A DNA stretch of 64,000 nucleotides, taken from a virus. The stretch is from the IMG/VR virus record IMGVR_UViG_3300025151_000029, positions 6,118 through 70,117 of that record; one strand, 5' to 3'. Below, piece by piece: positions 1 to 64,000 of this stretch. Both the position numbers and the translations under genes were made by a program. The notes under the pieces were generated by a model. That model was not told where the DNA came from. It made no database searches and worked only from the letters and a program-made list of their open reading frames with translations. Position 1 is the stretch's first letter. Every line of letters begins with the position of its first letter.

Positions 1-3000
1 CTAGCAGTGCCGCCTTCAAACCCTCGTAAGCATCAAGCTCTTCGGTGGTCATGCTGTCGGTGTTGACACCGAGTGGGTCAACCATCCCCTCATAAAGAAG
101 CTGTGTCGTGACATCCGTACCGCGCTCATAAAACCTGCGGAGAACTCCCAAACGATAAGCGCCTCGCGGGCTAAATACGACGTCAATCAACTGTCGGTTG
201 GCGTTCTTCTGGAAAGCCCAGAATGGGAGGAAAATGTTCACCAGCCAGTGACGATCACCCTTAGACATCGAGCCAGCGTAGTCATACAGCGCATCAATAG
301 TAAGACGTGCAGCTTTACGAGGCTCGACTCCCATCTCGACAAGCGTCATCATAGCGCCGTATCGCTCACGCTCGCTCCAACCTTCAGCCATGTCTTCGGC
401 AATCTTGGTCATTTCTTCGTACGATATGGACCCTGGGATATTGACACCCAACAAGTCACCCTTTCGACCAAGCTCTCTAGCCTTTGCATCGTCGAGGAAC
501 TGAGACCCTATGCGTCGAATCTTTACACCCAACTCCGCAGTATCGAACGAAGCAGATAGCCCTTCTTCGACTCCGATACGTCGCAGGTCTGCGAAAGCAT
601 GCGGTACACCGTCAACGACAAGGAAGCCGTCTCGAGCCTCCAACACACTGTTGAGATCCCCACGCCACTTAGACGACCGCATCAAACGGGCCGCCCAGTC
701 GGCACCCTTATCGCCAGCAGAAGTCAGTGCCTGGCGCATAACCTCGCCCGCTTCATCCTTACCTGCTTTTTGAATGCCGAACAGCGCTCCCTGGAACACT
801 GGGTTTGATGCAAACGTCTGCGGCAAAATACGCATCGTAGATATGAACGCAGGGCGGAATCCGACGACCTGGCTCATTTGATTGAAGTGGTCCATCGTGT
901 TCATCCAGAAATACCTGGACTTCAGCAAAAAGTGGCCCCGAACCATACGAGTTTTGATCGTACGCATGGTCCAGGCGGCAGCGAGTTGGTTGTAGCTTTC
1001 AGCCGACTTGAGACCCTTACCAAGGGCCTCGAGCATGTCACCGCTGAACTCACGCAAATCAGGGTCAGTAGCCTGCTCCAAAGCCATCGAAAGCTTTTTC
1101 CGCGCTGACTTAGGTACGTAAAAACCCAACCCATCGAGATCCGATGCTTCCAAGAATCGAGGGTTGTACCCTTGTGTCTGGAATACTTCGCGTACTTTCT
1201 GAAGCTGAGCCGGATCATCGACGGCCTCACCCCGAATCCATCGCTTGAATGCCGCTGCCGTCTTGGCGTCAGTTGCGATTCCAAGATCAACCCATCGCAA
1301 CCGAGCAGCAATTGCTTGTCCGTGGCCCGCAATCAAACAAGTCACACGGTTGGCAACAGGCTCATCCGTAGGTTCTCTCATCGGGAATCGCCGCTCGATG
1401 TCCTTGTAGAGCATCTTAAACTGATCTGCTGACTCACCCACGAATCGCTTACCGTTCCGCTCAGATTGACCCGTGATGTGAAAGATCGTCTCAAGCATGT
1501 CCAGGTGCTTCGGCTCAATGTTTTGATCTGGCTTGAGACCCGTCGCCTTGAACATGTCGGAAACCAGCACACTACCGTTCTTACTGAAAACGATCTCGTC
1601 GAAGGCATCCTTGACGGCTGGTTGTGTAATAGCCTTAGTGAAGGTCAGCTTAGTGCCTGGTCTACCTGAGTTAAACAAGTCTTGCATTACCGCAAATGCT
1701 TGTCGTTTCTTGCCGCCTGCAGCCGACATTGTCTCCAAGTAGTCCTGAATATGTGTCGCAGATGAGCCCATCATGTCGTGCCCAGCGCTCAAAGCGTTGC
1801 GTCCAGATTTAAACTTGATTTGCGGATCACCTGTAATGAAGCGCACCAACTTGTTCCCGCTTGCCGCACCCTCGTGAATCAGGGTGACCGTATCACCGAT
1901 TGCTTGTTGCGTGATCCGCACACCAGCCATGATTGCCTTACGTACTGTCGGTGGCAGGTCTCGCATGTCCTCAATAGCATCGCCGCCCAGGTACGCGTTT
2001 CTCGCGTAACGAACCAACGGCCTGGACGTCTTGATGTACTGATCGATCATCTGCGTTGGGTCCATCTCGCGGATGGCATCAACTTCGCTATCCAGTGCAA
2101 TCTTCCTCGTCGCAGGTGTGCCCGTCATCCGCTTACGGCTCGCGTACGCTGCTGCACCACGAGCAAACTCAAGCATCGTGAACGAAGACTTTGCCTTGGG
2201 TGCAAGTAGTCCACCAACCTGAACAGGGCCGGGCAACTCAATCCGAACATCATCGCTCGGGTTCTTCGCGTACTTCTTACCTGCTTCCTCGACCAGAGCC
2301 TTGAGTTGCTTCACCGATATTGGGTGACCCAACCGATCCGACTCTCGCGCGATCGACATCAAAAAGTCTTGACCGACAGTCTTTGGCAAGTCGTCAACGA
2401 GGGCTCGGCTGATTGCTTTGAAGATGTTTGGCGCTGCCTGCTCCGTCGGGTTGGCCCCAATCAGGATGTCATCGAACACTTCCTCGATCTCGGACGATGG
2501 CTTGAACGACGCGCCGTCTGCCGCTGCGTTTTTAGCCGATGCGAATCGTTCGAGCAGACTGTTCTTCACGCGCTCAAAAGCCGACTCTGATTGAGTCGTC
2601 GGTGGTGGTCGACCTTTTGCGTACTCTGAGAACGCCTTCGCAAACGCCTCTTCTGCTTGCGCAACGGTTGCCGGATCATCAGCAACAAATGACGCTCCCT
2701 TGTGAGCAACCTTGATTCCCTTTGTCGCGAGCCACTGAGTGACCGAGCCCATCTGATCAGAACTCAACTCACGACGTGCAACCTGAGTAATGTTCAGTAC
2801 GAGATCTTCGACCGTCGGAGCCTCTTCCATCGCCCGTACAGTCTTCTGCGCATCTTCGACAAAGTTAGTAATGTCCTCAGGCTTTGCCGCAGCTTTGGCT
2901 TTTTTGGTCGCGACATCCGCGGTCAACACGTCATCAGTCAGTCTGTTAAGATCGGACGCGTCAACAACGTACCGTGTTGTTTCCACCGGCTTACCGTCAA

Positions 3001-6000
3001 GCTTCGCAATGAACTCCAAGTTGTTGTCCAAATCGAGTAACTGATCCCGTAAACGAACCATTCGGCGGTAAGCGTCATCAAGCGAAAATCCATAGGCTTG
3101 CTCGAAAGCAACGGCATCAATCTCTACGTCGTTACCGCTTCTATTACTTTTTGTCGCTATGTTTGGGTCAACCAAATCTAGTTCTTCAGCAAATCTCTCC
3201 CATTCCCAATACAACCTTGCCTCATCGGCTTCATCCGGCCCGACATATGGTTTGGTGAGAGGGCGGAACAAATTATCACTTTCTTCAATATCCCCACGAG
3301 CAAGTAGATAATCTCTTAAATCTTGCCGGAACTTTTTCGTGGATCTAGATTCGTAACTATCAATCAAGTCGTCTACAGTTTTGCGCGCTTCAATCGCTTC
3401 AGGGTTTGGTTCTCGCGAGATAATTTTCTTGATGGGCAGCCCTTGTTCGATCAGCCGCTCATAAATGCGTTGAGCTTCAGGAGAGGGGTTGACATCACTC
3501 GAGAACCCAAGCCCTTGTGACTTAGCCCTCTGCATCGCAACTTTGTAGAGTGTGGTTGCGATACCTCGACCTTTCAACTCATCGGGAAGCTCAATCGACT
3601 TAACGACAAGGTTGTTACCCTCGACTTTCACGACCATGCCAGGAATGAAATCGAGATCCTCAGCTAAACCGATAGTCTCCTCGGCCTTTCCTTCAGCGAT
3701 TCTACGAAGATTCTCAAGCTCTACAAGTCGTTGTGATCGAATCGCCTCGGCTTCACGGACACGCGCCTCAGCCAAGTCACGCTTAAACATACGAATCTCG
3801 ACATCATTTACCGCAAGTACAACCGCATCATCTGAGCGATCCATCGCAGCTTCGATGGCGGCACTTGGCTGATCAAGCATGTTTCGCGCGGTCGGAGAAT
3901 TTGCGGCCTCGAGCGCATCCAATTCGTCGAGTGCTTTTTCAAAGTCCTTTTGTGCGTCAATCACCTTCTGCTTCGCAGTCTCATGTTGAGCCGCGACCTC
4001 AGGATTTCTACGCAAATATTCTTTGGGCAAGAAAGTTTTGACCTTCTCGTTTTTTGTAAGTGTGTCAATCAAGTCAGACTTACGGAGCCTGGAAACACCT
4101 CTGATACCTTTGGCTTTTGCCAACGCCTTCAGTTCCTTGACAGTCTTTGTCGTCAACTGAGCCGTAAAATCTGTCATGTCTTCACGTTCTAGACGCTCAG
4201 AAATGTTGCGCGTAAACTCACGAACTTCGTCAGAAGTAAGAAGTTCGTCGCCTTCATCAAGCTTAGAAAACTTCGGGTCAGTGACAATGCCAGGTACATC
4301 CTCGACAGTTTCCTTAGACACCTTGCCGACAGCTTGAGCCGCCTGATCGGACACCGACGCCTTGCGCTTCATATCAGGAATGATGTTCTTGAAGTCCCGT
4401 GTCTCGTAGATAATGCTGATGTCTTCGCCAGTCCGGCGGTGAATAGCTTTGAGGCGGTCATCCAAGTTCCGGGCAACGTGCATCGCCGCGTTACCGCGCA
4501 TCGCAGGGAAAGCTTCTTCGAGTTCGTTGCGGAACTGCAATGCAGTGCCAGAAATCTTACCTGTGCCGACTTCTTCATAACGATTCATGACAGTCTGAAT
4601 GATCGGCTCGATCTTCACCTTCTCCTGCTTAGCCAAAGCCTGTCGTGCGAATGCATGTGCCGCCCCTCGGGATTCGGCCATAGCTGCGACTGACTTAGTC
4701 ACATCGATCAGTTGCTGATTCAAATCAGCGGCCTCTACAGCCTTTGCGCTGGCGGCTTGTACACGCTTTGCTTTTCTGTGTGCGCTCGTAATCGGCACCA
4801 GAAGATCTTCGACAATCGTCCGGCCTGTCTTGCTCGGTTTCGTGGTGATCTTGTCAACAAAAGGCCTGAGAGCCTCGTCGAACGCCGACGGACTTTCAGC
4901 CAAAATCTTAGCCGCCTTTGTGCTCCGCATGAACGCCAGGGCGTCTTGGATGGCATTCGTCGTCTCTTCTTTCTGGGTTTTCGAACGGACGCGACTGAAC
5001 CCTCGTGAAGCAAGCTCATCTGAGAAGTCCTTCATCAATTTGTCCATCGCAGTCGCCTGAACTTCAGCGACAAACGTGTCAGAGACGTCACCAGCATCAA
5101 TCTGGCGAGACATGTCACTCAACCGATCAAGCTTACGACTCAAATCGAAGAACTCAGGAAACTCGACAATCTGGCCCTCGGAGTCACCACGGGCCGCAAC
5201 ACGCTCGACGGATGGGTGTACATAGTCTCTACGAAGCCCAAAGTCGGAGAACCCCAAACTGTCCTCGTATGACTTGGTATTACGTCCCATAAGCAAGGGT
5301 ACGTCACGAGCAATCTCAGTCGCTACTTCAGAATCAGTCCGGTCAACCAACTCCATGACCGGCTTCATTTCCTTACGGACACTCTTCTCAGCCGTCTCTG
5401 CTGTTCGAGCAAACTTCTTAGCCTGCTCAAGGAGATTGCGACCGCCGTCCATGTCGCCTTCCGCGAACTTCTCGGAAGCTCTTTTGATAAGCTTCTGAGC
5501 CTCAATCATGTCGTTCGCAGCGGTCCCCATTCGATCAAGTGTCTGAGGCACGTAGCGCCGCTTGATGATGGGCTTGATTGCTTTAGCGCCCTTAGCAGTT
5601 TTACTGACGACACCCGCCAGCCCGAAAGTCGGGTCAGGTATCAGAACATCGGCCGCGACACCAACAGCGGCAAGACCCAAAGCTTTCACCCCACTGTCTC
5701 GAGCCGCGTCAGTAGACAAAAGTACCTTCGTAAAGTTTTTCTGATCACGCAGACCCTGAACCGAACCCTCTTTCAGTGCTTCCATTACAGACTCACCTTC
5801 GGGTCCCTTCAGCGCACGTTCGAGTGCTCCTGAACCGAGACTCAGCAATACATCGAGCTTTGAGGCTACAGAATCAAAGCTACCCTGCGCCCGGAAGACG
5901 GGCATATTATTGTCGTCCAGACCAAGCATCTGGACTCGATTGCGACTTCCCTCAAATAAAAGTCGCTTGAAATAGTTATCGCCCTTTCCGTAACGCTCTT

Positions 6001-7546
6001 CACCCATGACGTTCTTGGGATCCATAAATTCATACGACACCAAGGCAGGTACACCCAGCTTGTTGGTCGTGACGTACAGGGCTGCATGCCGTGTGTTGAC
6101 CTGCCGCAGATATTCGCGAATCTTGTGCTCTTTTGAACCTTCTACCCCGGCTCGCAACTTGAATTCTTCGGAGCTAATACCCAGTTTTTGTGCCGCCTTA
6201 TCGACATCGTAAGTGAGTCCGACGTTCATGAGATCATTAAATGCAGAATCTGCAACCGTCTCTCGGAGCGTGGCGCCACCACCCTCACTATACTTAGCTA
6301 GCGTCTGAGAAATCAGTCTTGCGCGCTCAGGATCAGCGGCAAACTTCTCGTTGATCTGACCCTGAACCTCACGCTCATACCGGTCATGAGCAGGCGATCC
6401 TGGTTGAGCAACCTCGTTCTCTGCACGTCCGCCCTTCGATTCCTCATCGGTGACCAGGCGGAATGATCGACCGTCATTGCGTTGTAGACGGTCCAGCATC
6501 TGAGATCGTTTACGGGCCTTCAGATTCTCGATACTCTGACCCTTCGGGGATGTCTTTGCCGCCTCTCTCAGCAATCGATTCGCTTGACCAAGAAACGCTT
6601 GGCGCTTCTTAACTGCCACATCAGTTTGATCGCCGGGCTTCTCAAACTTGATCATGAACTGCTTTGTAAGCTCGTTCGCATCTGCTGTAGGGTCTCTAAA
6701 TCCTGCAAGCTCATCACGACTCTTTGTCGCCTTGATGATCTGCTCCATCTGGAATCGCGGATCTTGAAGCTGCTCTACAGTAAAGTTTCGACCCTCGCCT
6801 GAACCAGCACGATTGAACTGCCACACACCGTGCGAGTCTTCATTGACGGGGTTCACAGCCATGGGATCAAGTCTGCTCTCAGCAAACCCATTTGCAAGGA
6901 TCGCAGCCATTTGATCTTGGCTGAACCCTGCGTCTGAACCCATCTCGTATACAATCTCAGCTACCGCAAGCTGACGCTTACTCGGGTCTTTGAGTTTCGT
7001 GAAGTCATACTCTTTCTTCGGTCGAGCAGTTGCAAGCTCCTCTGCGCTCAGTTCGATTTCTTTCTCGCCTGAAAGGACTCTCGCTTGACCATACTGATTA
7101 ATTTGGTCGGCGCGCAAAGCAGTGAGACGCTTCTTACGAATCTCCCTCATGCCCTTCTTACGTTCATTAAGAGGCTTGAATGAGACCATCCCACCGTCTT
7201 CGAGTGTCTTGAAGACGTCCTTCGCATCGTTGCCACGTTGCCCAATCTCAGTGACCAGCACACCGAGATCCAAGCCCTGGTTTGCTGCCGCGCGAGCGAA
7301 CTGCTTATCGGTCAACCCCAGACGCTTGCTGTGTGTCTTTATGACCTCAGGCAGCGACAACGCACGGCCTGCAGCGTCGGGAGAGGCCATCGGATCGAGT
7401 GCGGAAGATCTCCGGTACTGAATCTCAGATGCCAAGTTGTCGAGTTGAAGATCGACACTATCGAATTCGATCTCATCTTTCTCCTCGGGGGAGTCGTACT
7501 CGATCTCTAGGGCATCTTGTGTTTTGATCGGCTCTACTTCAGACAC
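1..7546 (-). CDS. Giant internal virion/ejection protein of polyvalent type (>2,515 aa, runs off left edge); phage-tail-lysozyme-like, GNAT-like and degenerate zincin-like domains
   Basis: GTG at 7546 behind AGGTG (MSEVEPIKTQDALEIE...). The ORF track lists no terminated ORF in this frame, and the segments I translated are open down to position 2 (...AYEGLKAALL). Motifs: AAILANGFAESRLDP..HGVWQFN..FEKP (~6600-6950), ELKGRGIATTLY (~3545-3580), EEAFAKAFSEY..G.PP (~2600-2660). Confidence 0.85.
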   Translation of the reverse strand, partial: MSEVEPIKTQDALEIEYDSPEEKDEIEFDSVDLQLDNLASEIQYRRSSALDPMASPDAAGRALSLPEVIKTHSKRLGLTDKQFARAAANQGLDLGVLVTEIGQRGNDAKDVFKTLEDGGMVSFKPLNERKKGMREIRKKRLTALRADQINQYGQARVLSGEKEIELSAEELATARPKKEYDFTKLKDPSKRQLAVAEIVYEMGSDAGFSQDQMAAILANGFAESRLDPMAVNPVNEDSHGVWQFNRAGSGEGRNFTVEQLQDPRFQMEQIIKATKSRDELAGFRDPTADANELTKQFMIKFEKPGDQTDVAVKKRQAFLGQANRLLREAAKTSPKGQSIENLKARKRSQMLDRLQRNDGRSFRLVTDEESKGGRAENEVAQPGSPAHDRYEREVQGQINEKFAADPERARLISQTLAKYSEGGGATLRETVADSAFNDLMNVGLTYDVDKAAQKLGISSEEFKLRAGVEGSKEHKIREYLRQVNTRHAALYVTTNKLGVPALVSYEFMDPKNVMGEERYGKGDNYFKRLLFEGSRNRVQMLGLDDNNMPVFRAQGSFDSVASKLDVLLSLGSGALERALKGPEGESVMEALKEGSVQGLRDQKNFTKVLLSTDAARDSGVKALGLAAVGVAADVLIPDPTFGLAGVVSKTAKGAKAIKPIIKRRYVPQTLDRMGTAANDMIEAQKLIKRASEKFAEGDMDGGRNLLEQAKKFARTAETAEKSVRKEMKPVMELVDRTDSEVATEIARDVPLLMGRNTKSYEDSLGFSDFGLRRDYVHPSVERVAARGDSEGQIVEFPEFFDLSRKLDRLSDMSRQIDAGDVSDTFVAEVQATAMDKLMKDFSDELASRGFSRVRSKTQKEETTNAIQDALAFMRSTKAAKILAESPSAFDEALRPFVDKITTKPSKTGRTIVEDLLVPITSAHRKAKRVQAASAKAVEAADLNQQLIDVTKSVAAMAESRGAAHAFARQALAKQEKVKIEPIIQTVMNRYEEVGTGKISGTALQFRNELEEAFPAMRGNAAMHVARNLDDRLKAIHRRTGEDISIIYETRDFKNIIPDMKRKASVSDQAAQAVGKVSKETVEDVPGIVTDPKFSKLDEGDELLTSDEVREFTRNISERLEREDMTDFTAQLTTKTVKELKALAKAKGIRGVSRLRKSDLIDTLTKNEKVKTFLPKEYLRRNPEVAAQHETAKQKVIDAQKDFEKALDELDALEAANSPTARNMLDQPSAAIEAAMDRSDDAVVLAVNDVEIRMFKRDLAEARVREAEAIRSQRLVELENLRRIAEGKAEETIGLAEDLDFIPGMVVKVEGNNLVVKSIELPDELKGRGIATTLYKVAMQRAKSQGLGFSSDVNPSPEAQRIYERLIEQGLPIKKIISREPNPEAIEARKTVDDLIDSYESRSTKKFRQDLRDYLLARGDIEESDNLFRPLTKPYVGPDEADEARLYWEWERFAEELDLVDPNIATKSNRSGNDVEIDAVAFEQAYGFSLDDAYRRMVRLRDQLLDLDNNLEFIAKLDGKPVETTRYVVDASDLNRLTDDVLTADVATKKAKAAAKPEDITNFVEDAQKTVRAMEEAPTVEDLVLNITQVARRELSSDQMGSVTQWLATKGIKVAHKGASFVADDPATVAQAEEAFAKAFSEYAKGRPPPTTQSESAFERVKNSLLERFASAKNAAADGASFKPSSEIEEVFDDILIGANPTEQAAPNIFKAISRALVDDLPKTVGQDFLMSIARESDRLGHPISVKQLKALVEEAGKKYAKNPSDDVRIELPGPVQVGGLLAPKAKSSFTMLEFARGAAAYASRKRMTGTPATRKIALDSEVDAIREMDPTQMIDQYIKTSRPLVRYARNAYLGGDAIEDMRDLPPTVRKAIMAGVRITQQAIGDTVTLIHEGAASGNKLVRFITGDPQIKFKSGRNALSAGHDMMGSSATHIQDYLETMSAAGGKKRQAFAVMQDLFNSGRPGTKLTFTKAITQPAVKDAFDEIVFSKNGSVLVSDMFKATGLKPDQNIEPKHLDMLETIFHITGQSERNGKRFVGESADQFKMLYKDIERRFPMREPTDEPVANRVTCLIAGHGQAIAARLRWVDLGIATDAKTAAAFKRWIRGEAVDDPAQLQKVREVFQTQGYNPRFLEASDLDGLGFYVPKSARKKLSMALEQATDPDLREFSGDMLEALGKGLKSAESYNQLAAAWTMRTIKTRMVRGHFLLKSRYFWMNTMDHFNQMSQVVGFRPAFISTMRILPQTFASNPVFQGALFGIQKAGKDEAGEVMRQALTSAGDKGADWAARLMRSSKWRGDLNSVLEARDGFLVVDGVPHAFADLRRIGVEEGLSASFDTAELGVKIRRIGSQFLDDAKARELGRKGDLLGVNIPGSISYEEMTKIAEDMAEGWSERERYGAMMTLVEMGVEPRKAARLTIDALYDYAGSMSKGDRHWLVNIFLPFWAFQKNANRQLIDVVFSPRGAYRLGVLRRFYERGTDVTTQLLYEGMVDPLGVNTDSMTTEELDAYEGLKAALL

Positions 7547-7566
7547 TGCAGCACCTACGGTAATGA

Positions 7567-8619
7567 TTACTCATTGTCAGCTACGGCTACGCCGTCCATC
7601 CCAGCGCGCTCCATCATTTCTCTATAGTTATTATAAGCGTTATCAAGCTCACTTCTACGCGTGGCTAATATTTCTCGTTCAGCCAATCGACCCCTTACTT
7701 CCTCAGTGAGCTTGTTGTGAATCGATACGAGTTTCCTGAGCGCATCTCTATCCAGTATCTTAACGCCTGTCTTTCCCGCGCTACCGTATCGCTCAATCAA
7801 AGCCTTCACTGCAGGCTCAGTCGATTCTCTGGCTACGACAGACATAGCGGTCACGTCAGGGTTATTATAGTATCCGACAAAGTACCCACGGTCATCCGTG
7901 TTCCGGGCAGCTTTGAATTTAAGTACGTTGCCTTCTGTAAGAACACGCCCAATCAGTTTCATAAGCTCTTTTGTCGTGTTGATCTGATTATCAAGTTCAC
8001 CCATACGGGCGATTGGTGCGGCACGCTTTTGGTCAATACGCTCAAGACCCTTCATCATGTCTTCGCGCGACTTGCCTTTTGGTAGGAACAAAACTCCGGG
8101 CCCCGTACCTTCTTCCCTCTCAGCGCGAAGAGTATAGGGGCGCTCCTCTGAACGAGGCCCCGCCCCGCTAGTAGGCATTCCAAACGGGCCGATGAACGGA
8201 CCCTCATAATAACCCGTCTCGGGAGCTTCAATCGCCCCCCGCTCTCGTATAAACGCCTTGCGTGCCTCACGCTTTGCTTTCAAGGCTGCTTGTTTCTTCT
8301 CAAAGTCTTTTTGACCCTTGAAAAACTCAGCGAGTACAGAATCCTGACCCGCAGTGCCGATTGCTTGCTGCGTAGCAGAACCTGCCGGCGCACCACTTGA
8401 TGCGGGTGGAGCAGGTGGTTCTTCAGTAATGGTAACCGTAGGCTCTGTTGAATCCCCGACTACAGTGGTAGCATCGCCCGAACTCGTCACTGCCGTACTA
8501 ACTGGCTCGGTGTTAATCGGTTGCGAATCGTCTTGATTGGTAGCCGCAGGCACTTGGGCAACCTTCTTTCCGATACCAAACGCACCAAAAGCGGATGCTG
8601 GAATCTTTACTCCTGACAT
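7567..8619 (-). CDS. Hypothetical virion-associated protein (350 aa)
   Basis: Long ORF coupled to upstream gene (shared base 8619) within the internal-protein cluster. Confidence 0.65.
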   Translation of the reverse strand: MSGVKIPASAFGAFGIGKKVAQVPAATNQDDSQPINTEPVSTAVTSSGDATTVVGDSTEPTVTITEEPPAPPASSGAPAGSATQQAIGTAGQDSVLAEFFKGQKDFEKKQAALKAKREARKAFIRERGAIEAPETGYYEGPFIGPFGMPTSGAGPRSEERPYTLRAEREEGTGPGVLFLPKGKSREDMMKGLERIDQKRAAPIARMGELDNQINTTKELMKLIGRVLTEGNVLKFKAARNTDDRGYFVGYYNNPDVTAMSVVARESTEPAVKALIERYGSAGKTGVKILDRDALRKLVSIHNKLTEEVRGRLAEREILATRRSELDNAYNNYREMMERAGMDGVAVADNE

Positions 8620-8999
8620 TACTTACCCTCGGCCAGCAACTCACCAAGTTGCGCATAAAGATTATCGAGATCCTTTTCCTTCTTGGCCGCTGCCGCACGA
8701 TCTTCCATATCGGTCCTATACTTCTTCGCGCTCACAAGACCTTCGATGAGACCCTGCATACCACCGGATCCGCCACCAAGCAGAGAGCCCATAGCGCTCG
8801 TAACTTGCTCCGCATGAGCGTCACGATCAAAACCCTCTTGCTGATAGAACTTGTCGCGCCTACTCGACAGACTTTTTGCTACGGCAGGTTTCTTCGCCGG
8901 AGTAACGATAGGCTTTTTCTTCAGTGAAGTCTCGCCCGGCGCAGTCATCGCACCAGAGGAAAGCTTAGGTACACCACTAATCTCGGGCATTTCAGCCAT
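8619..8999 (-). CDS. Hypothetical protein (126 aa)
   Basis: Start and stop overlap both neighbours. Confidence 0.6.
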   Translation of the reverse strand: MAEMPEISGVPKLSSGAMTAPGETSLKKKPIVTPAKKPAVAKSLSSRRDKFYQQEGFDRDAHAEQVTSAMGSLLGGGSGGMQGLIEGLVSAKKYRTDMEDRAAAAKKEKDLDNLYAQLGELLAEGK

Positions 9000-11900
9000 T
9001 ACTGCAACTCCTGTCCCGTCACACGAGCAAGCTCAGACCTATCCCTCAAGGCCTGAAGCCCCTCAGAAAGCTTAACTCTTTTATCGTCGACTTCATCTTG
9101 ATCGACCTCTGGAGTTTTCGGAGCCGCAGGAGTCTTTGCAGGCTCGGTATTCTGACCAACAACTGGTGGGGTCGACTTGACCTTGTTCTGACCCTCAACT
9201 TGAACGGCATCCGCTTTTTCTTCCGCGAAAGGATCTTCACTACCAAAAACTTGAGTGAAGACGTTCTTGATCCGCTCTTTCTTAGTGGTCTTAGGTGCTG
9301 GCGCCTTCTTAGCCTCAAGCTGAGCCGCGATATCCTTCGCCTTCGCCGCAATCTCTTCACGCTGAGACGTCATATCTGTTGGTTTCCGGGCAGGCGCATC
9401 TGTCTTAATCTCGCCCTTGGACTCAGGCTCACCCGCAGCAGCCTCGATGGCAGCCTTGTCGAGAGCCGTTCCGACTGGGTCAGGATCGGCCGTCTCTGCT
9501 GCCTCAGCATCTGCCTTTCGCTTGGCCTCTGCGGCTTTCGCTTTCTTTGCCTCCTCGCTCTCGGGAGTAGCACGAAGCGCATCTTCTACATCAGTAGGAA
9601 GCTCCACAGTTGGTGGCGGAGGCGGGAACTCATCTTCAATCCTCGGGGGAGGTGCCGAAAGAGCATCGATGTCCTCATCAGAAAGAACTTCAACCGGCTT
9701 CGCCTCTACAGGGGCCGGCTGTGCTGGTGGGGGAGCAACGACGTCCATATCAACTGCTGACACGTCAAGATCCGCAGCCTCTCGGGTCGGTGCGGGCTCA
9801 GCGCTCGGTGCCATTCGCTCGGGCTGGAGACCACGGCCTTCGACCAGAACATAGCCCTCGGGTACCTCAGGACCGGGAAGTCCCTGCCGGTTCGCATCCT
9901 GAGATCGCGCCGTCCAGGTGCGAATCGTAGACTCCTCCTCCTCAGTCAACGGAGCAGGCTCCCTTTCAGTAGGCAGGCCCAACTCGTCAACGGTCGCAAC
10001 GAGGTCTTCACGTTCGTCGGGTCGCTCACCCATTTCTGCGGCTGACTGAGCGATTTGCTCCGTGATCGGAGCTTCAGGAACCGGGCGCGTCCCGTACGGA
10101 GTATTCTCATAACCTTCTGGAGGTTCCGGCTTTTCGCCCGCTGGGGCGTTGCGGTACGCCTCATCGTATTGTTCGATGACCTGCTTTTGCTCGGGAGTCA
10201 GTGCGTCGTACTCAGCCTTTGCCATCGCCTGCTCTGTCGTTGACTCATTCGGTACGCCCGCCCCAACCTCAATGTCTTGCTCATCACTGAACGGTTCTTC
10301 GTCAGCATCCCGGTCGAGATCGACAAACTTCATACCGCCAATCACGCGCTCGTTACTAAACGTCTGAGTCGAGCGTGGATCGAAATCCGAGACGGACTTC
10401 AGTCCCATCGACTCCAGCGTTACAGGCCCCCGCTGCGCCTCGACTTGATCCCAGTACTCAGAGTTTAGCCCGCTCGTATCAGGTTCACCTTCAAGCGCTT
10501 CAAATGCGTGCGTTTGAGGGAACATATCTGCGTCAAGGTCCTCAACAGTTACCGGACGTGAACTAAAGTTGCCGGATCCTGGAGGAGATTCCTCCGCAAT
10601 CGCCACTCGACGAGCGGGTGCGTCTGCGACGGCGGCAAGTTCTTTTGCCCCGGCTTCATCTACCCCCTCTTCGCTAAGCTCGAAAAGCTCACCTGACTCA
10701 TCGATTCTGTACACCGTACCGTCAGCTTGAACCAGATACTTTTGATCGCCTACACGCTTACCGACAATGACTCTGTCGGCCATGCTCTTTGCAACCATTG
10801 ATTCGTATTCATCTTGAGTTAGATGACGACCCGACTCATCGACGACAAACTGTCCTTTGTCTTGGGCCGCATCGCCGATATCCATGCCCGGCGCAGACTC
10901 ATCCACGGCCCTCTTAATTGCACCGCCCCTAAAGAAGAGCGCGCGCCGAGCCCGTCGATCGGTCGGTGTAGTCTTCTCAGGATCGCGAGCAACGATCTCA
11001 ATCTGATCGACATCACCAGGATTGAGAGTCACCGTCGGCGGCTCACGTCCAGGCACCATGACACGCACCACACCCGGACGATCCGCAGCGTGGTACTTCA
11101 GTCGCTCACCCTGAATCAACTCACCGTTGAGGCGAAACTGTACGATGTCCCCGGTACCAATCTTACGCATACCATAGCGACCCGCACCCCGCTTTTGCTG
11201 CCGATAAAACGCCATGATCGCAGGCAGGTCATCACGCCCCTGAACGTAGGTATCAAAGTCGAGCTTTCCGTCTTCGTCGGCATCAATCCGGCCAAGCTCA
11301 TCAAAGCCATTGTCGGCAGCCCATGACTGGAATGCCGTGCTGGCAACGCTGATTCCCATGTTCTGGCGAAGCTTTTCCGCTCGATCAGGCTTCTCCTGCA
11401 TGACTTTTTTCTGAAGAGCTTTCAATCGTTCAGTGCTGGCTTCAAGCTCTTCGAAGTCATCCATTTGATCTTCGAGCGCATCCATGTCATCGATGCTGAA
11501 CGTCTGCGGATTCTCGAGAACAGTCTGAACCTGCTCTACCATATCAGCGCTGCTGCTCAAGAGTTCTTTGACAGCATCATCCGTCAATGCAAGCTGAGTG
11601 TCTTCAAGCTCACCCGCCTTCGTACCCAAATCATTTAGAGCGCCCTCGACCTTCGCAAGGGCTGCGGCGTCTGCTTCCATCGCCCGGTTGTAGACGCGAA
11701 GTTCATTTGAATCGCCTTCATCAGCCCACGCCCGCACTTGCATCGCAGACATAATGCCATTCTGCAAAAGCGGATTGACGTTTCTATCTTCACTCAACAA
11801 GTCGTCAACGTTCGTTACGACGCCATTCTCGTCTATGTCCAAGATGCCGTCATTTTTTTCTTCGAACTTCCTGAGAAGTTCTCGTAAAGCACCCCGATGT

Positions 11901-12394
11901 TCTGGCTTGTTAAGATCTCGCCTTTGATTCGGATCACCAAAGGGGTCAGTGTCGAAGATCGCGCGGAAAAGCGCATCATCGGCGTTCAGCCCTCTTTTGT
12001 AGTTGCTGTCTCGGGCGTTGTCCATCGCCCTGCGAACCATGCTGTCATCATGCATGGTTGCGCTTTTGAGAGCCTTCTCACCCTTCTTCTGTACTTCTCT
12101 AAGAAGTTTCGCCGCTTGCTGACGTTCAAACTTGATGTTCCCGTTTTTGACGTCTGCGATATACTTCATGAAATCGCGATCAGACTTACGCCAATCCAGA
12201 GAGGCTCTCAGCACAGCCTTTCGTGCATTGAACATCGTCTTTTCGTTGATACTGATGCGCTCTTCGATCTGGAGCAGCAACCCGTATCGCTTGGCCTCGG
12301 TGAGGACCTCATCGGCTGTAGGCTCTCCGTCTTTGCCTTCTCGAGACTTACGGATGGCCGCAGCCAGGTGAACCATATCGTATGTTGAAGCCAT
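8999..12394 (-). CDS. Probable internal virion protein (1131 aa), acidic, with Pro/Ala-rich C-terminal third
   Basis: Large coupled ORF between tail genes and the giant protein, the usual position of podovirus ejection proteins. Confidence 0.65.
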   Translation of the reverse strand: MASTYDMVHLAAAIRKSREGKDGEPTADEVLTEAKRYGLLLQIEERISINEKTMFNARKAVLRASLDWRKSDRDFMKYIADVKNGNIKFERQQAAKLLREVQKKGEKALKSATMHDDSMVRRAMDNARDSNYKRGLNADDALFRAIFDTDPFGDPNQRRDLNKPEHRGALRELLRKFEEKNDGILDIDENGVVTNVDDLLSEDRNVNPLLQNGIMSAMQVRAWADEGDSNELRVYNRAMEADAAALAKVEGALNDLGTKAGELEDTQLALTDDAVKELLSSSADMVEQVQTVLENPQTFSIDDMDALEDQMDDFEELEASTERLKALQKKVMQEKPDRAEKLRQNMGISVASTAFQSWAADNGFDELGRIDADEDGKLDFDTYVQGRDDLPAIMAFYRQQKRGAGRYGMRKIGTGDIVQFRLNGELIQGERLKYHAADRPGVVRVMVPGREPPTVTLNPGDVDQIEIVARDPEKTTPTDRRARRALFFRGGAIKRAVDESAPGMDIGDAAQDKGQFVVDESGRHLTQDEYESMVAKSMADRVIVGKRVGDQKYLVQADGTVYRIDESGELFELSEEGVDEAGAKELAAVADAPARRVAIAEESPPGSGNFSSRPVTVEDLDADMFPQTHAFEALEGEPDTSGLNSEYWDQVEAQRGPVTLESMGLKSVSDFDPRSTQTFSNERVIGGMKFVDLDRDADEEPFSDEQDIEVGAGVPNESTTEQAMAKAEYDALTPEQKQVIEQYDEAYRNAPAGEKPEPPEGYENTPYGTRPVPEAPITEQIAQSAAEMGERPDEREDLVATVDELGLPTEREPAPLTEEEESTIRTWTARSQDANRQGLPGPEVPEGYVLVEGRGLQPERMAPSAEPAPTREAADLDVSAVDMDVVAPPPAQPAPVEAKPVEVLSDEDIDALSAPPPRIEDEFPPPPPTVELPTDVEDALRATPESEEAKKAKAAEAKRKADAEAAETADPDPVGTALDKAAIEAAAGEPESKGEIKTDAPARKPTDMTSQREEIAAKAKDIAAQLEAKKAPAPKTTKKERIKNVFTQVFGSEDPFAEEKADAVQVEGQNKVKSTPPVVGQNTEPAKTPAAPKTPEVDQDEVDDKRVKLSEGLQALRDRSELARVTGQELQ

Positions 12395-13176
12395 TATTTA
12401 TCCGCCTTTGCGTATTGAGCCGCTGCGCCGGAAGCATCGAGCTGTTTGTCAAGAACGCCATCCGCACCCTTACCGCCGCCGGAAAATGCGCCGAGAGTTG
12501 CCGCACCCGTCAGGCCCTGCATGCCGACGCCGAATAGCCGTTCACCCATGCCTGGAGTCTGATACTGCATACCAGGTACTGCCGAAGACATGCCACCGAG
12601 AGTTTGACCGTATTGTGCAACCGTGCCTCGATCGGTAGCTTGCTGCTGAGCCCCAACTTGCTCTGACAAGCGCGCAGTGCCCAGCCTGCCCTGTGCGACG
12701 GCCGACTGTTGCTGCTCGGATACAGCACGCATAAGGGCTTCTCGACGACCAGAACCATATGGGCCCTGACCACGCTTAAGCTCAGCCCTTTGAGCCTTTG
12801 CCTGCGCTTCTGCCGCAGCCTGAATCTCCCCAGTGCCTTCTCGCTGCTTCGCCTTACTGACTCCGTATCTACCCTTACGTAGTCTTTTGAGGGCTCGTTC
12901 GGCCTCTGGACCCATGAACTTTTTAACCGAAGCCTCTCGCTTAGCTTCGTCTTCACCTTGCGCTTTGATTGCTCTCTTCTGCCGGTTACCAGCTAAAACT
13001 TCCTTACCAACAGCAAGTCCAGCAGCGCCGAGCAATAGTCCGCCGGTGAGGGGGTCGATCGACATCATGACGTCAGCATCAACACCACTGTCATGCAGCA
13101 AAGACCAGACCAACAGGGCTGAGTAAGACAGCGCGGTCGAAAGACTAAATTTAGGCAGCACAGGGCTCACAACCAC
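12394..13176 (-). CDS. Probable DNA pilot/ejection protein (start may be 13170 or 13065)
   Basis: MSIDPLTGGLLLGAAGLAVG Gly/Ala-rich segment followed by Gln/Ala-rich helices, typical of small ejection proteins. Confidence 0.55.
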   Translation of the reverse strand: MVVSPVLPKFSLSTALSYSALLVWSLLHDSGVDADVMMSIDPLTGGLLLGAAGLAVGKEVLAGNRQKRAIKAQGEDEAKREASVKKFMGPEAERALKRLRKGRYGVSKAKQREGTGEIQAAAEAQAKAQRAELKRGQGPYGSGRREALMRAVSEQQQSAVAQGRLGTARLSEQVGAQQQATDRGTVAQYGQTLGGMSSAVPGMQYQTPGMGERLFGVGMQGLTGAATLGAFSGGGKGADGVLDKQLDASGAAAQYAKADK

Positions 13177-13193
13177 CTCTCAAAGTAGAAACA

Positions 13194-14162
13194 TCATAAC
13201 AAGTTCAGAACGCGTGCGTTTCGAATACCCAAGCTCAGTTTGCCGACAAGGTCAAAGTAGCCGCGATTACGAATCATTGACTTGCGCGGTGAGCCCGCAT
13301 TCTGCAAGTACACAGAAGCACCTTCCGGAGTCTGAATCGAGCACTCGATCGAAATCTGGTGATACCCCTTCGTCAATGTGGCCATATGGTGCAGATCAAG
13401 CTGCCGCCCAGTGTGCGCTTCAGTTTGCACGTACTGAGGATTTCCACCTCTAAAGTTCATAAACTTAGCCGGATCATCCTCGTCGATATTTTTGTACCGA
13501 TCGTAATACTTACCGACCCAATCGTCCGGTAAAGCGTCATTGAGATACCTGTCGGCAAAAGAGTCGAATACCGACATCCCTGGACCAGTCTGATCGGGCC
13601 TGTCAAGTGCGCCTGGAGAGAGTGGGTGAAACATGTTCTGACCGAGTGTCCGGGTACTCGCGGGCACAATGGTGTCGTCCAAACGACAGCGTAGTGTGAT
13701 CAACGAGTTCACTCCACCACTATGATTCTCGCCATCTTTGTCCTTGTAGACGCCACGCCAAGAGTTGTAGCTAAAAAAGAGCGACCACTGCATGAGCGAC
13801 ATCGAAGTGGCATACGGCTGGTACCACCTCAAAGAACAACCCGGCAAAGCAAAAAAGTTATCGGCATCTTGGGTCTGAGGTATGCCGCTACCGTACACCG
13901 TTGACGATGTGAGCATCGACTCTACGCGACCAAGTGATGCTTGTTCGGGCTGAATATGGTAGTCCTTGACGGTAAAGTTCTCGGACAGATTGTCTATCGT
14001 CAGTCGACCATTTAACTGCGACATAAGACCTGAGTCTTGTTGCGGAGTGTCAAGTCGTGCGTGAGTGGCGACCGTATACGGCTCATCAATATCACTGTAC
14101 CGACGCTCAGTAAGAAGCCTAGAGCCCTGCAGAGGAATCGGGGGTAGCGTAATCTTAGGCAT
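13194..14162 (-). CDS. Putative tail structural protein (322 aa)
   Basis: Position after nozzle gene; shares motifs with 14169-16775. Confidence 0.5.
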   Translation of the reverse strand: MPKITLPPIPLQGSRLLTERRYSDIDEPYTVATHARLDTPQQDSGLMSQLNGRLTIDNLSENFTVKDYHIQPEQASLGRVESMLTSSTVYGSGIPQTQDADNFFALPGCSLRWYQPYATSMSLMQWSLFFSYNSWRGVYKDKDGENHSGGVNSLITLRCRLDDTIVPASTRTLGQNMFHPLSPGALDRPDQTGPGMSVFDSFADRYLNDALPDDWVGKYYDRYKNIDEDDPAKFMNFRGGNPQYVQTEAHTGRQLDLHHMATLTKGYHQISIECSIQTPEGASVYLQNAGSPRKSMIRNRGYFDLVGKLSLGIRNARVLNLL

Positions 14163-14168
14163 CGAAGC

Positions 14169-16775
14169 TCACTTTTTAACCTTGATTGCAGTAAGTCGAG
14201 CATTGCCAAAGTGCACTTTTACACCCTTTAAGATATTTCGACCTCCCACAGGTGATGTCCACACACGATGGACAGGGTACTTCTTATCGTCGGTCTTTAC
14301 GACCACATCAGAAAGGGCCACAGTAAACTCTCGAGGGTTACTTAGACCATGGCCCGTGGTCCAAACGCTTGGAACCATAGTACACGCGAACCCGCCGAAC
14401 TCCGTGATTGTTCGATTAGTTGACCCCGTATTCTCAATAACCGTCATGATGGGTATGTTTACGCCGAGATTACTGCGAAGAAGATTACCCCCAGTTTTGG
14501 TCCCGCTCGCGATGTAGAACTCATCGTCTTGATCATCTCGGAAAAACGGTGTTTTACCGTCGGTGACACGACCCCAGCCAGGATCATGATCCCAATAATT
14601 TTTAGACCCCAGCTTTGCGATGGGGATGTCGGCCATGTGAGAAGAGCAGTCGTACGTCGCGTGCCGATTGATCCAGTTGAACGAGTTAACTACCGACGGC
14701 GCGGCATCAGTAGATATGACCCATGAACCGTCCTCTTTGTAACCGATCGCAAACATCGCAAACAAGTCGAGGTATCGTTCAGCTAAACAATAACGGAGAT
14801 AGTCGCGGGCGATCTCGCGCAACTTCTCGCCATCAGTAAACTTCGTCATGCATTGCAGCGCGTCGAGTCCATCATCAGAATACAACGGTTCAATGCCCTT
14901 CAGCTCCACATCCATCATCAGAATCAATTGCTCATTTGGACGCAACACGCCTTCGAGCGTAGCTGGAGTGATACTCAGCTTATCCGCACCTTCAGACATC
15001 TGAAGCTGGAGCCAACCCATTCTGCTCGCGGATAGCAAGTCACCCGTAGACAGACGCCAACCACTTTTAGATTGTGCCAGCACATTGTTCGAAAGAGCAT
15101 CTCCGTGTTTGAAGCCGGGAAAGATTGCCTCCGTAGAAGCGGCATTCGATTCGGATGCAAATATGCCTGTAAACTCATCCACCGTGTAAGTAGGTGTTAT
15201 AGTTGACGTTTCGGCAAAGACAACTTTACTCGGTAAGTAACGATTACTTAAAACTTCATCGTCTAGAGCTTCGTCGGGAATATTATTTATCTCGTCACCC
15301 AAAGTGCTCCGGACATCGGATACGTTGGCATCCCGCAACTCTGTCTCGGTTTTGAAGGCTGGAATCTTACTCATCGGGTCAGTTTGAATCGTCAAGGTAT
15401 CCAACCCACCTTCATCTGTGGGAGTGCGCAGTGAATGAATTGGAAGCTCGAATGCAACTAAACGTCGCGAGAAAACACCCACGAAATCGCCGATCTGGAA
15501 CTTACCCTTTTTTCTCTGTAGTCGACGTACACACAACTCGATCGTGTGCTCTCCTGGTGGCACTTCCAGCACGGTGCCCAATCGCACAGGCATCACCTCG
15601 GGTCCGTACGATACCGCTCTTGATGTTTTGATCTTCTGACCAGGACGCGAGTTGCCGCTTTCGCCCAGCGTTGATTTGACGGCGAAAGAACGTTGTCCTG
15701 TTTGCTGATCTAGTGCAGAAAAATCGGCTCCTTCCCCAAGCAAGTTCTCAAAAGTAGCCTTTTCGGTTTCGTCTTCTGATTTTGTTCTAGGACTGTCATC
15801 AACGCGAAGTCCATGCGGAGATTCTTCGAAAGGCATACGCTTGCCTGTAATCGTCTCCTCAATGATTTTTCCGTCGAGGCGAATAGCGAACTGAACCAAG
15901 CAAGGATTAAAGCCTCGTGAAATGTGATGATATCCATTCTTGTGAGGGAATAGAACTTCGTCAGCAAAATCATTTTTAGTTGTATATACAGCCTGCCTCT
16001 CGTTCAACGGGAACGCGAAGGGCTCGTCATACACCTCTAGATTGCTCGCTATGTTGCTCGTAGTTGGTGATGGCAAAGATTCATGCGTCTTAGACGGCCC
16101 AAGCAAATTGAGCACTTCTCGCTCTCTTGAAGCAATACTCTCATTTTGGAATGTAGAATCTTGCACAGCCCATGAATCGGGCGGTTGTGGGGTATGCAGT
16201 TCGGCCCCACCATATTTGCGCGTGCCTGCAATCCACGGCTTTTTGTACTCAAAGAAACCCTGCCAGATGTACTGCGCGTACGCAGATACCCAAATCTTAG
16301 CGTGGCCCGTCTTGAACGTAAGTTTTTGACTCGCCGATAAATCTTCGTTCTTTACTGCTGACCAAGCGCCATGATTAGGAATAATCGACGGGTACGCGTT
16401 TGGACTACTGCCTGTAAAACCGTATATGTCTCTAAACGTAGACCCATCAGGCTCGACGAAATTAAGCGGTACCCGCGATGCGCTCGCACTATTACGCTCC
16501 CAAACCTCGAACCGGCTCTCCACTTGCGAAACGTGAGTCTTGAAGTACGCACCCTCAGCGACACTAGGCCCTCGATCTGTCGTTACTCCAGTCGTCAACG
16601 CTGCTTCACTGTCCGGGTGCGGACGTAAATTTGCCTTGAGATCGGCCGCACTAAAATTGGTTCGATCCAACCTGCCTTGAAGAGCATCGTATACGGGATG
16701 AAAATCTTCGTTAAAGTCGGAAGGATCAAGAACGTCTCGAGTACGCAAGAATCGCCGGGGGAAAATATGGGGCAT
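14169..16775 (-). CDS. Putative tail structural protein (868 aa)
   Basis: Coupled to nozzle gene; N-terminal LDPSDFNEDF..LQGRLD resembles tail-appendage anchors. Confidence 0.5.
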   Translation of the reverse strand: MPHIFPRRFLRTRDVLDPSDFNEDFHPVYDALQGRLDRTNFSAADLKANLRPHPDSEAALTTGVTTDRGPSVAEGAYFKTHVSQVESRFEVWERNSASASRVPLNFVEPDGSTFRDIYGFTGSSPNAYPSIIPNHGAWSAVKNEDLSASQKLTFKTGHAKIWVSAYAQYIWQGFFEYKKPWIAGTRKYGGAELHTPQPPDSWAVQDSTFQNESIASREREVLNLLGPSKTHESLPSPTTSNIASNLEVYDEPFAFPLNERQAVYTTKNDFADEVLFPHKNGYHHISRGFNPCLVQFAIRLDGKIIEETITGKRMPFEESPHGLRVDDSPRTKSEDETEKATFENLLGEGADFSALDQQTGQRSFAVKSTLGESGNSRPGQKIKTSRAVSYGPEVMPVRLGTVLEVPPGEHTIELCVRRLQRKKGKFQIGDFVGVFSRRLVAFELPIHSLRTPTDEGGLDTLTIQTDPMSKIPAFKTETELRDANVSDVRSTLGDEINNIPDEALDDEVLSNRYLPSKVVFAETSTITPTYTVDEFTGIFASESNAASTEAIFPGFKHGDALSNNVLAQSKSGWRLSTGDLLSASRMGWLQLQMSEGADKLSITPATLEGVLRPNEQLILMMDVELKGIEPLYSDDGLDALQCMTKFTDGEKLREIARDYLRYCLAERYLDLFAMFAIGYKEDGSWVISTDAAPSVVNSFNWINRHATYDCSSHMADIPIAKLGSKNYWDHDPGWGRVTDGKTPFFRDDQDDEFYIASGTKTGGNLLRSNLGVNIPIMTVIENTGSTNRTITEFGGFACTMVPSVWTTGHGLSNPREFTVALSDVVVKTDDKKYPVHRVWTSPVGGRNILKGVKVHFGNARLTAIKVKK

Positions 16776-19186
16776 TACTTGTCCTGCCTGAATGGTACGC
16801 GACCCAACGGTGAGCCCTTAGTTGCAACGCTGACGTCGAAGGCAAATGCTGCAATCTTAAGGCGGCCTAGCTCCCACATATGAGGATCCGATTTGCGACG
16901 ATCGAATTCCGTCAGCCCATCTTGCGGGTCATCAAAAAGATTAGACCAGCCGACACCTTCATGTTGATCGCGTGTGAGTTCCGTCTTCTCATCCGCTTCC
17001 GCTACAAATCTTGGTGCCGGACTACCGATAAGCTCAAGTTCGAAAGCCCAACAGTTGGCATTGCGGATGTCTACGGGTACCTGACGCCAGAAAACTCGAC
17101 TATCGCGAGTTTTCGCCTCACCTACGACTGCTTCCGAAGCAACATCATCAATAAGCTCAGATCCGTCATCGGGTCCATGAAGCAATAGATCGTGCATCTC
17201 AGCTACAGGATCCCACGAGCCGTTTCGATACAAACGCACTGTCGCCGTACCCACCCAAGAGTCTAGTAGACCTACGTACAAGCTTCTGACGTTTGTAGGT
17301 ACAAGCCCGTAATCACCAGATCTCAACCACGCAGAACGATACCTCACCCTTCGAGGAGGGCCAAAGTAATCCGTAGTCTGACGATTCAAAACAAAAACGC
17401 GAGCAAGACTCAGGTAACCGCGAAACTCAGAGCCAATAGACGGTAACCCCAACTCTCTGGGATCGGAGCCCACAGCTAAAGTCAGGTGAGTGTGGTCCTT
17501 CGCAGAGCATAAATCAGCCACGTTCAAACCTAATGTTTGACGTCGCCAATACTTCCCGTCGAAGCACATTATCAATGTGTTCCTGTTTCGTCCGCGCTCG
17601 GCCAAAGCACATCGATACTCACCGGTATGATGGTCAATTACAGAAACCGCCCGATAAAACTGACTCTCATTGAGTTCATTATCGAAGATCTTCTGGATGG
17701 GACTAGAAATCTTCGTGAGTCCACCTGAAAGATTCAGAGCATAGAACCCGTCCGACGCGAGCCAAATAAGCGTGCCGTCCCTCATCGATTGAATCGACTT
17801 CTGAGATACGCAGCCGATCCCCGTTGCCAGCGGCTTTGAAGTCATGAAGTCGTCGGAGATCAAATACGTCGCCGTCTCGGTGAAAGCAATGAGACTGCCG
17901 TTGCTCGACGCCAGGGCCGTAATCTCAGCACCTTGGCTGTCGGGGTAGATAAAGTCTTTGGCCTCGAACGTGCCGGCAAACCCCGGCTGGGACTGCCTGA
18001 CGATGCCGGGAGCGCCCGGTACGTTGCCAATCACAAGCCGACCTTGATGCGAGCAACCAACTTTGAAGACAGGAACGGAGACAGTTTCGGACCACTCCGC
18101 CCCAAGATCACTGTCAGCATTGTTGTCGTCGAAGTAAAACTGACGTGTACCCGGAATCCGAGCAAGGAACTTAGGCGTCTGATCCTTGTGGTTTGTATCC
18201 TGCGTTCGGAAAATCCTAGTGGCTACTGCGTGCTCAGGTAGTTCGCCCGATGACTTCAGCAAAAATCGTCGTGTGAGATCATCAATTTCAACGCCGGTAG
18301 GAATCGTGTTCTTCGTGATTCTGAACATTCCGGCTAAAATAATTGGAAGGGTGTCACCGTCTTCTTTTTGAGCTACTCCCGGCGTGAAGTATGGATCTGC
18401 TTGATTCGTGTGAATCGTCGCTGGATCACTCGGCGGAGAAAACTCTGACAGATTTCCGTGTATGTCTTCGTACTGAACGTAGTAGTACCAAGCACCTTTG
18501 AGCAAAGAAGCGGTCTGACCACTCAGTTCGTCACCTGGAGTGCCGATACGACCCTGCCAGGAGTAACCCATAGAGTTCGGGTAGTAGTTCGGTACGTCTT
18601 CAAAATCGGGCTGGCTCGGAGAAGATACAGCTACTGTCGCAGCCTTCTTGTCGAAGCCCAGTGGGGTGACTTGACCCTCGTAGGTGATGACCTGGGGCTG
18701 GTCGATACCGTTGAAAAAGATGATCTTATCATTGATCACCACGTACTGATCGACGTACTTAGAGTCCGTCGTAACAGTCAAGTTGTCGATGAGGACCTCG
18801 TCTGCATCGTCCATCCCGCCATGAAACGAAAACAGACGAGGCCCAATACGGTACAGCAACATATGAGCCGCACCATTCAGCAACGACGCCGAAAAAATAC
18901 TGACGGGCTCACCCGTCTTATAACCATATGTCGGAACTGAAGAAGGCCAGGCGCTGGTCAAAGCTTCATCGATATCAATCTCGACATCTTCATACCCAAC
19001 CACAGATTTAAACGCTTGCGCCTTAGTTCGAATGATACTGGGCCCAACGACACTCTGAAGAATGTCATCGGGACCAATCTCAAGGTTCTCTACAAGCCAG
19101 GCGAGTGGCTGAGGAGAAAAGGTTTGTCGACCTTCTCCCGGAGGAATGAAGACCGTACTCGTACTTTGCTCCGTCGGACCACCCAC
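16775..19186 (-). CDS. Tail nozzle / stabilization protein (P22 gp10 or T7 gp12-like, 803 aa)
   Basis: Size, position, beta-rich repeats; motifs YYYVQYED..GNLSEFSPPS, HQGRLV, GIGCVSQKSI, IWLASDGFY. Confidence 0.7.
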   Translation of the reverse strand: MGGPTEQSTSTVFIPPGEGRQTFSPQPLAWLVENLEIGPDDILQSVVGPSIIRTKAQAFKSVVGYEDVEIDIDEALTSAWPSSVPTYGYKTGEPVSIFSASLLNGAAHMLLYRIGPRLFSFHGGMDDADEVLIDNLTVTTDSKYVDQYVVINDKIIFFNGIDQPQVITYEGQVTPLGFDKKAATVAVSSPSQPDFEDVPNYYPNSMGYSWQGRIGTPGDELSGQTASLLKGAWYYYVQYEDIHGNLSEFSPPSDPATIHTNQADPYFTPGVAQKEDGDTLPIILAGMFRITKNTIPTGVEIDDLTRRFLLKSSGELPEHAVATRIFRTQDTNHKDQTPKFLARIPGTRQFYFDDNNADSDLGAEWSETVSVPVFKVGCSHQGRLVIGNVPGAPGIVRQSQPGFAGTFEAKDFIYPDSQGAEITALASSNGSLIAFTETATYLISDDFMTSKPLATGIGCVSQKSIQSMRDGTLIWLASDGFYALNLSGGLTKISSPIQKIFDNELNESQFYRAVSVIDHHTGEYRCALAERGRNRNTLIMCFDGKYWRRQTLGLNVADLCSAKDHTHLTLAVGSDPRELGLPSIGSEFRGYLSLARVFVLNRQTTDYFGPPRRVRYRSAWLRSGDYGLVPTNVRSLYVGLLDSWVGTATVRLYRNGSWDPVAEMHDLLLHGPDDGSELIDDVASEAVVGEAKTRDSRVFWRQVPVDIRNANCWAFELELIGSPAPRFVAEADEKTELTRDQHEGVGWSNLFDDPQDGLTEFDRRKSDPHMWELGRLKIAAFAFDVSVATKGSPLGRVPFRQDK

Positions 19187-19199
19187 AGATTCACCTCAA

Positions 19200-19700
19200 T
19201 TAGATGGTAATCTCATACGTCTTCTGCTTCCAGGCTTCAGACAACTTAGCATAGATATTATTTGTGCCCTTGAGTGACGGCTGCGATTTGAGTACGCGGG
19301 CACGCCACGACATGTACTTCTCGTCGGCCCAAGGTGCAGGAATGTCAAAGATAGTTTGCGCGCTCTGGGTCTCAGCCTCAGTAGGATCTTCGATAACTGC
19401 ATCATCGTCGTCACTACGCAGAATGTCTTGAGGAGGAATCCAACCAACCTTGTCATGATCGAACACCCAACCAATCGGCATCCAATCATGAATCGATCGA
19501 TGCTCGACGGCACCGCTCACAAACTCAACACCATTCTTGGTCATGAGTGTCGCGGTCCAAATTGGTGACTCCGCGTCATTCGCCAACACACTTACCACCA
19601 TGGCTTCCTCGTATTGGTGGATCAATGTCTTGCGGAACATCTTATCTCCCACGGTCAATCGGGGGATAGCAGTCAAGCTCGGGTAGAATTTTTGGGTCAT
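19200..19700 (-). CDS. Hypothetical protein (~166 aa, MTQKFYP start)
   Basis: AGAGG RBS before ATG 19700 avoids overlap with the upstream gene. Confidence 0.6.
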   Translation of the reverse strand: MTQKFYPSLTAIPRLTVGDKMFRKTLIHQYEEAMVVSVLANDAESPIWTATLMTKNGVEFVSGAVEHRSIHDWMPIGWVFDHDKVGWIPPQDILRSDDDDAVIEDPTEAETQSAQTIFDIPAPWADEKYMSWRARVLKSQPSLKGTNNIYAKLSEAWKQKTYEITI

Positions 19701-19716
19701 GAATACCTCTTTTTGT

Positions 19717-21510
19717 TTACTCAGAAGAACTAAATGTACCGTAACGGTGCCTATGAGAGTAACCCAAAATCGATACCGGTTCGACAATTCCTCCAGGATT
19801 ACCGTATCGATCCCGGAAAACTCGTACGAGGTTCAAGTACCGTTCGAGGTGTGCCTGAGCACTGACTTGATCATTGCCGTCAATCAAACTGACATAGTAA
19901 AGAGCAAGCTCAATCAATGTAGGTACGGCTTCAGGGTGCACCTCCGAAGTGTCCCGGTCGTCAATAAACTGGCTGGGTGTTCTAGAGACCCGGAAGTCAA
20001 TCTCATAACGGGCATCTTGGTGAGGGAACACCTTCCACGCGTAGTAACCGGTGCTGTGCTTCAGAGGTCGATGATAGTCGTATAGCTCCTTGCCGGTCCA
20101 AACAATACGCGCCGAGGTTGTGTCGGAGCTACCTAAACGAACAATACTTTCTGGGAGTGCTGTGCCTGCCGACTCAAGCACTGTTGCCATGTCGAACGTT
20201 GGCTCGACTTCGCAAAGCAGATGGAACCGCTGATTAGTCTCGATGGAGTTGAACGTTCCGACGCCTTTCTCGTTAGCTTCAAGGTGCGCGACATAGTAGC
20301 GGATTCTCATTCCAGAATGTCCGTACCGTTTGTAGTTGGCATCGCCGAAGCCTTGCATGGCGTCAATGTTTGTCGCCGAAATGATCAACGCTGATGGATC
20401 CCCAGTTTCCGACTGAGTCACAACAGTAATGGGAGACGGCGCACTCTCAAACAACGGGTCATGAATACCCGAAAACTGGTTCTCTCCCGTCAACATCGAA
20501 CCCTTTTTGTACGCCCAAGTAAGGCCGTACGAACTATCTTGATCCGTATCGCCCCCCGGAGTGACGCTAGGAGACTGTTCCCATTCCTCGTCGCGTCGAC
20601 CTAGTACGTATGTGTAGCAGATAGCCCATCGGCCTCGACGCAGACCCTTGTCATCGGCCCACTTGTACTCAGTTGCCAAGGGTGTTGTCGTGAACTCTGA
20701 TGACGTGGCGTTACGGACATCCTGGAATTGAGGGTCTGAGTTTGATGTGAGTTTTGTTTCGACTGTCGCTGCGGCATTTGCCTCAATAATTTTCGGTGCT
20801 TCGGTTGGTGCCGCGAGCTGAAAATGTCGACCCCTCCAACATCTGTACGGTCTTCCCTTTGAGTTCCCCTGAAAGTCCAACATGTCTTGTCGGCTGGCGC
20901 CGGCCGTATCAATCTTCCAAACCTGTTGACGTGTGCCATCAAAAATGCGGCCAGGCTCCATCAACTCCATAACTTCAGCATCGACAAAAAACTCTGGCTG
21001 ATGAATCCTGAATTCCATCCCATTTTCCGGAGCGACTATGTCTGGGTATGGCCTGTCCAACGTCACAGCGTAGGTCACTACAGTGACACCCTGTACAAGA
21101 CTAGAATCGATAAACCACTCTAGGCATTGACGGCGATGAATCACTCCTGACGCATCCGTAATCTCAATGTGCATGAGACCATCCCACTCACCCGTAACAG
21201 TGGGACGCCATGAAGTAAGACTCGCATCTGCGGTGATTGTAGCTCCTGCGGTATCTACGAATTGAAGCAGACGCTTGTCGTTATCGAACGTAGCAACGCG
21301 AGCCTTCACTGCGTCATCTGTGCTGACTACATCTGGATAGAGAACAACATGCTCTTCACCAGGTACAAGCGCTTGCGGTACGTCACTTGCCATACGGACG
21401 AGTGCGGCATTAAGTGCCTGACGAACACGATTATCTTGAGTCTCACCAGATGAGTCCCATGATCGCATCGCGTACAGTTGTTGCTTCAGCATAGCTAGAG
21501 AAACGTTCAC
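19717..21510 (-). CDS. Head-tail adaptor-like protein with large insertion (~597 aa)
   Basis: GTG at 21510 after AGGAG; adaptor-like N-terminus (VRQALNAALVRM) and C-terminus (VFPHQDARYEIDF..HPEAVPTLIELALYY). Confidence 0.6.
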   Translation of the reverse strand: MNVSLAMLKQQLYAMRSWDSSGETQDNRVRQALNAALVRMASDVPQALVPGEEHVVLYPDVVSTDDAVKARVATFDNDKRLLQFVDTAGATITADASLTSWRPTVTGEWDGLMHIEITDASGVIHRRQCLEWFIDSSLVQGVTVVTYAVTLDRPYPDIVAPENGMEFRIHQPEFFVDAEVMELMEPGRIFDGTRQQVWKIDTAGASRQDMLDFQGNSKGRPYRCWRGRHFQLAAPTEAPKIIEANAAATVETKLTSNSDPQFQDVRNATSSEFTTTPLATEYKWADDKGLRRGRWAICYTYVLGRRDEEWEQSPSVTPGGDTDQDSSYGLTWAYKKGSMLTGENQFSGIHDPLFESAPSPITVVTQSETGDPSALIISATNIDAMQGFGDANYKRYGHSGMRIRYYVAHLEANEKGVGTFNSIETNQRFHLLCEVEPTFDMATVLESAGTALPESIVRLGSSDTTSARIVWTGKELYDYHRPLKHSTGYYAWKVFPHQDARYEIDFRVSRTPSQFIDDRDTSEVHPEAVPTLIELALYYVSLIDGNDQVSAQAHLERYLNLVRVFRDRYGNPGGIVEPVSILGYSHRHRYGTFSSSE

Positions 21511-21529
21511 ATCATCTCCTAAAGACGAA

Positions 21530-21557
21530 GGGGGCGAGACCCGCAAGCCTCGCCCCC
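21530..21557 (-). terminator. GC-rich hairpin/terminator after the capsid operon
   Basis: Minus strand GGGGGCGAG-loop-CTCGCCCCC followed by TTCGTCTTT. Confidence 0.6.
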
Positions 21558-21559
21558 AA

Positions 21560-21570
21560 AGTGTATCACG
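21560..21570 (-). promoter_or_regulatory. Extended -10-like element CGTGATACACT
   Basis: TG-N-TACACT; near-identical CGTGATATAGT at 32694-32704 (-) and CATGATAAACT at 23378-23388 (+). Confidence 0.4.
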
Positions 21571-21580
21571 TAGTCAGATG

Positions 21581-22156
21581 CTACGAAATATCGATGTAGC
21601 ACTGAGCAAAGTCAGCCAAGGTAGCGTCAGCAGCCTCGAGCGTAACACCGATAACAGACAAGTCTGTACCGGCAGCAGTGTTGACCTCACCTGCGGCCCC
21701 TGAGTTACCATCAGTGTCGATCAGTGCGTTAGCCGAAATCGACTTACCGCCACTACCTGTATCGGTACGAACAACCGCGCAACCCTTCGTGATAACCCAA
21801 CCATACGAACCGCTTGCGATATCGTTATCGGCTACCCCGAGAAGTGCGGGCTTTGTCTTGGCATCAGCAGCACAAGGCTGACCGGTGAACGGAGTACCCG
21901 AATCACGGATAACAACATCACCCTTGTTGATGGCAGCAGAAGCCTTGATGAACATCCAACACCGATCTCCTTCGAGAAGAGCGAAGTTCTTATCACGATC
22001 AACACCGGAGTTACCGGTGCCGGACGCAACCTCATCAGCTTGCTGCATACGCCGAGTGCCCAGGGCGTACTGCTCCGAGGTGTAAGTCTCGGAATACCCT
22101 GTGACCGCATCTACGCCATCAGCGACGCTTCCGCCTGTAGTAAAAGTACCAGCCAT
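21581..22156 (-). CDS. Capsid cement/decoration protein (DUF2190-like, 191 aa)
   Basis: Directly after MCP; LLGVA..DIASGSYGWVITKG and IGVTLEAA motifs. Confidence 0.65.
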   Translation of the reverse strand: MAGTFTTGGSVADGVDAVTGYSETYTSEQYALGTRRMQQADEVASGTGNSGVDRDKNFALLEGDRCWMFIKASAAINKGDVVIRDSGTPFTGQPCAADAKTKPALLGVADNDIASGSYGWVITKGCAVVRTDTGSGGKSISANALIDTDGNSGAAGEVNTAAGTDLSVIGVTLEAADATLADFAQCYIDIS

Positions 22157-22167
22157 GATTTACCTCC

Positions 22168-23217
22168 TTAGATCGCGCCGCCAGACACACATCCCTGCGC
22201 CGGAAGCTTGGTGCAGATCATGTTGCCTTGCATTGCGAAGATTGCGGTTACCACGTCCTGATCGCCAACCCGCTCCTTGAACTCCGAGACGTTCGGGGCT
22301 TCAAGCATTGGGAACTCGATGTAGTCCGTGTTGAGCATGTAGGTGACACCATCGTTGGCGGGCGCGCTGAAGCTTGACCGGTCCAGATCGATCGAAGAAG
22401 TGACAGAAGCAAGACCAAGGCTGAGGCCAAGGGTGTTGCTCTTGTCGATCTTGTCATCGACGAGTGTGACGCGGACATTCTCGCTACGAGCATCCTCAAA
22501 GTTGGTGTAAGTGTCGTCGTCCATGAAAATCATGTCGGGACCCTTACCGATACCACCTGCATAGTGAGCACACTGACGGTAAGTCTTACGAAGCTGAGTC
22601 ATACCATCAGCGGTGAAAGACGAAATGTCGTTGTACTGGTTGAAGTGGAAATACGTGTTGCTCTTGGTCACGTTCTGGACTTGCTGGCTTTGCGAACCTG
22701 GAGCGACAAAGTCAAGAAGACCATGGGTCACACCAGTTCCAATACCGGAGCTAAACTCACCGTTGAGAGTGAGAAGCCCTTGAAGCTCAGAAGTGTTGAA
22801 CGCAAGACCACGACTCGCACCTGTAAGCAGGAACTTGTTGAGGTCAGCCTTGGCGGCTTCCATTGCAGTTTGCGGGTACTCCTCGATCAGACGAATAATC
22901 GCCAGCTTTCCAGAGTTTTGCGCAAGCTCACGCTTAGGAATGTTGATCGCCATAACCAGACGGTGAGGCTCAACCTCAAACTTCCGGATTTGTTGACGAC
23001 GGGTCATGTTCAGTAGCTCATCACCGACGTAGACACCAACACCGCGAGCAGGTGCACCACCAGAAAAGGAACGCTCAATCTTCGTTCCGCCTTCCATTGG
23101 CATACGTGCTTTCGAGTTAAGTGCATCGAACAGTTCGTTGCTACGAACAAACGAGTTCACCAGGGGTCCGCGGAGGTCCGCAAACGTGGTGTTCAGCAGT
23201 TCAGTACTGATAGTCAT
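22168..23217 (-). CDS. Major capsid protein (349 aa)
   Basis: Size and HK97-fold-like pattern (GGTKIERS, GPDMIFMD, YMLNTDYIEF, GNMIC); followed by cement and adaptor genes. Confidence 0.8.
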   Translation of the reverse strand: MTISTELLNTTFADLRGPLVNSFVRSNELFDALNSKARMPMEGGTKIERSFSGGAPARGVGVYVGDELLNMTRRQQIRKFEVEPHRLVMAINIPKRELAQNSGKLAIIRLIEEYPQTAMEAAKADLNKFLLTGASRGLAFNTSELQGLLTLNGEFSSGIGTGVTHGLLDFVAPGSQSQQVQNVTKSNTYFHFNQYNDISSFTADGMTQLRKTYRQCAHYAGGIGKGPDMIFMDDDTYTNFEDARSENVRVTLVDDKIDKSNTLGLSLGLASVTSSIDLDRSSFSAPANDGVTYMLNTDYIEFPMLEAPNVSEFKERVGDQDVVTAIFAMQGNMICTKLPAQGCVSGGAI

Positions 23218-23394
23218 TTTGTTCTCACAAAAAGTGTTAGAATAATTTAAACGAGTTTCACGCCTGCCTGGTGCGTTATGCCGGACCTGAATGGCTACCC
23301 GACCGCGAGTTAGGTGCGTGATTCAGGTTTACATGATTACAAATAAAAGTGCAACACTTTCGGCGCGAAAGTCTTTACATGATAAACTTGCCGC
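23218..23394. promoter_or_regulatory. Divergent promoter region MCP/TerL
   Basis: TTGCAC-17-TAAACC on minus (23354-23326); TG-A-TAAACT on plus (23380-23388); TTTACATGAT direct repeat at 23328 and 23374. Confidence 0.5.
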
Positions 23395-25044
23395 ATGGCT
23401 AACACACAAAAGAAAGAAACCGAAAAGATCGGCGGCGCTGAGTTTGCCGACGCTCCGGGACTCCACCAAGGTAAGATTCGAGCACTTTTTTCGACGCCCG
23501 ATGCGTTCGTCTCTATGTGTCAGATTGTCCGAGAAGACGAGTCTACAGGTTACATGGAGCCTACACATACGCAAAAGAAGCTGCTCAAAGCGTACGACGA
23601 AAACAAATGGATAATGGTCAACAAGTTTCGGCAGGCAAAGATCACCACCGTATCTGTCATGCTACTGCTCAGAGACTGCATGTACCTCAGCGGAGTCAAG
23701 GGCCTACTAATTGCTGAGCGTCAAGATACGGCCGAGGATATTTTCGAGCGGATTCTGTTTGCCTACAACAGACTTCCTGACGACGTGAAAATGCCGCTTG
23801 CTCCAGGCAAAAAGGCTGGCGCAACACAAATGCAGTTCATTCATGGTGGGGGTATTAAGGTTCTGACTGCTGGTGGTAGGTCACCAGCGATTGGTCGATC
23901 AATCGATAGACTTGTCATCACAGAGTTCGGTGAAGCTCAATGGCAACGAAAAGCTGCGATCAACATCTTCCCGACGGTCAACAAGCGACCCAACGCCAAA
24001 GTAATTCTTGAGTCTACGCCAGGACGTGCGGGATCGCATCATGAGCAGATGTGGCGCTCGGCTCTTGAGGGCACGAGTAGGTTCACACCACTTTTTCTCG
24101 AATGGTGGGAAGACGACAGTTGCCGTGAAATGGTTCAAGGCTTTCAGCCAACAGCAACTGAAATTGAATACATGAAGCGACACCCTGGTATGAGCATACA
24201 CAATGTTGCTTTCCGGCGTCGGGGTCTGAATACAGAGTTTGTTGGAGACTCTAGACTGTTTTCCTGTAAGTACCCCTCGGACGCCTACGACGGCTGGTTG
24301 GGTACAACTAACCCCGTCATGCCCGCCGAAGTGCTCAAGCCATGGCTCGCCGAAGCAAAGGCTGATCCTGAGCTTTCGTACTGGGGGTCGCATGAGTTCG
24401 AGCCCCCGCAGCCGGGTCGACAGTACTTGATTACAGCAGACCCTGCCGGATTCGGTAGTACTGGTGACAAGTCCGCCCTGACAGTGTGGGATGCTGTTGA
24501 ATGGAGAGAGGTGGCGTTCTGGGAGGATCGAGAAACTCCGGATCGTTTTGCTCAGAGACTCAAACAAATTCAAGCCAGATACAATCAAGCATTGCTGGCG
24601 GTCGAGTCAAATGCCACAGCGTGCATTGCCATCCTCAAAGATCAGGGCACGAGAAACCTTCTGTGGACAGACAGAAATCATCCAGGGTGGTACGCAACTC
24701 AAAAGAGAATCAAAGAATCCGAGGCACGGTTGGTGCAGATGTTGCGAGAAAAGGACCTTCGTATTCAGAGCCGTGGTACATTGCACCAACTTCTAAACTA
24801 CGACGGGTCAACCAAGAAACGAGTCAAGGGTGAAGACGGTATTCTGCACCACTTCGACCGGGCGCGAACTGCCGTTATGGCGGCGGACATCTTAACGAAA
24901 CGAAACTTTCAAACAAGTTCGAAACAGCCAGAGTCCACTTATATCGCTGGACAAGTTACAATCAGGCAGCTTGACGATGTTAAGCGGCACAAGCGACAAA
25001 CTGCAACATCACCATTCAAACCCGCTTCCATAAGCTGGAGATAA
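23395..25044 (+). CDS. terL: Terminase large subunit
   Basis: VNKFRQAKITT (Walker A-like), LVITEFG (Walker B-like), ILESTPG coupling motif, ITADPAG..DKSA and AVESN nuclease motifs. Confidence 0.9.
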   Translation: MANTQKKETEKIGGAEFADAPGLHQGKIRALFSTPDAFVSMCQIVREDESTGYMEPTHTQKKLLKAYDENKWIMVNKFRQAKITTVSVMLLLRDCMYLSGVKGLLIAERQDTAEDIFERILFAYNRLPDDVKMPLAPGKKAGATQMQFIHGGGIKVLTAGGRSPAIGRSIDRLVITEFGEAQWQRKAAINIFPTVNKRPNAKVILESTPGRAGSHHEQMWRSALEGTSRFTPLFLEWWEDDSCREMVQGFQPTATEIEYMKRHPGMSIHNVAFRRRGLNTEFVGDSRLFSCKYPSDAYDGWLGTTNPVMPAEVLKPWLAEAKADPELSYWGSHEFEPPQPGRQYLITADPAGFGSTGDKSALTVWDAVEWREVAFWEDRETPDRFAQRLKQIQARYNQALLAVESNATACIAILKDQGTRNLLWTDRNHPGWYATQKRIKESEARLVQMLREKDLRIQSRGTLHQLLNYDGSTKKRVKGEDGILHHFDRARTAVMAADILTKRNFQTSSKQPESTYIAGQVTIRQLDDVKRHKRQTATSPFKPASISWR

Positions 25045-25046
25045 CC

Positions 25047-25361
25047 ATGTCGAAGAAATCTGCTCGCGCACAAAAACGCGAATACAGCCCAGTAAGTACA
25101 TTCAAGCCGAACGAAACGTTGCCTGAAAACGCGTCTCTAATGGATAAGGCAAAAGCTGCGGCGAAGAAGGCCGACGTAAAGGCTAAGTCTGCTGTGCTTC
25201 GAGGAGCGCAAGGTGAGAGCAAGGAAAAATTCCCGGAAGACCTACAAAAGAGTATCGATCAACTGAATAAGAAGACGAAGAGTAAGCCTGATTTCCTTGA
25301 CGTGGACGGCGACGGCGACAAGAAAGAGTCGATGAAGAAAGCCGCTCAGGACAAGAAGTAG
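25047..25361 (+). CDS. Small basic protein with D-x-D-G-D-G-D loop
   Basis: KPDFLDVDGDGDKKESMKKA, a pattern common in small phage proteins near the portal. Confidence 0.6.
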   Translation: MSKKSARAQKREYSPVSTFKPNETLPENASLMDKAKAAAKKADVKAKSAVLRGAQGESKEKFPEDLQKSIDQLNKKTKSKPDFLDVDGDGDKKESMKKAAQDKK

Positions 25362-25369
25362 AGTTTCGT

Positions 25370-25576
25370 ATGTCAGAAGAAATAGAAAAAGCCAAGAAGG
25401 CGGCCCGTCAGGCAGATGCTGATATGACGGCCGGAGTCACCAGCCTGACGGGTAAGAAGCTCGAGGGTGAGGCAGCCGATAAGTTCAAGAAGGCTTATGA
25501 TGGGTCTGCAATGCTTCAAGCAATGTACAATCCTGACGGCACAATGAAGTCGGATATGAAAAAGATTGTGGAGTAA
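25370..25576 (+). CDS. Hypothetical protein (68 aa)
   Basis: Fills the gap in the operon. Confidence 0.5.
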   Translation: MSEEIEKAKKAARQADADMTAGVTSLTGKKLEGEAADKFKKAYDGSAMLQAMYNPDGTMKSDMKKIVE

Positions 25577-25578
25577 GC

Positions 25579-27333
25579 ATGTCCTCACAGCTATCAAAAC
25601 TGATTGACCGCCACCTAGATTTCTACAAGCGGTCAGAGAAAAAGCAGTTCGACAAGGCCCGTCGATTTTATCGAGGTGACTTCTTTACCAGTTCTGATAG
25701 CGACCTGGACACGAGCCGCAACCACTCGTTCCTTTGTTCGAAGAACCTGATCTACGCCATCGCAGATACAGCGGTGAGTGCGCTACTCGGACCCAACCCA
25801 AATGTTGCTGCAATAGCGAGCACTCCAAAGTCGCAAGACTCTGCTCCGTCAGTGACGGGTTTGCTGGAGTATATATTCCGAGTCAATCGGTTCCGGCGAA
25901 AGGCTGCAACGGCATTGATCGACGCAGTCCTCTGTAAGCGTGGCGTGTTCAAGACTGGGTGGGATGCTGACCGCGACATACCGATTGTACGGGCAGTCAA
26001 CCCATCCAGCTTATTCTTCGACCTCACAGCCCGTGACCCAGATGACATCCGTTACTGGATCGAAGCTACCGTTATTTCTTTCGAAGAGTTCAAGGATCGT
26101 GTTCGATCGGGACTTTACAAGGCAGAACTGGTCAAGGATGTCGAGCCGGATCGGTTCCCTCGATGGTTGATGGACAAGAATCAGCACAGCGACACTCAAC
26201 AAGTACGCGATGCGTTCAAGTGGGTCACGGTGTACGAGTACTACGATCGTGAGCGCGGTGTGATCCAGCACTACATCAAGCAAGCAGATGCCGTAGTCTT
26301 CGAAGACAAAATTGACTACATCCCGTACTCGATGTTCAGCCTCAATCAATCAGGTATCGATTGCTTGGGCCTGAGCGAGGTTCAGCTTGTCCTTAAGCAG
26401 CAAGAGACAATCAACGATCTGCTGACGCACATGAAGCAGATCACGTATTTGCAGATTCCGCGTATTCTGTACGATTCCGGTCGGATCACAGAAGAAGACC
26501 TCAACAAGGCTGTAGAGGCTAGCGCAGGCTCGTTTGTTGGAATCAATCCATCAAACAGCGAAAGCCTGCGTAGTCTGGGCACCATCTTTTACGAGATGCC
26601 TCAACCTCAGAACCCTCAGGGTGTACAAGAGTTTGTTGCCCGCCAGGAAGACGATGCCGCATTCATCTCAGCCCTCGCAGAAGCCGCACGGGGCCAGGTT
26701 GTCGGTGCACGTACCGCAACCGAAATGGCTATCATTGACGCCCAAATGCGAACACGACTTGCCACAAGAGAAGGCCATCTCAACGACGCAATCGAAGACG
26801 TCGCGCGCAAAGCCTTCTACTTGAGTAAGAAGTACATGCGTGAGCCAAGACTCATTCGTGTCGCGGGTGATCGTCGTTGGGCAGAGTTGGCACACAAAGA
26901 CCTGCGCGACATCGAAGTTGATTTCGAAATGGTCTCGTACAACCCGATTCGAAAGAACCCAAGTGTAATGATCGAGAGCTTGCTTCAGATGATTCCGTTT
27001 CTCGCAGAGAACCCGAACGTCGACATGCGGAAGCTTACCGAAGAGATCATCTCCGGTATGGGTCTGTCACGGCGCATCATCATCCCACAGGCGGAGCTTG
27101 AGGCTATGCAGCAAGAGCAGATGGCACAGCAAGGGGCTGCGATGCAGGCTGAGGCTGCCGCAAGTCTCGGTGGTGCGGCTGGCGGTGAAGCATACATCGA
27201 ACAGCAAAAGATCGCTCAGCTACAACAGTTGCTCACTCAACTACCACCTGAGGAAGCGCAGCAGCTTGCGGCCCAAGTTGCAGAGCAAACAGGTATTGAT
27301 ATTCCTGTGGCCGGGCCGGAAGGTCAAGCGTAA
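25579..27333 (+). CDS. Portal protein (584 aa)
   Basis: After TerL; VFKTGW, VNPSSLFFD, ARGQ..ARTATE motifs and Gln-rich C-terminus of P22/T7-type portals. Confidence 0.85.
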   Translation: MSSQLSKLIDRHLDFYKRSEKKQFDKARRFYRGDFFTSSDSDLDTSRNHSFLCSKNLIYAIADTAVSALLGPNPNVAAIASTPKSQDSAPSVTGLLEYIFRVNRFRRKAATALIDAVLCKRGVFKTGWDADRDIPIVRAVNPSSLFFDLTARDPDDIRYWIEATVISFEEFKDRVRSGLYKAELVKDVEPDRFPRWLMDKNQHSDTQQVRDAFKWVTVYEYYDRERGVIQHYIKQADAVVFEDKIDYIPYSMFSLNQSGIDCLGLSEVQLVLKQQETINDLLTHMKQITYLQIPRILYDSGRITEEDLNKAVEASAGSFVGINPSNSESLRSLGTIFYEMPQPQNPQGVQEFVARQEDDAAFISALAEAARGQVVGARTATEMAIIDAQMRTRLATREGHLNDAIEDVARKAFYLSKKYMREPRLIRVAGDRRWAELAHKDLRDIEVDFEMVSYNPIRKNPSVMIESLLQMIPFLAENPNVDMRKLTEEIISGMGLSRRIIIPQAELEAMQQEQMAQQGAAMQAEAAASLGGAAGGEAYIEQQKIAQLQQLLTQLPPEEAQQLAAQVAEQTGIDIPVAGPEGQA

Positions 27334-27641
27334 TGGCACTCTCGAAACGAGATAAGATCCGTAAGGCTAGCCTTCTCAAGAAGCACAGGCTCAAGGGTGT
27401 GAACGTACCAAAACGCACACCTGATCACCCAACGAAGAGCCACATTGTTCTCGCTCAGGAGGGCAGTCAACTGAAGCTGATTCGATTCGGCGAACAGGGC
27501 GCAAGCACCGCAGGGAAGCCGAAGAAGGGTGAAGGCGAACGCATGAAGAAGAAGCGCAAGAGCTTCAAGTCTCGTCACCGCAAGAACATCGCCAAAGGCA
27601 AGATGAGCGCTGCTTACTGGGCAGACAAGGTGAAATGGTAA
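27333..27641 (+). CDS. Conserved basic phage protein (102 aa)
   Basis: KLIRFGEQG..RKSFKSRH..SAAYWADKVKW pattern. Confidence 0.7.
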   Translation: MALSKRDKIRKASLLKKHRLKGVNVPKRTPDHPTKSHIVLAQEGSQLKLIRFGEQGASTAGKPKKGEGERMKKKRKSFKSRHRKNIAKGKMSAAYWADKVKW

Positions 27642-28060
27642 TGGCTACGTACCAGGAAATGATGGAAGAACTGAAGCAAGGAGCACGCAAGGCGGACGCT
27701 TGCCCCGCCGCTACTCAAGACGTAGAACTGAACCTAGAGAACCGACAAGATGCTCTAGATACTAAGGAGTACGGGCCCGCAAACCCAGGACTCGACGACG
27801 AGGGCGGAAACGAAGAGTTCTGGCAGCGGTATGCTGACCGGTTCAACGATACCGTCGAGAACGTAATGAGCATGCGCTGCGGCAACTGCTCCTTCTTCGA
27901 TACCTCTGAAAGCATGAAAGAATGCATCGAAACGGGTATCGGACCTGACGGCGACCCTGAGCAAGCTGTTGAGGCTGGTGAGTTGGGGTACTGCTCCGCA
28001 CTCGACTTCAAATGTGCGTCTCAAAGAGTCTGCATCATCTGGGCGGGGAGGGCAGCGTAA
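27641..28060 (+). CDS. Conserved Cys-containing phage protein
   Basis: CPAATQDV..YGPANP..CGNCSFF..GYC..FKC..RVC. Confidence 0.7.
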   Translation: MATYQEMMEELKQGARKADACPAATQDVELNLENRQDALDTKEYGPANPGLDDEGGNEEFWQRYADRFNDTVENVMSMRCGNCSFFDTSESMKECIETGIGPDGDPEQAVEAGELGYCSALDFKCASQRVCIIWAGRAA

Positions 28061-28245
28061 TGGGCAAAAAGTCTAAAAGTAAAGTGAACGAGGCCGGTAA
28101 CTACACAAAGCCCGGAATGCGTAAGAGATTGTTCGAAAGCATTAAGGCTGGTGGGAAAGGCGGAAAACCCGGTCAGTGGTCCGCACGTAAAGCTCAAATG
28201 TTGGCCAAGCGGTACAAAGCGAAGGGCGGGGGTTACAAAAACTAA
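28060..28245 (+). CDS. DUF5872-like N-terminal half (basic, 61 aa)
   Basis: NYTKPGMRKRL..GGKPGQWSARKAQMLA..GGGY. Confidence 0.65.
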   Translation: MGKKSKSKVNEAGNYTKPGMRKRLFESIKAGGKGGKPGQWSARKAQMLAKRYKAKGGGYKN

Positions 28246-28517
28246 TGGCCAAAGCAAAACCGCAACGGGATCTAGATCAGTGGACCGAAGAGGATTGGGG
28301 TACCAAGTCAGGTAAGCCCAGTGTTCAAGGTCCTGACGCTACGGGTGAGCGGTACAAGCCTGCGGCTGATCATGCCGACGACACGCCCCAACAAACTGCT
28401 GCGGAAACACGGACCAAGCGCAAGGCAACCAAGGAAGGCAAGCAATTCGCCAAGTACAAGAAAAAAGCTAAGCGACAAAAGATTAAGGACGCCGTCGAAG
28501 AACGTCGAACTGCATAG
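28245..28517 (+). CDS. DUF5872-like C-terminal half (90 aa)
   Basis: QRDLDQWTEEDWGTKSG..TGERY. Confidence 0.6.
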   Translation: MAKAKPQRDLDQWTEEDWGTKSGKPSVQGPDATGERYKPAADHADDTPQQTAAETRTKRKATKEGKQFAKYKKKAKRQKIKDAVEERRTA

Positions 28518-28525
28518 GAAACATC

Positions 28526-28705
28526 ATGAGCGAAAAGAACGAGCCAAAAAAAGTTCCACTTCCAGTCAGGTACAAGCCAATGAAGAAAGACTACGGTGCG
28601 GGACATAAAAGAAGCGCCCTGCGAGATGCAGTCAAAAAGAAGAAGGCTGCTACGAAAAAGAAGCAAATGGCCACGTACACGTCGAAGTACAAGTCAAAGG
28701 ACTAG
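28526..28705 (+). CDS. Lys-rich protein (59 aa), not in ORF track
   Basis: AGGA RBS; MSEKNEPKKVPLPVRYKPM...YKSKD*. Confidence 0.55.
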   Translation: MSEKNEPKKVPLPVRYKPMKKDYGAGHKRSALRDAVKKKKAATKKKQMATYTSKYKSKD

Positions 28706-28708
28706 AAG

Positions 28709-29590
28709 ATGGACGAGTACGGCAAAAAAATGATGGACCTGCGCAAGGGTCTACCTCAGGTCATCGATTTAGGTGGTAAGGGTGAGGCTGGTACGGGAAA
28801 GATAACTGTGCCTAAGGGAATGTCGCCCCTTCAAGAAGCTACCTACCGAGAAGCCATCGCTCGACGTCAAAGTCCTGGCAGCTTCGCTAAATTTGACGAG
28901 ATAAAGAAACAGGCTCAAGAAGCGACCAGGAAAAAGCTGGGCAAAAAAAGGCCGACTTACTTCCCCCAAGAAACCCGAACAGAAGAAGGTCCACGCCTCG
29001 CCGCGAAAAAACTATTCGAAGATATCGGTATGGGGTCTGAACCGGTCAGCAGTGACGAGTTGACCGAAGCTGAAAAGAAACAGAACGAGTTGAATCAGAT
29101 CGCAAACAGTGCGGACTTGCTCATGAAAAGCGGCGGTTACGATAACCGAGAGGAGGCTGAGCGGGACGCTGAAATGATGCTATCTACCGGCAGCGGCGTA
29201 CCGCAGATCGCCAAGAAAAATCCCATCAAAGAGACGGCTGACGTCATGAAACCATTTGATCCCGCGAAAGATACAAGGGATCAGTATGGGAGCGAAGAGT
29301 TTGGTATAGACGCATCAGAAAAGAATTACGCTGAAAACTATGCGGATCAAGACCCAGTCTCGACTTCGTACGTAATTAGAAATGGAGCAATCCTAGAGAA
29401 GCAAGTATTTGATGATGGTTCTGTGTTCTTTCTCACTGAAGACGGAGACCCGCTTCAACAACACAGTCAGCCATCGATACCGAAGCCACGCGTAGAGCAG
29501 GTTGGGGAGGATTCAGAGGGTAACCCGAAGTATCAGCAACAACTCCCAAACCTATATGATTACAGTATGTTTTTCGGAGAAGACGAGTAA
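28709..29590 (+). CDS. Hypothetical protein (293 aa)
   Basis: Long ORF in operon. Confidence 0.65.
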   Translation: MDEYGKKMMDLRKGLPQVIDLGGKGEAGTGKITVPKGMSPLQEATYREAIARRQSPGSFAKFDEIKKQAQEATRKKLGKKRPTYFPQETRTEEGPRLAAKKLFEDIGMGSEPVSSDELTEAEKKQNELNQIANSADLLMKSGGYDNREEAERDAEMMLSTGSGVPQIAKKNPIKETADVMKPFDPAKDTRDQYGSEEFGIDASEKNYAENYADQDPVSTSYVIRNGAILEKQVFDDGSVFFLTEDGDPLQQHSQPSIPKPRVEQVGEDSEGNPKYQQQLPNLYDYSMFFGEDE

Positions 29591-30051
29591 TGAGTCTGAT
29601 AATGAACAACGTTGAGTGTACGGGTTGCGACTTCTTCGAGGAAGAGGCGATCTATCGCAGAGCAGACGGACCCGATCCATGCCCTGAGTGCGGTAGCGAA
29701 CGTAAGATGAGCTTCCGGGGGCTTCGCTATGCAATCCATGGTCAGGGACCAGGATCATTCGCCGCAGTCGACTTCGGCGTACTCGGTAAAGCCGAAACCA
29801 AAGAAGACTATGATAGATGCATGGCTACTATCCAACAGCGATTCCCGAACAAGCGCATCAACATTCAGGGCGAAAGTTCGAGTCAGAAAGCAGAAAGGCT
29901 CGACACGATTCGACACAACAGTTGGAAGCGCAAGAAGGCTGTCGGGCTCAACGATAAAATTATCAACGAAGTATCGACCCACAAAAAGCGGCTAGCGTCG
30001 GAAGGCAGAAAGGAAACTCGTAGCCCCGCCCAACTCGTAGGAAACAAGTGA
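29590..30051 (+). CDS. FmdB-like zinc-ribbon protein
   Basis: ECTGCDFFEE..CPECGS. Confidence 0.6.
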   Translation: MSLIMNNVECTGCDFFEEEAIYRRADGPDPCPECGSERKMSFRGLRYAIHGQGPGSFAAVDFGVLGKAETKEDYDRCMATIQQRFPNKRINIQGESSSQKAERLDTIRHNSWKRKKAVGLNDKIINEVSTHKKRLASEGRKETRSPAQLVGNK

Positions 30052-30308
30052 TGCCCGACCCCAGCATCAAGTCACTGCTATCGGATATCGAGCTTGTAGA
30101 GTACGCAAGCCACATGGCAGACATGCAGGAAAGGCAACTTAAGGAAGTAAAAGACGACACTATGAGAGACGCTAAAGTCATTCGAGATGTCGTTACCGGT
30201 GAGCAAATTACCGTACCCAATAAATTCATCCGTTCTATTGGAATAAAGCCAGCTTTCGAACTGATGAGACCCGATTTGTTTCAGGAATTCACCGAACAAA
30301 ATTCATAA
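30051..30308 (+). CDS. Hypothetical protein
   Basis: TGATG coupling with upstream gene. Confidence 0.5.
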   Translation: MPDPSIKSLLSDIELVEYASHMADMQERQLKEVKDDTMRDAKVIRDVVTGEQITVPNKFIRSIGIKPAFELMRPDLFQEFTEQNS

Positions 30309-30348
30309 CCCCACTGGTAATCTTACCAACATGTAATAGGATAGTCCC

Positions 30349-30822
30349 ATGGCCGAACAACAATCAATGCCCGCACAAACCCAACCTGAGATGGACGAGA
30401 TCAAGCGTATTCTCGACCAGGCTGATGCAGAGATGGGTGATGCGGAGGCTGCCCCTGACATGGCTGCGGAAGGTGCAGACATGGCTCAAGAGGGTGCCGT
30501 CGAAGAACAAATGGGCGAGGCCGCAGAAGCTGAGGCAACCGAGGGTGTCGACCTCAAGCCTCTCATGGAGACTCTGGGAGCAACAGAAGAGCGCGCACAA
30601 GAACTGTACGACGCTGCTCAACAGATCCCAAAGTTTGCAGGCAAGACGGCTCAAGAGCTTTCTGACATGATTGCGACTGATTTTGATGTTCTAATGCAGC
30701 TTGAAATGGTTGCTGCTCGTGGCGAAGGCGGAGCTATGGGCGCACCGGCTGCAGAAGCTCCAATGCCAGCTATGGGCGGTGAGATGCCCGCTGGTGAAAT
30801 GATGCCGCCAGAAGGTATGTAA
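30349..30822 (+). CDS. Acidic Met/Ala-rich protein (157 aa)
   Basis: AGGA RBS; directly upstream of scaffold. Confidence 0.6.
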   Translation: MAEQQSMPAQTQPEMDEIKRILDQADAEMGDAEAAPDMAAEGADMAQEGAVEEQMGEAAEAEATEGVDLKPLMETLGATEERAQELYDAAQQIPKFAGKTAQELSDMIATDFDVLMQLEMVAARGEGGAMGAPAAEAPMPAMGGEMPAGEMMPPEGM

Positions 30823-30823
30823 T

Positions 30824-31756
30824 ATGTGGGACGAGGACAACGAGGCCGTTGAGGGCGAACAGACTGAAGTTGCGGAAACATCCGAGACTACAGAAGCGCC
30901 CGCGTCAACCTCGGAAGCCGTAGATGTGCAAGCCTCGGACAGTGGTTCAGAGGCTGCACCTGAGGTTTTCGACTGGAACGGTGAGCTTGAAAGCCTTCGG
31001 CAAGAGCAGTGGTTCAACGAACTTGATGAGGGCATGCGTAGTTCAATGACGCGCGGGTTCGAAACCAAGTATCAAAACTGGGCTCGAGGCTATCAAAAGA
31101 AGTTTGATGAGTTGTCCAAGCAACGACGAGAGGCCGACAAGGTTCTCGAAGCTGCGAGAGCACAAGAGCGTAAGGTCATGCAGTGGCTGCACGGAGACGT
31201 GGATCCTCTGATCGAGAAGCAAAAAGAGATCGACAGCCTCAAGGTCGCCCACCAATCCGCACTCGAAGCACTCCGAGAGCGTGCTGAGATGGAACACGAA
31301 AAGGTGAAGAAGTCATTCGGCAATGAGCTGGAGGAGGCTATTGCTGCTCGTGACAAGGCTATCCAGCAGCACAACGAACTCCAGAATCAAATCGAGGAGT
31401 TCGAGAAGCAAGTCACCGAACAAGAAGTCGATGGTATCGAAAAATACATGATCGAATCTGCTTCGGACATTTATGAGAATGACGAAGCATTCGAAGACTT
31501 TCTCTTGGCATGGAAGGCTGGTGCTGACATCGATAAGGCAATCAAGATGGTTCGCGCGCTCTATCCGCAACAGACCGAACCGGAACCAGAGCCTGAGCCA
31601 GAACCAGAGCCGGTGCCTGAAGGTATGAAGCTTATGAACATGAAGCCAGATACCGCCGCCGCGACAGAGGGTGGGAACCCTCAAACGTTTGAAGAGATGA
31701 TGCAATCTCTGAAGAGAGAGGGTCAACGCGAAGCTGACATCCTGCGCAACGCGTAA
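30824..31756 (+). CDS. Capsid scaffolding protein (310 aa)
   Basis: Acidic N-terminus, RGYQKKFDELS (cf. scaffold DYTRKTQELA), long coiled coil, (EP)n linker. Confidence 0.7.
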   Translation: MWDEDNEAVEGEQTEVAETSETTEAPASTSEAVDVQASDSGSEAAPEVFDWNGELESLRQEQWFNELDEGMRSSMTRGFETKYQNWARGYQKKFDELSKQRREADKVLEAARAQERKVMQWLHGDVDPLIEKQKEIDSLKVAHQSALEALRERAEMEHEKVKKSFGNELEEAIAARDKAIQQHNELQNQIEEFEKQVTEQEVDGIEKYMIESASDIYENDEAFEDFLLAWKAGADIDKAIKMVRALYPQQTEPEPEPEPEPEPVPEGMKLMNMKPDTAAATEGGNPQTFEEMMQSLKREGQREADILRNA

Positions 31757-31758
31757 AT

Positions 31759-31795
31759 AAAAAACCCCCGACGGCCTAAGCTATCGGGGGTTTTT
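31759..31795. terminator. Bidirectional intrinsic terminator
   Basis: AAAAAACCCCCGA-loop-TCGGGGGTTTTT between convergent genes. Confidence 0.85.
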
Positions 31796-31810
31796 GTTTG
31801 TCTAAGTATC

Positions 31811-32641
31811 TTAGATACTTTGGAACTTGATGTACGGACGAACAACTCCGCCAGTAACTTGAGCGGATGCCGCATGGCGAATGTGGATCGTACGCGCTGT
31901 CGAAGAGTACAGAGGTGATTCTGCAACAAACGTAATTGATGCCGCACCCTCACCCTGAGCGCCCGAAGCAACGCTCAGCGCTGAACCAGCGTCGACAGCC
32001 GTATTAGAACTCATCAGTGCTGCGGAAGCGCAAATCTGCGTTCCTCCGGCGGAGGTGCCTGCTGTGATGTTGATGTTACCGCTAGATCCTGCAATCGCTG
32101 TGGTTACAACAATACCGAGATCCACGAGGACTGTCCCTGCGGGCTGTGTGATCGTGAAATCAGTGTTGTGTGCCGAACTCTGAATGACTGAGGTCGAGTC
32201 AGCGTATGCGATACCCTCAACGGAAGCGAAGCTCTGTGGTGACAGAAGGATCGTTCCGCTTGATCCAACAGTAAGAACAACACCAACCTTGAGAGCGCTA
32301 ACCCCAGGTGTAAGACTGAAACTACCAGCAGTGTCCGACAGGAACACAGGGGCTCCAATCGCAGAGCCTGTAGTCGTCACACCCTCAACCATCTTCCAGG
32401 GAAGAGCGACAGGTGTGTAATCCCCACTGCTCGCTGCGTAATCTGCAACGTACATCAGCGAGTTGTTCAAGGTAGCCGCGCCGTTAGCGTCGGCCTTCGC
32501 GACCTTAAGGAAGTCACCCTGTACACCGGTCACAGAAAGAATATCGCCTGCAGCGCAGCCGCCATCGACGTAAACCTTAACCGCGTTCGAACGGTGCTTA
32601 GTTACGCCAGGTTGAATTTGTGATTGCTTAAAAGAAGCCAT
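31811..32641 (-). CDS. Second cement/minor capsid-like protein (276 aa, two domains)
   Basis: IGAPVFLSDTAG..VGVVL cement-like N-half; QPAGTVLVDLGIVVTTA beta-sandwich C-half. Confidence 0.55.
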   Translation of the reverse strand: MASFKQSQIQPGVTKHRSNAVKVYVDGGCAAGDILSVTGVQGDFLKVAKADANGAATLNNSLMYVADYAASSGDYTPVALPWKMVEGVTTTGSAIGAPVFLSDTAGSFSLTPGVSALKVGVVLTVGSSGTILLSPQSFASVEGIAYADSTSVIQSSAHNTDFTITQPAGTVLVDLGIVVTTAIAGSSGNINITAGTSAGGTQICASAALMSSNTAVDAGSALSVASGAQGEGAASITFVAESPLYSSTARTIHIRHAASAQVTGGVVRPYIKFQSI

Positions 32642-32715
32642 TTGATTCTCCAGCCCCTCAAGGGGGTTTCAATACGCAAAATCGCGTGGCACAACTATAT
32701 CACGGGCGCGAGAAT

Positions 32716-35196
32716 TTAAAAGACGTCCCAGCCGTCGTCAGACTCAGCTACTGTTACCGGTGGTTGCAGCGGCTTAACAGCTTCAACCTTCCGGCTAATC
32801 TTTTCTGTTGATTTAATTTTAACGTTCGCAGGATCGAATACAACGACTTCTGGCGGCGTACCGCTTGCCGCTTTACCTATGATTGAGTCATATCCTGCGT
32901 CTTGAGCGATAAGCTTTGCCTTCTTAGCTACTGAGGGTTGCGGTCTTGCAGCTTGACCAATGCCTCCTCCTATCAAAGAATTATAAATCTGTATTGGATT
33001 AACGTTCTCGCTCTCAAGCATCTCTAGCTCTTTCGTCCGACCATGCTTTTTTAAGGCCCTAATCCAATTTTTCCTTTCCGAACTAGTAAGGGTCAACGAC
33101 CCCCCGAGGTTAAGGGGATTTTTAATATCAACCTCAACGGTCATTAGGTTTCCCGACTCTGGCGCGGGGCCACCCAGTACCGAACTTTTAGGTATTTTCA
33201 GAGCAAAGCCTCGAGCTAACTCACGGTCCGCACTTAGATAAACGCCTGCCCCATATTGACCCGTAGGGCTAACGCGAAACTCAGTAAAACTTTTCGGTGA
33301 ACCAACGTAAAGTTCTACTTTTCCACCTTTGGACAACTGTTCGACCGTCAGTGGTTTACTTAGTTTTTTTTTCACTTGGTCGGCGGCTCCGCCCGTCTCT
33401 TCGAGCAACTGACGATCCCTCATTGCCTGCCGCTTCATGGCGTCGACTTGCTCAAAATAGTCTGCCTCGTCACCGACGAAGCCACCTCGGGCAGCAGCTT
33501 GCTCCGCCCGAACCTCGCGCTCAAATTCTTCTTGTGACTGAGGTTTAGGTTTCGCCGCCTGCTTCTTCGGGGCGCGTTTTTCGAGCTTGTCCAAGCGCTC
33601 GGATACATCGCTCGGCGAGAGCGCACCACGCTCGAGCCTAGCCTTCGTGTTGCGTAGGCGCTCTACGATTACGTTGGACTGACCACCAGCAAGCCCAGCC
33701 TTGTCTGCATCCGCAATGAGCTTGTCTAACCGACTAACAGTTTGAGCCTTCAACTCATCATCTGCTGTCGGCTTCTTCTTAAGTCGAGGCAGGTCCTTCG
33801 CCGGTGCCTGCGGCTGTCCCCCTCTTGTTCGGCCCGTGCGCCTCCTGTCAGAGATGTCACGGTCGTCTGACGCAGACTTGAACCCAAACTCACCCTTCTT
33901 GTTGCGGGTGACAACCATGCCCCCAGCCTTAGCTGCGTCAAGCTGCTTACGAGCAGCGTCATAGCTCTCAGCCGGCAGACTACGCAGGTAATCCATCTCA
34001 ATCTGATTGTACTGAGTTGGCTTGGCCGCCTGCTGTGCAGCCTCTTTCTGTGCGGCCGACTCCGCAATACGGCGCTGAATTCGCTGCCTACGTCGCCGCT
34101 CCAAATTAGCTGCACGCTTATTGGTACTTTGAGTAGTAAACTCCTCATACTGCTGCTTAGTCATGTAGAAGTTCGGTACATCGGCCTCTGTAGGCTCGGG
34201 GCCCCTCTCCCTACGGGGCTTCGCCCTGTGAGCCTTCTTAAGCTGCTCAAGCTCCATCTGAGCGCCTGGACGGACAAATTGTGTCTGACCCCGACGGATG
34301 ACCTTGCGAGGCCCTGTAGGTGTAGGTCCAGAGCCATACTCTTGCGCCGGGTCCTTCCGTGAGCCCCTCAGACGCTTAGCCTCATCCAGTTCGCGCGCAC
34401 GACCACCCGCAACGAACGTTCCCTGACCACCCGCAAACTCGCCGACACTACCCTTGCCGTACAAATCTCTATCGATTTCAGAGGTCAATCGCTGCGCCTT
34501 ACCCGCTGCCTCGGCCCGTTGCCGATCAGACCGCTCCCGCTCTTTAGTACCCGCCTTCTTAAGTTTCGCGTCTGAACGCTTTGACCTCTTTACCTTAGCC
34601 AAAAAGTCTTTCTCGCCCTTCTCGAGCGTCCTCTCTACTCCGATGTTCTGAACCAGAACCTCAAGCTTCTCATTCATCTCCTTGATGCCCTGAGCATCAG
34701 TAAGCTCACCTGCATCGACTCGGCGCTGGACGTCATTAATAACCTGACGCCCCTCGACTCTCAGAGGATGGTCTGCCGGAACTGATTTCATGGCCCTAAT
34801 AGCCTTACCAGGAATGAACGGAACCAGAGCCCCTGCGAGACCAATACTTGCGATCTGACCAAGCTCAGAAGAGCTTGCGTCATCCATTACGCCACGACCC
34901 AACTGAAGACCCGTAGAAGTCAAATCAGAGATCGGTGTAGGGTCGACTAATGATAGACGGTCTGCACCCTTAATCATCTTATCTATTGGACGCTGACCGT
35001 AAAGTGCAGACTTGGCCTTCTGCTCTTCTTCAAGCTGCTTCTCTTGCTCTGGAGTCAGATCACCGAAACCCGCACCCTTAAGAGGGTCTTCGGCGTCGGG
35101 GCTGGGCTGAAGTTCGGGAGGAAGAGTACCGAAACGTGCAGATGTAGCCTCACGTTTCTGCCGCATGATGCGGTCGTAGTCTGTCATATCAGCCAT
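32716..35196 (-). CDS. Toxin-like protein (826 aa) with C-terminal ADP-ribosyltransferase-like domain
   Basis: LYVGS..F..F..GAGVYLS..A..FA..VEVDIKNP..GYDSII..EVVVFDP matches the ART pattern of phage polyvalent proteins. Confidence 0.7.
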   Translation of the reverse strand: MADMTDYDRIMRQKREATSARFGTLPPELQPSPDAEDPLKGAGFGDLTPEQEKQLEEEQKAKSALYGQRPIDKMIKGADRLSLVDPTPISDLTSTGLQLGRGVMDDASSSELGQIASIGLAGALVPFIPGKAIRAMKSVPADHPLRVEGRQVINDVQRRVDAGELTDAQGIKEMNEKLEVLVQNIGVERTLEKGEKDFLAKVKRSKRSDAKLKKAGTKERERSDRQRAEAAGKAQRLTSEIDRDLYGKGSVGEFAGGQGTFVAGGRARELDEAKRLRGSRKDPAQEYGSGPTPTGPRKVIRRGQTQFVRPGAQMELEQLKKAHRAKPRRERGPEPTEADVPNFYMTKQQYEEFTTQSTNKRAANLERRRRQRIQRRIAESAAQKEAAQQAAKPTQYNQIEMDYLRSLPAESYDAARKQLDAAKAGGMVVTRNKKGEFGFKSASDDRDISDRRRTGRTRGGQPQAPAKDLPRLKKKPTADDELKAQTVSRLDKLIADADKAGLAGGQSNVIVERLRNTKARLERGALSPSDVSERLDKLEKRAPKKQAAKPKPQSQEEFEREVRAEQAAARGGFVGDEADYFEQVDAMKRQAMRDRQLLEETGGAADQVKKKLSKPLTVEQLSKGGKVELYVGSPKSFTEFRVSPTGQYGAGVYLSADRELARGFALKIPKSSVLGGPAPESGNLMTVEVDIKNPLNLGGSLTLTSSERKNWIRALKKHGRTKELEMLESENVNPIQIYNSLIGGGIGQAARPQPSVAKKAKLIAQDAGYDSIIGKAASGTPPEVVVFDPANVKIKSTEKISRKVEAVKPLQPPVTVAESDDGWDVF

Positions 35197-35205
35197 CTGT
35201 CACTC

Positions 35206-35436
35206 TCAGGATTTGAGCTTCTTACGTTGTTGGATATTAGCAATGCGCTGTTGGCGGCGTTCTTTGAGTGAGCTAGCAGCGGCATCCTTACCGCCTCCAG
35301 CGCTAAGCAAACCAACGCCAAGCGTCGTTGGTGCTACGAGCGCCGCAGTAGTCGGAGCACCCAACTTCTTGGCACCCTTCACCGCGAGACTTGCGCCGGA
35401 GTACTTACCAATCGCCTTACCAATCTTACCGAACAT
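35206..35436 (-). CDS. Small Gly/Ala-rich basic protein (76 aa)
   Basis: AGGAG RBS. Confidence 0.55.
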   Translation of the reverse strand: MFGKIGKAIGKYSGASLAVKGAKKLGAPTTAALVAPTTLGVGLLSAGGGKDAAASSLKERRQQRIANIQQRKKLKS

Positions 35437-35463
35437 AGAAACTCCTACGCCAAAGTAGCATAA

Positions 35464-35652
35464 CTAGCCTGTATTTTTAAGGCCATAGTTGTCTTTTGCC
35501 CACCCAGCACCCTTCAACGCAAAGCTGGTCAAGGCAACACCTTTCTTCATGCGCTTGTCGCAGTCTGGACAATCAGGCCAGATGTCATCGAACTTCTGAA
35601 GGATTTCCATCTTCTTATCGCAAGCGTTACACTCAAAAACGTAAAGAGGCAT
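35464..35652 (-). CDS. FmdB-family zinc-ribbon protein (62 aa)
   Basis: MPLYVFECNAC..CPDC..FALKGAGWAKDNY. Confidence 0.8.
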   Translation of the reverse strand: MPLYVFECNACDKKMEILQKFDDIWPDCPDCDKRMKKGVALTSFALKGAGWAKDNYGLKNTG

Positions 35653-35653
35653 A

Positions 35654-35995
35654 ATGACTGATCCTTCTAAAAAGTTTCCCTGCACGATGTGCGGTGCTTG
35701 CTGCCGAAAAGTTGGTGAGATCGTGATTGCAGCAGAATCACAAGGACAGAGCCTGGGATATGACTTCCCCGTCAACGACGACGGTTCATGTGGACATAGC
35801 ATACCCATAATCGACGCTGAAGGCAAAACAGCGATGAGTTGTGAGATCTACCGCAACCGGCCGGACATCTGCCGGATAGAGCTTTGTGTCCCGTCCGATA
35901 TGACGTCAGACGAGTATCACAAAGTGACCGCCATGCACTGCAACCTGATGCAAGAGCAGTACGGTATCGAAAGCAGATTTCGAGTGAAGCTATAG
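35654..35995 (+). CDS. YkgJ-family CxxCxxCC Zn/Fe-S cluster protein
   Basis: FPCTMCGACCR..C..CEIYRNRPDICR. Confidence 0.8.
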   Translation: MTDPSKKFPCTMCGACCRKVGEIVIAAESQGQSLGYDFPVNDDGSCGHSIPIIDAEGKTAMSCEIYRNRPDICRIELCVPSDMTSDEYHKVTAMHCNLMQEQYGIESRFRVKL

Positions 35996-36024
35996 GCGAT
36001 ACGACATATAGTGCGTTGGTATGT

Positions 36025-36054
36025 TTGACACGCTATATAGGTAGCAGTTACCAT
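36025..36054 (+). promoter_or_regulatory. Sigma70-like promoter TTGACA-18-TACCAT
   Basis: Perfect -35 at 36025-36030; no plus-strand gene downstream. Confidence 0.45.
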
Positions 36055-36059
36055 CAAAC

Positions 36060-36128
36060 AGACCCAAAAGGTCAGTCCGACAAAGCTTACGCCCGATCAG
36101 ATTCTCTCCTCTGGTCGGGCGTTTTCTT
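36060..36128 (+). ncRNA. Candidate small RNA
   Basis: Lies between that promoter and a terminator; two hairpins; no credible ORF. Confidence 0.3.
36089..36128 (+). terminator. Intrinsic terminator
   Basis: ACGCCCGATCAGA-loop-TCTGGTCGGGCGT followed by TTTCTT. Confidence 0.75.
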
Positions 36129-36618
36129 ATTCCGTCAAACGCTTAATCTGACCTGCTTTGCCCTTGACCGCGTCGACATATGTCTTCATCGGCTCAGTCT
36201 CCGCGACCGCTTGCAACATTCGACGCTCCATACCCCCTTGACCATCCCCGATTATCAAATCTGTTACTGTAGGGTCAACATTCTGGCGAATCATTTTTCC
36301 GTAAGCTTCTTTGAGATCACTACTCGGCGCAGACAAATAACTTTTGTACAAACCGGCCAAGTACGGATCATTTTCAATTCCGTAACGTTTCACCAAAGAC
36401 TCAACAGGCTCTGTGCGTGCGGCAATACGTTGAGCGTCAAGCGACTGTTTGAATGCAGTTTGCTGATCGTCAGTTCCTTTAGGCACTCGAAAACCAGCAT
36501 ACTCTTCCCGCGACTTGAATGCTTTGTCCGCATCCTTCTTCCGTTCGATCTCAGACTGTATCTCAGCGAACTTACTGATCCGCATCGGATCTTCGACGGG
36601 TGCTTTTGGGTCAGCCAT
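36127..36618 (-). CDS. Hypothetical protein (MADPKAPVED start)
   Basis: AGGAG RBS upstream; follows the stop of the preceding gene. Confidence 0.6.
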   Translation of the reverse strand: MADPKAPVEDPMRISKFAEIQSEIERKKDADKAFKSREEYAGFRVPKGTDDQQTAFKQSLDAQRIAARTEPVESLVKRYGIENDPYLAGLYKSYLSAPSSDLKEAYGKMIRQNVDPTVTDLIIGDGQGGMERRMLQAVAETEPMKTYVDAVKGKAGQIKRLTE

Positions 36619-36619
36619 T

Positions 36620-36994
36620 TCAATACTCCTTGTGACTTCCGTACGGGTTGTGGTCACCATAGGACTTGTGGGGCTTCTCATCCGAATCGTCGTCGGAATC
36701 CTCAGACTTATCGTCGCCATGCTCCTTACCGTACATCTCCTCGCAGATCTCCATAAGCTTATCGGCTTGACCCGCGTGCATCTTCGACGCCTTGTACAGT
36801 TCCTTGGCCATCTCCTTCATCGCCATGTGAGGATCGTCGGAATACTTGTCTTCCTTCTTGGGACCCTCGTCATCATCGCCCTTCATCATTTTTTTCTTCG
36901 CCTGAACGTAGGAATCGCCATCGAAATCCGGCATATCGTCCCCGATTACCTCGCGCTTCGCCATGATGATTAGTTTTGGTGCCATTCCGTGCAT
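36620..36994 (-). CDS. Charged Met/Asp/Lys-rich protein (MHGMAPK start)
   Basis: AAGGA RBS. Confidence 0.55.
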   Translation of the reverse strand: MHGMAPKLIIMAKREVIGDDMPDFDGDSYVQAKKKMMKGDDDEGPKKEDKYSDDPHMAMKEMAKELYKASKMHAGQADKLMEICEEMYGKEHGDDKSEDSDDDSDEKPHKSYGDHNPYGSHKEY

Positions 36995-37011
36995 GATTCT
37001 TCCTTTTGTGG

Positions 37012-37551
37012 CTAGTTTCCGCCCGATGCTGCGCCACCAGCTACGATTCGGGCCAATCGTTCGTCGAAATCTACGTCTACAGTAACGCCCACCCGCGTTT
37101 CTGCCGACTCTGTCTGCGGAGTAATGCCACATCGGTCCAATATGGCCTCTGATGCCTTGACTCGGTCCCGTGGCTGCGCACCTACGTCCGTCGCCACCTC
37201 CAGAAGCGCGCTCAATGCGGCCTCAGCCGCCTCTTGCAGTCCCTCACCCAGCACTTTTTGGCGTCGTTCCGCCCCATCTTGGATTGCTTCGACGAATTCT
37301 GGCTCTTTTGACCAGGACCAGACCGTGGTTGGGCGAATCCCAAGCCTACGGGACGTCGTCGCCACCGTATAACCGGCTCCAAGTAGGCTCTTGGCCGCCG
37401 ATTTCAGCTCATCGTTGCCGGCAAAACGTGTCTGCTCCGCCAACATGGCTACAACTTCGGACTCACCCGCAGGTACGACAGTGCGGGGCACAAGTTGGAG
37501 CCCATCTGCGGGCGGCAAAGTCGGTTCAGGACGTTCTGATTCGTCTTCCAT
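37012..37551 (-). CDS. Probable terminase small subunit (HTH)
   Basis: HTH YTVATTSRRLGIRPTTVWSW..PEF, then RVKASEAILDRCG helix. Confidence 0.65.
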   Translation of the reverse strand: MEDESERPEPTLPPADGLQLVPRTVVPAGESEVVAMLAEQTRFAGNDELKSAAKSLLGAGYTVATTSRRLGIRPTTVWSWSKEPEFVEAIQDGAERRQKVLGEGLQEAAEAALSALLEVATDVGAQPRDRVKASEAILDRCGITPQTESAETRVGVTVDVDFDERLARIVAGGAASGGN

Positions 37552-37601
37552 TGTCCCACATTACCCTGTAGGAAAAGTATTAACAAGCTCAGAACGATTT
37601 C

Positions 37602-37991
37602 CTACTCTTCAGGTTCGCCCTTGGGACCCACGAACTTGGATACAAAGTATTCTGCTGCGGATTCCTGGTTCTCAATGGGCATAAAGTCTTCTACGGGGTA
37701 CCGCGTGCCCACCGGGTCCAGATTAAATGAAGCGATAAAGGGTGTGTGGGGCCCCGCCCAGCACCCCTCAACGTTGTAACAAAAGTAATCGAGCGCTTCT
37801 TCGAACGTTGAACCCTGTGCCATGAGTATCTCGAGGCACTTTTCGCGATTGTACAACGCGATTGGCTCTGTACCGCACCGCGCGATGATACCAACCAACG
37901 CGTCGTCAAACCCATCGTACATGATGGCTTCAGGATTTAACTCCTCAAGCGTGGAAATAATGTCTGCTGGCGTGGAAATCTCAATACTCAT
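37602..37991 (-). CDS. Conserved phage hypothetical protein
   Basis: DGFDDALVG..EEALDYFCYNVEGCWAGPHTP pattern. Confidence 0.65.
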   Translation of the reverse strand: MSIEISTPADIISTLEELNPEAIMYDGFDDALVGIIARCGTEPIALYNREKCLEILMAQGSTFEEALDYFCYNVEGCWAGPHTPFIASFNLDPVGTRYPVEDFMPIENQESAAEYFVSKFVGPKGEPEE

Positions 37992-38557
37992 TACGCTGAC
38001 CATCCATAAGGTACGATGTGACCTGGCCCATACGGTGTTGTTTGGACTTTAATTGTCTTACCCGTCCCATCGACACCGTCATATGCATCGACCCCTTGTA
38101 GTGCAGGGTCCGGAGACCAGTAAAACACCATGGTTTCTTCACCTGCTCGACCCCAATAACGACGCCAACCCTGACGCTCGTAGTAAGAATGCACATCCGC
38201 CTGGGAATCGGGGATGCGTTCGCCAGTACCCCAACGATGCCAACCATCAGGAAGTCGAATCATTCCAGAATTATCGAGGTCAAGATCCTCGGCGACCTCG
38301 ACAGGCGTAGCCTGACTGGACTCGGCGGAGGCTTTTGGGGCAGCGGCAGGGGTTGCGCTGACGGTGGTGGTAGCCCCCGGCGGTGGAGGGGCGAGATTTG
38401 CGTCCTTCAACCCGCGAACCAGTGCGAGACGCGCAACGGTAGCACGCGTAACCACCATGCCAAGCTCGCGAACGGCATCGGACTCGCTGATAATGGGCAC
38501 CAGTTCGTCCAGTTGAGCAAGGATCTTATCGTCGATCGGTACTTCGATTGTTTGCAC
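37991..38557 (-). CDS. Protein with N-terminal ribbon-helix-helix-like domain
   Basis: TIEVPIDDKILAQLDEL..TRATVARLAL; GGAGG RBS. Confidence 0.55.
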   Translation of the reverse strand: MQTIEVPIDDKILAQLDELVPIISESDAVRELGMVVTRATVARLALVRGLKDANLAPPPPGATTTVSATPAAAPKASAESSQATPVEVAEDLDLDNSGMIRLPDGWHRWGTGERIPDSQADVHSYYERQGWRRYWGRAGEETMVFYWSPDPALQGVDAYDGVDGTGKTIKVQTTPYGPGHIVPYGWSA

Positions 38558-38559
38558 GG

Positions 38560-39130
38560 AGCCTCCAGGTCAGCAACCTACCACGGGTGGGTTATCGTGA
38601 CAAGGCGGTAATACCATTATGGTAAGGTGTTTTGGGAAATGTGTTCGGTTCGGAAAACGCCCCCACAATAAGGTACCATGGAGGTTCAATGTTGGGTGTA
38701 CCCCCCCACCCCTATGGTCGGCGTTTTACTTAGAGTACCGGCCGGACTTTCTTTCTTAGTGGTTCTGTGTAGGGTGGAGGACTAGACTATCTAACTGGTT
38801 GTATCTACTATCCTTTTTCCTGGAGGGGGGGAGATATTATCTATCTATCTGAGTAGACTAACGGCCGGGATACGATGGTGTGGTTGGGCGAATGTCTCCG
38901 ATCCTCCTGGGTGATATCTGAGCCCAGGCCCTTGTCCCGACCCGCCATTTAGTCCTACCACCGGGCCAGAACCCTAGGGCAAACAAAGAGTATTTTTCCT
39001 CACTCCGTTCGAACCTGTCCCAGGGAAAAATCTTCCTTTCTTTCCCCCATGAACCTGACCAGGTGGTTTGACTATGGCGTGATCGGGACAGGACCCGGTC
39101 ACAGACATCCACCCACTCGTCTGCGAGAGG
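38560..39130. other. Non-coding strand-switch region, candidate genome terminus/pac site
   Basis: No credible ORF; C-tract 38701-38712 and G-tract ~38822-38831; divergent late and early blocks. Confidence 0.4.
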
Positions 39131-39135
39131 ATCCA

Positions 39136-39303
39136 ATGAGTTCTATGAAAGACCTCTACCTCGAGCAGCTCCGACCCATGGACGGCCAGCAGCCGCTGTG
39201 GCACGAGCACGCTCGACCCAAGACAGCGGCGCCGGCCAAGCCAGCGTCACCCACCACCCCGAGACAGCAGTTGCTGTTCCCCGCACAGGAGATTGCGAAA
39301 TGA
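39136..39303 (+). CDS. Early small protein (55 aa) with QQLLF motif
   Basis: GAGG RBS; ATGA overlap with next gene. Confidence 0.55.
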   Translation: MSSMKDLYLEQLRPMDGQQPLWHEHARPKTAAPAKPASPTTPRQQLLFPAQEIAK

Positions 39304-39608
39304 GCCCATTCGAGAAACACCACCAGTCGACACCCGACCAACACGTCGAAGCCGCGCAAGCGAGATGGCGGTTGAAACTCCGCGTCTGGTACATGCGTGA
39401 AAGATACCAGCGGTCACTTGAGGTATGTCGAGCATTCGAGAACCTCGCTACCGGGGCCTACACTCCGCACCAGTACAAGAAAAACTGGTGGCACAGCGGA
39501 GACTGGTTCCCCGAAACCTACAACCCGGACCACTGGGTGATGCCCGACGTTGGTCAGCCTCACCGGGTTGTCTTCACGTTTGACCCACTTCCGCCACCGG
39601 CTGAGTGA
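39300..39608 (+). CDS. Early hypothetical protein (102 aa)
   Basis: AGGAG RBS. Confidence 0.55.
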   Translation: MSPFEKHHQSTPDQHVEAAQARWRLKLRVWYMRERYQRSLEVCRAFENLATGAYTPHQYKKNWWHSGDWFPETYNPDHWVMPDVGQPHRVVFTFDPLPPPAE

Positions 39609-39689
39609 TTCCACTGCGTGCTCATCGGTCCTTCGGCCCGATGACCGCTCTGTGAAATCAGTCACAATATCAACCACTTAGGAGGCCAC

Positions 39690-40007
39690 ATGGCTTATTC
39701 CGAATGCCGAGACTTTGAGATCGGCTTGATGCTCCAACAAGATCCTCGTGCCGCAGAGGCCAGCCGTGAAGCTGAGCAGGAAGCTGCTGCTGCTGATTGG
39801 CTTGCTTTCCAAAACTGGGCCGAAGATCGCAAGATCCCACCTGAGTGCTGGGACGCTTGGCTCGACAACGGTCACATTCACCCTGAGTATCGTCCCGACC
39901 TTGAGACCTGTATCTACTGCGGCGCCGTTGACGTGTACGATTGCATCTGCGACCACCGCGACGACGAGTTGACCGATTGGACACAGGACCAAGAGATTCC
40001 CTTCTAA
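39690..40007 (+). CDS. Early acidic Cys-containing protein ending in SSB-like tail DQEIPF
   Basis: AGGAGG RBS; CIYC..CICDH. Confidence 0.65.
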   Translation: MAYSECRDFEIGLMLQQDPRAAEASREAEQEAAAADWLAFQNWAEDRKIPPECWDAWLDNGHIHPEYRPDLETCIYCGAVDVYDCICDHRDDELTDWTQDQEIPF

Positions 40008-40030
40008 ACCCTAAACGACCTGGAGGTCAC

Positions 40031-40237
40031 ATGTTCTGGTTCATCCTTATGATTCTCATCCTGGTGTTCGGTGGCATCATCGCTCCACTGCACTTCTCCG
40101 GCTATCTGCGAATCGACGTAGACAAGTGGGTCAAGCGGTTCGAGAACGCACTACTGATCATCGCTGCGCTGTGCATGCTAGCGATCCCCGTCTGGTACGA
40201 GTTGTGGTTGCGCGGCTACCTAAACTCTATGCAGTAA
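40031..40237 (+). CDS. Small membrane protein (2 TM)
   Basis: GGAGG RBS; two hydrophobic segments. Confidence 0.6.
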   Translation: MFWFILMILILVFGGIIAPLHFSGYLRIDVDKWVKRFENALLIIAALCMLAIPVWYELWLRGYLNSMQ

Positions 40238-40568
40238 CACAGCGTAACACGATGTAACACGAGCAGTGTTACGGCAAAGACTAGGTTGTTCCTAGCATTC
40301 TCAACAGTGTAACACTGTAACACTACTTTTATAGTATGTACTTACGTCACGAGAGAGACAGTGGGTTTTGAGCAAACGAACTAACGCTAACCCACTGCTC
40401 ATCTACGTAACTGTGTCCTATTCACGGATTCAGTGTTACAGTGTTACACCACGCGATTACCCAGGTTCTTCCTGCTGTTTCGCGTAACACACCGCCTGTT
40501 ACGTTGTGTAACGCCACTCGAGCCATCAGCCGAAAAGGCAGGTTCAACCGAGCGCAACGACGTAACAC
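40234..40568. repeat. Iteron-like GTAACAC/GTGTTAC repeat cluster, candidate replication origin
   Basis: GTAACAC at 40234, 40244, 40254, 40309, 40317, 40484, 40562; GTGTTAC at 40266, 40433, 40441; plus partial copies. Confidence 0.75.
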
Positions 40569-40618
40569 TATGCTTTTGCCGAAGACGGCAGAAACCTCAA
40601 ACCGACCAGGAGGTCAAC

Positions 40619-40780
40619 ATGCCAGAAGAGATCTGGATCGTACTCAACACCACAGGTGAAATCATCTTCGAGCCACTCACAATCGAGGTGGCTTTGGAAT
40701 GGATCGACTGGTTGAATCTGAAAATCGTATCCATCGCAGACGACGGCACTGACCTGCAATACATGGTCATCCCTGCATGA
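40619..40780 (+). CDS. Small acidic protein (53 aa)
   Basis: AGGAGG RBS before MPEEIW. Confidence 0.55.
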   Translation: MPEEIWIVLNTTGEIIFEPLTIEVALEWIDWLNLKIVSIADDGTDLQYMVIPA

Positions 40781-40896
40781 TGGCACTGCAGGGAAAACAT
40801 CTCATCCAGTGGGTGAAAGATGTTTTCCCTTCCGTGCAATCAAGCACCCGCCGACGGTCGGACACCGTCATCTCCCTAAAAACGACAGGAGTCATC

Positions 40897-41577
40897 ATGA
40901 CTACTTCACGTACGCGCACGTCCGCTAAGCTTCAACACATTCCCGTCGCTGACACGATGGACTTCATCTCAGGTGACGCCGTCATCTGGGGCAAGGTTCC
41001 CAAATGGAAGCGCGACGAGGATGGCCAGTGGGTCCAGAACGGTACCCGCCATCAGTGGATCGCACGCTTCCTGCGGGGTCCGGACGGCGAGCACATCCAC
41101 TTCTACTGCGCCAAGATCGAGGAGGCACGTAAGATCTACGTCGAGGGCTTCCTCACCCACCGCAAGGACATGCTCGCCCGGATCAACGCCTGCGTATCCA
41201 TGTCCTTCGGGTTGCAGAGCGAGTGGATGAAGCCGGTCGTTGTCTTCCTCGATCCGCCTAATGCCAAGAAGACAACCAAGCCTTGGGTCTTCGTCAAGCC
41301 TTACGACTACGAGGACAAGCACGGCAATCTCAACAGGTTCCGTGGTCCGTACGGCCTCCAGGTCGAGGCGTTCGAGAGCAACCCCGGTCCCCGGATCTAC
41401 CTCCAGGGTCGGTACGTTGATCCTACCGAGGTCTCCGATCTTCAGATTGACACGACCTTGAACGACGCCCAACTCTCCTACGTCGAGAAGGTTGCAGGCA
41501 GGGCTGACAAGGTTGCTTGGGCCAACGCTGTCCGAGCAGGAGAACTTCCAGGATTCTACGATCCGTACACTGGCTAG
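40897..41577 (+). CDS. Hypothetical protein (226 aa)
   Basis: AGGAG RBS; strongly biased codon usage. Confidence 0.7.
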   Translation: MTTSRTRTSAKLQHIPVADTMDFISGDAVIWGKVPKWKRDEDGQWVQNGTRHQWIARFLRGPDGEHIHFYCAKIEEARKIYVEGFLTHRKDMLARINACVSMSFGLQSEWMKPVVVFLDPPNAKKTTKPWVFVKPYDYEDKHGNLNRFRGPYGLQVEAFESNPGPRIYLQGRYVDPTEVSDLQIDTTLNDAQLSYVEKVAGRADKVAWANAVRAGELPGFYDPYTG

Positions 41578-41664
41578 AGCCCATTGCATTCCTACCAGGC
41601 CTTCGGGTCTGGTGGGTCTACTGTGCGCTTTATCCTTTCCCTAAAACAACAACAGGAGGGCATC

Positions 41665-42054
41665 ATGTCCCGACGTCAATACCGTGTGATCGTTGCTGGT
41701 TCGCGCACTGCATCCAGCGTTTACATCTACTCCTTACTCGAGCGCAAGCTTGACCGGATTCTGAAAAACAAAGCTGTGACCCACGAGATCATAATCGTTT
41801 CAGGCACAGCCAACGGCGCAGACAAACTCGGTGAAGAATACGCCCGTTCCCGATTCTTCAAGGTCGAACGTTACCCGGCAGACTGGGACCAATACGGCAA
41901 GCGTGCAGGCTACATCCGAAATGCGGAGATGGCAACAGACGCCGACGCCCTCGTCGCACTCTGGGACGGAGAGTCTCGAGGCACAAAACACATGATCGCT
42001 ATCGCAAATCAAATGGGTCTTCCTACCCGAATCATCAACTTCAAGGAGCAATGA
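41665..42054 (+). CDS. SLOG-superfamily (YspA/DUF2493-like) protein
   Basis: VIVAGSR, IVSGTANGAD, PADW..GKRAGYIRN, WDGESRGTKHMI. Confidence 0.85.
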   Translation: MSRRQYRVIVAGSRTASSVYIYSLLERKLDRILKNKAVTHEIIIVSGTANGADKLGEEYARSRFFKVERYPADWDQYGKRAGYIRNAEMATDADALVALWDGESRGTKHMIAIANQMGLPTRIINFKEQ

Positions 42055-42398
42055 ATCCAATGTTCACACATAAATGGCAACGACGCGAGGTTTACAACTG
42101 TGCAAGTGGGCTGTCATTCAGCATGCAAGTTTCTGAACGTCACTACTGCACTCCGCAAAACAACACCGGTCCTTGGACGCACGTTGAAATCGGATTCCCA
42201 AACAAACGTGTAGAAGAGTTCATGCCTTACGCCGAGAACCCGAACAACCCAACAGGCACTACCTATGGATGGGTACCACTGGAAGAGGTGCAAAAGGTCA
42301 TCCGCAAAAACCGCGGTCTCATCAGCGAAAGCGCTGTGCGGTTCACAGTCCTTCCTTCCCTACAACGGATTCACGAATCAAACAGGAGGTCGTCATGA
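42051..42398 (+). CDS. Conserved phage hypothetical protein
   Basis: FSMQVSERHYCTP..VEIGFP..YGWVP. Confidence 0.65.
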   Translation: MNPMFTHKWQRREVYNCASGLSFSMQVSERHYCTPQNNTGPWTHVEIGFPNKRVEEFMPYAENPNNPTGTTYGWVPLEEVQKVIRKNRGLISESAVRFTVLPSLQRIHESNRRSS

Positions 42399-42577
42399 CC
42401 ATCAACTTCTGGGGCTTCTCATTCTCAAATGGTGAGGACCAAAACATCAACGAAACTCGTCACTCCGGTGATGCTCCACGCACACTCTGGGACAAGGAGG
42501 CCGAGGCAGCCGCTCAAGCAGCACCGGTCACCATCATCTTCCCAACCAATGAACAACAACAGGAGGCGGCGAAGTAA
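42395..42577 (+). CDS. Small hypothetical protein
   Basis: AGGAGG RBS; ATGA overlap. Confidence 0.5.
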   Translation: MTINFWGFSFSNGEDQNINETRHSGDAPRTLWDKEAEAAAQAAPVTIIFPTNEQQQEAAK

Positions 42578-42665
42578 TGTTCATCTTCCAAGTCGCCCTT
42601 CTTCTCATCTGCACTTCACTATTCACGGTCGCGTACTGCGAGGCCATCGACCCTCGGAGGTCCTA

Positions 42666-42905
42666 ATGCCACAACTATTCTCTGTTTACTGGTACGACGA
42701 TGAGGGCAACCAACATCGTGAACGTTACCTTGAATCTCTCGAACGATGCCGCGAAGCATTCGACAGACTGACGATGGGCCCAGCAGTTGCGCTCGGCGTC
42801 ATCAAACAAATCAAAATCACAGACAGCATGGACTGTCTGGTCCTAGACCTCAGCCGCCAAGGTGGTCGCTGGGTCGACACAACCAACCTCCCACCTACTT
42901 GCTAA
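42666..42905 (+). CDS. Hypothetical protein (MPQLFSVYW start)
   Basis: GGAGG RBS. Confidence 0.55.
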   Translation: MPQLFSVYWYDDEGNQHRERYLESLERCREAFDRLTMGPAVALGVIKQIKITDSMDCLVLDLSRQGGRWVDTTNLPPTC

Positions 42906-42915
42906 GGAGTTCATC

Positions 42916-43335
42916 ATGGCAAACCACGTAATGATTTTTGGAAACCTTGGGGCTGCACCTGACACACGTCAGACTGCTTCCGGCCTCGCAGTCACTAACC
43001 TCAGCGTTGCAACCAACGAGCGCGTCAAGCAACAGGGCGAGTGGACCGACCACACCGAGTGGCATCGCGTCACCGTCTTCGGCAAGCAGGCCGAGGTCTG
43101 CAATCAGTTCCTTGCCAAAGGCTCGAAGGTGCTGGTGACAGGAAAACTGCGGACACGCAAGTTCACCGACAAGCAAGGCCAGGAGCGCTGGTCAACCGAA
43201 ATCCTCGCCGACAGCGTCGAGTTCGGCAGTCGTGCGAACGGCAACATGGGCAGCGCCCCTCCACCATCTAACTCTCCTGCGCCAGCAGCACCCGCTCCAT
43301 CAAGCGCCTGGCCCGAGGATGAGATCCCATTCTAA
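42916..43335 (+). CDS. ssb: Single-stranded DNA-binding protein
   Basis: NHVMIFGNLG..TEWHRV..KGSKVLVTGKLRTR..EDEIPF. Confidence 0.95.
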   Translation: MANHVMIFGNLGAAPDTRQTASGLAVTNLSVATNERVKQQGEWTDHTEWHRVTVFGKQAEVCNQFLAKGSKVLVTGKLRTRKFTDKQGQERWSTEILADSVEFGSRANGNMGSAPPPSNSPAPAAPAPSSAWPEDEIPF

Positions 43336-43397
43336 GGGAGAAGCAGTTTGCGGTCTGCTTACCAAAACCGCATCTCCTTCCAACAACAGGAGGCCTC

Positions 43398-43628
43398 ATG
43401 CGCCTACCAACTGACGACGAGGTTGAAGCTTGCAGCTACTACGCCCGCCTCAACAGCCTTATCTTCCACCTCGACCTCGCACCTGAGCACGTAATCGAAA
43501 TGCTTCTGGCATTGATCGCCCGTGATTCCGACATCGAAGATGAACGCTACGCAAACATCTACCGCCACATCATTACCACCCTTCGCACAGACACAACAAA
43601 GGAGCACAACGATGGACGTCAATCTTAG
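43398..43628 (+). CDS. Hypothetical protein
   Basis: AGGAGG RBS. Confidence 0.55.
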   Translation: MRLPTDDEVEACSYYARLNSLIFHLDLAPEHVIEMLLALIARDSDIEDERYANIYRHIITTLRTDTTKEHNDGRQS

Positions 43629-44028
43629 AGTGTGGCCACACAAACAAACCGAGCTAGTCTGCATGTACCGAGAGGACTCCATGCGATTCCTCGAGACCGC
43701 CAAAATCCACGAGCGCAACGCAACGCTACGTGGTCAAATCAACCGCGCCATCAGCCTGGACAACCACCAGGTACATCACCGAGCTGCACGAGAGATTGCA
43801 GTAACTGACCAGCTCGACCCGCTAATCACCAAGCTCGAGCAAATGCTAAAGCGGATGCGCGACATGAGGTACTGGGACTACTGCGGATTCGAGGGATACA
43901 CCGACTACAAACTCGAGGTAGCTGCAACGGCACTTGCGCTCGGCTCCTGTATACCCTGCGCCGATCACGACCCTGGTTCTGACCATGCAATGATCCAGGC
44001 CCTACAACAGGCCGATCCAGAAGAGTAA
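43612..44028 (+). CDS. Hypothetical protein
   Basis: AAGGAG RBS before MDVNLR. Confidence 0.55.
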   Translation: MDVNLRVWPHKQTELVCMYREDSMRFLETAKIHERNATLRGQINRAISLDNHQVHHRAAREIAVTDQLDPLITKLEQMLKRMRDMRYWDYCGFEGYTDYKLEVAATALALGSCIPCADHDPGSDHAMIQALQQADPEE

Positions 44029-44093
44029 GTCATTTTTTGGTTTGTGTTTTCTATTTACTTTTGATATACCGTATTGGTAACAGGAGCTACATC

Positions 44094-44348
44094 ATGTCCG
44101 ACTCAATCACAATCAATGGGAACGACGTCGTCTTCGCACCCGGAGTCATGCGCTGGTGCATGACTTGCGACGCCAAAACCTTCGACAAACAGGCTCGGGA
44201 CTGGTCTGCACGGATGTTTGCCTTGTCGGGTTTCCTGCCCGATCTCACAGCCGGCCAGCTGCGGGCAATAGCAACAGGCCACATGTCTTGGACCGTAGAC
44301 GAAGAGGCAAACACAATCACTCTAACACCGCAGGAGCAATCACCATGA
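44094..44348 (+). CDS. Hypothetical protein
   Basis: AGGAG RBS before MSDSIT; AT-rich promoter-like region upstream. Confidence 0.55.
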   Translation: MSDSITINGNDVVFAPGVMRWCMTCDAKTFDKQARDWSARMFALSGFLPDLTAGQLRAIATGHMSWTVDEEANTITLTPQEQSP

Positions 44349-44560
44349 CTGAGGAACAAGACCAAGAGCTGTACGCAATGGCCCGCGCCATCTGCAAAAC
44401 AGGCAAACAGATCAACAGTTCATTCGGTAAACGTCTGTCCTACATGATCAACCACATGCAATCACCGGAGGCATACGCCCGCTACATCAACGACCACGCC
44501 AACCATACAGCAACGATGACCAAACTCATCTACATGCTCAAAACCTGGGAAGAACTATGA
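44345..44560 (+). CDS. Hypothetical protein
   Basis: AGGAG RBS; ATGA overlaps. Confidence 0.55.
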   Translation: MTEEQDQELYAMARAICKTGKQINSSFGKRLSYMINHMQSPEAYARYINDHANHTATMTKLIYMLKTWEEL

Positions 44561-45006
44561 ACATCACAGACCTCGAACTCGAAGCACTACGCAAGTTCAA
44601 CAACGGCAAAAACGCTGCGGCACTCGCCAACAAGCTTGACCCTGGCACGTACCCAGTGCGGCTCACCGTCACGCTCGAAGGCGAACTTCGCAAAGGCAAC
44701 CCAGGCGAAACCGAGAGCCGGAACACTTCCGGTGCTGCAGCAATCGTACGATACCTTCTAGACCGTATCAATCAACCTACATACGACCGATTGATCGCTG
44801 ACCTTGCCGACATCCGTGCGGGCGAGTTTCAGAAGAAAAACGACAAGCCCCGTTTCGCCGATCGCCTCGACGCCGTCATGCCATACCGCAAGTACCCGCG
44901 CGCTGGCACCACCAAGTTCGATGGCACATGCATCATCGAAGACGTAATCAACTCGCCCGAACTGACCGACCAGGTCAAGGGCCTTCACCTAGTGAGAGCA
45001 TCATGA
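44557..45006 (+). CDS. Hypothetical protein (149 aa)
   Basis: Coupled ORF. Confidence 0.6.
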   Translation: MNITDLELEALRKFNNGKNAAALANKLDPGTYPVRLTVTLEGELRKGNPGETESRNTSGAAAIVRYLLDRINQPTYDRLIADLADIRAGEFQKKNDKPRFADRLDAVMPYRKYPRAGTTKFDGTCIIEDVINSPELTDQVKGLHLVRAS

Positions 45007-45263
45007 CTGACCTTCCAATGAGTTTCCAATGGCAAATGCCTGTCTGGATCGAGACTGCTCACGTCGACATCGAGGTCAACTATTCCTCGGTAGAAATCGA
45101 AGTTACTGACTTCGAGGCAGATACATCGGTGACATTCAACCAGGCATTACTCGACGAGTGCCTCGACATGGATGACCTGTACACCCTGCGTCGCATCTGC
45201 GTAACGGTGATCGAAGAGCGCGAACACCGCGCACGTGAGGCCGAGTATGCCAACAACCAGTGA
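45003..45263 (+). CDS. Acidic hypothetical protein
   Basis: ATGA overlap. Confidence 0.5.
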   Translation: MTDLPMSFQWQMPVWIETAHVDIEVNYSSVEIEVTDFEADTSVTFNQALLDECLDMDDLYTLRRICVTVIEEREHRAREAEYANNQ

Positions 45264-45471
45264 ACTACGAACCGCAAGCACGCACCTCAAAACTGCTATG
45301 GCCCGCCTCATACGCGCAGGCATGTGGCATTCAGACGCACACGAGATTCTCGCGATTGTGTTTCCAAACTACGTGATCCCACCCGACTGGGCCGACGAGT
45401 GGTACGACGACGTACGCGGGATGAATGCCCTAGAGCTAATCCCTATCCCCAACTACAAACCCATTTGGTAG
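45247..45471 (+). CDS. Hypothetical protein
   Basis: GAGG upstream of ATG. Confidence 0.45.
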   Translation: MPTTSELRTASTHLKTAMARLIRAGMWHSDAHEILAIVFPNYVIPPDWADEWYDDVRGMNALELIPIPNYKPIW

Positions 45472-45482
45472 CGAGGTACAAA

Positions 45483-45848
45483 ATGCCCTGGAAACATGAG
45501 TGGGTCGACCCCGAGGTTGCGTTCCAAGTCGTCGTAACCAAACCAAGCACGCAAACATCCGCAGCTTCGGTCTGGCCCTACGACGTCTACCACGTCTACA
45601 AGGACGACAACTACAACGAGCGGCTCAGCTATTGGTACACGCTACACAGCGGATACGACCCCGACGGGACATACACTGCCCAGGACACAACGCACTACCA
45701 CTTCGACATCCGTGAAGTACCTACGTACAACGAAGACATGCGGCACGTCGACATCCTTGACCTAGCTATCCGATCTGGCCTGTGCACCATCGAGGATTGC
45801 TTCATCCACTTCGAACGGGCTCACCCAACACCGGAGACACCACAATGA
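45483..45848 (+). CDS. Hypothetical protein (MPWKHEW start)
   Basis: GAGGT RBS. Confidence 0.55.
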   Translation: MPWKHEWVDPEVAFQVVVTKPSTQTSAASVWPYDVYHVYKDDNYNERLSYWYTLHSGYDPDGTYTAQDTTHYHFDIREVPTYNEDMRHVDILDLAIRSGLCTIEDCFIHFERAHPTPETPQ

Positions 45849-46153
45849 TCACCCCACAAATCGTAGACAACCTAATCGCTTACAAGCGCGCCGTAGTCGA
45901 CACCACAACAGCGGAGATCCACAACGACTGGGACGAGGTCAACAGCTGTCGAGAAGAAGAGGATATTCGTTTGAGTGGTTTGTTTGCAGTCATTCAGATC
46001 GCAATCAACGATGCCGCTTCACAGGGCGCACACTCCCCATTCGCCATCAACGGCGATGTCAACCAACCAGTGAAATTCATCTGCAACAACGGCATGATGA
46101 CCGAGCCGTCCAACGAACACGGCACCTTCCCTCCCACTCCAACAAAGGACTGA
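45845..46153 (+). CDS. Hypothetical protein
   Basis: GGAG RBS; ATGA overlap. Confidence 0.5.
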   Translation: MITPQIVDNLIAYKRAVVDTTTAEIHNDWDEVNSCREEEDIRLSGLFAVIQIAINDAASQGAHSPFAINGDVNQPVKFICNNGMMTEPSNEHGTFPPTPTKD

Positions 46154-46155
46154 CC

Positions 46156-46350
46156 ATGCTTCCTCAACTACACGTTGACCGCATCTTCAACATGCAAATC
46201 AGCCAAGCCGATGCTGAACTACTCGACACAGCAATCATGCTGGCTGGTCGGTACTCCCATCTATTCGACATAGTCACTCCCGCTCAATGGGACCGACTCA
46301 CAGCAATGCAAAAACAACTCGCCCAACTCGCCGGATGGCAGGAGCAATAA
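46156..46350 (+). CDS. Hypothetical protein (64 aa)
   Basis: AAGGA RBS. Confidence 0.5.
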   Translation: MLPQLHVDRIFNMQISQADAELLDTAIMLAGRYSHLFDIVTPAQWDRLTAMQKQLAQLAGWQEQ

Positions 46351-47279
46351 TGCAACCTCACAACCCCACACCAATCGCCGCACCTCGACTCAACACCGAA
46401 CTCAACCGTGCTCGCGTGGCACCCATGCCACAACTCAAGTCGCAGCAGATCTGCACTATCGGCGCACCCGATGCTTACCGCACCGATTACCGGACGGTCT
46501 GCGAGATCCCCGTACCTGAAACAACGTACCACCCCAAGTCGGGCAATGCGCAATATCAACCGGTGCCGTATGCTTCGTTCATCAACGGTGCTCGTGACGC
46601 AATGGCAAACATGCTCAACGCTGATCCAGTATTCGAGACATACGCCCTGAACAAAGCCGGCTCTCAACTCTTCGGTATGATCGGCTTCGGTTCCGGACTC
46701 ACAGGCCAGGCGATCACCGTTGCACTTCGTTCCAGCTACGACAAGACAATCGCCAACCAGGTGGCCATCGGTAGTGCACCATTCATCTGCGCCAACGGTT
46801 GCTTCTCTGGCGAGCACATGATCAGTGCCAAGCACACAACGAACGTGTTCCCAACACTTGGTCGCATGCTCGGTGAAATCTGCGACACGGCAGTCACCCC
46901 TGTCCTAGAGCGCATCCGCATGGTCGATGGCTGGAAAGAGATCCCTGTCCAGAATGACCTGTTCGGTGCATACATGGGAGTCCTATTCAGTCGTGGCCTG
47001 GTCAAGCCACAAGAGTTCACTGCAGCTTTCCGTTACTGGAACGCTTGCCACGACGGTGACTTGCACGCCGAGCACGGTACCAATGACCTATTCAGTGCGT
47101 ACCAAGCAGTCACCGCAGCAGGTCAACGAACTGCACCCCGTAATGCATTCCGTCACTTCGCCGGTATCGACCATGCGACCAAGGCCATCGCCGAGGCCGG
47201 TGGCTCCGTGACTGATGCTTACATCCCAGCATTCGACCTACAGATTCGTGAGTACGTCGACGTTGGCGAAGCCAAGTAA
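46350..47279 (+). CDS. DUF932-like protein
   Basis: YQPVPY..QLFG..LRSSYDKT..FICANG..KHT..LFSAYQAVT. Confidence 0.7.
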   Translation: MQPHNPTPIAAPRLNTELNRARVAPMPQLKSQQICTIGAPDAYRTDYRTVCEIPVPETTYHPKSGNAQYQPVPYASFINGARDAMANMLNADPVFETYALNKAGSQLFGMIGFGSGLTGQAITVALRSSYDKTIANQVAIGSAPFICANGCFSGEHMISAKHTTNVFPTLGRMLGEICDTAVTPVLERIRMVDGWKEIPVQNDLFGAYMGVLFSRGLVKPQEFTAAFRYWNACHDGDLHAEHGTNDLFSAYQAVTAAGQRTAPRNAFRHFAGIDHATKAIAEAGGSVTDAYIPAFDLQIREYVDVGEAK

Positions 47280-47381
47280 CACTTCTGGTTCGCACGGTTC
47301 CAGTCCCAATACCGTGCACCAAACAAGCCATTACGTGCCTATCCATTTCAGGCCTCACCTTCTCAAACCAAACGGTGCCTC

Positions 47382-47636
47382 ATGGAAGACAAATACATAT
47401 ACATTGCAAGCCTAATCCGGAAAGTCGATATCGAAGTCGAGTGCGAGTACAACAAGACGCACGACACCGTAGAAATCATTCGCGCGTACGACCCGATAAC
47501 TGACGCAACCGTAGAACTAGAGGACAACGAAATCAACTATTGTCGCGGTGAAGCATGTGACGAATGGCTTGACTCTCTACGCGCGGACGTAGCCGACCAC
47601 CAAATCAAAACACGAAAGGAAGATCGAGGTGATTGA
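47382..47636 (+). CDS. Acidic hypothetical protein
   Basis: ORF coupled to next gene. Confidence 0.5.
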   Translation: MEDKYIYIASLIRKVDIEVECEYNKTHDTVEIIRAYDPITDATVELEDNEINYCRGEACDEWLDSLRADVADHQIKTRKEDRGD

Positions 47637-47812
47637 TGAAAAACGATGCAGCAAACCGAATCAAGTTGGCTGAGGCCATTTGGGAAACACTCAGTCTCGA
47701 CGACTTGCATGAGCGGTTCATTTTTCAATCTGTTCGACGATACGAAGCGCACCCCGATGCCTTTGAAGAAGATGCAGAATGGATGGACCTTGACGACGGA
47801 GGGAGTGATTGA
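47636..47812 (+). CDS. Acidic hypothetical protein (58 aa), not in ORF track
   Basis: TGATG overlaps at both ends; MKNDAANRIKL..DDGGSD*. Confidence 0.55.
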   Translation: MKNDAANRIKLAEAIWETLSLDDLHERFIFQSVRRYEAHPDAFEEDAEWMDLDDGGSD

Positions 47813-48267
47813 TGCGTGTTGAAGTCTACTGGAACCTACACAAAAAGTGCTACAGCGTACGCCACAAGGGCAGGGTGATCGACCACGTTCCATACGTGGT
47901 GCTGCGCGACGTGCAATGGGTTGTGCAACCTGCTGGCCGACAACGTGTGCTGCGTGAGCGCAAAAAGAACGTACACGCTTTTGCGCGCGGCACCTGGCTA
48001 CGCGGCAATGATGAGCTTGACCTGAGCAACCGCAAGCTTGGCCTGACAAAACGACAGCCCGTGAAGTACAACCCATACCACCACAGGTCGTTCGTACTGC
48101 GCCAGGCTGAAGACATCAACATCAACCACAGCGACTACGCGACACTGGGCTCTACTTACTACGTGACCGACGACACCTACAGACCAAACGCTTTCATCTA
48201 CAACTTCCACAAACCTCAGGCCCGCGACACCGACTGGCATCGATACGACCAAGGGCCAAGGAGCTGA
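47812..48267 (+). CDS. Conserved phage hypothetical protein
   Basis: VEVYWNLHKKCYS..GRQRVLRERKKNVHAF..YNPY. Confidence 0.7.
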   Translation: MRVEVYWNLHKKCYSVRHKGRVIDHVPYVVLRDVQWVVQPAGRQRVLRERKKNVHAFARGTWLRGNDELDLSNRKLGLTKRQPVKYNPYHHRSFVLRQAEDININHSDYATLGSTYYVTDDTYRPNAFIYNFHKPQARDTDWHRYDQGPRS

Positions 48268-48268
48268 C

Positions 48269-48964
48269 ATGTCAATGCTATGGCGCCCAACATCGGGCAA
48301 CCGCAAGACCGGCAATATACCGCAGGGGTATGTCGGCGAAACCAAAGCCGAAACCGAGGCTTCTTGCGCAGGATGCAAGTGGCGGCGTAAAGACCCAGAG
48401 ACTGGCACAGGAGGTGGTTGCTACTACTGGCAGGGACAAACCCAGGGCGCGCACGAGTCTATGCGCCGTCGCTCCGAACAACACCCCGAAGAATACACAC
48501 TCGAATACGCATTAGACAACGCGCGCCGTGCCGCCAGATACATTCGCGCAGCGGTGGGAGGTGACCCAAACATCTTCAAGCGAGCTGAGGTTTTGTCATG
48601 GCACAAGCAAGCTCGCAAAGCAGGCATGAAGGGCATGCTCATCTACAACCACTTCTTCGAAACCAAAGGCAAACACCTGCTCGGTTTGACAATGGCGTCT
48701 TGCGACACTCTCGCTCAGGCCGACGCTGCGGTCAACTCAGGTTGGCGTGCTGCCGTAACTATCACTTCTCACAAAGCCCCAGGATCAAACAAACCACAAC
48801 TTCGCAACACACCAGAGTGGAGCGGCGAACAGTACACAACCCCGGAAGGCCGTGAAGTAGTACTATGCCCAGCACAGGTAGGACGACGCGACTGCAATAC
48901 ATGTGGACTCTGCGATCCGCTATCACACGCCCGAGTACCAATCATCGGGTTCCTTCAACATTGA
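48269..48964 (+). CDS. Cys-rich conserved phage protein (possible metal/Fe-S enzyme)
   Basis: SGNRKTG..SCAGC..GCY..R..VGGD..ASCD..CPAQ..CNTCGLC. Confidence 0.65.
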   Translation: MSMLWRPTSGNRKTGNIPQGYVGETKAETEASCAGCKWRRKDPETGTGGGCYYWQGQTQGAHESMRRRSEQHPEEYTLEYALDNARRAARYIRAAVGGDPNIFKRAEVLSWHKQARKAGMKGMLIYNHFFETKGKHLLGLTMASCDTLAQADAAVNSGWRAAVTITSHKAPGSNKPQLRNTPEWSGEQYTTPEGREVVLCPAQVGRRDCNTCGLCDPLSHARVPIIGFLQH

Positions 48965-48970
48965 GAGCGC

Positions 48971-49120
48971 ATGCCAACAGAGCCAACCCTAACCATCGTA
49001 CCCAAAGAACTAGACGACATACTTCGCATGATTCACATTCTTCTCGAACCTGACGAAGCTGGTCCTGGTTTCTACCTACAACCTGACACCGACGAGGACG
49101 CCAATGTACACAATGACTGA
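48971..49120 (+). CDS. Small acidic protein (49 aa)
   Basis: Manual translation MPTEPTLTIVPKELDD.. Confidence 0.4.
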   Translation: MPTEPTLTIVPKELDDILRMIHILLEPDEAGPGFYLQPDTDEDANVHND

Positions 49121-49187
49121 CTTCGTATTCGCGTTCCTATGGCTGCTAGCCTTCTGGCACGGCTGCGCATACCTCGTCGACTAACCT

Positions 49188-49208
49188 GGGGCTTCGGCCC
49201 CTTTTTTT
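49188..49208 (+). terminator. Intrinsic terminator ending the early region
   Basis: GGGGC-TTCG-GCCCC followed by T7. Confidence 0.85.
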
Positions 49209-49286
49209 ATCAACCTTCGAGCAGACCGCTTCTTTTTGTCGGCATCGCACTGGTATGCCGCTCTGTCTCCAAAGCGGGGGGTCACC

Positions 49287-49348
49287 CCGCATGGGCACCG
49301 GGATTTTTCGATCCGGAGGATTCACCGCATGGGCACAGGGATTTTTCG
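49287..49348. repeat. 24-bp direct repeat pair
   Basis: CCGCATGGGCAC(C/A)GGGATTTTTCG at 49287-49310 and 49325-49348. Confidence 0.8.
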
Positions 49349-49350
49349 TT

Positions 49351-51489
49351 CTACTCGGCCTCAATGGCCATATCCGCTGCGTTTCTGTCAACGCAGTAGC
49401 ACCGCGTTGGCGCACCATCGACACGCACGACACGACTGCGCGCTTTCTGCCTGCCCCCACTAAGCTTCAGCCACTCTCGATCTTTCCATCTCGAAATGAT
49501 CTCATCAGGCTCATGCCCAAGTTCACGCATGAGGTTGTTGAACGCTGTAGTCGTAACGGCAATCCTGTCCCAATCTTCACGCTGATCCCAGGCTCCGACC
49601 CAGCCTTGGCTCGGTGCTTTGGTGTTGCCCTCTCGATCACGCTCACCTCGGCCCCAGAACCTTTTCTGATTCACAGCGCACCAGGTAAGGAAGTCTTGCA
49701 GCGCAGCCAGCGGCCTGTCAGCATCGTGGCCTGCATGTTCCTGGGACTCCAGCAAACACGTGAAGGGATCGACGCGCGGATGCGGCACCCCCAAACTGTG
49801 CACAATACTCGCTGTGACTTCGAGCACAGCAAGGTGCCCGGCGTGTCGGCGTGCCACTGCTGAACCTGCGATCTCAGAGTACTTCTGCCGCGCGACCTGG
49901 AACACACTACGAATATCACCGTGCCTCTCTGTGTTGGCTACGAGGTACTCCACGACCTTCCGCCCCAGGTGCCCGTAAGTCCTTGCCAGTATCGCCTGAG
50001 CCTCTTCACTTGCAGTTGAGCCCACGACGACGTCGTCTCCCAACGGCTTGCCCTTCAACGACAGGACGCGTGCTCTGGTTCCTGCGTCCTGCGAGAACGA
50101 AGTGGCCGCACCTTCACCGCTACTGATCAAGATCGAACGCCACGACTCTGTATGCCTTGTGCCGTCGACTGAGCCTCTACCCCTACCCTGGCCCTGGCAG
50201 AAGTCATAGATGACATCACGCACGATTCTGGTGTGCCTTGCGCGCTTTGTCTCGTCCAGGATGAGAGGCAGATTCTTGAGGAACCCACTCGTCCTCTCGA
50301 TCCACACCTTAGTTGCATCCCAAGAGTACATGGCTGTCGGGTAGGACTCTGCCGGTCGACCCCAGACTGATGCTGCAAATCGTAAGGCTGTGGTCTTTCC
50401 ACCACTCGTTTCACCGCTGAAGTCGAGCACGAATCCAGGAATGCGCAAAACCTCAAGGAGAGGAGCCGCAGCACTGGCGTAAGCTGCGATGTACATGTAG
50501 GGGAAGTCCTGCACCAGCCGCATCGCATCAAGCCATTCGTTCCAGGTGCCCTTCGTTTTCCAACCACCCGCTAGAGTTTCCAGGCCAGTGGGTGGCGTAA
50601 GTGAAAAGTCACGGTTCGCGTTAGCGCTGTTCGAGTAAAAGGCATCCGGCAGCAGGAAACCTCCATCAGGCTGCCAGCCCATCGACGAGGCTGACTGTAC
50701 TACAGGGAATCGTGCTGCGTTCTCAGCGTCGAACTCTGACAAGTAGGACACCATATGCAGTGTGTTGTTTGTGCTGACTGGTGCGTCCCAGTTTGAAAGC
50801 GTGATGATCTTTGACGTGTCAACAATTGTACGTCTTTCGACTACACGAGAGCGCCAGCCACTAGCACCTCGCCAAACCAGCAGACGCTTGGTCTCGCCCG
50901 TGAGGACATCGACTGTACGCCCCGCAATAAAGATTGGTGCGAGGGCAATGCGTGTACGCGAGATGGAGCCATCGGGCTGACCGGCCAAACGATAGACTCC
51001 GTTAAAATCTATTTCGAATCCACGCGGTGCCCTGAGTGTGGCCAGGACTTGACGTGTCACTATGCTTGGTGGTGGAGCGCCACCATCCAGCATGATGTCG
51101 ATCGTCGGTAGCTCACCCAGTTGCTCCTCGATCTCTGCGAGGATCTCCTCTGAGCGTCGACGCCTCACCTCGTTCGCGAGGTTCTCGATGGTTCTACGAT
51201 ACTGACGTGCTCTCTGCACTTGCCTCGGCACCATCTCAATCATGGTGAGGTTTGTGAGCATCTGTGTCTCGTCAGCGAGCCACGCCTCAACCATCATGTT
51301 GATTACATCGGGATCTTGTACTGACTCCCAAGCTGCTCGGTGTTCGGGTCGACCACCCTCACTCAACCGATCAATCAGATTACGGATTACCTCTGAACTA
51401 CGTTCAACAACAGAGGCTTGACCGCCCTCGTCATTTTGGCTCTCAGGGCTCTCCATCCCCACTGTGCCATCAACTTCCATTATCACCAC
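49351..51489 (-). CDS. DUF927/Cch-like replicative helicase
   Basis: MGWQ, FSGETSGGKTT..ASVWG, LPLILDE, GQGRGR, ILISSGE, G..AR, YGHLG. Confidence 0.85.
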   Translation of the reverse strand: MVIMEVDGTVGMESPESQNDEGGQASVVERSSEVIRNLIDRLSEGGRPEHRAAWESVQDPDVINMMVEAWLADETQMLTNLTMIEMVPRQVQRARQYRRTIENLANEVRRRRSEEILAEIEEQLGELPTIDIMLDGGAPPPSIVTRQVLATLRAPRGFEIDFNGVYRLAGQPDGSISRTRIALAPIFIAGRTVDVLTGETKRLLVWRGASGWRSRVVERRTIVDTSKIITLSNWDAPVSTNNTLHMVSYLSEFDAENAARFPVVQSASSMGWQPDGGFLLPDAFYSNSANANRDFSLTPPTGLETLAGGWKTKGTWNEWLDAMRLVQDFPYMYIAAYASAAAPLLEVLRIPGFVLDFSGETSGGKTTALRFAASVWGRPAESYPTAMYSWDATKVWIERTSGFLKNLPLILDETKRARHTRIVRDVIYDFCQGQGRGRGSVDGTRHTESWRSILISSGEGAATSFSQDAGTRARVLSLKGKPLGDDVVVGSTASEEAQAILARTYGHLGRKVVEYLVANTERHGDIRSVFQVARQKYSEIAGSAVARRHAGHLAVLEVTASIVHSLGVPHPRVDPFTCLLESQEHAGHDADRPLAALQDFLTWCAVNQKRFWGRGERDREGNTKAPSQGWVGAWDQREDWDRIAVTTTAFNNLMRELGHEPDEIISRWKDREWLKLSGGRQKARSRVVRVDGAPTRCYCVDRNAADMAIEAE

Positions 51490-51580
51490 CTGCTTTTATT
51501 ACGCTTTCAAACCCGACAATGAGCCACGCGCGAGTCGCCTCGACGTAACTCAACCAAGCAAAATCCTGCCCGACGAGACC

Positions 51581-51638
51581 AGACTATCGAGTTTCATTAC
51601 ACCGTGTCAAACCACAAACTGTAACATCCTGTTATACT
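51581..51638. promoter_or_regulatory. Divergent promoters
   Basis: TTGACA-18-TAGTCT on minus (51610-51581); TG-T-TATACT on plus (51630-51638). Confidence 0.45.
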
Positions 51639-51661
51639 TACCAAGCTGACAAGGAGGTCTC

Positions 51662-52033
51662 ATGCCAGCCGCGAAAAAGAGTGCGAGCACAACCGCTGCA
51701 CCGAAGAAAAAAACTGCGCCTAAAAAGGCTGCACCGAAGAAGACAGCAGCGAAGAAAGCCGAACCTAAGAAGGCACCTGCCAAGAAGCCTGCGGCGCCAA
51801 AAGTAAACGCTCCTCCTGCTTTCAAGCCCAAGTCCGTACACCTACTGACAAGTGCGGGCGAGTACACCCTCAGATTCGACACGGAAGCGTCCTTCAATGA
51901 AGCGATGCAAATCATTGAGAGTGCCCCGAGTGAGTCTGGTGGTCGACGTTACGTTCCGCAACGAACGGTTGTGTGCGCAGGAAAGCCATATCGATTTACG
52001 CTGGTCCTCAAGTACCAAGTTCAAGACGCTTAG
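51662..52033 (+). CDS. Histone H1-like Lys/Ala/Pro-rich protein with small C-terminal domain
   Basis: AAGGAGG RBS; repeated APKK/AAKK. Confidence 0.7.
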   Translation: MPAAKKSASTTAAPKKKTAPKKAAPKKTAAKKAEPKKAPAKKPAAPKVNAPPAFKPKSVHLLTSAGEYTLRFDTEASFNEAMQIIESAPSESGGRRYVPQRTVVCAGKPYRFTLVLKYQVQDA

Positions 52034-52251
52034 TACTTGTGTTCCCAGCCAGTCTGTAGGTCCTCTACAGAAAGCTCCACAGTACTGAAAGTCATTGAGC
52101 AACACTCACACCTGCGTCGGCGGTACACCCATTCCTGAGTGTACCGACCGACGTATTCTTTAAGTGTGACAAAGTTCTTTGAGACGTTCACAGAGTCGGA
52201 AGGTCTTGAGTCAATCACTCGTGTCTTATTTCCACACTTGAAACAATACAT
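52030..52251 (-). CDS. NrdR-like N-terminal zinc-ribbon protein (no ATP cone)
   Basis: MYCFKCG..TRVIDSR..RRRRCECC..FSTVE. Confidence 0.75.
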   Translation of the reverse strand: MYCFKCGNKTRVIDSRPSDSVNVSKNFVTLKEYVGRYTQEWVYRRRRCECCSMTFSTVELSVEDLQTGWEHKY

Positions 52252-52252
52252 T

Positions 52253-54256
52253 TCACGGTGCGGGCGGAAGATTGATGGGAAGAATGTTGTCGACCTTTCG
52301 TATCTCAAACCCTCCATCAGAGAGAATGTTGACTGTGTTCGGCTCCACATTGTTCTCAATGAGATGAGCCGCAGTCTCCTTTGTCATGGTGAGAATGTCA
52401 GACATACTGAACCCGCGCTCTTCAAGCTTACGAGCACTACGACTAATGACGCTCAACCCACCTTCATTGCGTACCTTCTTACGGGTTGTCTTCTTACGCT
52501 TCGGCGGCTCAGCCTTTGGCTCAGGCTCTTCCTCTGACGCGTTCCATCCTTGACTGACCTTGTCCATATCGATGATCGTCCAACCCTTCGGTGGGCGTCC
52601 CATCGGACGTACGGTGCTCGCGATAATTACCTGACCCTCAAAGTTTAGGAAACCCTTCATGACTGCGGACAATGTCCGAGTATCCCAGGCCCTATCGTAA
52701 GGAACCAAGATCGCAGGCTTGTCGTTACCGAGCTTCGAGGCAACCGCCATACTCACTGCGGTGATTACAGTAGCCCACTCAGCACCAGACAAAGCACAGT
52801 GCAGACGCCCGTCACGCTCGAACCCCATACGGAATACTTCGCGATCTCCCTCCATGAGTTCAATCTTGAAGACCCAGTGCTCAGGCAAAAACTTCTGCAC
52901 AAGCTGCGTGAACGTTCGTGTTTGGTCCGCGAGCAGATGACCAACCGCAGTCTCGCAAGCGTTGCGAAGATCCTTGTAGCTATGCTGATCTCTTGCAAGC
53001 TCGTTCACACGCGTCGACGCATGTGTCAGGTCATTCCATCGATTGAGAACAGTCTCCATCTTGCTGAGCGCATTCATCGCGACTTCCAGCCTTGACTGAG
53101 CTTCATTGACAGGAATGGCACGACCGTCCTTCGCACGCACCTCAGTGCCATGCACTCTAGCGATCTCTGCTTGTATTGCGCCCAAGCTTTGATTTGCCGA
53201 ATCAATCAACTTATCAATCCCCACGATCTTCTCTAGCACTGACTTCGACTGCGTCTCCCATTGGCTGAGTTGATCTTGGTAGAACGTCTGACATGCTTGC
53301 AGGTGTGCAAGTCCCACCTGGCTACTACAGACCGGGCATTGGTCCATGCTGTGCTTTACAGCGACATCCACAATCGCGATAGCCGAGTCAACGTTCTCAC
53401 CCTTCTGCGGTAGTTGAGTGAGCAATTCTTTCTTCTGGTGCTCCAACGTCATGAGATTCTTTTCCCATGCGTTGATCTGCTCCGCCAATCGATCCAACTC
53501 AGACTGCTTCTCAGCCTGAGTCATGCCGGTATTCGCCGCTCGGATAGACGCGTCTAAGATCTCACGAGCTTCCGCAACAGCAAACCTCATACGCTGCATA
53601 GTTTCGTCAGTAGGCTTTGCGTCAATCGTATCACCGATGTTCTCGATGATAAGTTCTGCGCCCTTGATCTCCTTTGCAATCTCACGGGACCGAGAGTTTG
53701 AGTAGTTCAATACCTCGACGAGAGTCTTTGTTTCACTCAGGTTCCGACCTCGGTGTTCCGCGATGTCGTTGTACTTCCCATGCAGTTCATCTGGAATACA
53801 CGTAAGAATGTGCTGTCGTTGCACGTCACTACTCGACCACTCCAGGAATGCCTTGCGCGCCGTTGTTGCTGAGCCCGAGAGCGCTGCAGCGACCGACCGA
53901 TGGACAAGACTCTCTGGGCCTGGCCCATCATGTTGAGGGCGCTTGACCTTGCCCTCCTCTCTACGCGCGTTGTAGTTAGCCACGCTACCGTCACTAAGCT
54001 TTGCCGTAACCCCAAGCTCATCTCCTGGTGCCAGTGTGAGTAGCAGAGCAGCGTCAGAAACAATGCTCCTACCAACGATGTCATCTGCTGAGCCTGAGAT
54101 AGCCAGCTCAACAGCTTGTACGATTGTACTTTTGTGGCTTGTGTTTGAACCCACAAGCAAGGTCTTTGGACCCAAGTCGATACTCCATGCATCTCCGTTG
54201 GGTCGAGGTGACTTCAAGTTACTGAAGACGTGCTCAACGTATGGTCGCGTAGACAT
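52253..54256 (-). CDS. SbcC/Rad50-like ABC ATPase
   Basis: LLVGSNTSHKSTI, coiled coils, zinc hook CPVC, LSGAE signature. Confidence 0.75.
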   Translation of the reverse strand: MSTRPYVEHVFSNLKSPRPNGDAWSIDLGPKTLLVGSNTSHKSTIVQAVELAISGSADDIVGRSIVSDAALLLTLAPGDELGVTAKLSDGSVANYNARREEGKVKRPQHDGPGPESLVHRSVAAALSGSATTARKAFLEWSSSDVQRQHILTCIPDELHGKYNDIAEHRGRNLSETKTLVEVLNYSNSRSREIAKEIKGAELIIENIGDTIDAKPTDETMQRMRFAVAEAREILDASIRAANTGMTQAEKQSELDRLAEQINAWEKNLMTLEHQKKELLTQLPQKGENVDSAIAIVDVAVKHSMDQCPVCSSQVGLAHLQACQTFYQDQLSQWETQSKSVLEKIVGIDKLIDSANQSLGAIQAEIARVHGTEVRAKDGRAIPVNEAQSRLEVAMNALSKMETVLNRWNDLTHASTRVNELARDQHSYKDLRNACETAVGHLLADQTRTFTQLVQKFLPEHWVFKIELMEGDREVFRMGFERDGRLHCALSGAEWATVITAVSMAVASKLGNDKPAILVPYDRAWDTRTLSAVMKGFLNFEGQVIIASTVRPMGRPPKGWTIIDMDKVSQGWNASEEEPEPKAEPPKRKKTTRKKVRNEGGLSVISRSARKLEERGFSMSDILTMTKETAAHLIENNVEPNTVNILSDGGFEIRKVDNILPINLPPAP

Positions 54257-54286
54257 AGAACCTCCTAGTTACGCTTAGTTTTTCTG

Positions 54287-54315
54287 AGTGTATAAAAGTG
54301 TTACCAGTGTGTCAA
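54287..54315 (-). promoter_or_regulatory. Sigma70-like promoter TTGACA-17-TACACT
   Basis: Upstream of the AGGAGG RBS of the Rad50-like gene. Confidence 0.65.
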
Positions 54316-54743
54316 CACTTAAAGTCTAACCGTGCCCAGGAAAGGTAGTCGTCATCCGGCAACACCTCTACATTTTCGATCTGGTTAAACTTATTTTCTG
54401 CTGGACACCAACAATAAACGTGCTTTCCCGCAGACATGAAGCCCTGCACAATCTGTGCTGTAGCTTTTCCTACAGTGCGTACCGTGTCATCCGAATACAT
54501 GGGCACGATCACACCGTGAAACATGGGAGCACCTGTAAAGTCTTTCCCATGCGGTACGTCATGGCACCAGGCTTTCCACCCGCCAAGAGCCGCACTTCGT
54601 GTTTGGTAATCGTCTCGACCAGAGATCACCTTGGTTTGCCAACCATCAAGTACAAGAGACCTTGCGATCTGTGTACACCATTGCTCGATATCTCCTGGTG
54701 CATCCTGCTTCGAATGCGCCAAGAACCACTTAGACGTTTCCAT
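54312..54743 (-). CDS. Hypothetical protein, possible TIR/NDT-like flavodoxin fold
   Basis: WFLAHSKQD and GKATAQIVQGFMSAGKHVY. Confidence 0.55.
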   Translation of the reverse strand: METSKWFLAHSKQDAPGDIEQWCTQIARSLVLDGWQTKVISGRDDYQTRSAALGGWKAWCHDVPHGKDFTGAPMFHGVIVPMYSDDTVRTVGKATAQIVQGFMSAGKHVYCWCPAENKFNQIENVEVLPDDDYLSWARLDFKC

Positions 54744-54750
54744 TTCTCTC

Positions 54751-57501
54751 CTATATGTCTTTGAGGCTGCGTCCGACTTCAGCCTCAGCGGTCATCTTAA
54801 CATCCCACCCTGGGATAGTCACAGTCATTGCTTCCTCTACGACCCGTCTGGCTTCTTCCAGCTTGGGCGGCAGGGGCTCACCTTTCACCGGTTTCCAGTC
54901 CGGCGGCAACCCCTCAGGCAAAGGAATCTCTACTCCGATTGAATCATGGCATTGGTGAATCATCCCGGTGCCCTGACCTGCGTAATCAAAGGGGAACGCA
55001 CCAATCACGGCTTGCTCTGCCAGCCTCATGATTGAGGACTCTGCTGCAAGGATTGGGAAGTTCACCACCTCATTCTTTTTGCCGTCTGACAACGGACCTG
55101 ATCTACGGCCAAAGACCGGCTCCTCCATAAAGCCCTGTTGGCTGTACTGCCCGAGCATTTGATTCCAGGCGTCGAGCCATTCCGGCTCTGCCTTCAACCA
55201 CTTGTTGTGGAAGTGGCGAACTTCTCGAGGTTCAAATTTCAGGTACGGCATCTTACCGTCGTCAGTCTCTGTACTCGTCAGAACCTGCCATACCGTCATC
55301 GGATCTGCCCAGTAGATCGATGCATACCGAAACGTCTTCATGACATCGCGCATAGCCTTGGCTTCTCCACCAGTAGGCTTACGGCTCAAGCTAAAACCAT
55401 CAGGTCCCCAACCGCTAGCGTTCTTGAAGTCACTACCGAACACGTCATAGGCCAGAAGGTTGTGCGGATCTTTACCGGTCGCGAAGCACTCAAGCAAACG
55501 CGGGATCTGCCAGTAGCAGGCAGTGATTCTCAGATGCGCCTGATCAAGATCTGCACCAACAAAAATCCGACCAGGAGGCGCACTAAAGATAGACTTCAGT
55601 CTTCCTTGTCCCTTTCGGTTGCCAATGTTCTGAAGGTTTGGTCCAGAGCTTGATAGCCGACCGACGCTTGTTACGTGTGCATTCCATGTTGAGCGAACAC
55701 GCCCATCTTCATGGACCAACCCCTTCTTTGGGTCCTGCGACCGACGTCGTAAGGGCACGAGTACTGTGCCAAGGATCTTGTTCTTCTCTCTCCTGTAAAG
55801 CCGAAGCTCCTTCAGAAATGATTCTTGACTACTGCTCAACTGACCTGATGCGAGGTGCCCGCGTATTACAGCATCGCCTGTACCTGGAGCGCCTGTTTCC
55901 GTATAAAACTCATTCGTCGACATCGAAGCAGGAATCCCAAGGTTCCAGTCATCGTACAGAAGCTTCCGAATCTGATCGACACTGCCAGGATTGAAATCAC
56001 TGTTGACGTATTTCTGAAGCGCCTTGTAGCGCTTCTTCACTGAAATCTCGTACTCACACTCCAGTGATCCACGCAACTCTTGGTCGATCCACACACCCGA
56101 CTTGTGCATGCCAACACACATCTCTTGTGTCGCGTGGTCGACTTCATTCAGATTCCATAAACGGTTTGCTGACCAGGAGTCCGGCTTGAGCCCTTCAGAT
56201 ATTGGCCTGAAGGCTCCCATCTCGGTGGCCGCATCAATCAACGGCACAGTGATTCTAGCGTTCACCACGGTATCAATGATGTTGTACCGCAGAAGCTCCT
56301 CGTCATCCTGACTGCCCGTTGAGATCTTCGTGCCTTTCTCCGTGGTCTCCCACCGCTCGACATCAGTCAGCACTGACCCGATTGTCTTCAAGCCCTTAGG
56401 CAAGTCTGGCGACCGAAATCGAGCATGAAAGAGTGTGTCCACCAGGGGCTCCGGTGTGACGCCAAGCTGAGTCTCGACGACCATACGATCGTAGTAGCCT
56501 GCATTGTGACCGACCCAGACACGTCCATCAGTAAAGGCCCTACGTAAGATGTCGACAATCTGACGCTCTTGCTCTTGAGGGTAAATACGTGTGACCCCAT
56601 CAGTGGAGAGCAAGCCAACACCAACCGCTCGGCAATTCTGTGCAGGCTTAGTGCGTGCAGCCTTCCCGTTCTCATCCAGGTCTGGGATTGCAATCGCAAC
56701 GGTACGCAGCGCGCACTCTAGAGGTTCGATGCCGTCAGTCTCGACGTCGTACACCCAGAAAGGTGCAGGCTGCGCGAGAAACTCTTCCAGCGCCTCAGGA
56801 GAAGGGTTCATCAATGAGTCAGGTTCGGTCCATCGCAAGTTGTCGTTGAACCAGCGCATAGCCTTCGAGATGTCTGCCTCGATAACTGGTCGCCAGTTTG
56901 GCGCTCTCGTTACGTAGTGCGGACTAAATGTCGCCAGCATTTTCTTGTTCGTGGGCTCAAGACTCCAGATCCACTCATCGTCGATGTACATGGGGCCGCC
57001 ACGTAGTCCGTGGATGCTACCGGATTGACCTGACAGTACACGAGTAGCAGTCTTACCCATCGCTATGAAGTTGTTGTAGTTGCCCAACACGCTCATGAGG
57101 CGTGGTCGACAACAGTCAATCGGGTGAGGAAGCGGGTCTTTGTTCTGCGCCACGCGCCTCTTGTTTAATCTATCGAGTGATTTTTCCATTCGGTTCCATG
57201 CGCCCCCCTCTTTTCCGGGAGGCTTGCATGCGATCACATTCTCAAGGTCGACATGAGAACGGTTCAGCCCTGCTGTAGCGAGAAACCTTGACCACTCCGA
57301 TGCGGCAGACCCCATGATGGGCCTACCCGAACGAACGTCCTCAGCACGAGGAGCTTCACCCAAGGCCAGTATCTTTGCCCCCGGATGGAACTCTCCCGTG
57401 ACGGGACGCCATTCATCTTTCTGCAGTGCTCCGTTAGGTCCGAGAGGACACTCATCGCAACGGGCACCACATTGTTTTGGATCTTTACTTGTGGTCATCA
57501 C
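54751..57501 (-). CDS. polA: Family A DNA polymerase with N-terminal family-4 UDG-like domain and 3'-5' exonuclease
   Basis: GEAP..NVIACKPP (UDG); DVETDG, GHNAGYYD, YNIID (ExoI-III); GRLSSSGPNLQNI; motifs A DLDQAHLR, B KTFRYASIY, C HDS. Confidence 0.92.
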   Translation of the reverse strand: MMTTSKDPKQCGARCDECPLGPNGALQKDEWRPVTGEFHPGAKILALGEAPRAEDVRSGRPIMGSAASEWSRFLATAGLNRSHVDLENVIACKPPGKEGGAWNRMEKSLDRLNKRRVAQNKDPLPHPIDCCRPRLMSVLGNYNNFIAMGKTATRVLSGQSGSIHGLRGGPMYIDDEWIWSLEPTNKKMLATFSPHYVTRAPNWRPVIEADISKAMRWFNDNLRWTEPDSLMNPSPEALEEFLAQPAPFWVYDVETDGIEPLECALRTVAIAIPDLDENGKAARTKPAQNCRAVGVGLLSTDGVTRIYPQEQERQIVDILRRAFTDGRVWVGHNAGYYDRMVVETQLGVTPEPLVDTLFHARFRSPDLPKGLKTIGSVLTDVERWETTEKGTKISTGSQDDEELLRYNIIDTVVNARITVPLIDAATEMGAFRPISEGLKPDSWSANRLWNLNEVDHATQEMCVGMHKSGVWIDQELRGSLECEYEISVKKRYKALQKYVNSDFNPGSVDQIRKLLYDDWNLGIPASMSTNEFYTETGAPGTGDAVIRGHLASGQLSSSQESFLKELRLYRREKNKILGTVLVPLRRRSQDPKKGLVHEDGRVRSTWNAHVTSVGRLSSSGPNLQNIGNRKGQGRLKSIFSAPPGRIFVGADLDQAHLRITACYWQIPRLLECFATGKDPHNLLAYDVFGSDFKNASGWGPDGFSLSRKPTGGEAKAMRDVMKTFRYASIYWADPMTVWQVLTSTETDDGKMPYLKFEPREVRHFHNKWLKAEPEWLDAWNQMLGQYSQQGFMEEPVFGRRSGPLSDGKKNEVVNFPILAAESSIMRLAEQAVIGAFPFDYAGQGTGMIHQCHDSIGVEIPLPEGLPPDWKPVKGEPLPPKLEEARRVVEEAMTVTIPGWDVKMTAEAEVGRSLKDI

Positions 57502-57731
57502 ACAACGACGAGCTTGTCCATGACCTCGTCGTAGGAGCCCAACACCCTCACGTTTTTCATCATCAACCCGTCATGGGTTTTTGTCGAAAGAACAATGATG
57601 GTGTTCGGCGCATGAACGCCAACCTGACCTTCACTAACTTGATCGCCTGGATAGACGTACACGATGTGATCGTCATTGATGCTGATAGGGCTAGACTGCC
57701 CCCCGCCGATTGTTTTGAATTCGTGAAACAT
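57498..57731 (-). CDS. Small hypothetical protein
   Basis: GGAG before MFHEFK; overlaps polymerase start. Confidence 0.5.
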   Translation of the reverse strand: MFHEFKTIGGGQSSPISINDDHIVYVYPGDQVSEGQVGVHAPNTIIVLSTKTHDGLMMKNVRVLGSYDEVMDKLVVV

Positions 57732-57826
57732 ATTATCTCCATGTAAAAGTTGAGGCATCTATTCGACCACCCACATGCCTCCCTGCTGGGCCCTAAGGGG
57801 AAACAGGAATCCCCTTGGTCTACGAC

Positions 57827-58405
57827 TTAGCTAACGATACCCTGCGCCGTGGTAGCGGGAGGTGGCAATGATACCCCCGCAGCGGGAACTGGAGCCCCAT
57901 TCGTCACAGCGGGCTTCGCTGCAGTCGTCGGTGCAGCCTTGGCCGCTCCCTTCATGGCATCAAACTGAGCCTTCGTCAGCCACTTGCCAATCTCGTTGTA
58001 TGATCCCTGAACACCCTTCTGACCGGGAATGAACTCGATGTGAGCCTTACGACCACCGTTTTGGGCGGTCAAGAACCAGTTCGTGTTGATCTCGGCAGCG
58101 CCTTCGATATCAGCCGCCGAGTACCCCAGTGACTCAAGGATAGAGCGCAGCACAGCCATGCGGCCCCGCAGTTGCTTATCGGTCAAGTCAGTGAGCATTG
58201 CTCCTGTGTCGTCGAACGGAACACTCAAGAACGAAAACATCTTGAATCCGTTCTCAAACTGAACGTGCACTCGACGAGTGGTGGGCTTGTCGGTGGGTGC
58301 CCGCTCGACGTTTACGATGCTGACTTGATAAAAGCCTGCTTCGGGTACAGATGAACCAAGGGCGCTGATCCCCTGAAATGCGTTGCCAGATACTTTGATA
58401 GCCAT
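57827..58405 (-). CDS. Putative OB-fold ssDNA-binding protein (DUF669-like)
   Basis: VPEAGFYQVSIVNVE..YNEI pattern; follows Sak4-like gene. Confidence 0.55.
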   Translation of the reverse strand: MAIKVSGNAFQGISALGSSVPEAGFYQVSIVNVERAPTDKPTTRRVHVQFENGFKMFSFLSVPFDDTGAMLTDLTDKQLRGRMAVLRSILESLGYSAADIEGAAEINTNWFLTAQNGGRKAHIEFIPGQKGVQGSYNEIGKWLTKAQFDAMKGAAKAAPTTAAKPAVTNGAPVPAAGVSLPPPATTAQGIVS

Positions 58406-58426
58406 GATGGCTCCTTATTGTTGGAT

Positions 58427-59404
58427 TTACTTTGTTGGTGGTGGTGGTGGTAAGCTCGGAGACGATGCAGAAGTCTGCTTTGCCTCCGAGAAGTCGAAAA
58501 GCGATTGCTTGCTTTGAGTTGTGAGTATACCTCGAGCGATACCATCCTGGCAAGCCCATCGCAGGTGTAGGTTGTTATCATTACGCCCTGACACCGCTGA
58601 CTGAATCGCTTCCTGTACAGGCATTCCGCTAACGATTGCATCGGCCACAAGCTGAGCAACATCATCCTGCCATTCCAGACCGGCAAGTCTGCTGAGGTTG
58701 TAGTTGCTCTCCCCCGCACGCAGAATCTCTCGGATATTACCCGGAGTCTTAGCGGAGCAGACACCCGTACGATCTCCAGTCACCCACTCTGGGTTGGTAG
58801 GATCGCAGTAGTACACACTCGGAAACCATGGGTCTGGGTACGTCGGATCAATCATTGATCGAACACTGATGTCGCACCACGACGGCAACGTCTCAACTTG
58901 ATTACGGGAAGGCACATCGGGCCCGCCAGGGCAGAACCGACCGTCAGCGTTTGTACCAGGTAGCCTCTCGTGAAAGTTCATGAGAAGGTGAACGCCTAAG
59001 TAGCGTGACGTATGTGCGATCTCCAACAAGTATTGATTCAACTGTTGGTACGGGTAGAACTTATCTTTCTTGCCGCTACGTCCCGTCGGCGCTGCATCTT
59101 GCCACTCCAGCATAGAGCGCTGGCAAAGGTGACTTGTGTCATCGACAACGACGGCGTCATAGTCTCCCTTATCACGAAGCTCAGCAAAGCTTTTGAGCAT
59201 GCTTACAAGCTCAGGCAGGTTCTTGGGTGAGTCCGCATGAACGGATGGAGTAAACCCAAGTTCGTTCTGCGCGACTAAAGTGATCGCTGACGGTACACCC
59301 AGGAACAATGCCCGTGGGAAAGCTGCCAACGCATCACTGGTTTTCTTCTGCTTTGGCTTCCCATAGACGGTAACCATCACATTCGGTGGTGTTTCACTAC
59401 TCAT
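58427..59404 (-). CDS. Sak4-like/AAA_24 ATPase (single-strand annealing)
   Basis: VTVYGKPKQKKTS, VVVDDTS, LMNFHE, WCD. Confidence 0.7.
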   Translation of the reverse strand: MSSETPPNVMVTVYGKPKQKKTSDALAAFPRALFLGVPSAITLVAQNELGFTPSVHADSPKNLPELVSMLKSFAELRDKGDYDAVVVDDTSHLCQRSMLEWQDAAPTGRSGKKDKFYPYQQLNQYLLEIAHTSRYLGVHLLMNFHERLPGTNADGRFCPGGPDVPSRNQVETLPSWCDISVRSMIDPTYPDPWFPSVYYCDPTNPEWVTGDRTGVCSAKTPGNIREILRAGESNYNLSRLAGLEWQDDVAQLVADAIVSGMPVQEAIQSAVSGRNDNNLHLRWACQDGIARGILTTQSKQSLFDFSEAKQTSASSPSLPPPPPTK

Positions 59405-59412
59405 GATCTCTC

Positions 59413-60402
59413 CTAAATTGTTTTCGCTGCTTCTCCGTAAAAGCAGAATTTAATACCTGGACACGCTCCGTACCGTCCGATGCACGAAGTCTCGTGTTGT
59501 ACCTTGGGCCAATCCCAAAAGGTTGGTGAGTCTACCTCAAGTCGCGCTAATCGGTGCTCCTCCCTCCAGAGCATATGCGCAAAATGAGCATCTCTATGCG
59601 GGGTAGCAGGAACCATGGGACGTGCCACACGCCAAGGCTCCTGTGTTTGAATCAAGTTCAGTCCGAGTCCACCGAAGTTGGACCCATACATCTGCCTACC
59701 CATAATACGAAAGGCTGCGAAGCCGCCATCAATTGCGTAACCATCAACACTTTTGTTCGCCTGTACACGAGCCTGATGCTTGTGATCCCAGATGAAAGTG
59801 CGTCCACCTCGTTCCTTGGTCACCATGTCGAGTCGGCGTGTAAGTACCAAAGCTGCGCCGGAATCGGGATGCCCCGGACAGTTCAGCGGTGTAGGTTGAA
59901 TGATTCCTCCGTCCCACGCTTTGACTTTCACAGCACGACGGTTGAAATCGGCATCGTCAAGATGCACAACCCAAAGACCCCACTCATTATCCTTGTTCCC
60001 CAGCACAGCAGTCACGGGGTACTCAACTTTGATAACATTCCCTGGAGGTTCCGGATGTCGCGCCATGTACCGCCTAAACGTTTCAAGCATGCGCTCCAGG
60101 TGCTCATGCCCACCATTGGTGTCGCACCACATCTCTACGGCTGTTTCCGGATCCAAAAAGACACTGGGGTCATCGTGCCATGTCTCATCAACCCAGACAC
60201 CCTCATCAGAGGATGCCCCCCAGATGGCATGTTGATGCGCCTGGAGGATGTGTCCCATGCTGCCACGAGTCAAAGCATGGGCAGGAATCATGGTCAGGTT
60301 GAGTCGTTGCCCGTAGGCAAACAACTGGGGGCAACGAGAGAAGGTTCCGATACGTGACCACCCACGCGATGACCGACCAGCGTCGATAAGGATCTTTCTC
60401 AT
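59413..60402 (-). CDS. PD-(D/E)XK / Cas4-like exonuclease
   Basis: CPQLF, RGSMGH, VE, RLDMV..WDHK, C-terminal C..C..C. Confidence 0.75.
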   Translation of the reverse strand: MRKILIDAGRSSRGWSRIGTFSRCPQLFAYGQRLNLTMIPAHALTRGSMGHILQAHQHAIWGASSDEGVWVDETWHDDPSVFLDPETAVEMWCDTNGGHEHLERMLETFRRYMARHPEPPGNVIKVEYPVTAVLGNKDNEWGLWVVHLDDADFNRRAVKVKAWDGGIIQPTPLNCPGHPDSGAALVLTRRLDMVTKERGGRTFIWDHKHQARVQANKSVDGYAIDGGFAAFRIMGRQMYGSNFGGLGLNLIQTQEPWRVARPMVPATPHRDAHFAHMLWREEHRLARLEVDSPTFWDWPKVQHETSCIGRYGACPGIKFCFYGEAAKTI

Positions 60403-60572
60403 CTGGCCGCCTTTAGATTATTGGTGTGCCAACGATGCTCTGCCTTGCGCGCAAGCACCCACATTCGTTGCTTCTGGGCTTCCTTCATTACCCTTCGCGG
60501 CTCTACCCCCTCGGCTTCTAGCTTCGCCCAGGGGATTGTCTTGCGGTGAAAGCGCTCGTCACTCAGATCCAT
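60399..60572 (-). CDS. Small basic protein (57 aa), not in ORF track
   Basis: MDLSDERFHRKTIPW..AAR*; overlaps both neighbours. Confidence 0.5.
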   Translation of the reverse strand: MDLSDERFHRKTIPWAKLEAEGVEPRRVMKEAQKQRMWVLARKAEHRWHTNNLKAAR

Positions 60573-62497
60573 CATGCTACCTCCAGCTTGCTGATAATGC
60601 TGCTTACAAGTGCGTCTTCGTCTTCCATGCCGAGAAGCTTGTCGCCTAGACCATCAAGCTCATCCGCCTTCAAGAAAGTCTCGATGGGCCCAAACTTGTC
60701 GACCAAGATCTGAACCACACGCTCATCGTACGTGCCCTGCGCAACCACGACCTTGAGTAGTGTGGGACTGCCGCCCAGGCGGTCGAACCGACCCTTCCAC
60801 TGTAGGAAGTCACCAGGCTTCCACGGCAGCATGGCAAAGATGGCGAGGTTCGCAGTCTGCATACCATCGACGCCTGTTCCGACGCTCTGCCCGGTCGCTA
60901 CCAGGCAACATGCTTTATCACTCTGCCGGAACGCATCGACCATCTCGTCGCGCTCGGTTTCGGACACACCACCGTGTGCCATCCACACAGGCACGTCCTT
61001 CTGGGCCTCGTCGCCCTTGCTCAGTTGTTGACGCAACTGGTGAGCCCACAACTCCGTCTCTCTGCGCCGAGCGGTGAAGATCACCACCTTGCCTCCGCCC
61101 TTGAGACCTTCAATAGCCTCTTCGATGACGTACTTGCGCTTGCGACTGCACGCTTCCGCAAGTCGAGCCTCGACGACACGCTCACGACCTTCGGGCCTGT
61201 TTCCAGCCTCCTTGTTCATTTGACGTACGGCTTGGGTAAATGTCTGATCGTCACTAAACCTGTCGGCGCGATTCAACTCAGTGTTCGTTAAGTAGTCAAC
61301 CTGGACTCGCGTGCTGGGTAAGCTGGAGTGAGACTCACTATAAGGAACCTCATGAACCATGAAGCTACACCGAGCCTTGAGTTCCTCAATGTGAGACGAG
61401 CCTGAGTCATCCAATCCGCCATATGTGCCAGGTCTTGCAGCACAGTAGCGATGAGCAAAGTTCGAGTAGCTGTGAGAGAACCCACCAGGAGCGAGTAGAT
61501 CAAGCTGACTCCACAGTCGACGAGGTCGCCCATCATCAAGAGGAGTTGCTGTGAGGCCCATGCGGAGACGGACGCTCTTGATTCGCGATACTTCCATCAC
61601 AGCGACGGCTCGTGCGTGACGGTTCACCTGTGAGTTTGGGTTCCTACTGGCAGAGGTCTTTCGCTTTTCAAAGCGCACAGTACCATCAACATTGTGTACA
61701 GCCCGCCAACGCTTACTGTTACCGTGCGTATGAATCTCATCGAAGATCAAGATTGACGGTTGAATCTGTTGAATCAACTTTACGTTGTCGGCAATGGACT
61801 CTGCTCCGACGATGACAAACTTTCGCTGACCCTTTTCGCGGCACATGTGCGCGTAGTCCTCGAACGTCTGATCTTTTTTGCGGACTTCAGCCTGTGGCTT
61901 CACCCGGAACGGAACAACGTTGGAGTACTCTTGTACCTGACTCCACCAAACGTGGCGAGCTTTGGCTGGGCAGACGACAACAACGTCGCCGTCGCGACAT
62001 AAGGCAGCCATAATAGCCCCAAGCGTCTTTCCTGAGCCGCAGGACCACACATTCATGGCATATGGGCGGGTGTTAGCCCACGCTGCGCCCATAAGTTGGT
62101 AGGGCGTAGCAATATCCGAGACATGACCCTTGATTTGCCGCGACATGATGGCGTTGCGTAGCAAATCTCGCCCTTTAGCCTCGAGTTTTTGTCGATCGTC
62201 CGGTTTATTAGACCAAGGAGTGACGATCTCGTGCATCGTAGCCCTGCACCAGAAGTGAACGTTGGACGAACGCAAGATTGACTCGAACAACCACGCCGCA
62301 TGTAGCGGTGCTTTGACGAGCCACTCGTCTCGCTCGCCTAAATACTCTGGATTGGCGTTCTTAAGTCGCACTCGCCGCGTATCGAACGAGTTCACGTACA
62401 CCATGCATCCAGGTATCAAAGCTTCTACCTGGCTCATGATATCGATGTCTGACTTGAAGGTTCTAAATTCGTATTCGAGAGTTGGTTGGTCGTTCAT
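60572..62497 (-). CDS. SNF2-like superfamily 2 helicase
   Basis: CGSGKT, FDEIH, GLTATP, GVDG, QWKGRFDRLG. Confidence 0.88.
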   Translation of the reverse strand: MNDQPTLEYEFRTFKSDIDIMSQVEALIPGCMVYVNSFDTRRVRLKNANPEYLGERDEWLVKAPLHAAWLFESILRSSNVHFWCRATMHEIVTPWSNKPDDRQKLEAKGRDLLRNAIMSRQIKGHVSDIATPYQLMGAAWANTRPYAMNVWSCGSGKTLGAIMAALCRDGDVVVVCPAKARHVWWSQVQEYSNVVPFRVKPQAEVRKKDQTFEDYAHMCREKGQRKFVIVGAESIADNVKLIQQIQPSILIFDEIHTHGNSKRWRAVHNVDGTVRFEKRKTSASRNPNSQVNRHARAVAVMEVSRIKSVRLRMGLTATPLDDGRPRRLWSQLDLLAPGGFSHSYSNFAHRYCAARPGTYGGLDDSGSSHIEELKARCSFMVHEVPYSESHSSLPSTRVQVDYLTNTELNRADRFSDDQTFTQAVRQMNKEAGNRPEGRERVVEARLAEACSRKRKYVIEEAIEGLKGGGKVVIFTARRRETELWAHQLRQQLSKGDEAQKDVPVWMAHGGVSETERDEMVDAFRQSDKACCLVATGQSVGTGVDGMQTANLAIFAMLPWKPGDFLQWKGRFDRLGGSPTLLKVVVAQGTYDERVVQILVDKFGPIETFLKADELDGLGDKLLGMEDEDALVSSIISKLEVA

Positions 62498-62515
62498 CTG
62501 GACCTCTTTGGGTGC

Positions 62516-62544
62516 AGACTATAGGATCCTTACCACTACGTCAA
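62516..62544 (-). promoter_or_regulatory. Sigma70-like promoter TTGACG-17-TAGTCT
   Basis: Upstream of helicase RBS (AGAGG), divergent from the XRE gene. Confidence 0.5.
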
Positions 62545-62601
62545 TGACAAAGTTTGATTTATCTTCAGTATCGTGCTACCGTAACGGTTAAGGGAGCAAT
62601 C

Positions 62602-62910
62602 ATGGCGACTGTAGAATCTAATCAATTTTCCAAGACGATCGCAAAGTATCGTGACGCCCGTAATTGGAGTCAAGCAGACCTTGCTCGAGAGTCTGGTTTA
62701 ACTCAAGCTGAGATAAGTCGAGTAGAGTCGGGACAAAGATTGCCGACGATGCGCATTGTGAAAGGGTTATCTGAAGCATTTTCATCTTCAACAAAGAAAT
62801 CGTTCAACGAGCCGGTTCGGTACGAAGCGTGGATTGCCTTATTGGTAGATCTAGGTGAGCGTGTCAGAGTTGATGCACGCAGCGGTCCTGGTCGATGGAC
62901 TAAACGCTAA
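62602..62910 (+). CDS. XRE-family HTH regulator
   Basis: WSQADLARESGLTQAEISRVESGQRLPT; GGGAG RBS. Confidence 0.88.
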   Translation: MATVESNQFSKTIAKYRDARNWSQADLARESGLTQAEISRVESGQRLPTMRIVKGLSEAFSSSTKKSFNEPVRYEAWIALLVDLGERVRVDARSGPGRWTKR

Positions 62911-62924
62911 AAGCAAATTTGGTG

Positions 62925-63167
62925 ATGCGATTGAGAACTCATCTGGATAACGCTAATCTTGCTGTGATTAATGGTGCCCAACTAATAATGGCCCTCGAAG
63001 ATCTTGGGTACGATGATGTAACGGTCGATACCGTCGACGGTGGATTTGCATTACTCATAGGTGGTGTCAGAATCGCTATAGGTCTCGGCAACGATCCAAT
63101 GGAGGCATCCGAAGACCTCCTCGATCGCACAGCAGATCTGTTCTATTACAACGTTCCTGAAGCTTGA
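62925..63167 (+). CDS. Hypothetical protein
   Basis: ORF between XRE gene and tRNA. Confidence 0.5.
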   Translation: MRLRTHLDNANLAVINGAQLIMALEDLGYDDVTVDTVDGGFALLIGGVRIAIGLGNDPMEASEDLLDRTADLFYYNVPEA

Positions 63168-63240
63168 TGGGGTGTAGTTCAATTGGCAGAACGCCTGGTT
63201 GTTACCCAGGAAGTTGGTGGTTCAAGTCCATCCGCCCCAG
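63168..63240 (+). tRNA. trnN: tRNA-Asn (GTT)
   Basis: Acceptor TGGGGTG/CGCCCCA, D-arm GTTC/GAAC, anticodon arm CCTGG-TTGTTAC-CCAGG, T-arm GGTGG-TTCAAGT-CCATC, discriminator G; CCA not encoded. Confidence 0.92.
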
Positions 63241-63259
63241 CCTTTGACCTGGAGAGACT

Positions 63260-63754
63260 ATGGCTGATCATTCTTTAGATGACATCGTTCATTCCATTCA
63301 GTCTGCTGTTATAGCGGCAACCGACATCGCAGAACGTCATGAACTGGATTCAATCACGAATCAAGAGTTTTGGGAGTTGAAGGTTGATGAGAATGGAGAT
63401 CCGATCACCGATGACGACGGAAGACACGTATATGCACCTCGTATGGTCGTCATGGAGATCCCAACATGGGAAGATGGAGTACTGGTACACAAAACAGTTC
63501 CGGTCCCCCTCCAGTCGCTCACGACGGGCCAAAGCCTGCGTGTGGATACGCTTGAAGTGGAGATGTCTGTCGAGATCTCTGGGCTTACGGCGGACAAGAA
63601 GAAGGGCAAGTTGATGGTTCGACCATGCTCGAACACACCTTCTTGGTTTAAAAAAGAGAACAATGCTGCTAAGGTAAAGCTGATCTTCAAGGGCAGCGAG
63701 CCCCCAGAAGGTTATGCAAGAATCGACGATCAGCTAATCAAGCTGCTTCCTTAG
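63260..63754 (+). CDS. DUF2589-like protein
   Basis: LDDIVHSIQSAVIAA..VPLQSL..LRVDTLEVEM..PPEGYARI. Confidence 0.7.
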   Translation: MADHSLDDIVHSIQSAVIAATDIAERHELDSITNQEFWELKVDENGDPITDDDGRHVYAPRMVVMEIPTWEDGVLVHKTVPVPLQSLTTGQSLRVDTLEVEMSVEISGLTADKKKGKLMVRPCSNTPSWFKKENNAAKVKLIFKGSEPPEGYARIDDQLIKLLP

Positions 63755-63761
63755 GCCTGAT

Positions 63762-64000
63762 ATGGATGAAACACCTGAAGAGCTGATCCATGAGATGAAG
63801 ACTCAGGAACGGCGTAGGCTAGCTCAGCAGATAGGTGAGCGAAGGGAGCAGCGTGAGTCTGATGAGTTTCGATCTAAACTTGCGGATGTCATTAAGCCTA
63901 CGGCTTTAGCTGCTTCAGTGACTCCGTATGACGCGGGTTTGGGTGACTTAGCTTATGCCGCAGGTGAGTTGATTGATCCTGAAGGTGACCCTGAAATGGC
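63762..64000 (+). CDS. Partial hypothetical protein (runs off right edge)
   Basis: MDETPEELIHEMK..AASVTPYDAGLGDLAYAAGELIDPEGDPEM, open to the end. Confidence 0.55.
   Translation, partial: MDETPEELIHEMKTQERRRLAQQIGERREQRESDEFRSKLADVIKPTALAASVTPYDAGLGDLAYAAGELIDPEGDPEM

Follow-up and report, generated by a model that had tools for sequence, protein, structure and literature searches.

In an uncultured tailed phage, the family A DNA polymerase carries Val, His, Leu and Glu at four active-site positions, equivalent to T666, E710, Q849 and A852 of E. coli Pol I, and these four residues are exchanged as a package among related polymerases. The exchange is neither decay nor chance. As judged from the trees and an AU test, the package was exchanged at least twice independently, and it points to a putative alternative way of checking the incoming nucleotide.

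A fusion of UDG-like, exonuclease and polymerase domains

The gene was found in a window of 64,000 nucleotides, the whole stretch of DNA analysed, which corresponds to positions 6,118 to 70,117 of the IMG/VR record IMGVR_UViG_3300025151_000029 (70,117 nt; completeness estimate 98%). The polymerase region described in an earlier note on this DNA (54930–55560) encodes residues 648 to 858 of a single ORF of 916 aa (54751..57501; this and all other features below lie on the minus strand), starting with GTG followed by an ATG codon, with Pfam matches to PF00476, PF03167 and, weakly, PF01612. The polymerase domain (aa ~440–916, 54754..56184) was aligned to Taq and Klenow with HMMER and matched DNA_pol_A (PF00476) with 97.8 bits against a curated cut-off of 34.3 (aa 483–861). 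The AF2 model of the protein (pLDDT 94.5, pTM 0.92) had the Klenow structure 1kfs as its top Foldseek match (E 3.6e-27, TM 0.80 on target, identity 15–20%), and the structural alignment to Klenow covered the exonuclease and polymerase domains; profile and fold both place the protein in family A. In the 3'-5' exonuclease domain (aa ~240–430, 56212..56784), the complete set of DEDDy Exo I, II and III residues is present (D252, E254, D338, Y406 and D410), invariant in an alignment of 80 sequences, and the match to DNA_pol_A_exo1 (PF01612) reached 17.6 bits, below the cut-off of 23.6. This fusion was the sole polymerase gene found in the genome, and it is best explained as the predicted functional replicative polymerase of the phage.

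The N-terminal domain (aa 1–230, 56812..57501) scored 37.1 bits with the UDG profile PF03167 (aa 36–201; cut-off 24.3), and its sequence matches in the PDB were the family 4 UDGs 1ui0 and 1vk2. Four cysteines (C15, C18, C92 and C131), conserved in 74 to 80 of the 80 aligned sequences, presumably correspond to those holding the Fe-S cluster in family 4 UDGs. We take the catalytic motifs of these enzymes to be GE(A/C)PG and His-Pro, in agreement with the consensus of the 80-sequence alignment, which keeps GEAPG and the HP motif. The phage protein, which resembles family 4 in profile and cysteines, departs from it in both catalytic motifs, with GEAPR as motif A and SPHY replacing the HP(A/S)F of the family, and with the loss of the motif B His.

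The N4-like UDG-PolAs (cluster 17; Czernecki et al. 2023, PMC10201439) also have a family-4-UDG-like N-terminus fused to exonuclease and polymerase domains, and passages of that paper describe their UDG catalytic residues as unconserved, as in the phage protein. However, the matches to them are partial and weak (~27–33% identity over 20–34% of the query), Glu occupies the gate of the N4-like polymerase from phage ZQ2 where this one has His, and the same passages give Phe at position B3 of N4-like enzymes, where Tyr is found here; the phage protein falls outside cluster 17. The SPO1-like and SP15-like UDG-PolAs (Missoury et al. 2026, PMC13697223) share the UDG-exonuclease-PolA architecture and the GEAPG and HP motifs kept in the family consensus. 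According to passages of that paper, they belong to phages with thymidine-modified DNA and have a normal E710-type gate with Phe, and the SP15-like enzymes are extended by two large inserts as well as a C-terminal domain, the enzyme of YerA41 being 1306 aa long. Compared by description, the 916 aa of the phage protein leave no room for such inserts, and its genome showed no thymidylate-synthase homologue, dUTPase or 5hmU pathway. No close match to the fusion was found in the phage collection, from which records very near the window may be missing, the best one having ~24% identity over the full length.

Four coupled positions in the active site

From an alignment by eye, the earlier note had reported His for E710 in motif A, Leu for Q849 and a new Glu three residues further on. 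These substitutions and the register behind them were upheld by three alignments. With HMMER, GADLDQAHLRI pairs with LDYSQIELRV of Taq and HDS with HDE; NFPILAAESS pairs with NMPVQGTAAD, a match that is weak when taken alone (1.8 bits). A MAFFT alignment of the C-terminal 500 aa with E. coli PolA and T7 gp5 (loci L001 and L002) gave the identical register at motif A, motif B, the N845–Q849 helix and motif C. The family HMM matched it at motif A, the same helix and motif C; E. coli motif B was unaligned there, so the register of this motif comes from MAFFT and the T7 row. The equivalences (phage protein = E. coli) are V613=T666, R615=R668, D651=D705, H656=E710, R718=R754, K722=K758, R725=N761, Y726=F762, Y730=Y766, W731=G767, N814=N845, L818=Q849, E821=A852, H852=H881, D853=D882 and S854=E883; E. 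coli numbering is used below unless the phage residue is named.

The first of the four exchanged residues, V613 (codon GTC, 55663..55665), takes the place of the Thr of the TGR motif; it was overlooked in the earlier note and was recognised here as a fourth coupled site from residue counts. The second, H656 (CAT, 55534..55536), sits at the steric-gate Glu (Taq E615), and the third, L818 (CTT, 55048..55050), at the minor-groove Gln (Taq Q754), both placed by all three alignments. The fourth, E821 (GAG, 55039..55041), lies one helical turn past L818, within a single helix formed by residues 809 to 835 in the AF2 model. The metal-binding D651 and D853, the O-helix residues R718, K722 and Y730 and the TGR Arg R615 are all kept, as are the exonuclease motifs, and the claim that the catalytic machinery is intact stands both in the protein and in the family. 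Four hallmarks of family A are absent: E710, Q849, T666 and, with S854, E883. Compared with Klenow, Taq and Bst, the phage protein thus shares the fold of both domains and the equivalents of the motif A and C Asp, R668, R754, K758, Y766, N845 and H881, but differs in T666V, E710H, Q849L, A852E, E883S, Tyr at F762 and the added UDG-like domain. T7 gp5, also a replicative PolA from a phage, proofreads with an exonuclease and has Tyr in place of F762, but retains the Thr, Glu, Gln and HDE residues and has no UDG domain.

A library search with the 916-aa protein matched 14,214 proteins at E<=1e-3, of which 498 reached E<=1e-30, and this UDG-exonuclease-PolA fusion group is very large and almost entirely metagenomic. 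The best 150 of the 498, taken as representatives at 50% clustering, gave a set of 151, of which 6 incomplete ones were dropped and 145 typed: 69 His-type and 76 Glu-type (Glu or Asp at the gate). All 69 His-type representatives combine His710 with Leu or Ile at 849 and Glu852. Among the Glu-type, Glu852 is found in 0/76 and Gln849 in 75/76, and no mixed state appeared in the 145 typed representatives or in 116 additional sequences. At T666, the His-type has V47, P14, I5, N2 and one gap, and the Glu-type T49, S17, G7 and three others, such that Thr, Ser or Gly occupies this site in 0/68 versus 73/76. In each of two separate alignments, mutual information reached ~1 for no columns other than 666, 710, 849 and 852. 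An IMG/VR search, with a single protein as query and returning mostly close relatives, gave 60 full His-type loci, one Glu-type and nine truncated (n=70). The earlier note had proposed looking for co-variation of H710 and L849 within a clade, and these counts show it.

Other positions behave differently. Residues equivalent to D705, D882, R668, R754, K758, Y766 and N845 are retained in 66 to 69 of the 69 His-type representatives (R754, K758 and Y766 in all). Motif B (O-helix, 55309..55350, with R718, K722, R725, Y726, Y730 and W731) does hold the Arg, Tyr and Trp that the earlier note counted as N761R, a T7-like Y762 and G767W, but they are not part of the exchange: Arg at N761 occurs in 48/69 His-type representatives, a second His group having Q/Q/S, and Trp at G767 in only 12/69, so that R725 is lineage-specific and W731 not conserved, both falling outside the concerted set on these counts. 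Tyr at F762 is family-wide (59/69 His-type, 68/76 Glu-type). The same holds for motif C (H852-D853-S854, 54940..54948), where HDS replaces HDE as the note had said: the E883 site has S40, A11, Q7, G3, E2, three gaps and three others in the His-type and A36, S35, Q3, R1 and H1 in the Glu-type, with Glu in 2/145, both of them His-type. Outside this set, Microcystis phage Mel-JY34 has HDS as well, and virus Rctr197k has HDY. Since HDS/HDA and Tyr762 are common to both types, they are family traits outside the switch.

That the polymerase domain is dead or decaying, its substitutions being the noise of relaxed constraint, is very improbable: a review passage does rate E710, Q849 and E883 as each important for Klenow catalysis, but the pattern is strictly conserved in the 69 representatives and the 60 IMG/VR loci, no metal ligand, O-helix or exonuclease residue has been lost, the genome in which this is the sole polymerase found is estimated to be nearly complete, and homologues carry inteins at motif B, as seen in the alignment. 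Inteins usually sit in essential sites.

Repeated origin and genome context

Trees were built after removal of the trait columns, all four of them in some trees and 710, 849 and 852 alone in others. In these trees the His-type is nested inside the Glu-type, and the main His clade (support 99) is separate from a second His clade (support 99), which lies amid six Glu-type relatives (support 100). A single His clade was rejected by the AU test (delta lnL 104.1, p 0.005, 63 rows, LG+G4); a thinner first sampling gave only p 0.042 (LG+G4). Recombination as the source of the second His group was ruled out by sliding-window identities, since in 16/16 alignment windows this clade resembled the Glu-type sequences next to it more than it did the main His clade. 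A third His group (P0315 and P0345) stands apart in the ML tree, which would make three changes; however, joining it to the second group was not rejected (delta lnL 36, p 0.16), and for this reason only two origins are claimed. The view that the changes are concerted rather than decayed holds for the residues that co-vary and for which a single origin was rejected, but not for R725, W731 and HDS.

The polymerase gene is part of a replication module (49351..62497, annotated with PHROGs and Pfam) that also encodes a DUF927 primase-helicase (49351–51489), an SbcC-like protein (52253–54256), a Sak4-like protein (58427–59404), a PD-(D/E)XK exonuclease (59413–60402) and an SNF2-type helicase (60572–62497). 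At locus L073, a Glu-type polymerase was found within an identical gene order (helicase, exonuclease, Sak4-like, polymerase, SbcC-like).

Thymidylat_synt, dUTPase, Adenylsucc_synt (PurZ-like) and TGT/DpdA-like genes were each found in 0/5 genomes, that is, the whole 70-kb genome and four complete relatives, which extends the absence of base-modification genes such as purZ beyond the window in which it had been noted. In addition, a Pfam scan of 51 ORFs detected no nucleotide-metabolism domain. No function could be recognised for many of the small ORFs, so a nucleotide pathway of an unfamiliar kind may have escaped notice. A link to thymidine-modified genomes, as in other UDG-PolAs, is not supported, no thymidylate-synthase homologue or dUTPase having been found, and the PurZ that accompanies DpoZ in the 2-aminoadenine phages had no Adenylsucc_synt counterpart in any of the five genomes. 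The genome also encodes its own DUF927 primase-helicase. The consequences that the earlier note had suggested for the switch (modified bases, rNTP tolerance or priming) find no support here.

A probable rebuilt nucleotide sensor and its alternatives

Passages of a KlenTaq paper describe one water held by the equivalents of E710, N845 and Q849, which reads the minor-groove O2 of the incoming nucleotide, and rank Q754 among the residues tolerating substitution least, an intolerance that fits a need for compensating changes. Passages of a review on Bst place Q797, R615, E658 and D830 near one another, in electrostatic interaction. The canonical cluster (Thr of TGR, steric-gate Glu, minor-groove Gln) is near-universal in family A. 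In canonical enzymes the water held by E710, N845 and Q849 reads the incoming nucleotide at its O2/N3 acceptor, while Q849 additionally contacts the template base in the terminal pair and E710 lies under the sugar C2'. In the His-type, where Val, Pro or Ile (666), His (710), Leu or Ile (849) and the new Glu (852) replace this cluster, the carboxylate would have been shifted from the motif A strand to the Q849 helix, and the space under the sugar would be filled by His; the other two polar side chains are now hydrophobic, and Asn845 and Arg668 are retained.

Given the one-water sensor formed by E710, N845 and Q849 in KlenTaq, the package most likely rebuilds the minor-groove sensor. We infer that V613, H656, L818 and E821 are in mutual contact, with Glu852 assuming the role of Glu710 and substrate specificity essentially unchanged. 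The enzyme would still be a two-metal, template-directed, proofreading polymerase using dNTPs, and ddNTPs too through its T7-like Tyr762, and its novelty would lie in the altered build of the minor-groove and sugar sensor. A carboxylate at 852 cannot donate the hydrogen bond of Gln849 to the template base, so part of the minor-groove check has probably disappeared or been altered. As the best explanation, to which we give somewhat better than even credence, the protein would be a functional replicative PolA with its polar cluster rebuilt as an alternative minor-groove and sugar sensor. The convergence on the same four residues looks adaptive, and is no harder to reconcile with an altered property than with a neutral replacement.

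Such a property could be the range of accepted substrates, through sugar discrimination (rNTPs or 2'-modified nucleotides) or through minor-groove-altered nucleotides or templates, in which case the His-type phages would copy, or be able to copy, a nucleic acid other than canonical DNA. This is unlikely, although the best placed of the alternatives. Both classic selectivity residues, steric gate and minor-groove Gln, are gone, the two or more origins suggest selection for a property, and other UDG-PolA fusions are tied to thymidine-modified genomes, but none of the four gene families searched for was found in the five complete genomes, no nucleotide-metabolism domain was found in the 51 scanned ORFs, and a Glu-type relative occupies the same replication module. 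Moreover, known phage base modifications are mostly on the major-groove side, which the switch residues leave untouched. A laboratory-evolved Taq variant (E615G, I614M and others), which according to the introduction of the KlenTaq paper uses NTPs and dNTPs equally, also lost its gate Glu together with neighbouring changes; there, however, a small gate residue came with the gain of NTP use, whereas here a bulky His, larger than Gly or Ala and still able to block a 2'-OH, comes with a new distal Glu under natural purifying selection. The Tyr kept at F762 likewise argues against rNTP use, almost no use of rCTP being reported for Bst F710Y in passages of the Bst review. With slightly less confidence still, nature may have found in the Val/His/Leu/Glu package a second way of selecting nucleotides, one that arose by convergence at least twice and changes the substrates accepted by the enzyme.

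A doubtful reading, ranked after these, is that the switch tunes fidelity or lesion handling and not substrate class, be it by easing insertion opposite, or extension from, abasic sites left by the fused UDG, or through the balance of mismatch extension and proofreading. Passages of the Bst review list R668, E710 and N845 as fidelity residues of Klenow and report that Q849A alters its error spectrum, and passages on the SP15-like enzymes describe a UDG that excises dU ahead of the fork, the abasic site being bypassed by insertion of dA. However, the link to the UDG runs in reverse, as the canonical motifs (motif A Glu plus motif B HP) are rarer in the His-type (27/69) than in the Glu-type (52/76) and the motif B His is missing from the protein of this phage itself; the general domain scan of the ORFs brought up neither an X-family polymerase nor a ligase.

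No description of His at the steric gate of a family A polymerase was found in the text passages covered, nor any paper naming E710H, E615H, E658H or E480H. Surveys of viral PolA that screen for canonical motifs could miss the His-type group; a screen of this kind was not found in the text of one survey (PMC6302109). The His-type enzymes also offer a new scaffold for polymerase engineering, and since the same replication module occurs with either type of enzyme, matched pairs allow a clean biochemical comparison. Should the switch indeed change the substrates, a large uncultured phage group would replicate outside the steric-gate and minor-groove rules, for example with sugar-altered or minor-groove-altered nucleotides or with a different balance of dNTPs and rNTPs. 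In textbooks, the sugar and the base pair are checked by E710 and Q849, which are treated as near-immutable, and yet a large natural clade dispenses with both; their coupled exchange, which evolved more than once, offers a natural test case for epistasis among the active-site residues of a polymerase.

Active site, domain architecture and genomic setting of the polymerase

The polymerase is encoded by an ORF of 916 codons (54751..57501, minus strand), whose residues 648–858 span the segment discussed in the earlier note (54930–55560). Pfam analysis revealed a family A polymerase domain (97.8 bits, aa 483–861), an N-terminal domain of the uracil-DNA-glycosylase (UDG) superfamily (37.1 bits, aa 36–201) and a 3'-5' exonuclease match below threshold. 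AlphaFold2, supplied with an alignment of 80 sequences, gave a confident model (mean pLDDT 94.5, pTM 0.92), whose top structural match was the Klenow fragment (1kfs), with a TM score of 0.80 on the target.

The by-eye register of the earlier note was borne out by three independent alignments: HMMER against Taq, MAFFT against E. coli PolA and T7 gp5 (both sequences taken from annotated records), and a family HMM. The latter left the E. coli motif B unaligned, so the register of this motif rests on MAFFT and the T7 row. The changed sites (window protein = E. coli) are H656 = E710, L818 = Q849, E821 = A852, S854 = E883, R725 = N761, Y726 = F762 and W731 = G767, whereas R615/R668, D651/D705, R718/R754, K722/K758, Y730/Y766, N814/N845, H852/H881 and D853/D882 are kept. 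The exonuclease residues D252, E254, D338, Y406 and D410 are invariant across 80 relatives. The substitutions do coexist with intact catalytic and exonuclease residues, as had been noted from the sequence alone.

The order of family-4-UDG-like domain, exonuclease and PolA is already known, according to the parts consulted of PMC10201439 and PMC13697223. The latter text defines SP15-like enzymes by inserts for which the 916-aa window protein has no room. Nor does the window protein cluster with the N4-like group: the tblastn matches are partial, an N4-like enzyme has a Glu gate (the E710 site) and the B3 position differs. In the UDG-like domain (56812–57501, minus strand, aa 1–230), C15, C18, C92 and C131 are kept in 74–80 of 80 relatives, and the motifs are GEAPR and SPHY, the family consensus being GEAPG and HP(A/S)F; thus, the motif B His has been lost in the lineage of the window protein.

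The source record, an IMG/VR virus of 70,117 nt (estimated completeness 98%; the window covers its bases 6118–70117), contains genes for the major head protein, large terminase and portal. Around the polymerase lies a replication module with an SNF2-type helicase, a PD-(D/E)XK exonuclease, a Sak4-like annealing protein, an SbcC-like protein and a DUF927 primase-helicase, with the SSB gene elsewhere; no second polymerase gene was found in the genome. Within this module, the opposite strand encodes a protein of 123 aa whose N-terminal half is rich in Lys, Ala and Pro (51662–52033, plus strand); it showed a weak match, below cut-off, to the histone H1-like nucleoprotein HC2 (25 bits). A putative gene of 109 aa with an NrdR-like zinc ribbon (52030–52359, minus strand) shares about 107 nt, read in a different frame, with the 3' end of the SbcC-like gene. 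Elsewhere we found an ART-PolyVal ADP-ribosyltransferase domain at the C-terminus of an 826-aa protein (32716–35196, minus strand; 38.4 bits), a 156-aa protein carrying a YspA/cpYpsA-related SLOG domain (41584–42054, plus strand; 55 bits), the only nucleotide-binding-type domain among the early genes, a single tRNA-Asn (GTT) gene (63168–63242, plus strand), and a giant ORF of about 2920 codons (window 2–7546, genome 4928–13687, minus strand) with weak tape-measure-like and endonuclease-VII-like segments, presumably encoding a virion or ejection protein.

Coupling of four active-site positions across the family

The metagenomic family is very large: 14,214 library proteins match at E<=1e-3, 498 of them also at E<=1e-30. 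Relatives of 62–100% identity lie on contigs reaching about 74 kb and come from a number of sources, Tara Oceans among them. Of the available records in the deposited-phage collection, none was closer to the window protein than about 24% full-length identity. Typing was carried out on the window protein plus 150 listed cluster representatives (50% identity clustering), 6 of these 151 sequences being dropped as incomplete at the sites. Among the 145 typed, 69 have a His gate, always with Glu at 852 and with Leu (65) or Ile (4) at 849. In the remaining 76 (Glu-type) the gate residue is Glu (75) or Asp (1), with Gln849 in 75 and Glu852 in none, so the co-variation of H710 with L849 raised in the earlier note was indeed found, and it extends to position 852. 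A scan of all columns for association with the gate added one equally strong site, the Thr of the TGR motif (E. coli T666, V613 in the window protein), which is V (47), P (14), I (5), N (2) or a gap (one) in His-type proteins, and T (49), S (17), G (7) or another residue (three) in Glu-type ones. In the independent alignment of 80 sequences, too, these four columns (666, 710, 849 and 852) ranked highest. No mixed states were seen at these sites among 116 further sequences, and 60 of 70 IMG/VR loci strictly conserve the His package, the others being one Glu-type locus and nine truncated ones.

Not all of the substitutions listed in the earlier note belong to this set: the changes at E710, Q849 and A852 are coupled, whereas HDS, Tyr762, W731 and R725 fall outside it. 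Two of these are traits of the whole family: the motif C Glu has been lost, being recorded in just 2 of 145 typed proteins, and F762 is replaced by Tyr (59/69 His-type, 68/76 Glu-type). W731 is variable, and R725 occurs only in the main His clade.

Several further features were observed. A cultured phage, Microcystis phage Mel-JY34, encodes a UDG-PolA (L076 3471–5903) with an Asp gate (DLDRADL), Gln849 kept and HDS as motif C. Canonical UDG motifs are rarer in His-type (27/69) than in Glu-type proteins (52/76). Many family members reach 1200–2000 aa owing to insertions (the homologues P0122, P0101, P0099 and others); P0122 has an insert of about 170 aa within motif B, between KTFRYA and SIYG, and other long homologues show HNH (PF13392) or intein/LAGLIDADG-type Pfam domains. 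The insertions in active-site motifs are probably inteins.

Independent origins of the His package

Trees were built from 509 polymerase-domain columns, omitting columns 710, 849 and 852 (148 and 48 rows) and also 666 (63 and 65 rows). FastTree and IQ-TREE with a site-heterogeneous model agreed in nesting the His-type proteins inside the Glu-type, in two groups: a main clade of 66 of 148 rows (support 99) and a small one adjoining Glu-type proteins. With added relatives, the latter reached nine members (P0197, P0198, P0229, P0270–P0272, P0276, P0279 and P0280; support 99), nested among six Glu-type proteins in a clade of 15 rows (support 100). Enforcing one His clade cost 104.1 log-likelihood units (AU p = 0.005; 63 rows, LG+G4), an earlier, thinner sample having given AU p = 0.042. 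A third His-type pair stood apart in the ML tree, its union with the small clade not being rejected (AU p = 0.16). Recombination as the carrier of the package left no signal, since the Glu-type neighbours of the small clade resemble it more closely than the main His clade does in 16 of 16 thirty-column windows, including those flanking the four sites. From these sequence comparisons, we conclude that at least two independent, all-or-none switches took place.

Several second-clade members lie on contigs of 77–134 kb, indicating a kind of phage other than that of the window. All nine, together with some main-clade proteins (6/69 His-type in all), have replaced the motif C His (E. coli H881) by Tyr, giving YDS. 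Two more positions, E772 and W775 in P0001 (near E. coli 795 and 798), mark the main His clade off from the Glu-type; of the 69 His-type proteins, 57 have this E and 61 this W. The second clade does not share them, so these are lineage-specific additions.

Possible mechanism and consequences for substrate use

Published structures, as described in the text consulted, place most of these positions together. Natural ternary complexes of KlenTaq have a water hydrogen-bonded to E615, N750 and Q754 (E. coli E710, N845 and Q849) that reads O2 of the incoming nucleotide, while Q754 reads N3/O2 of the template base in the terminal pair and R573 (R668) the primer base (PMC6125688). In Bst, Q797, R615, E658 and D830 are close together in electrostatic interaction, and the dNTP 3'-OH end lies above E658 (PMC10520511). 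These contacts unite three of the coupled positions in a single small polar cluster at the nascent base pair. Q754 was among the least substitution-tolerant residues in a saturation study of KlenTaq (PMC6345897). The fourth position, 852, shares a helix with 849 (residues 809–835 of the AlphaFold2 model) and is one turn away from it. A plausible mechanism, with the contacts among the four residues inferred, is that the carboxylate of the cluster would be shifted from 710 to 852, His would fill the space beneath the sugar and the other two polar groups would become hydrophobic, Asn845 and Arg668 being unmoved. Judged from its sequence, the enzyme should still be a proofreading DNA polymerase: it retains its metal ligands, O-helix and exonuclease residues, no other polymerase was found in the genome, and the package is strictly conserved in most IMG/VR loci.

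An altered nucleotide selectivity of the His-type enzymes is a less probable reading: convergence suggests selection, but nothing supports such a change directly. The Tyr at F762 speaks against ribonucleotide use, judging from F710Y of Bst in the text consulted of PMC10520511. As for modified bases, the available text of PMC10201439 and PMC13697223 ties SPO1-like and SP15-like UDG-polymerase fusions to thymidine-modified genomes, the UDG domain of SP15-like enzymes scanning the template in front of the fork. However, no pathway of the thymidine-modification type was found in five genomes, that of the window and four complete relatives (three His-type, one Glu-type): six-frame searches, in which control genomes matched, gave 0/5 for each of thymidylate-synthase homologue, dUTPase, adenylosuccinate-synthetase/PurZ and TGT/DpdA. 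The absence of base-modification genes such as purZ reported in the earlier note therefore holds for these four families. No nucleotide-metabolism domains appeared in the 51 ORFs covered by Pfam; PHROGs scans covered nine more, about 20 short ORFs lying outside both. The locus L073 carries a Glu-type polymerase (34% identity) within the same order of helicase, exonuclease, Sak4-like, polymerase and SbcC-like genes, so the switch is not tied to a different replisome.

The 2023 reclassification reports, in the parts consulted, strict conservation of catalytic residues in all 19 clusters and replacement of the TGR Thr in one named cluster only, by Ala (PMC10201439). The text consulted of that work, of a 2026 cryo-EM study (PMC13697223) and of a virioplankton survey (PMC6302109) makes no mention of a His gate or of Q849 loss, which a logo in a figure or supplement might show, and a literature search for E710H, E615H, E658H and E480H found none. 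This family A active-site variant is real and non-random, and apparently undescribed. The uncultured phages that carry it form a large group; its convergent evolution points to a function, and the functional consequence is directly testable with matched natural enzymes.
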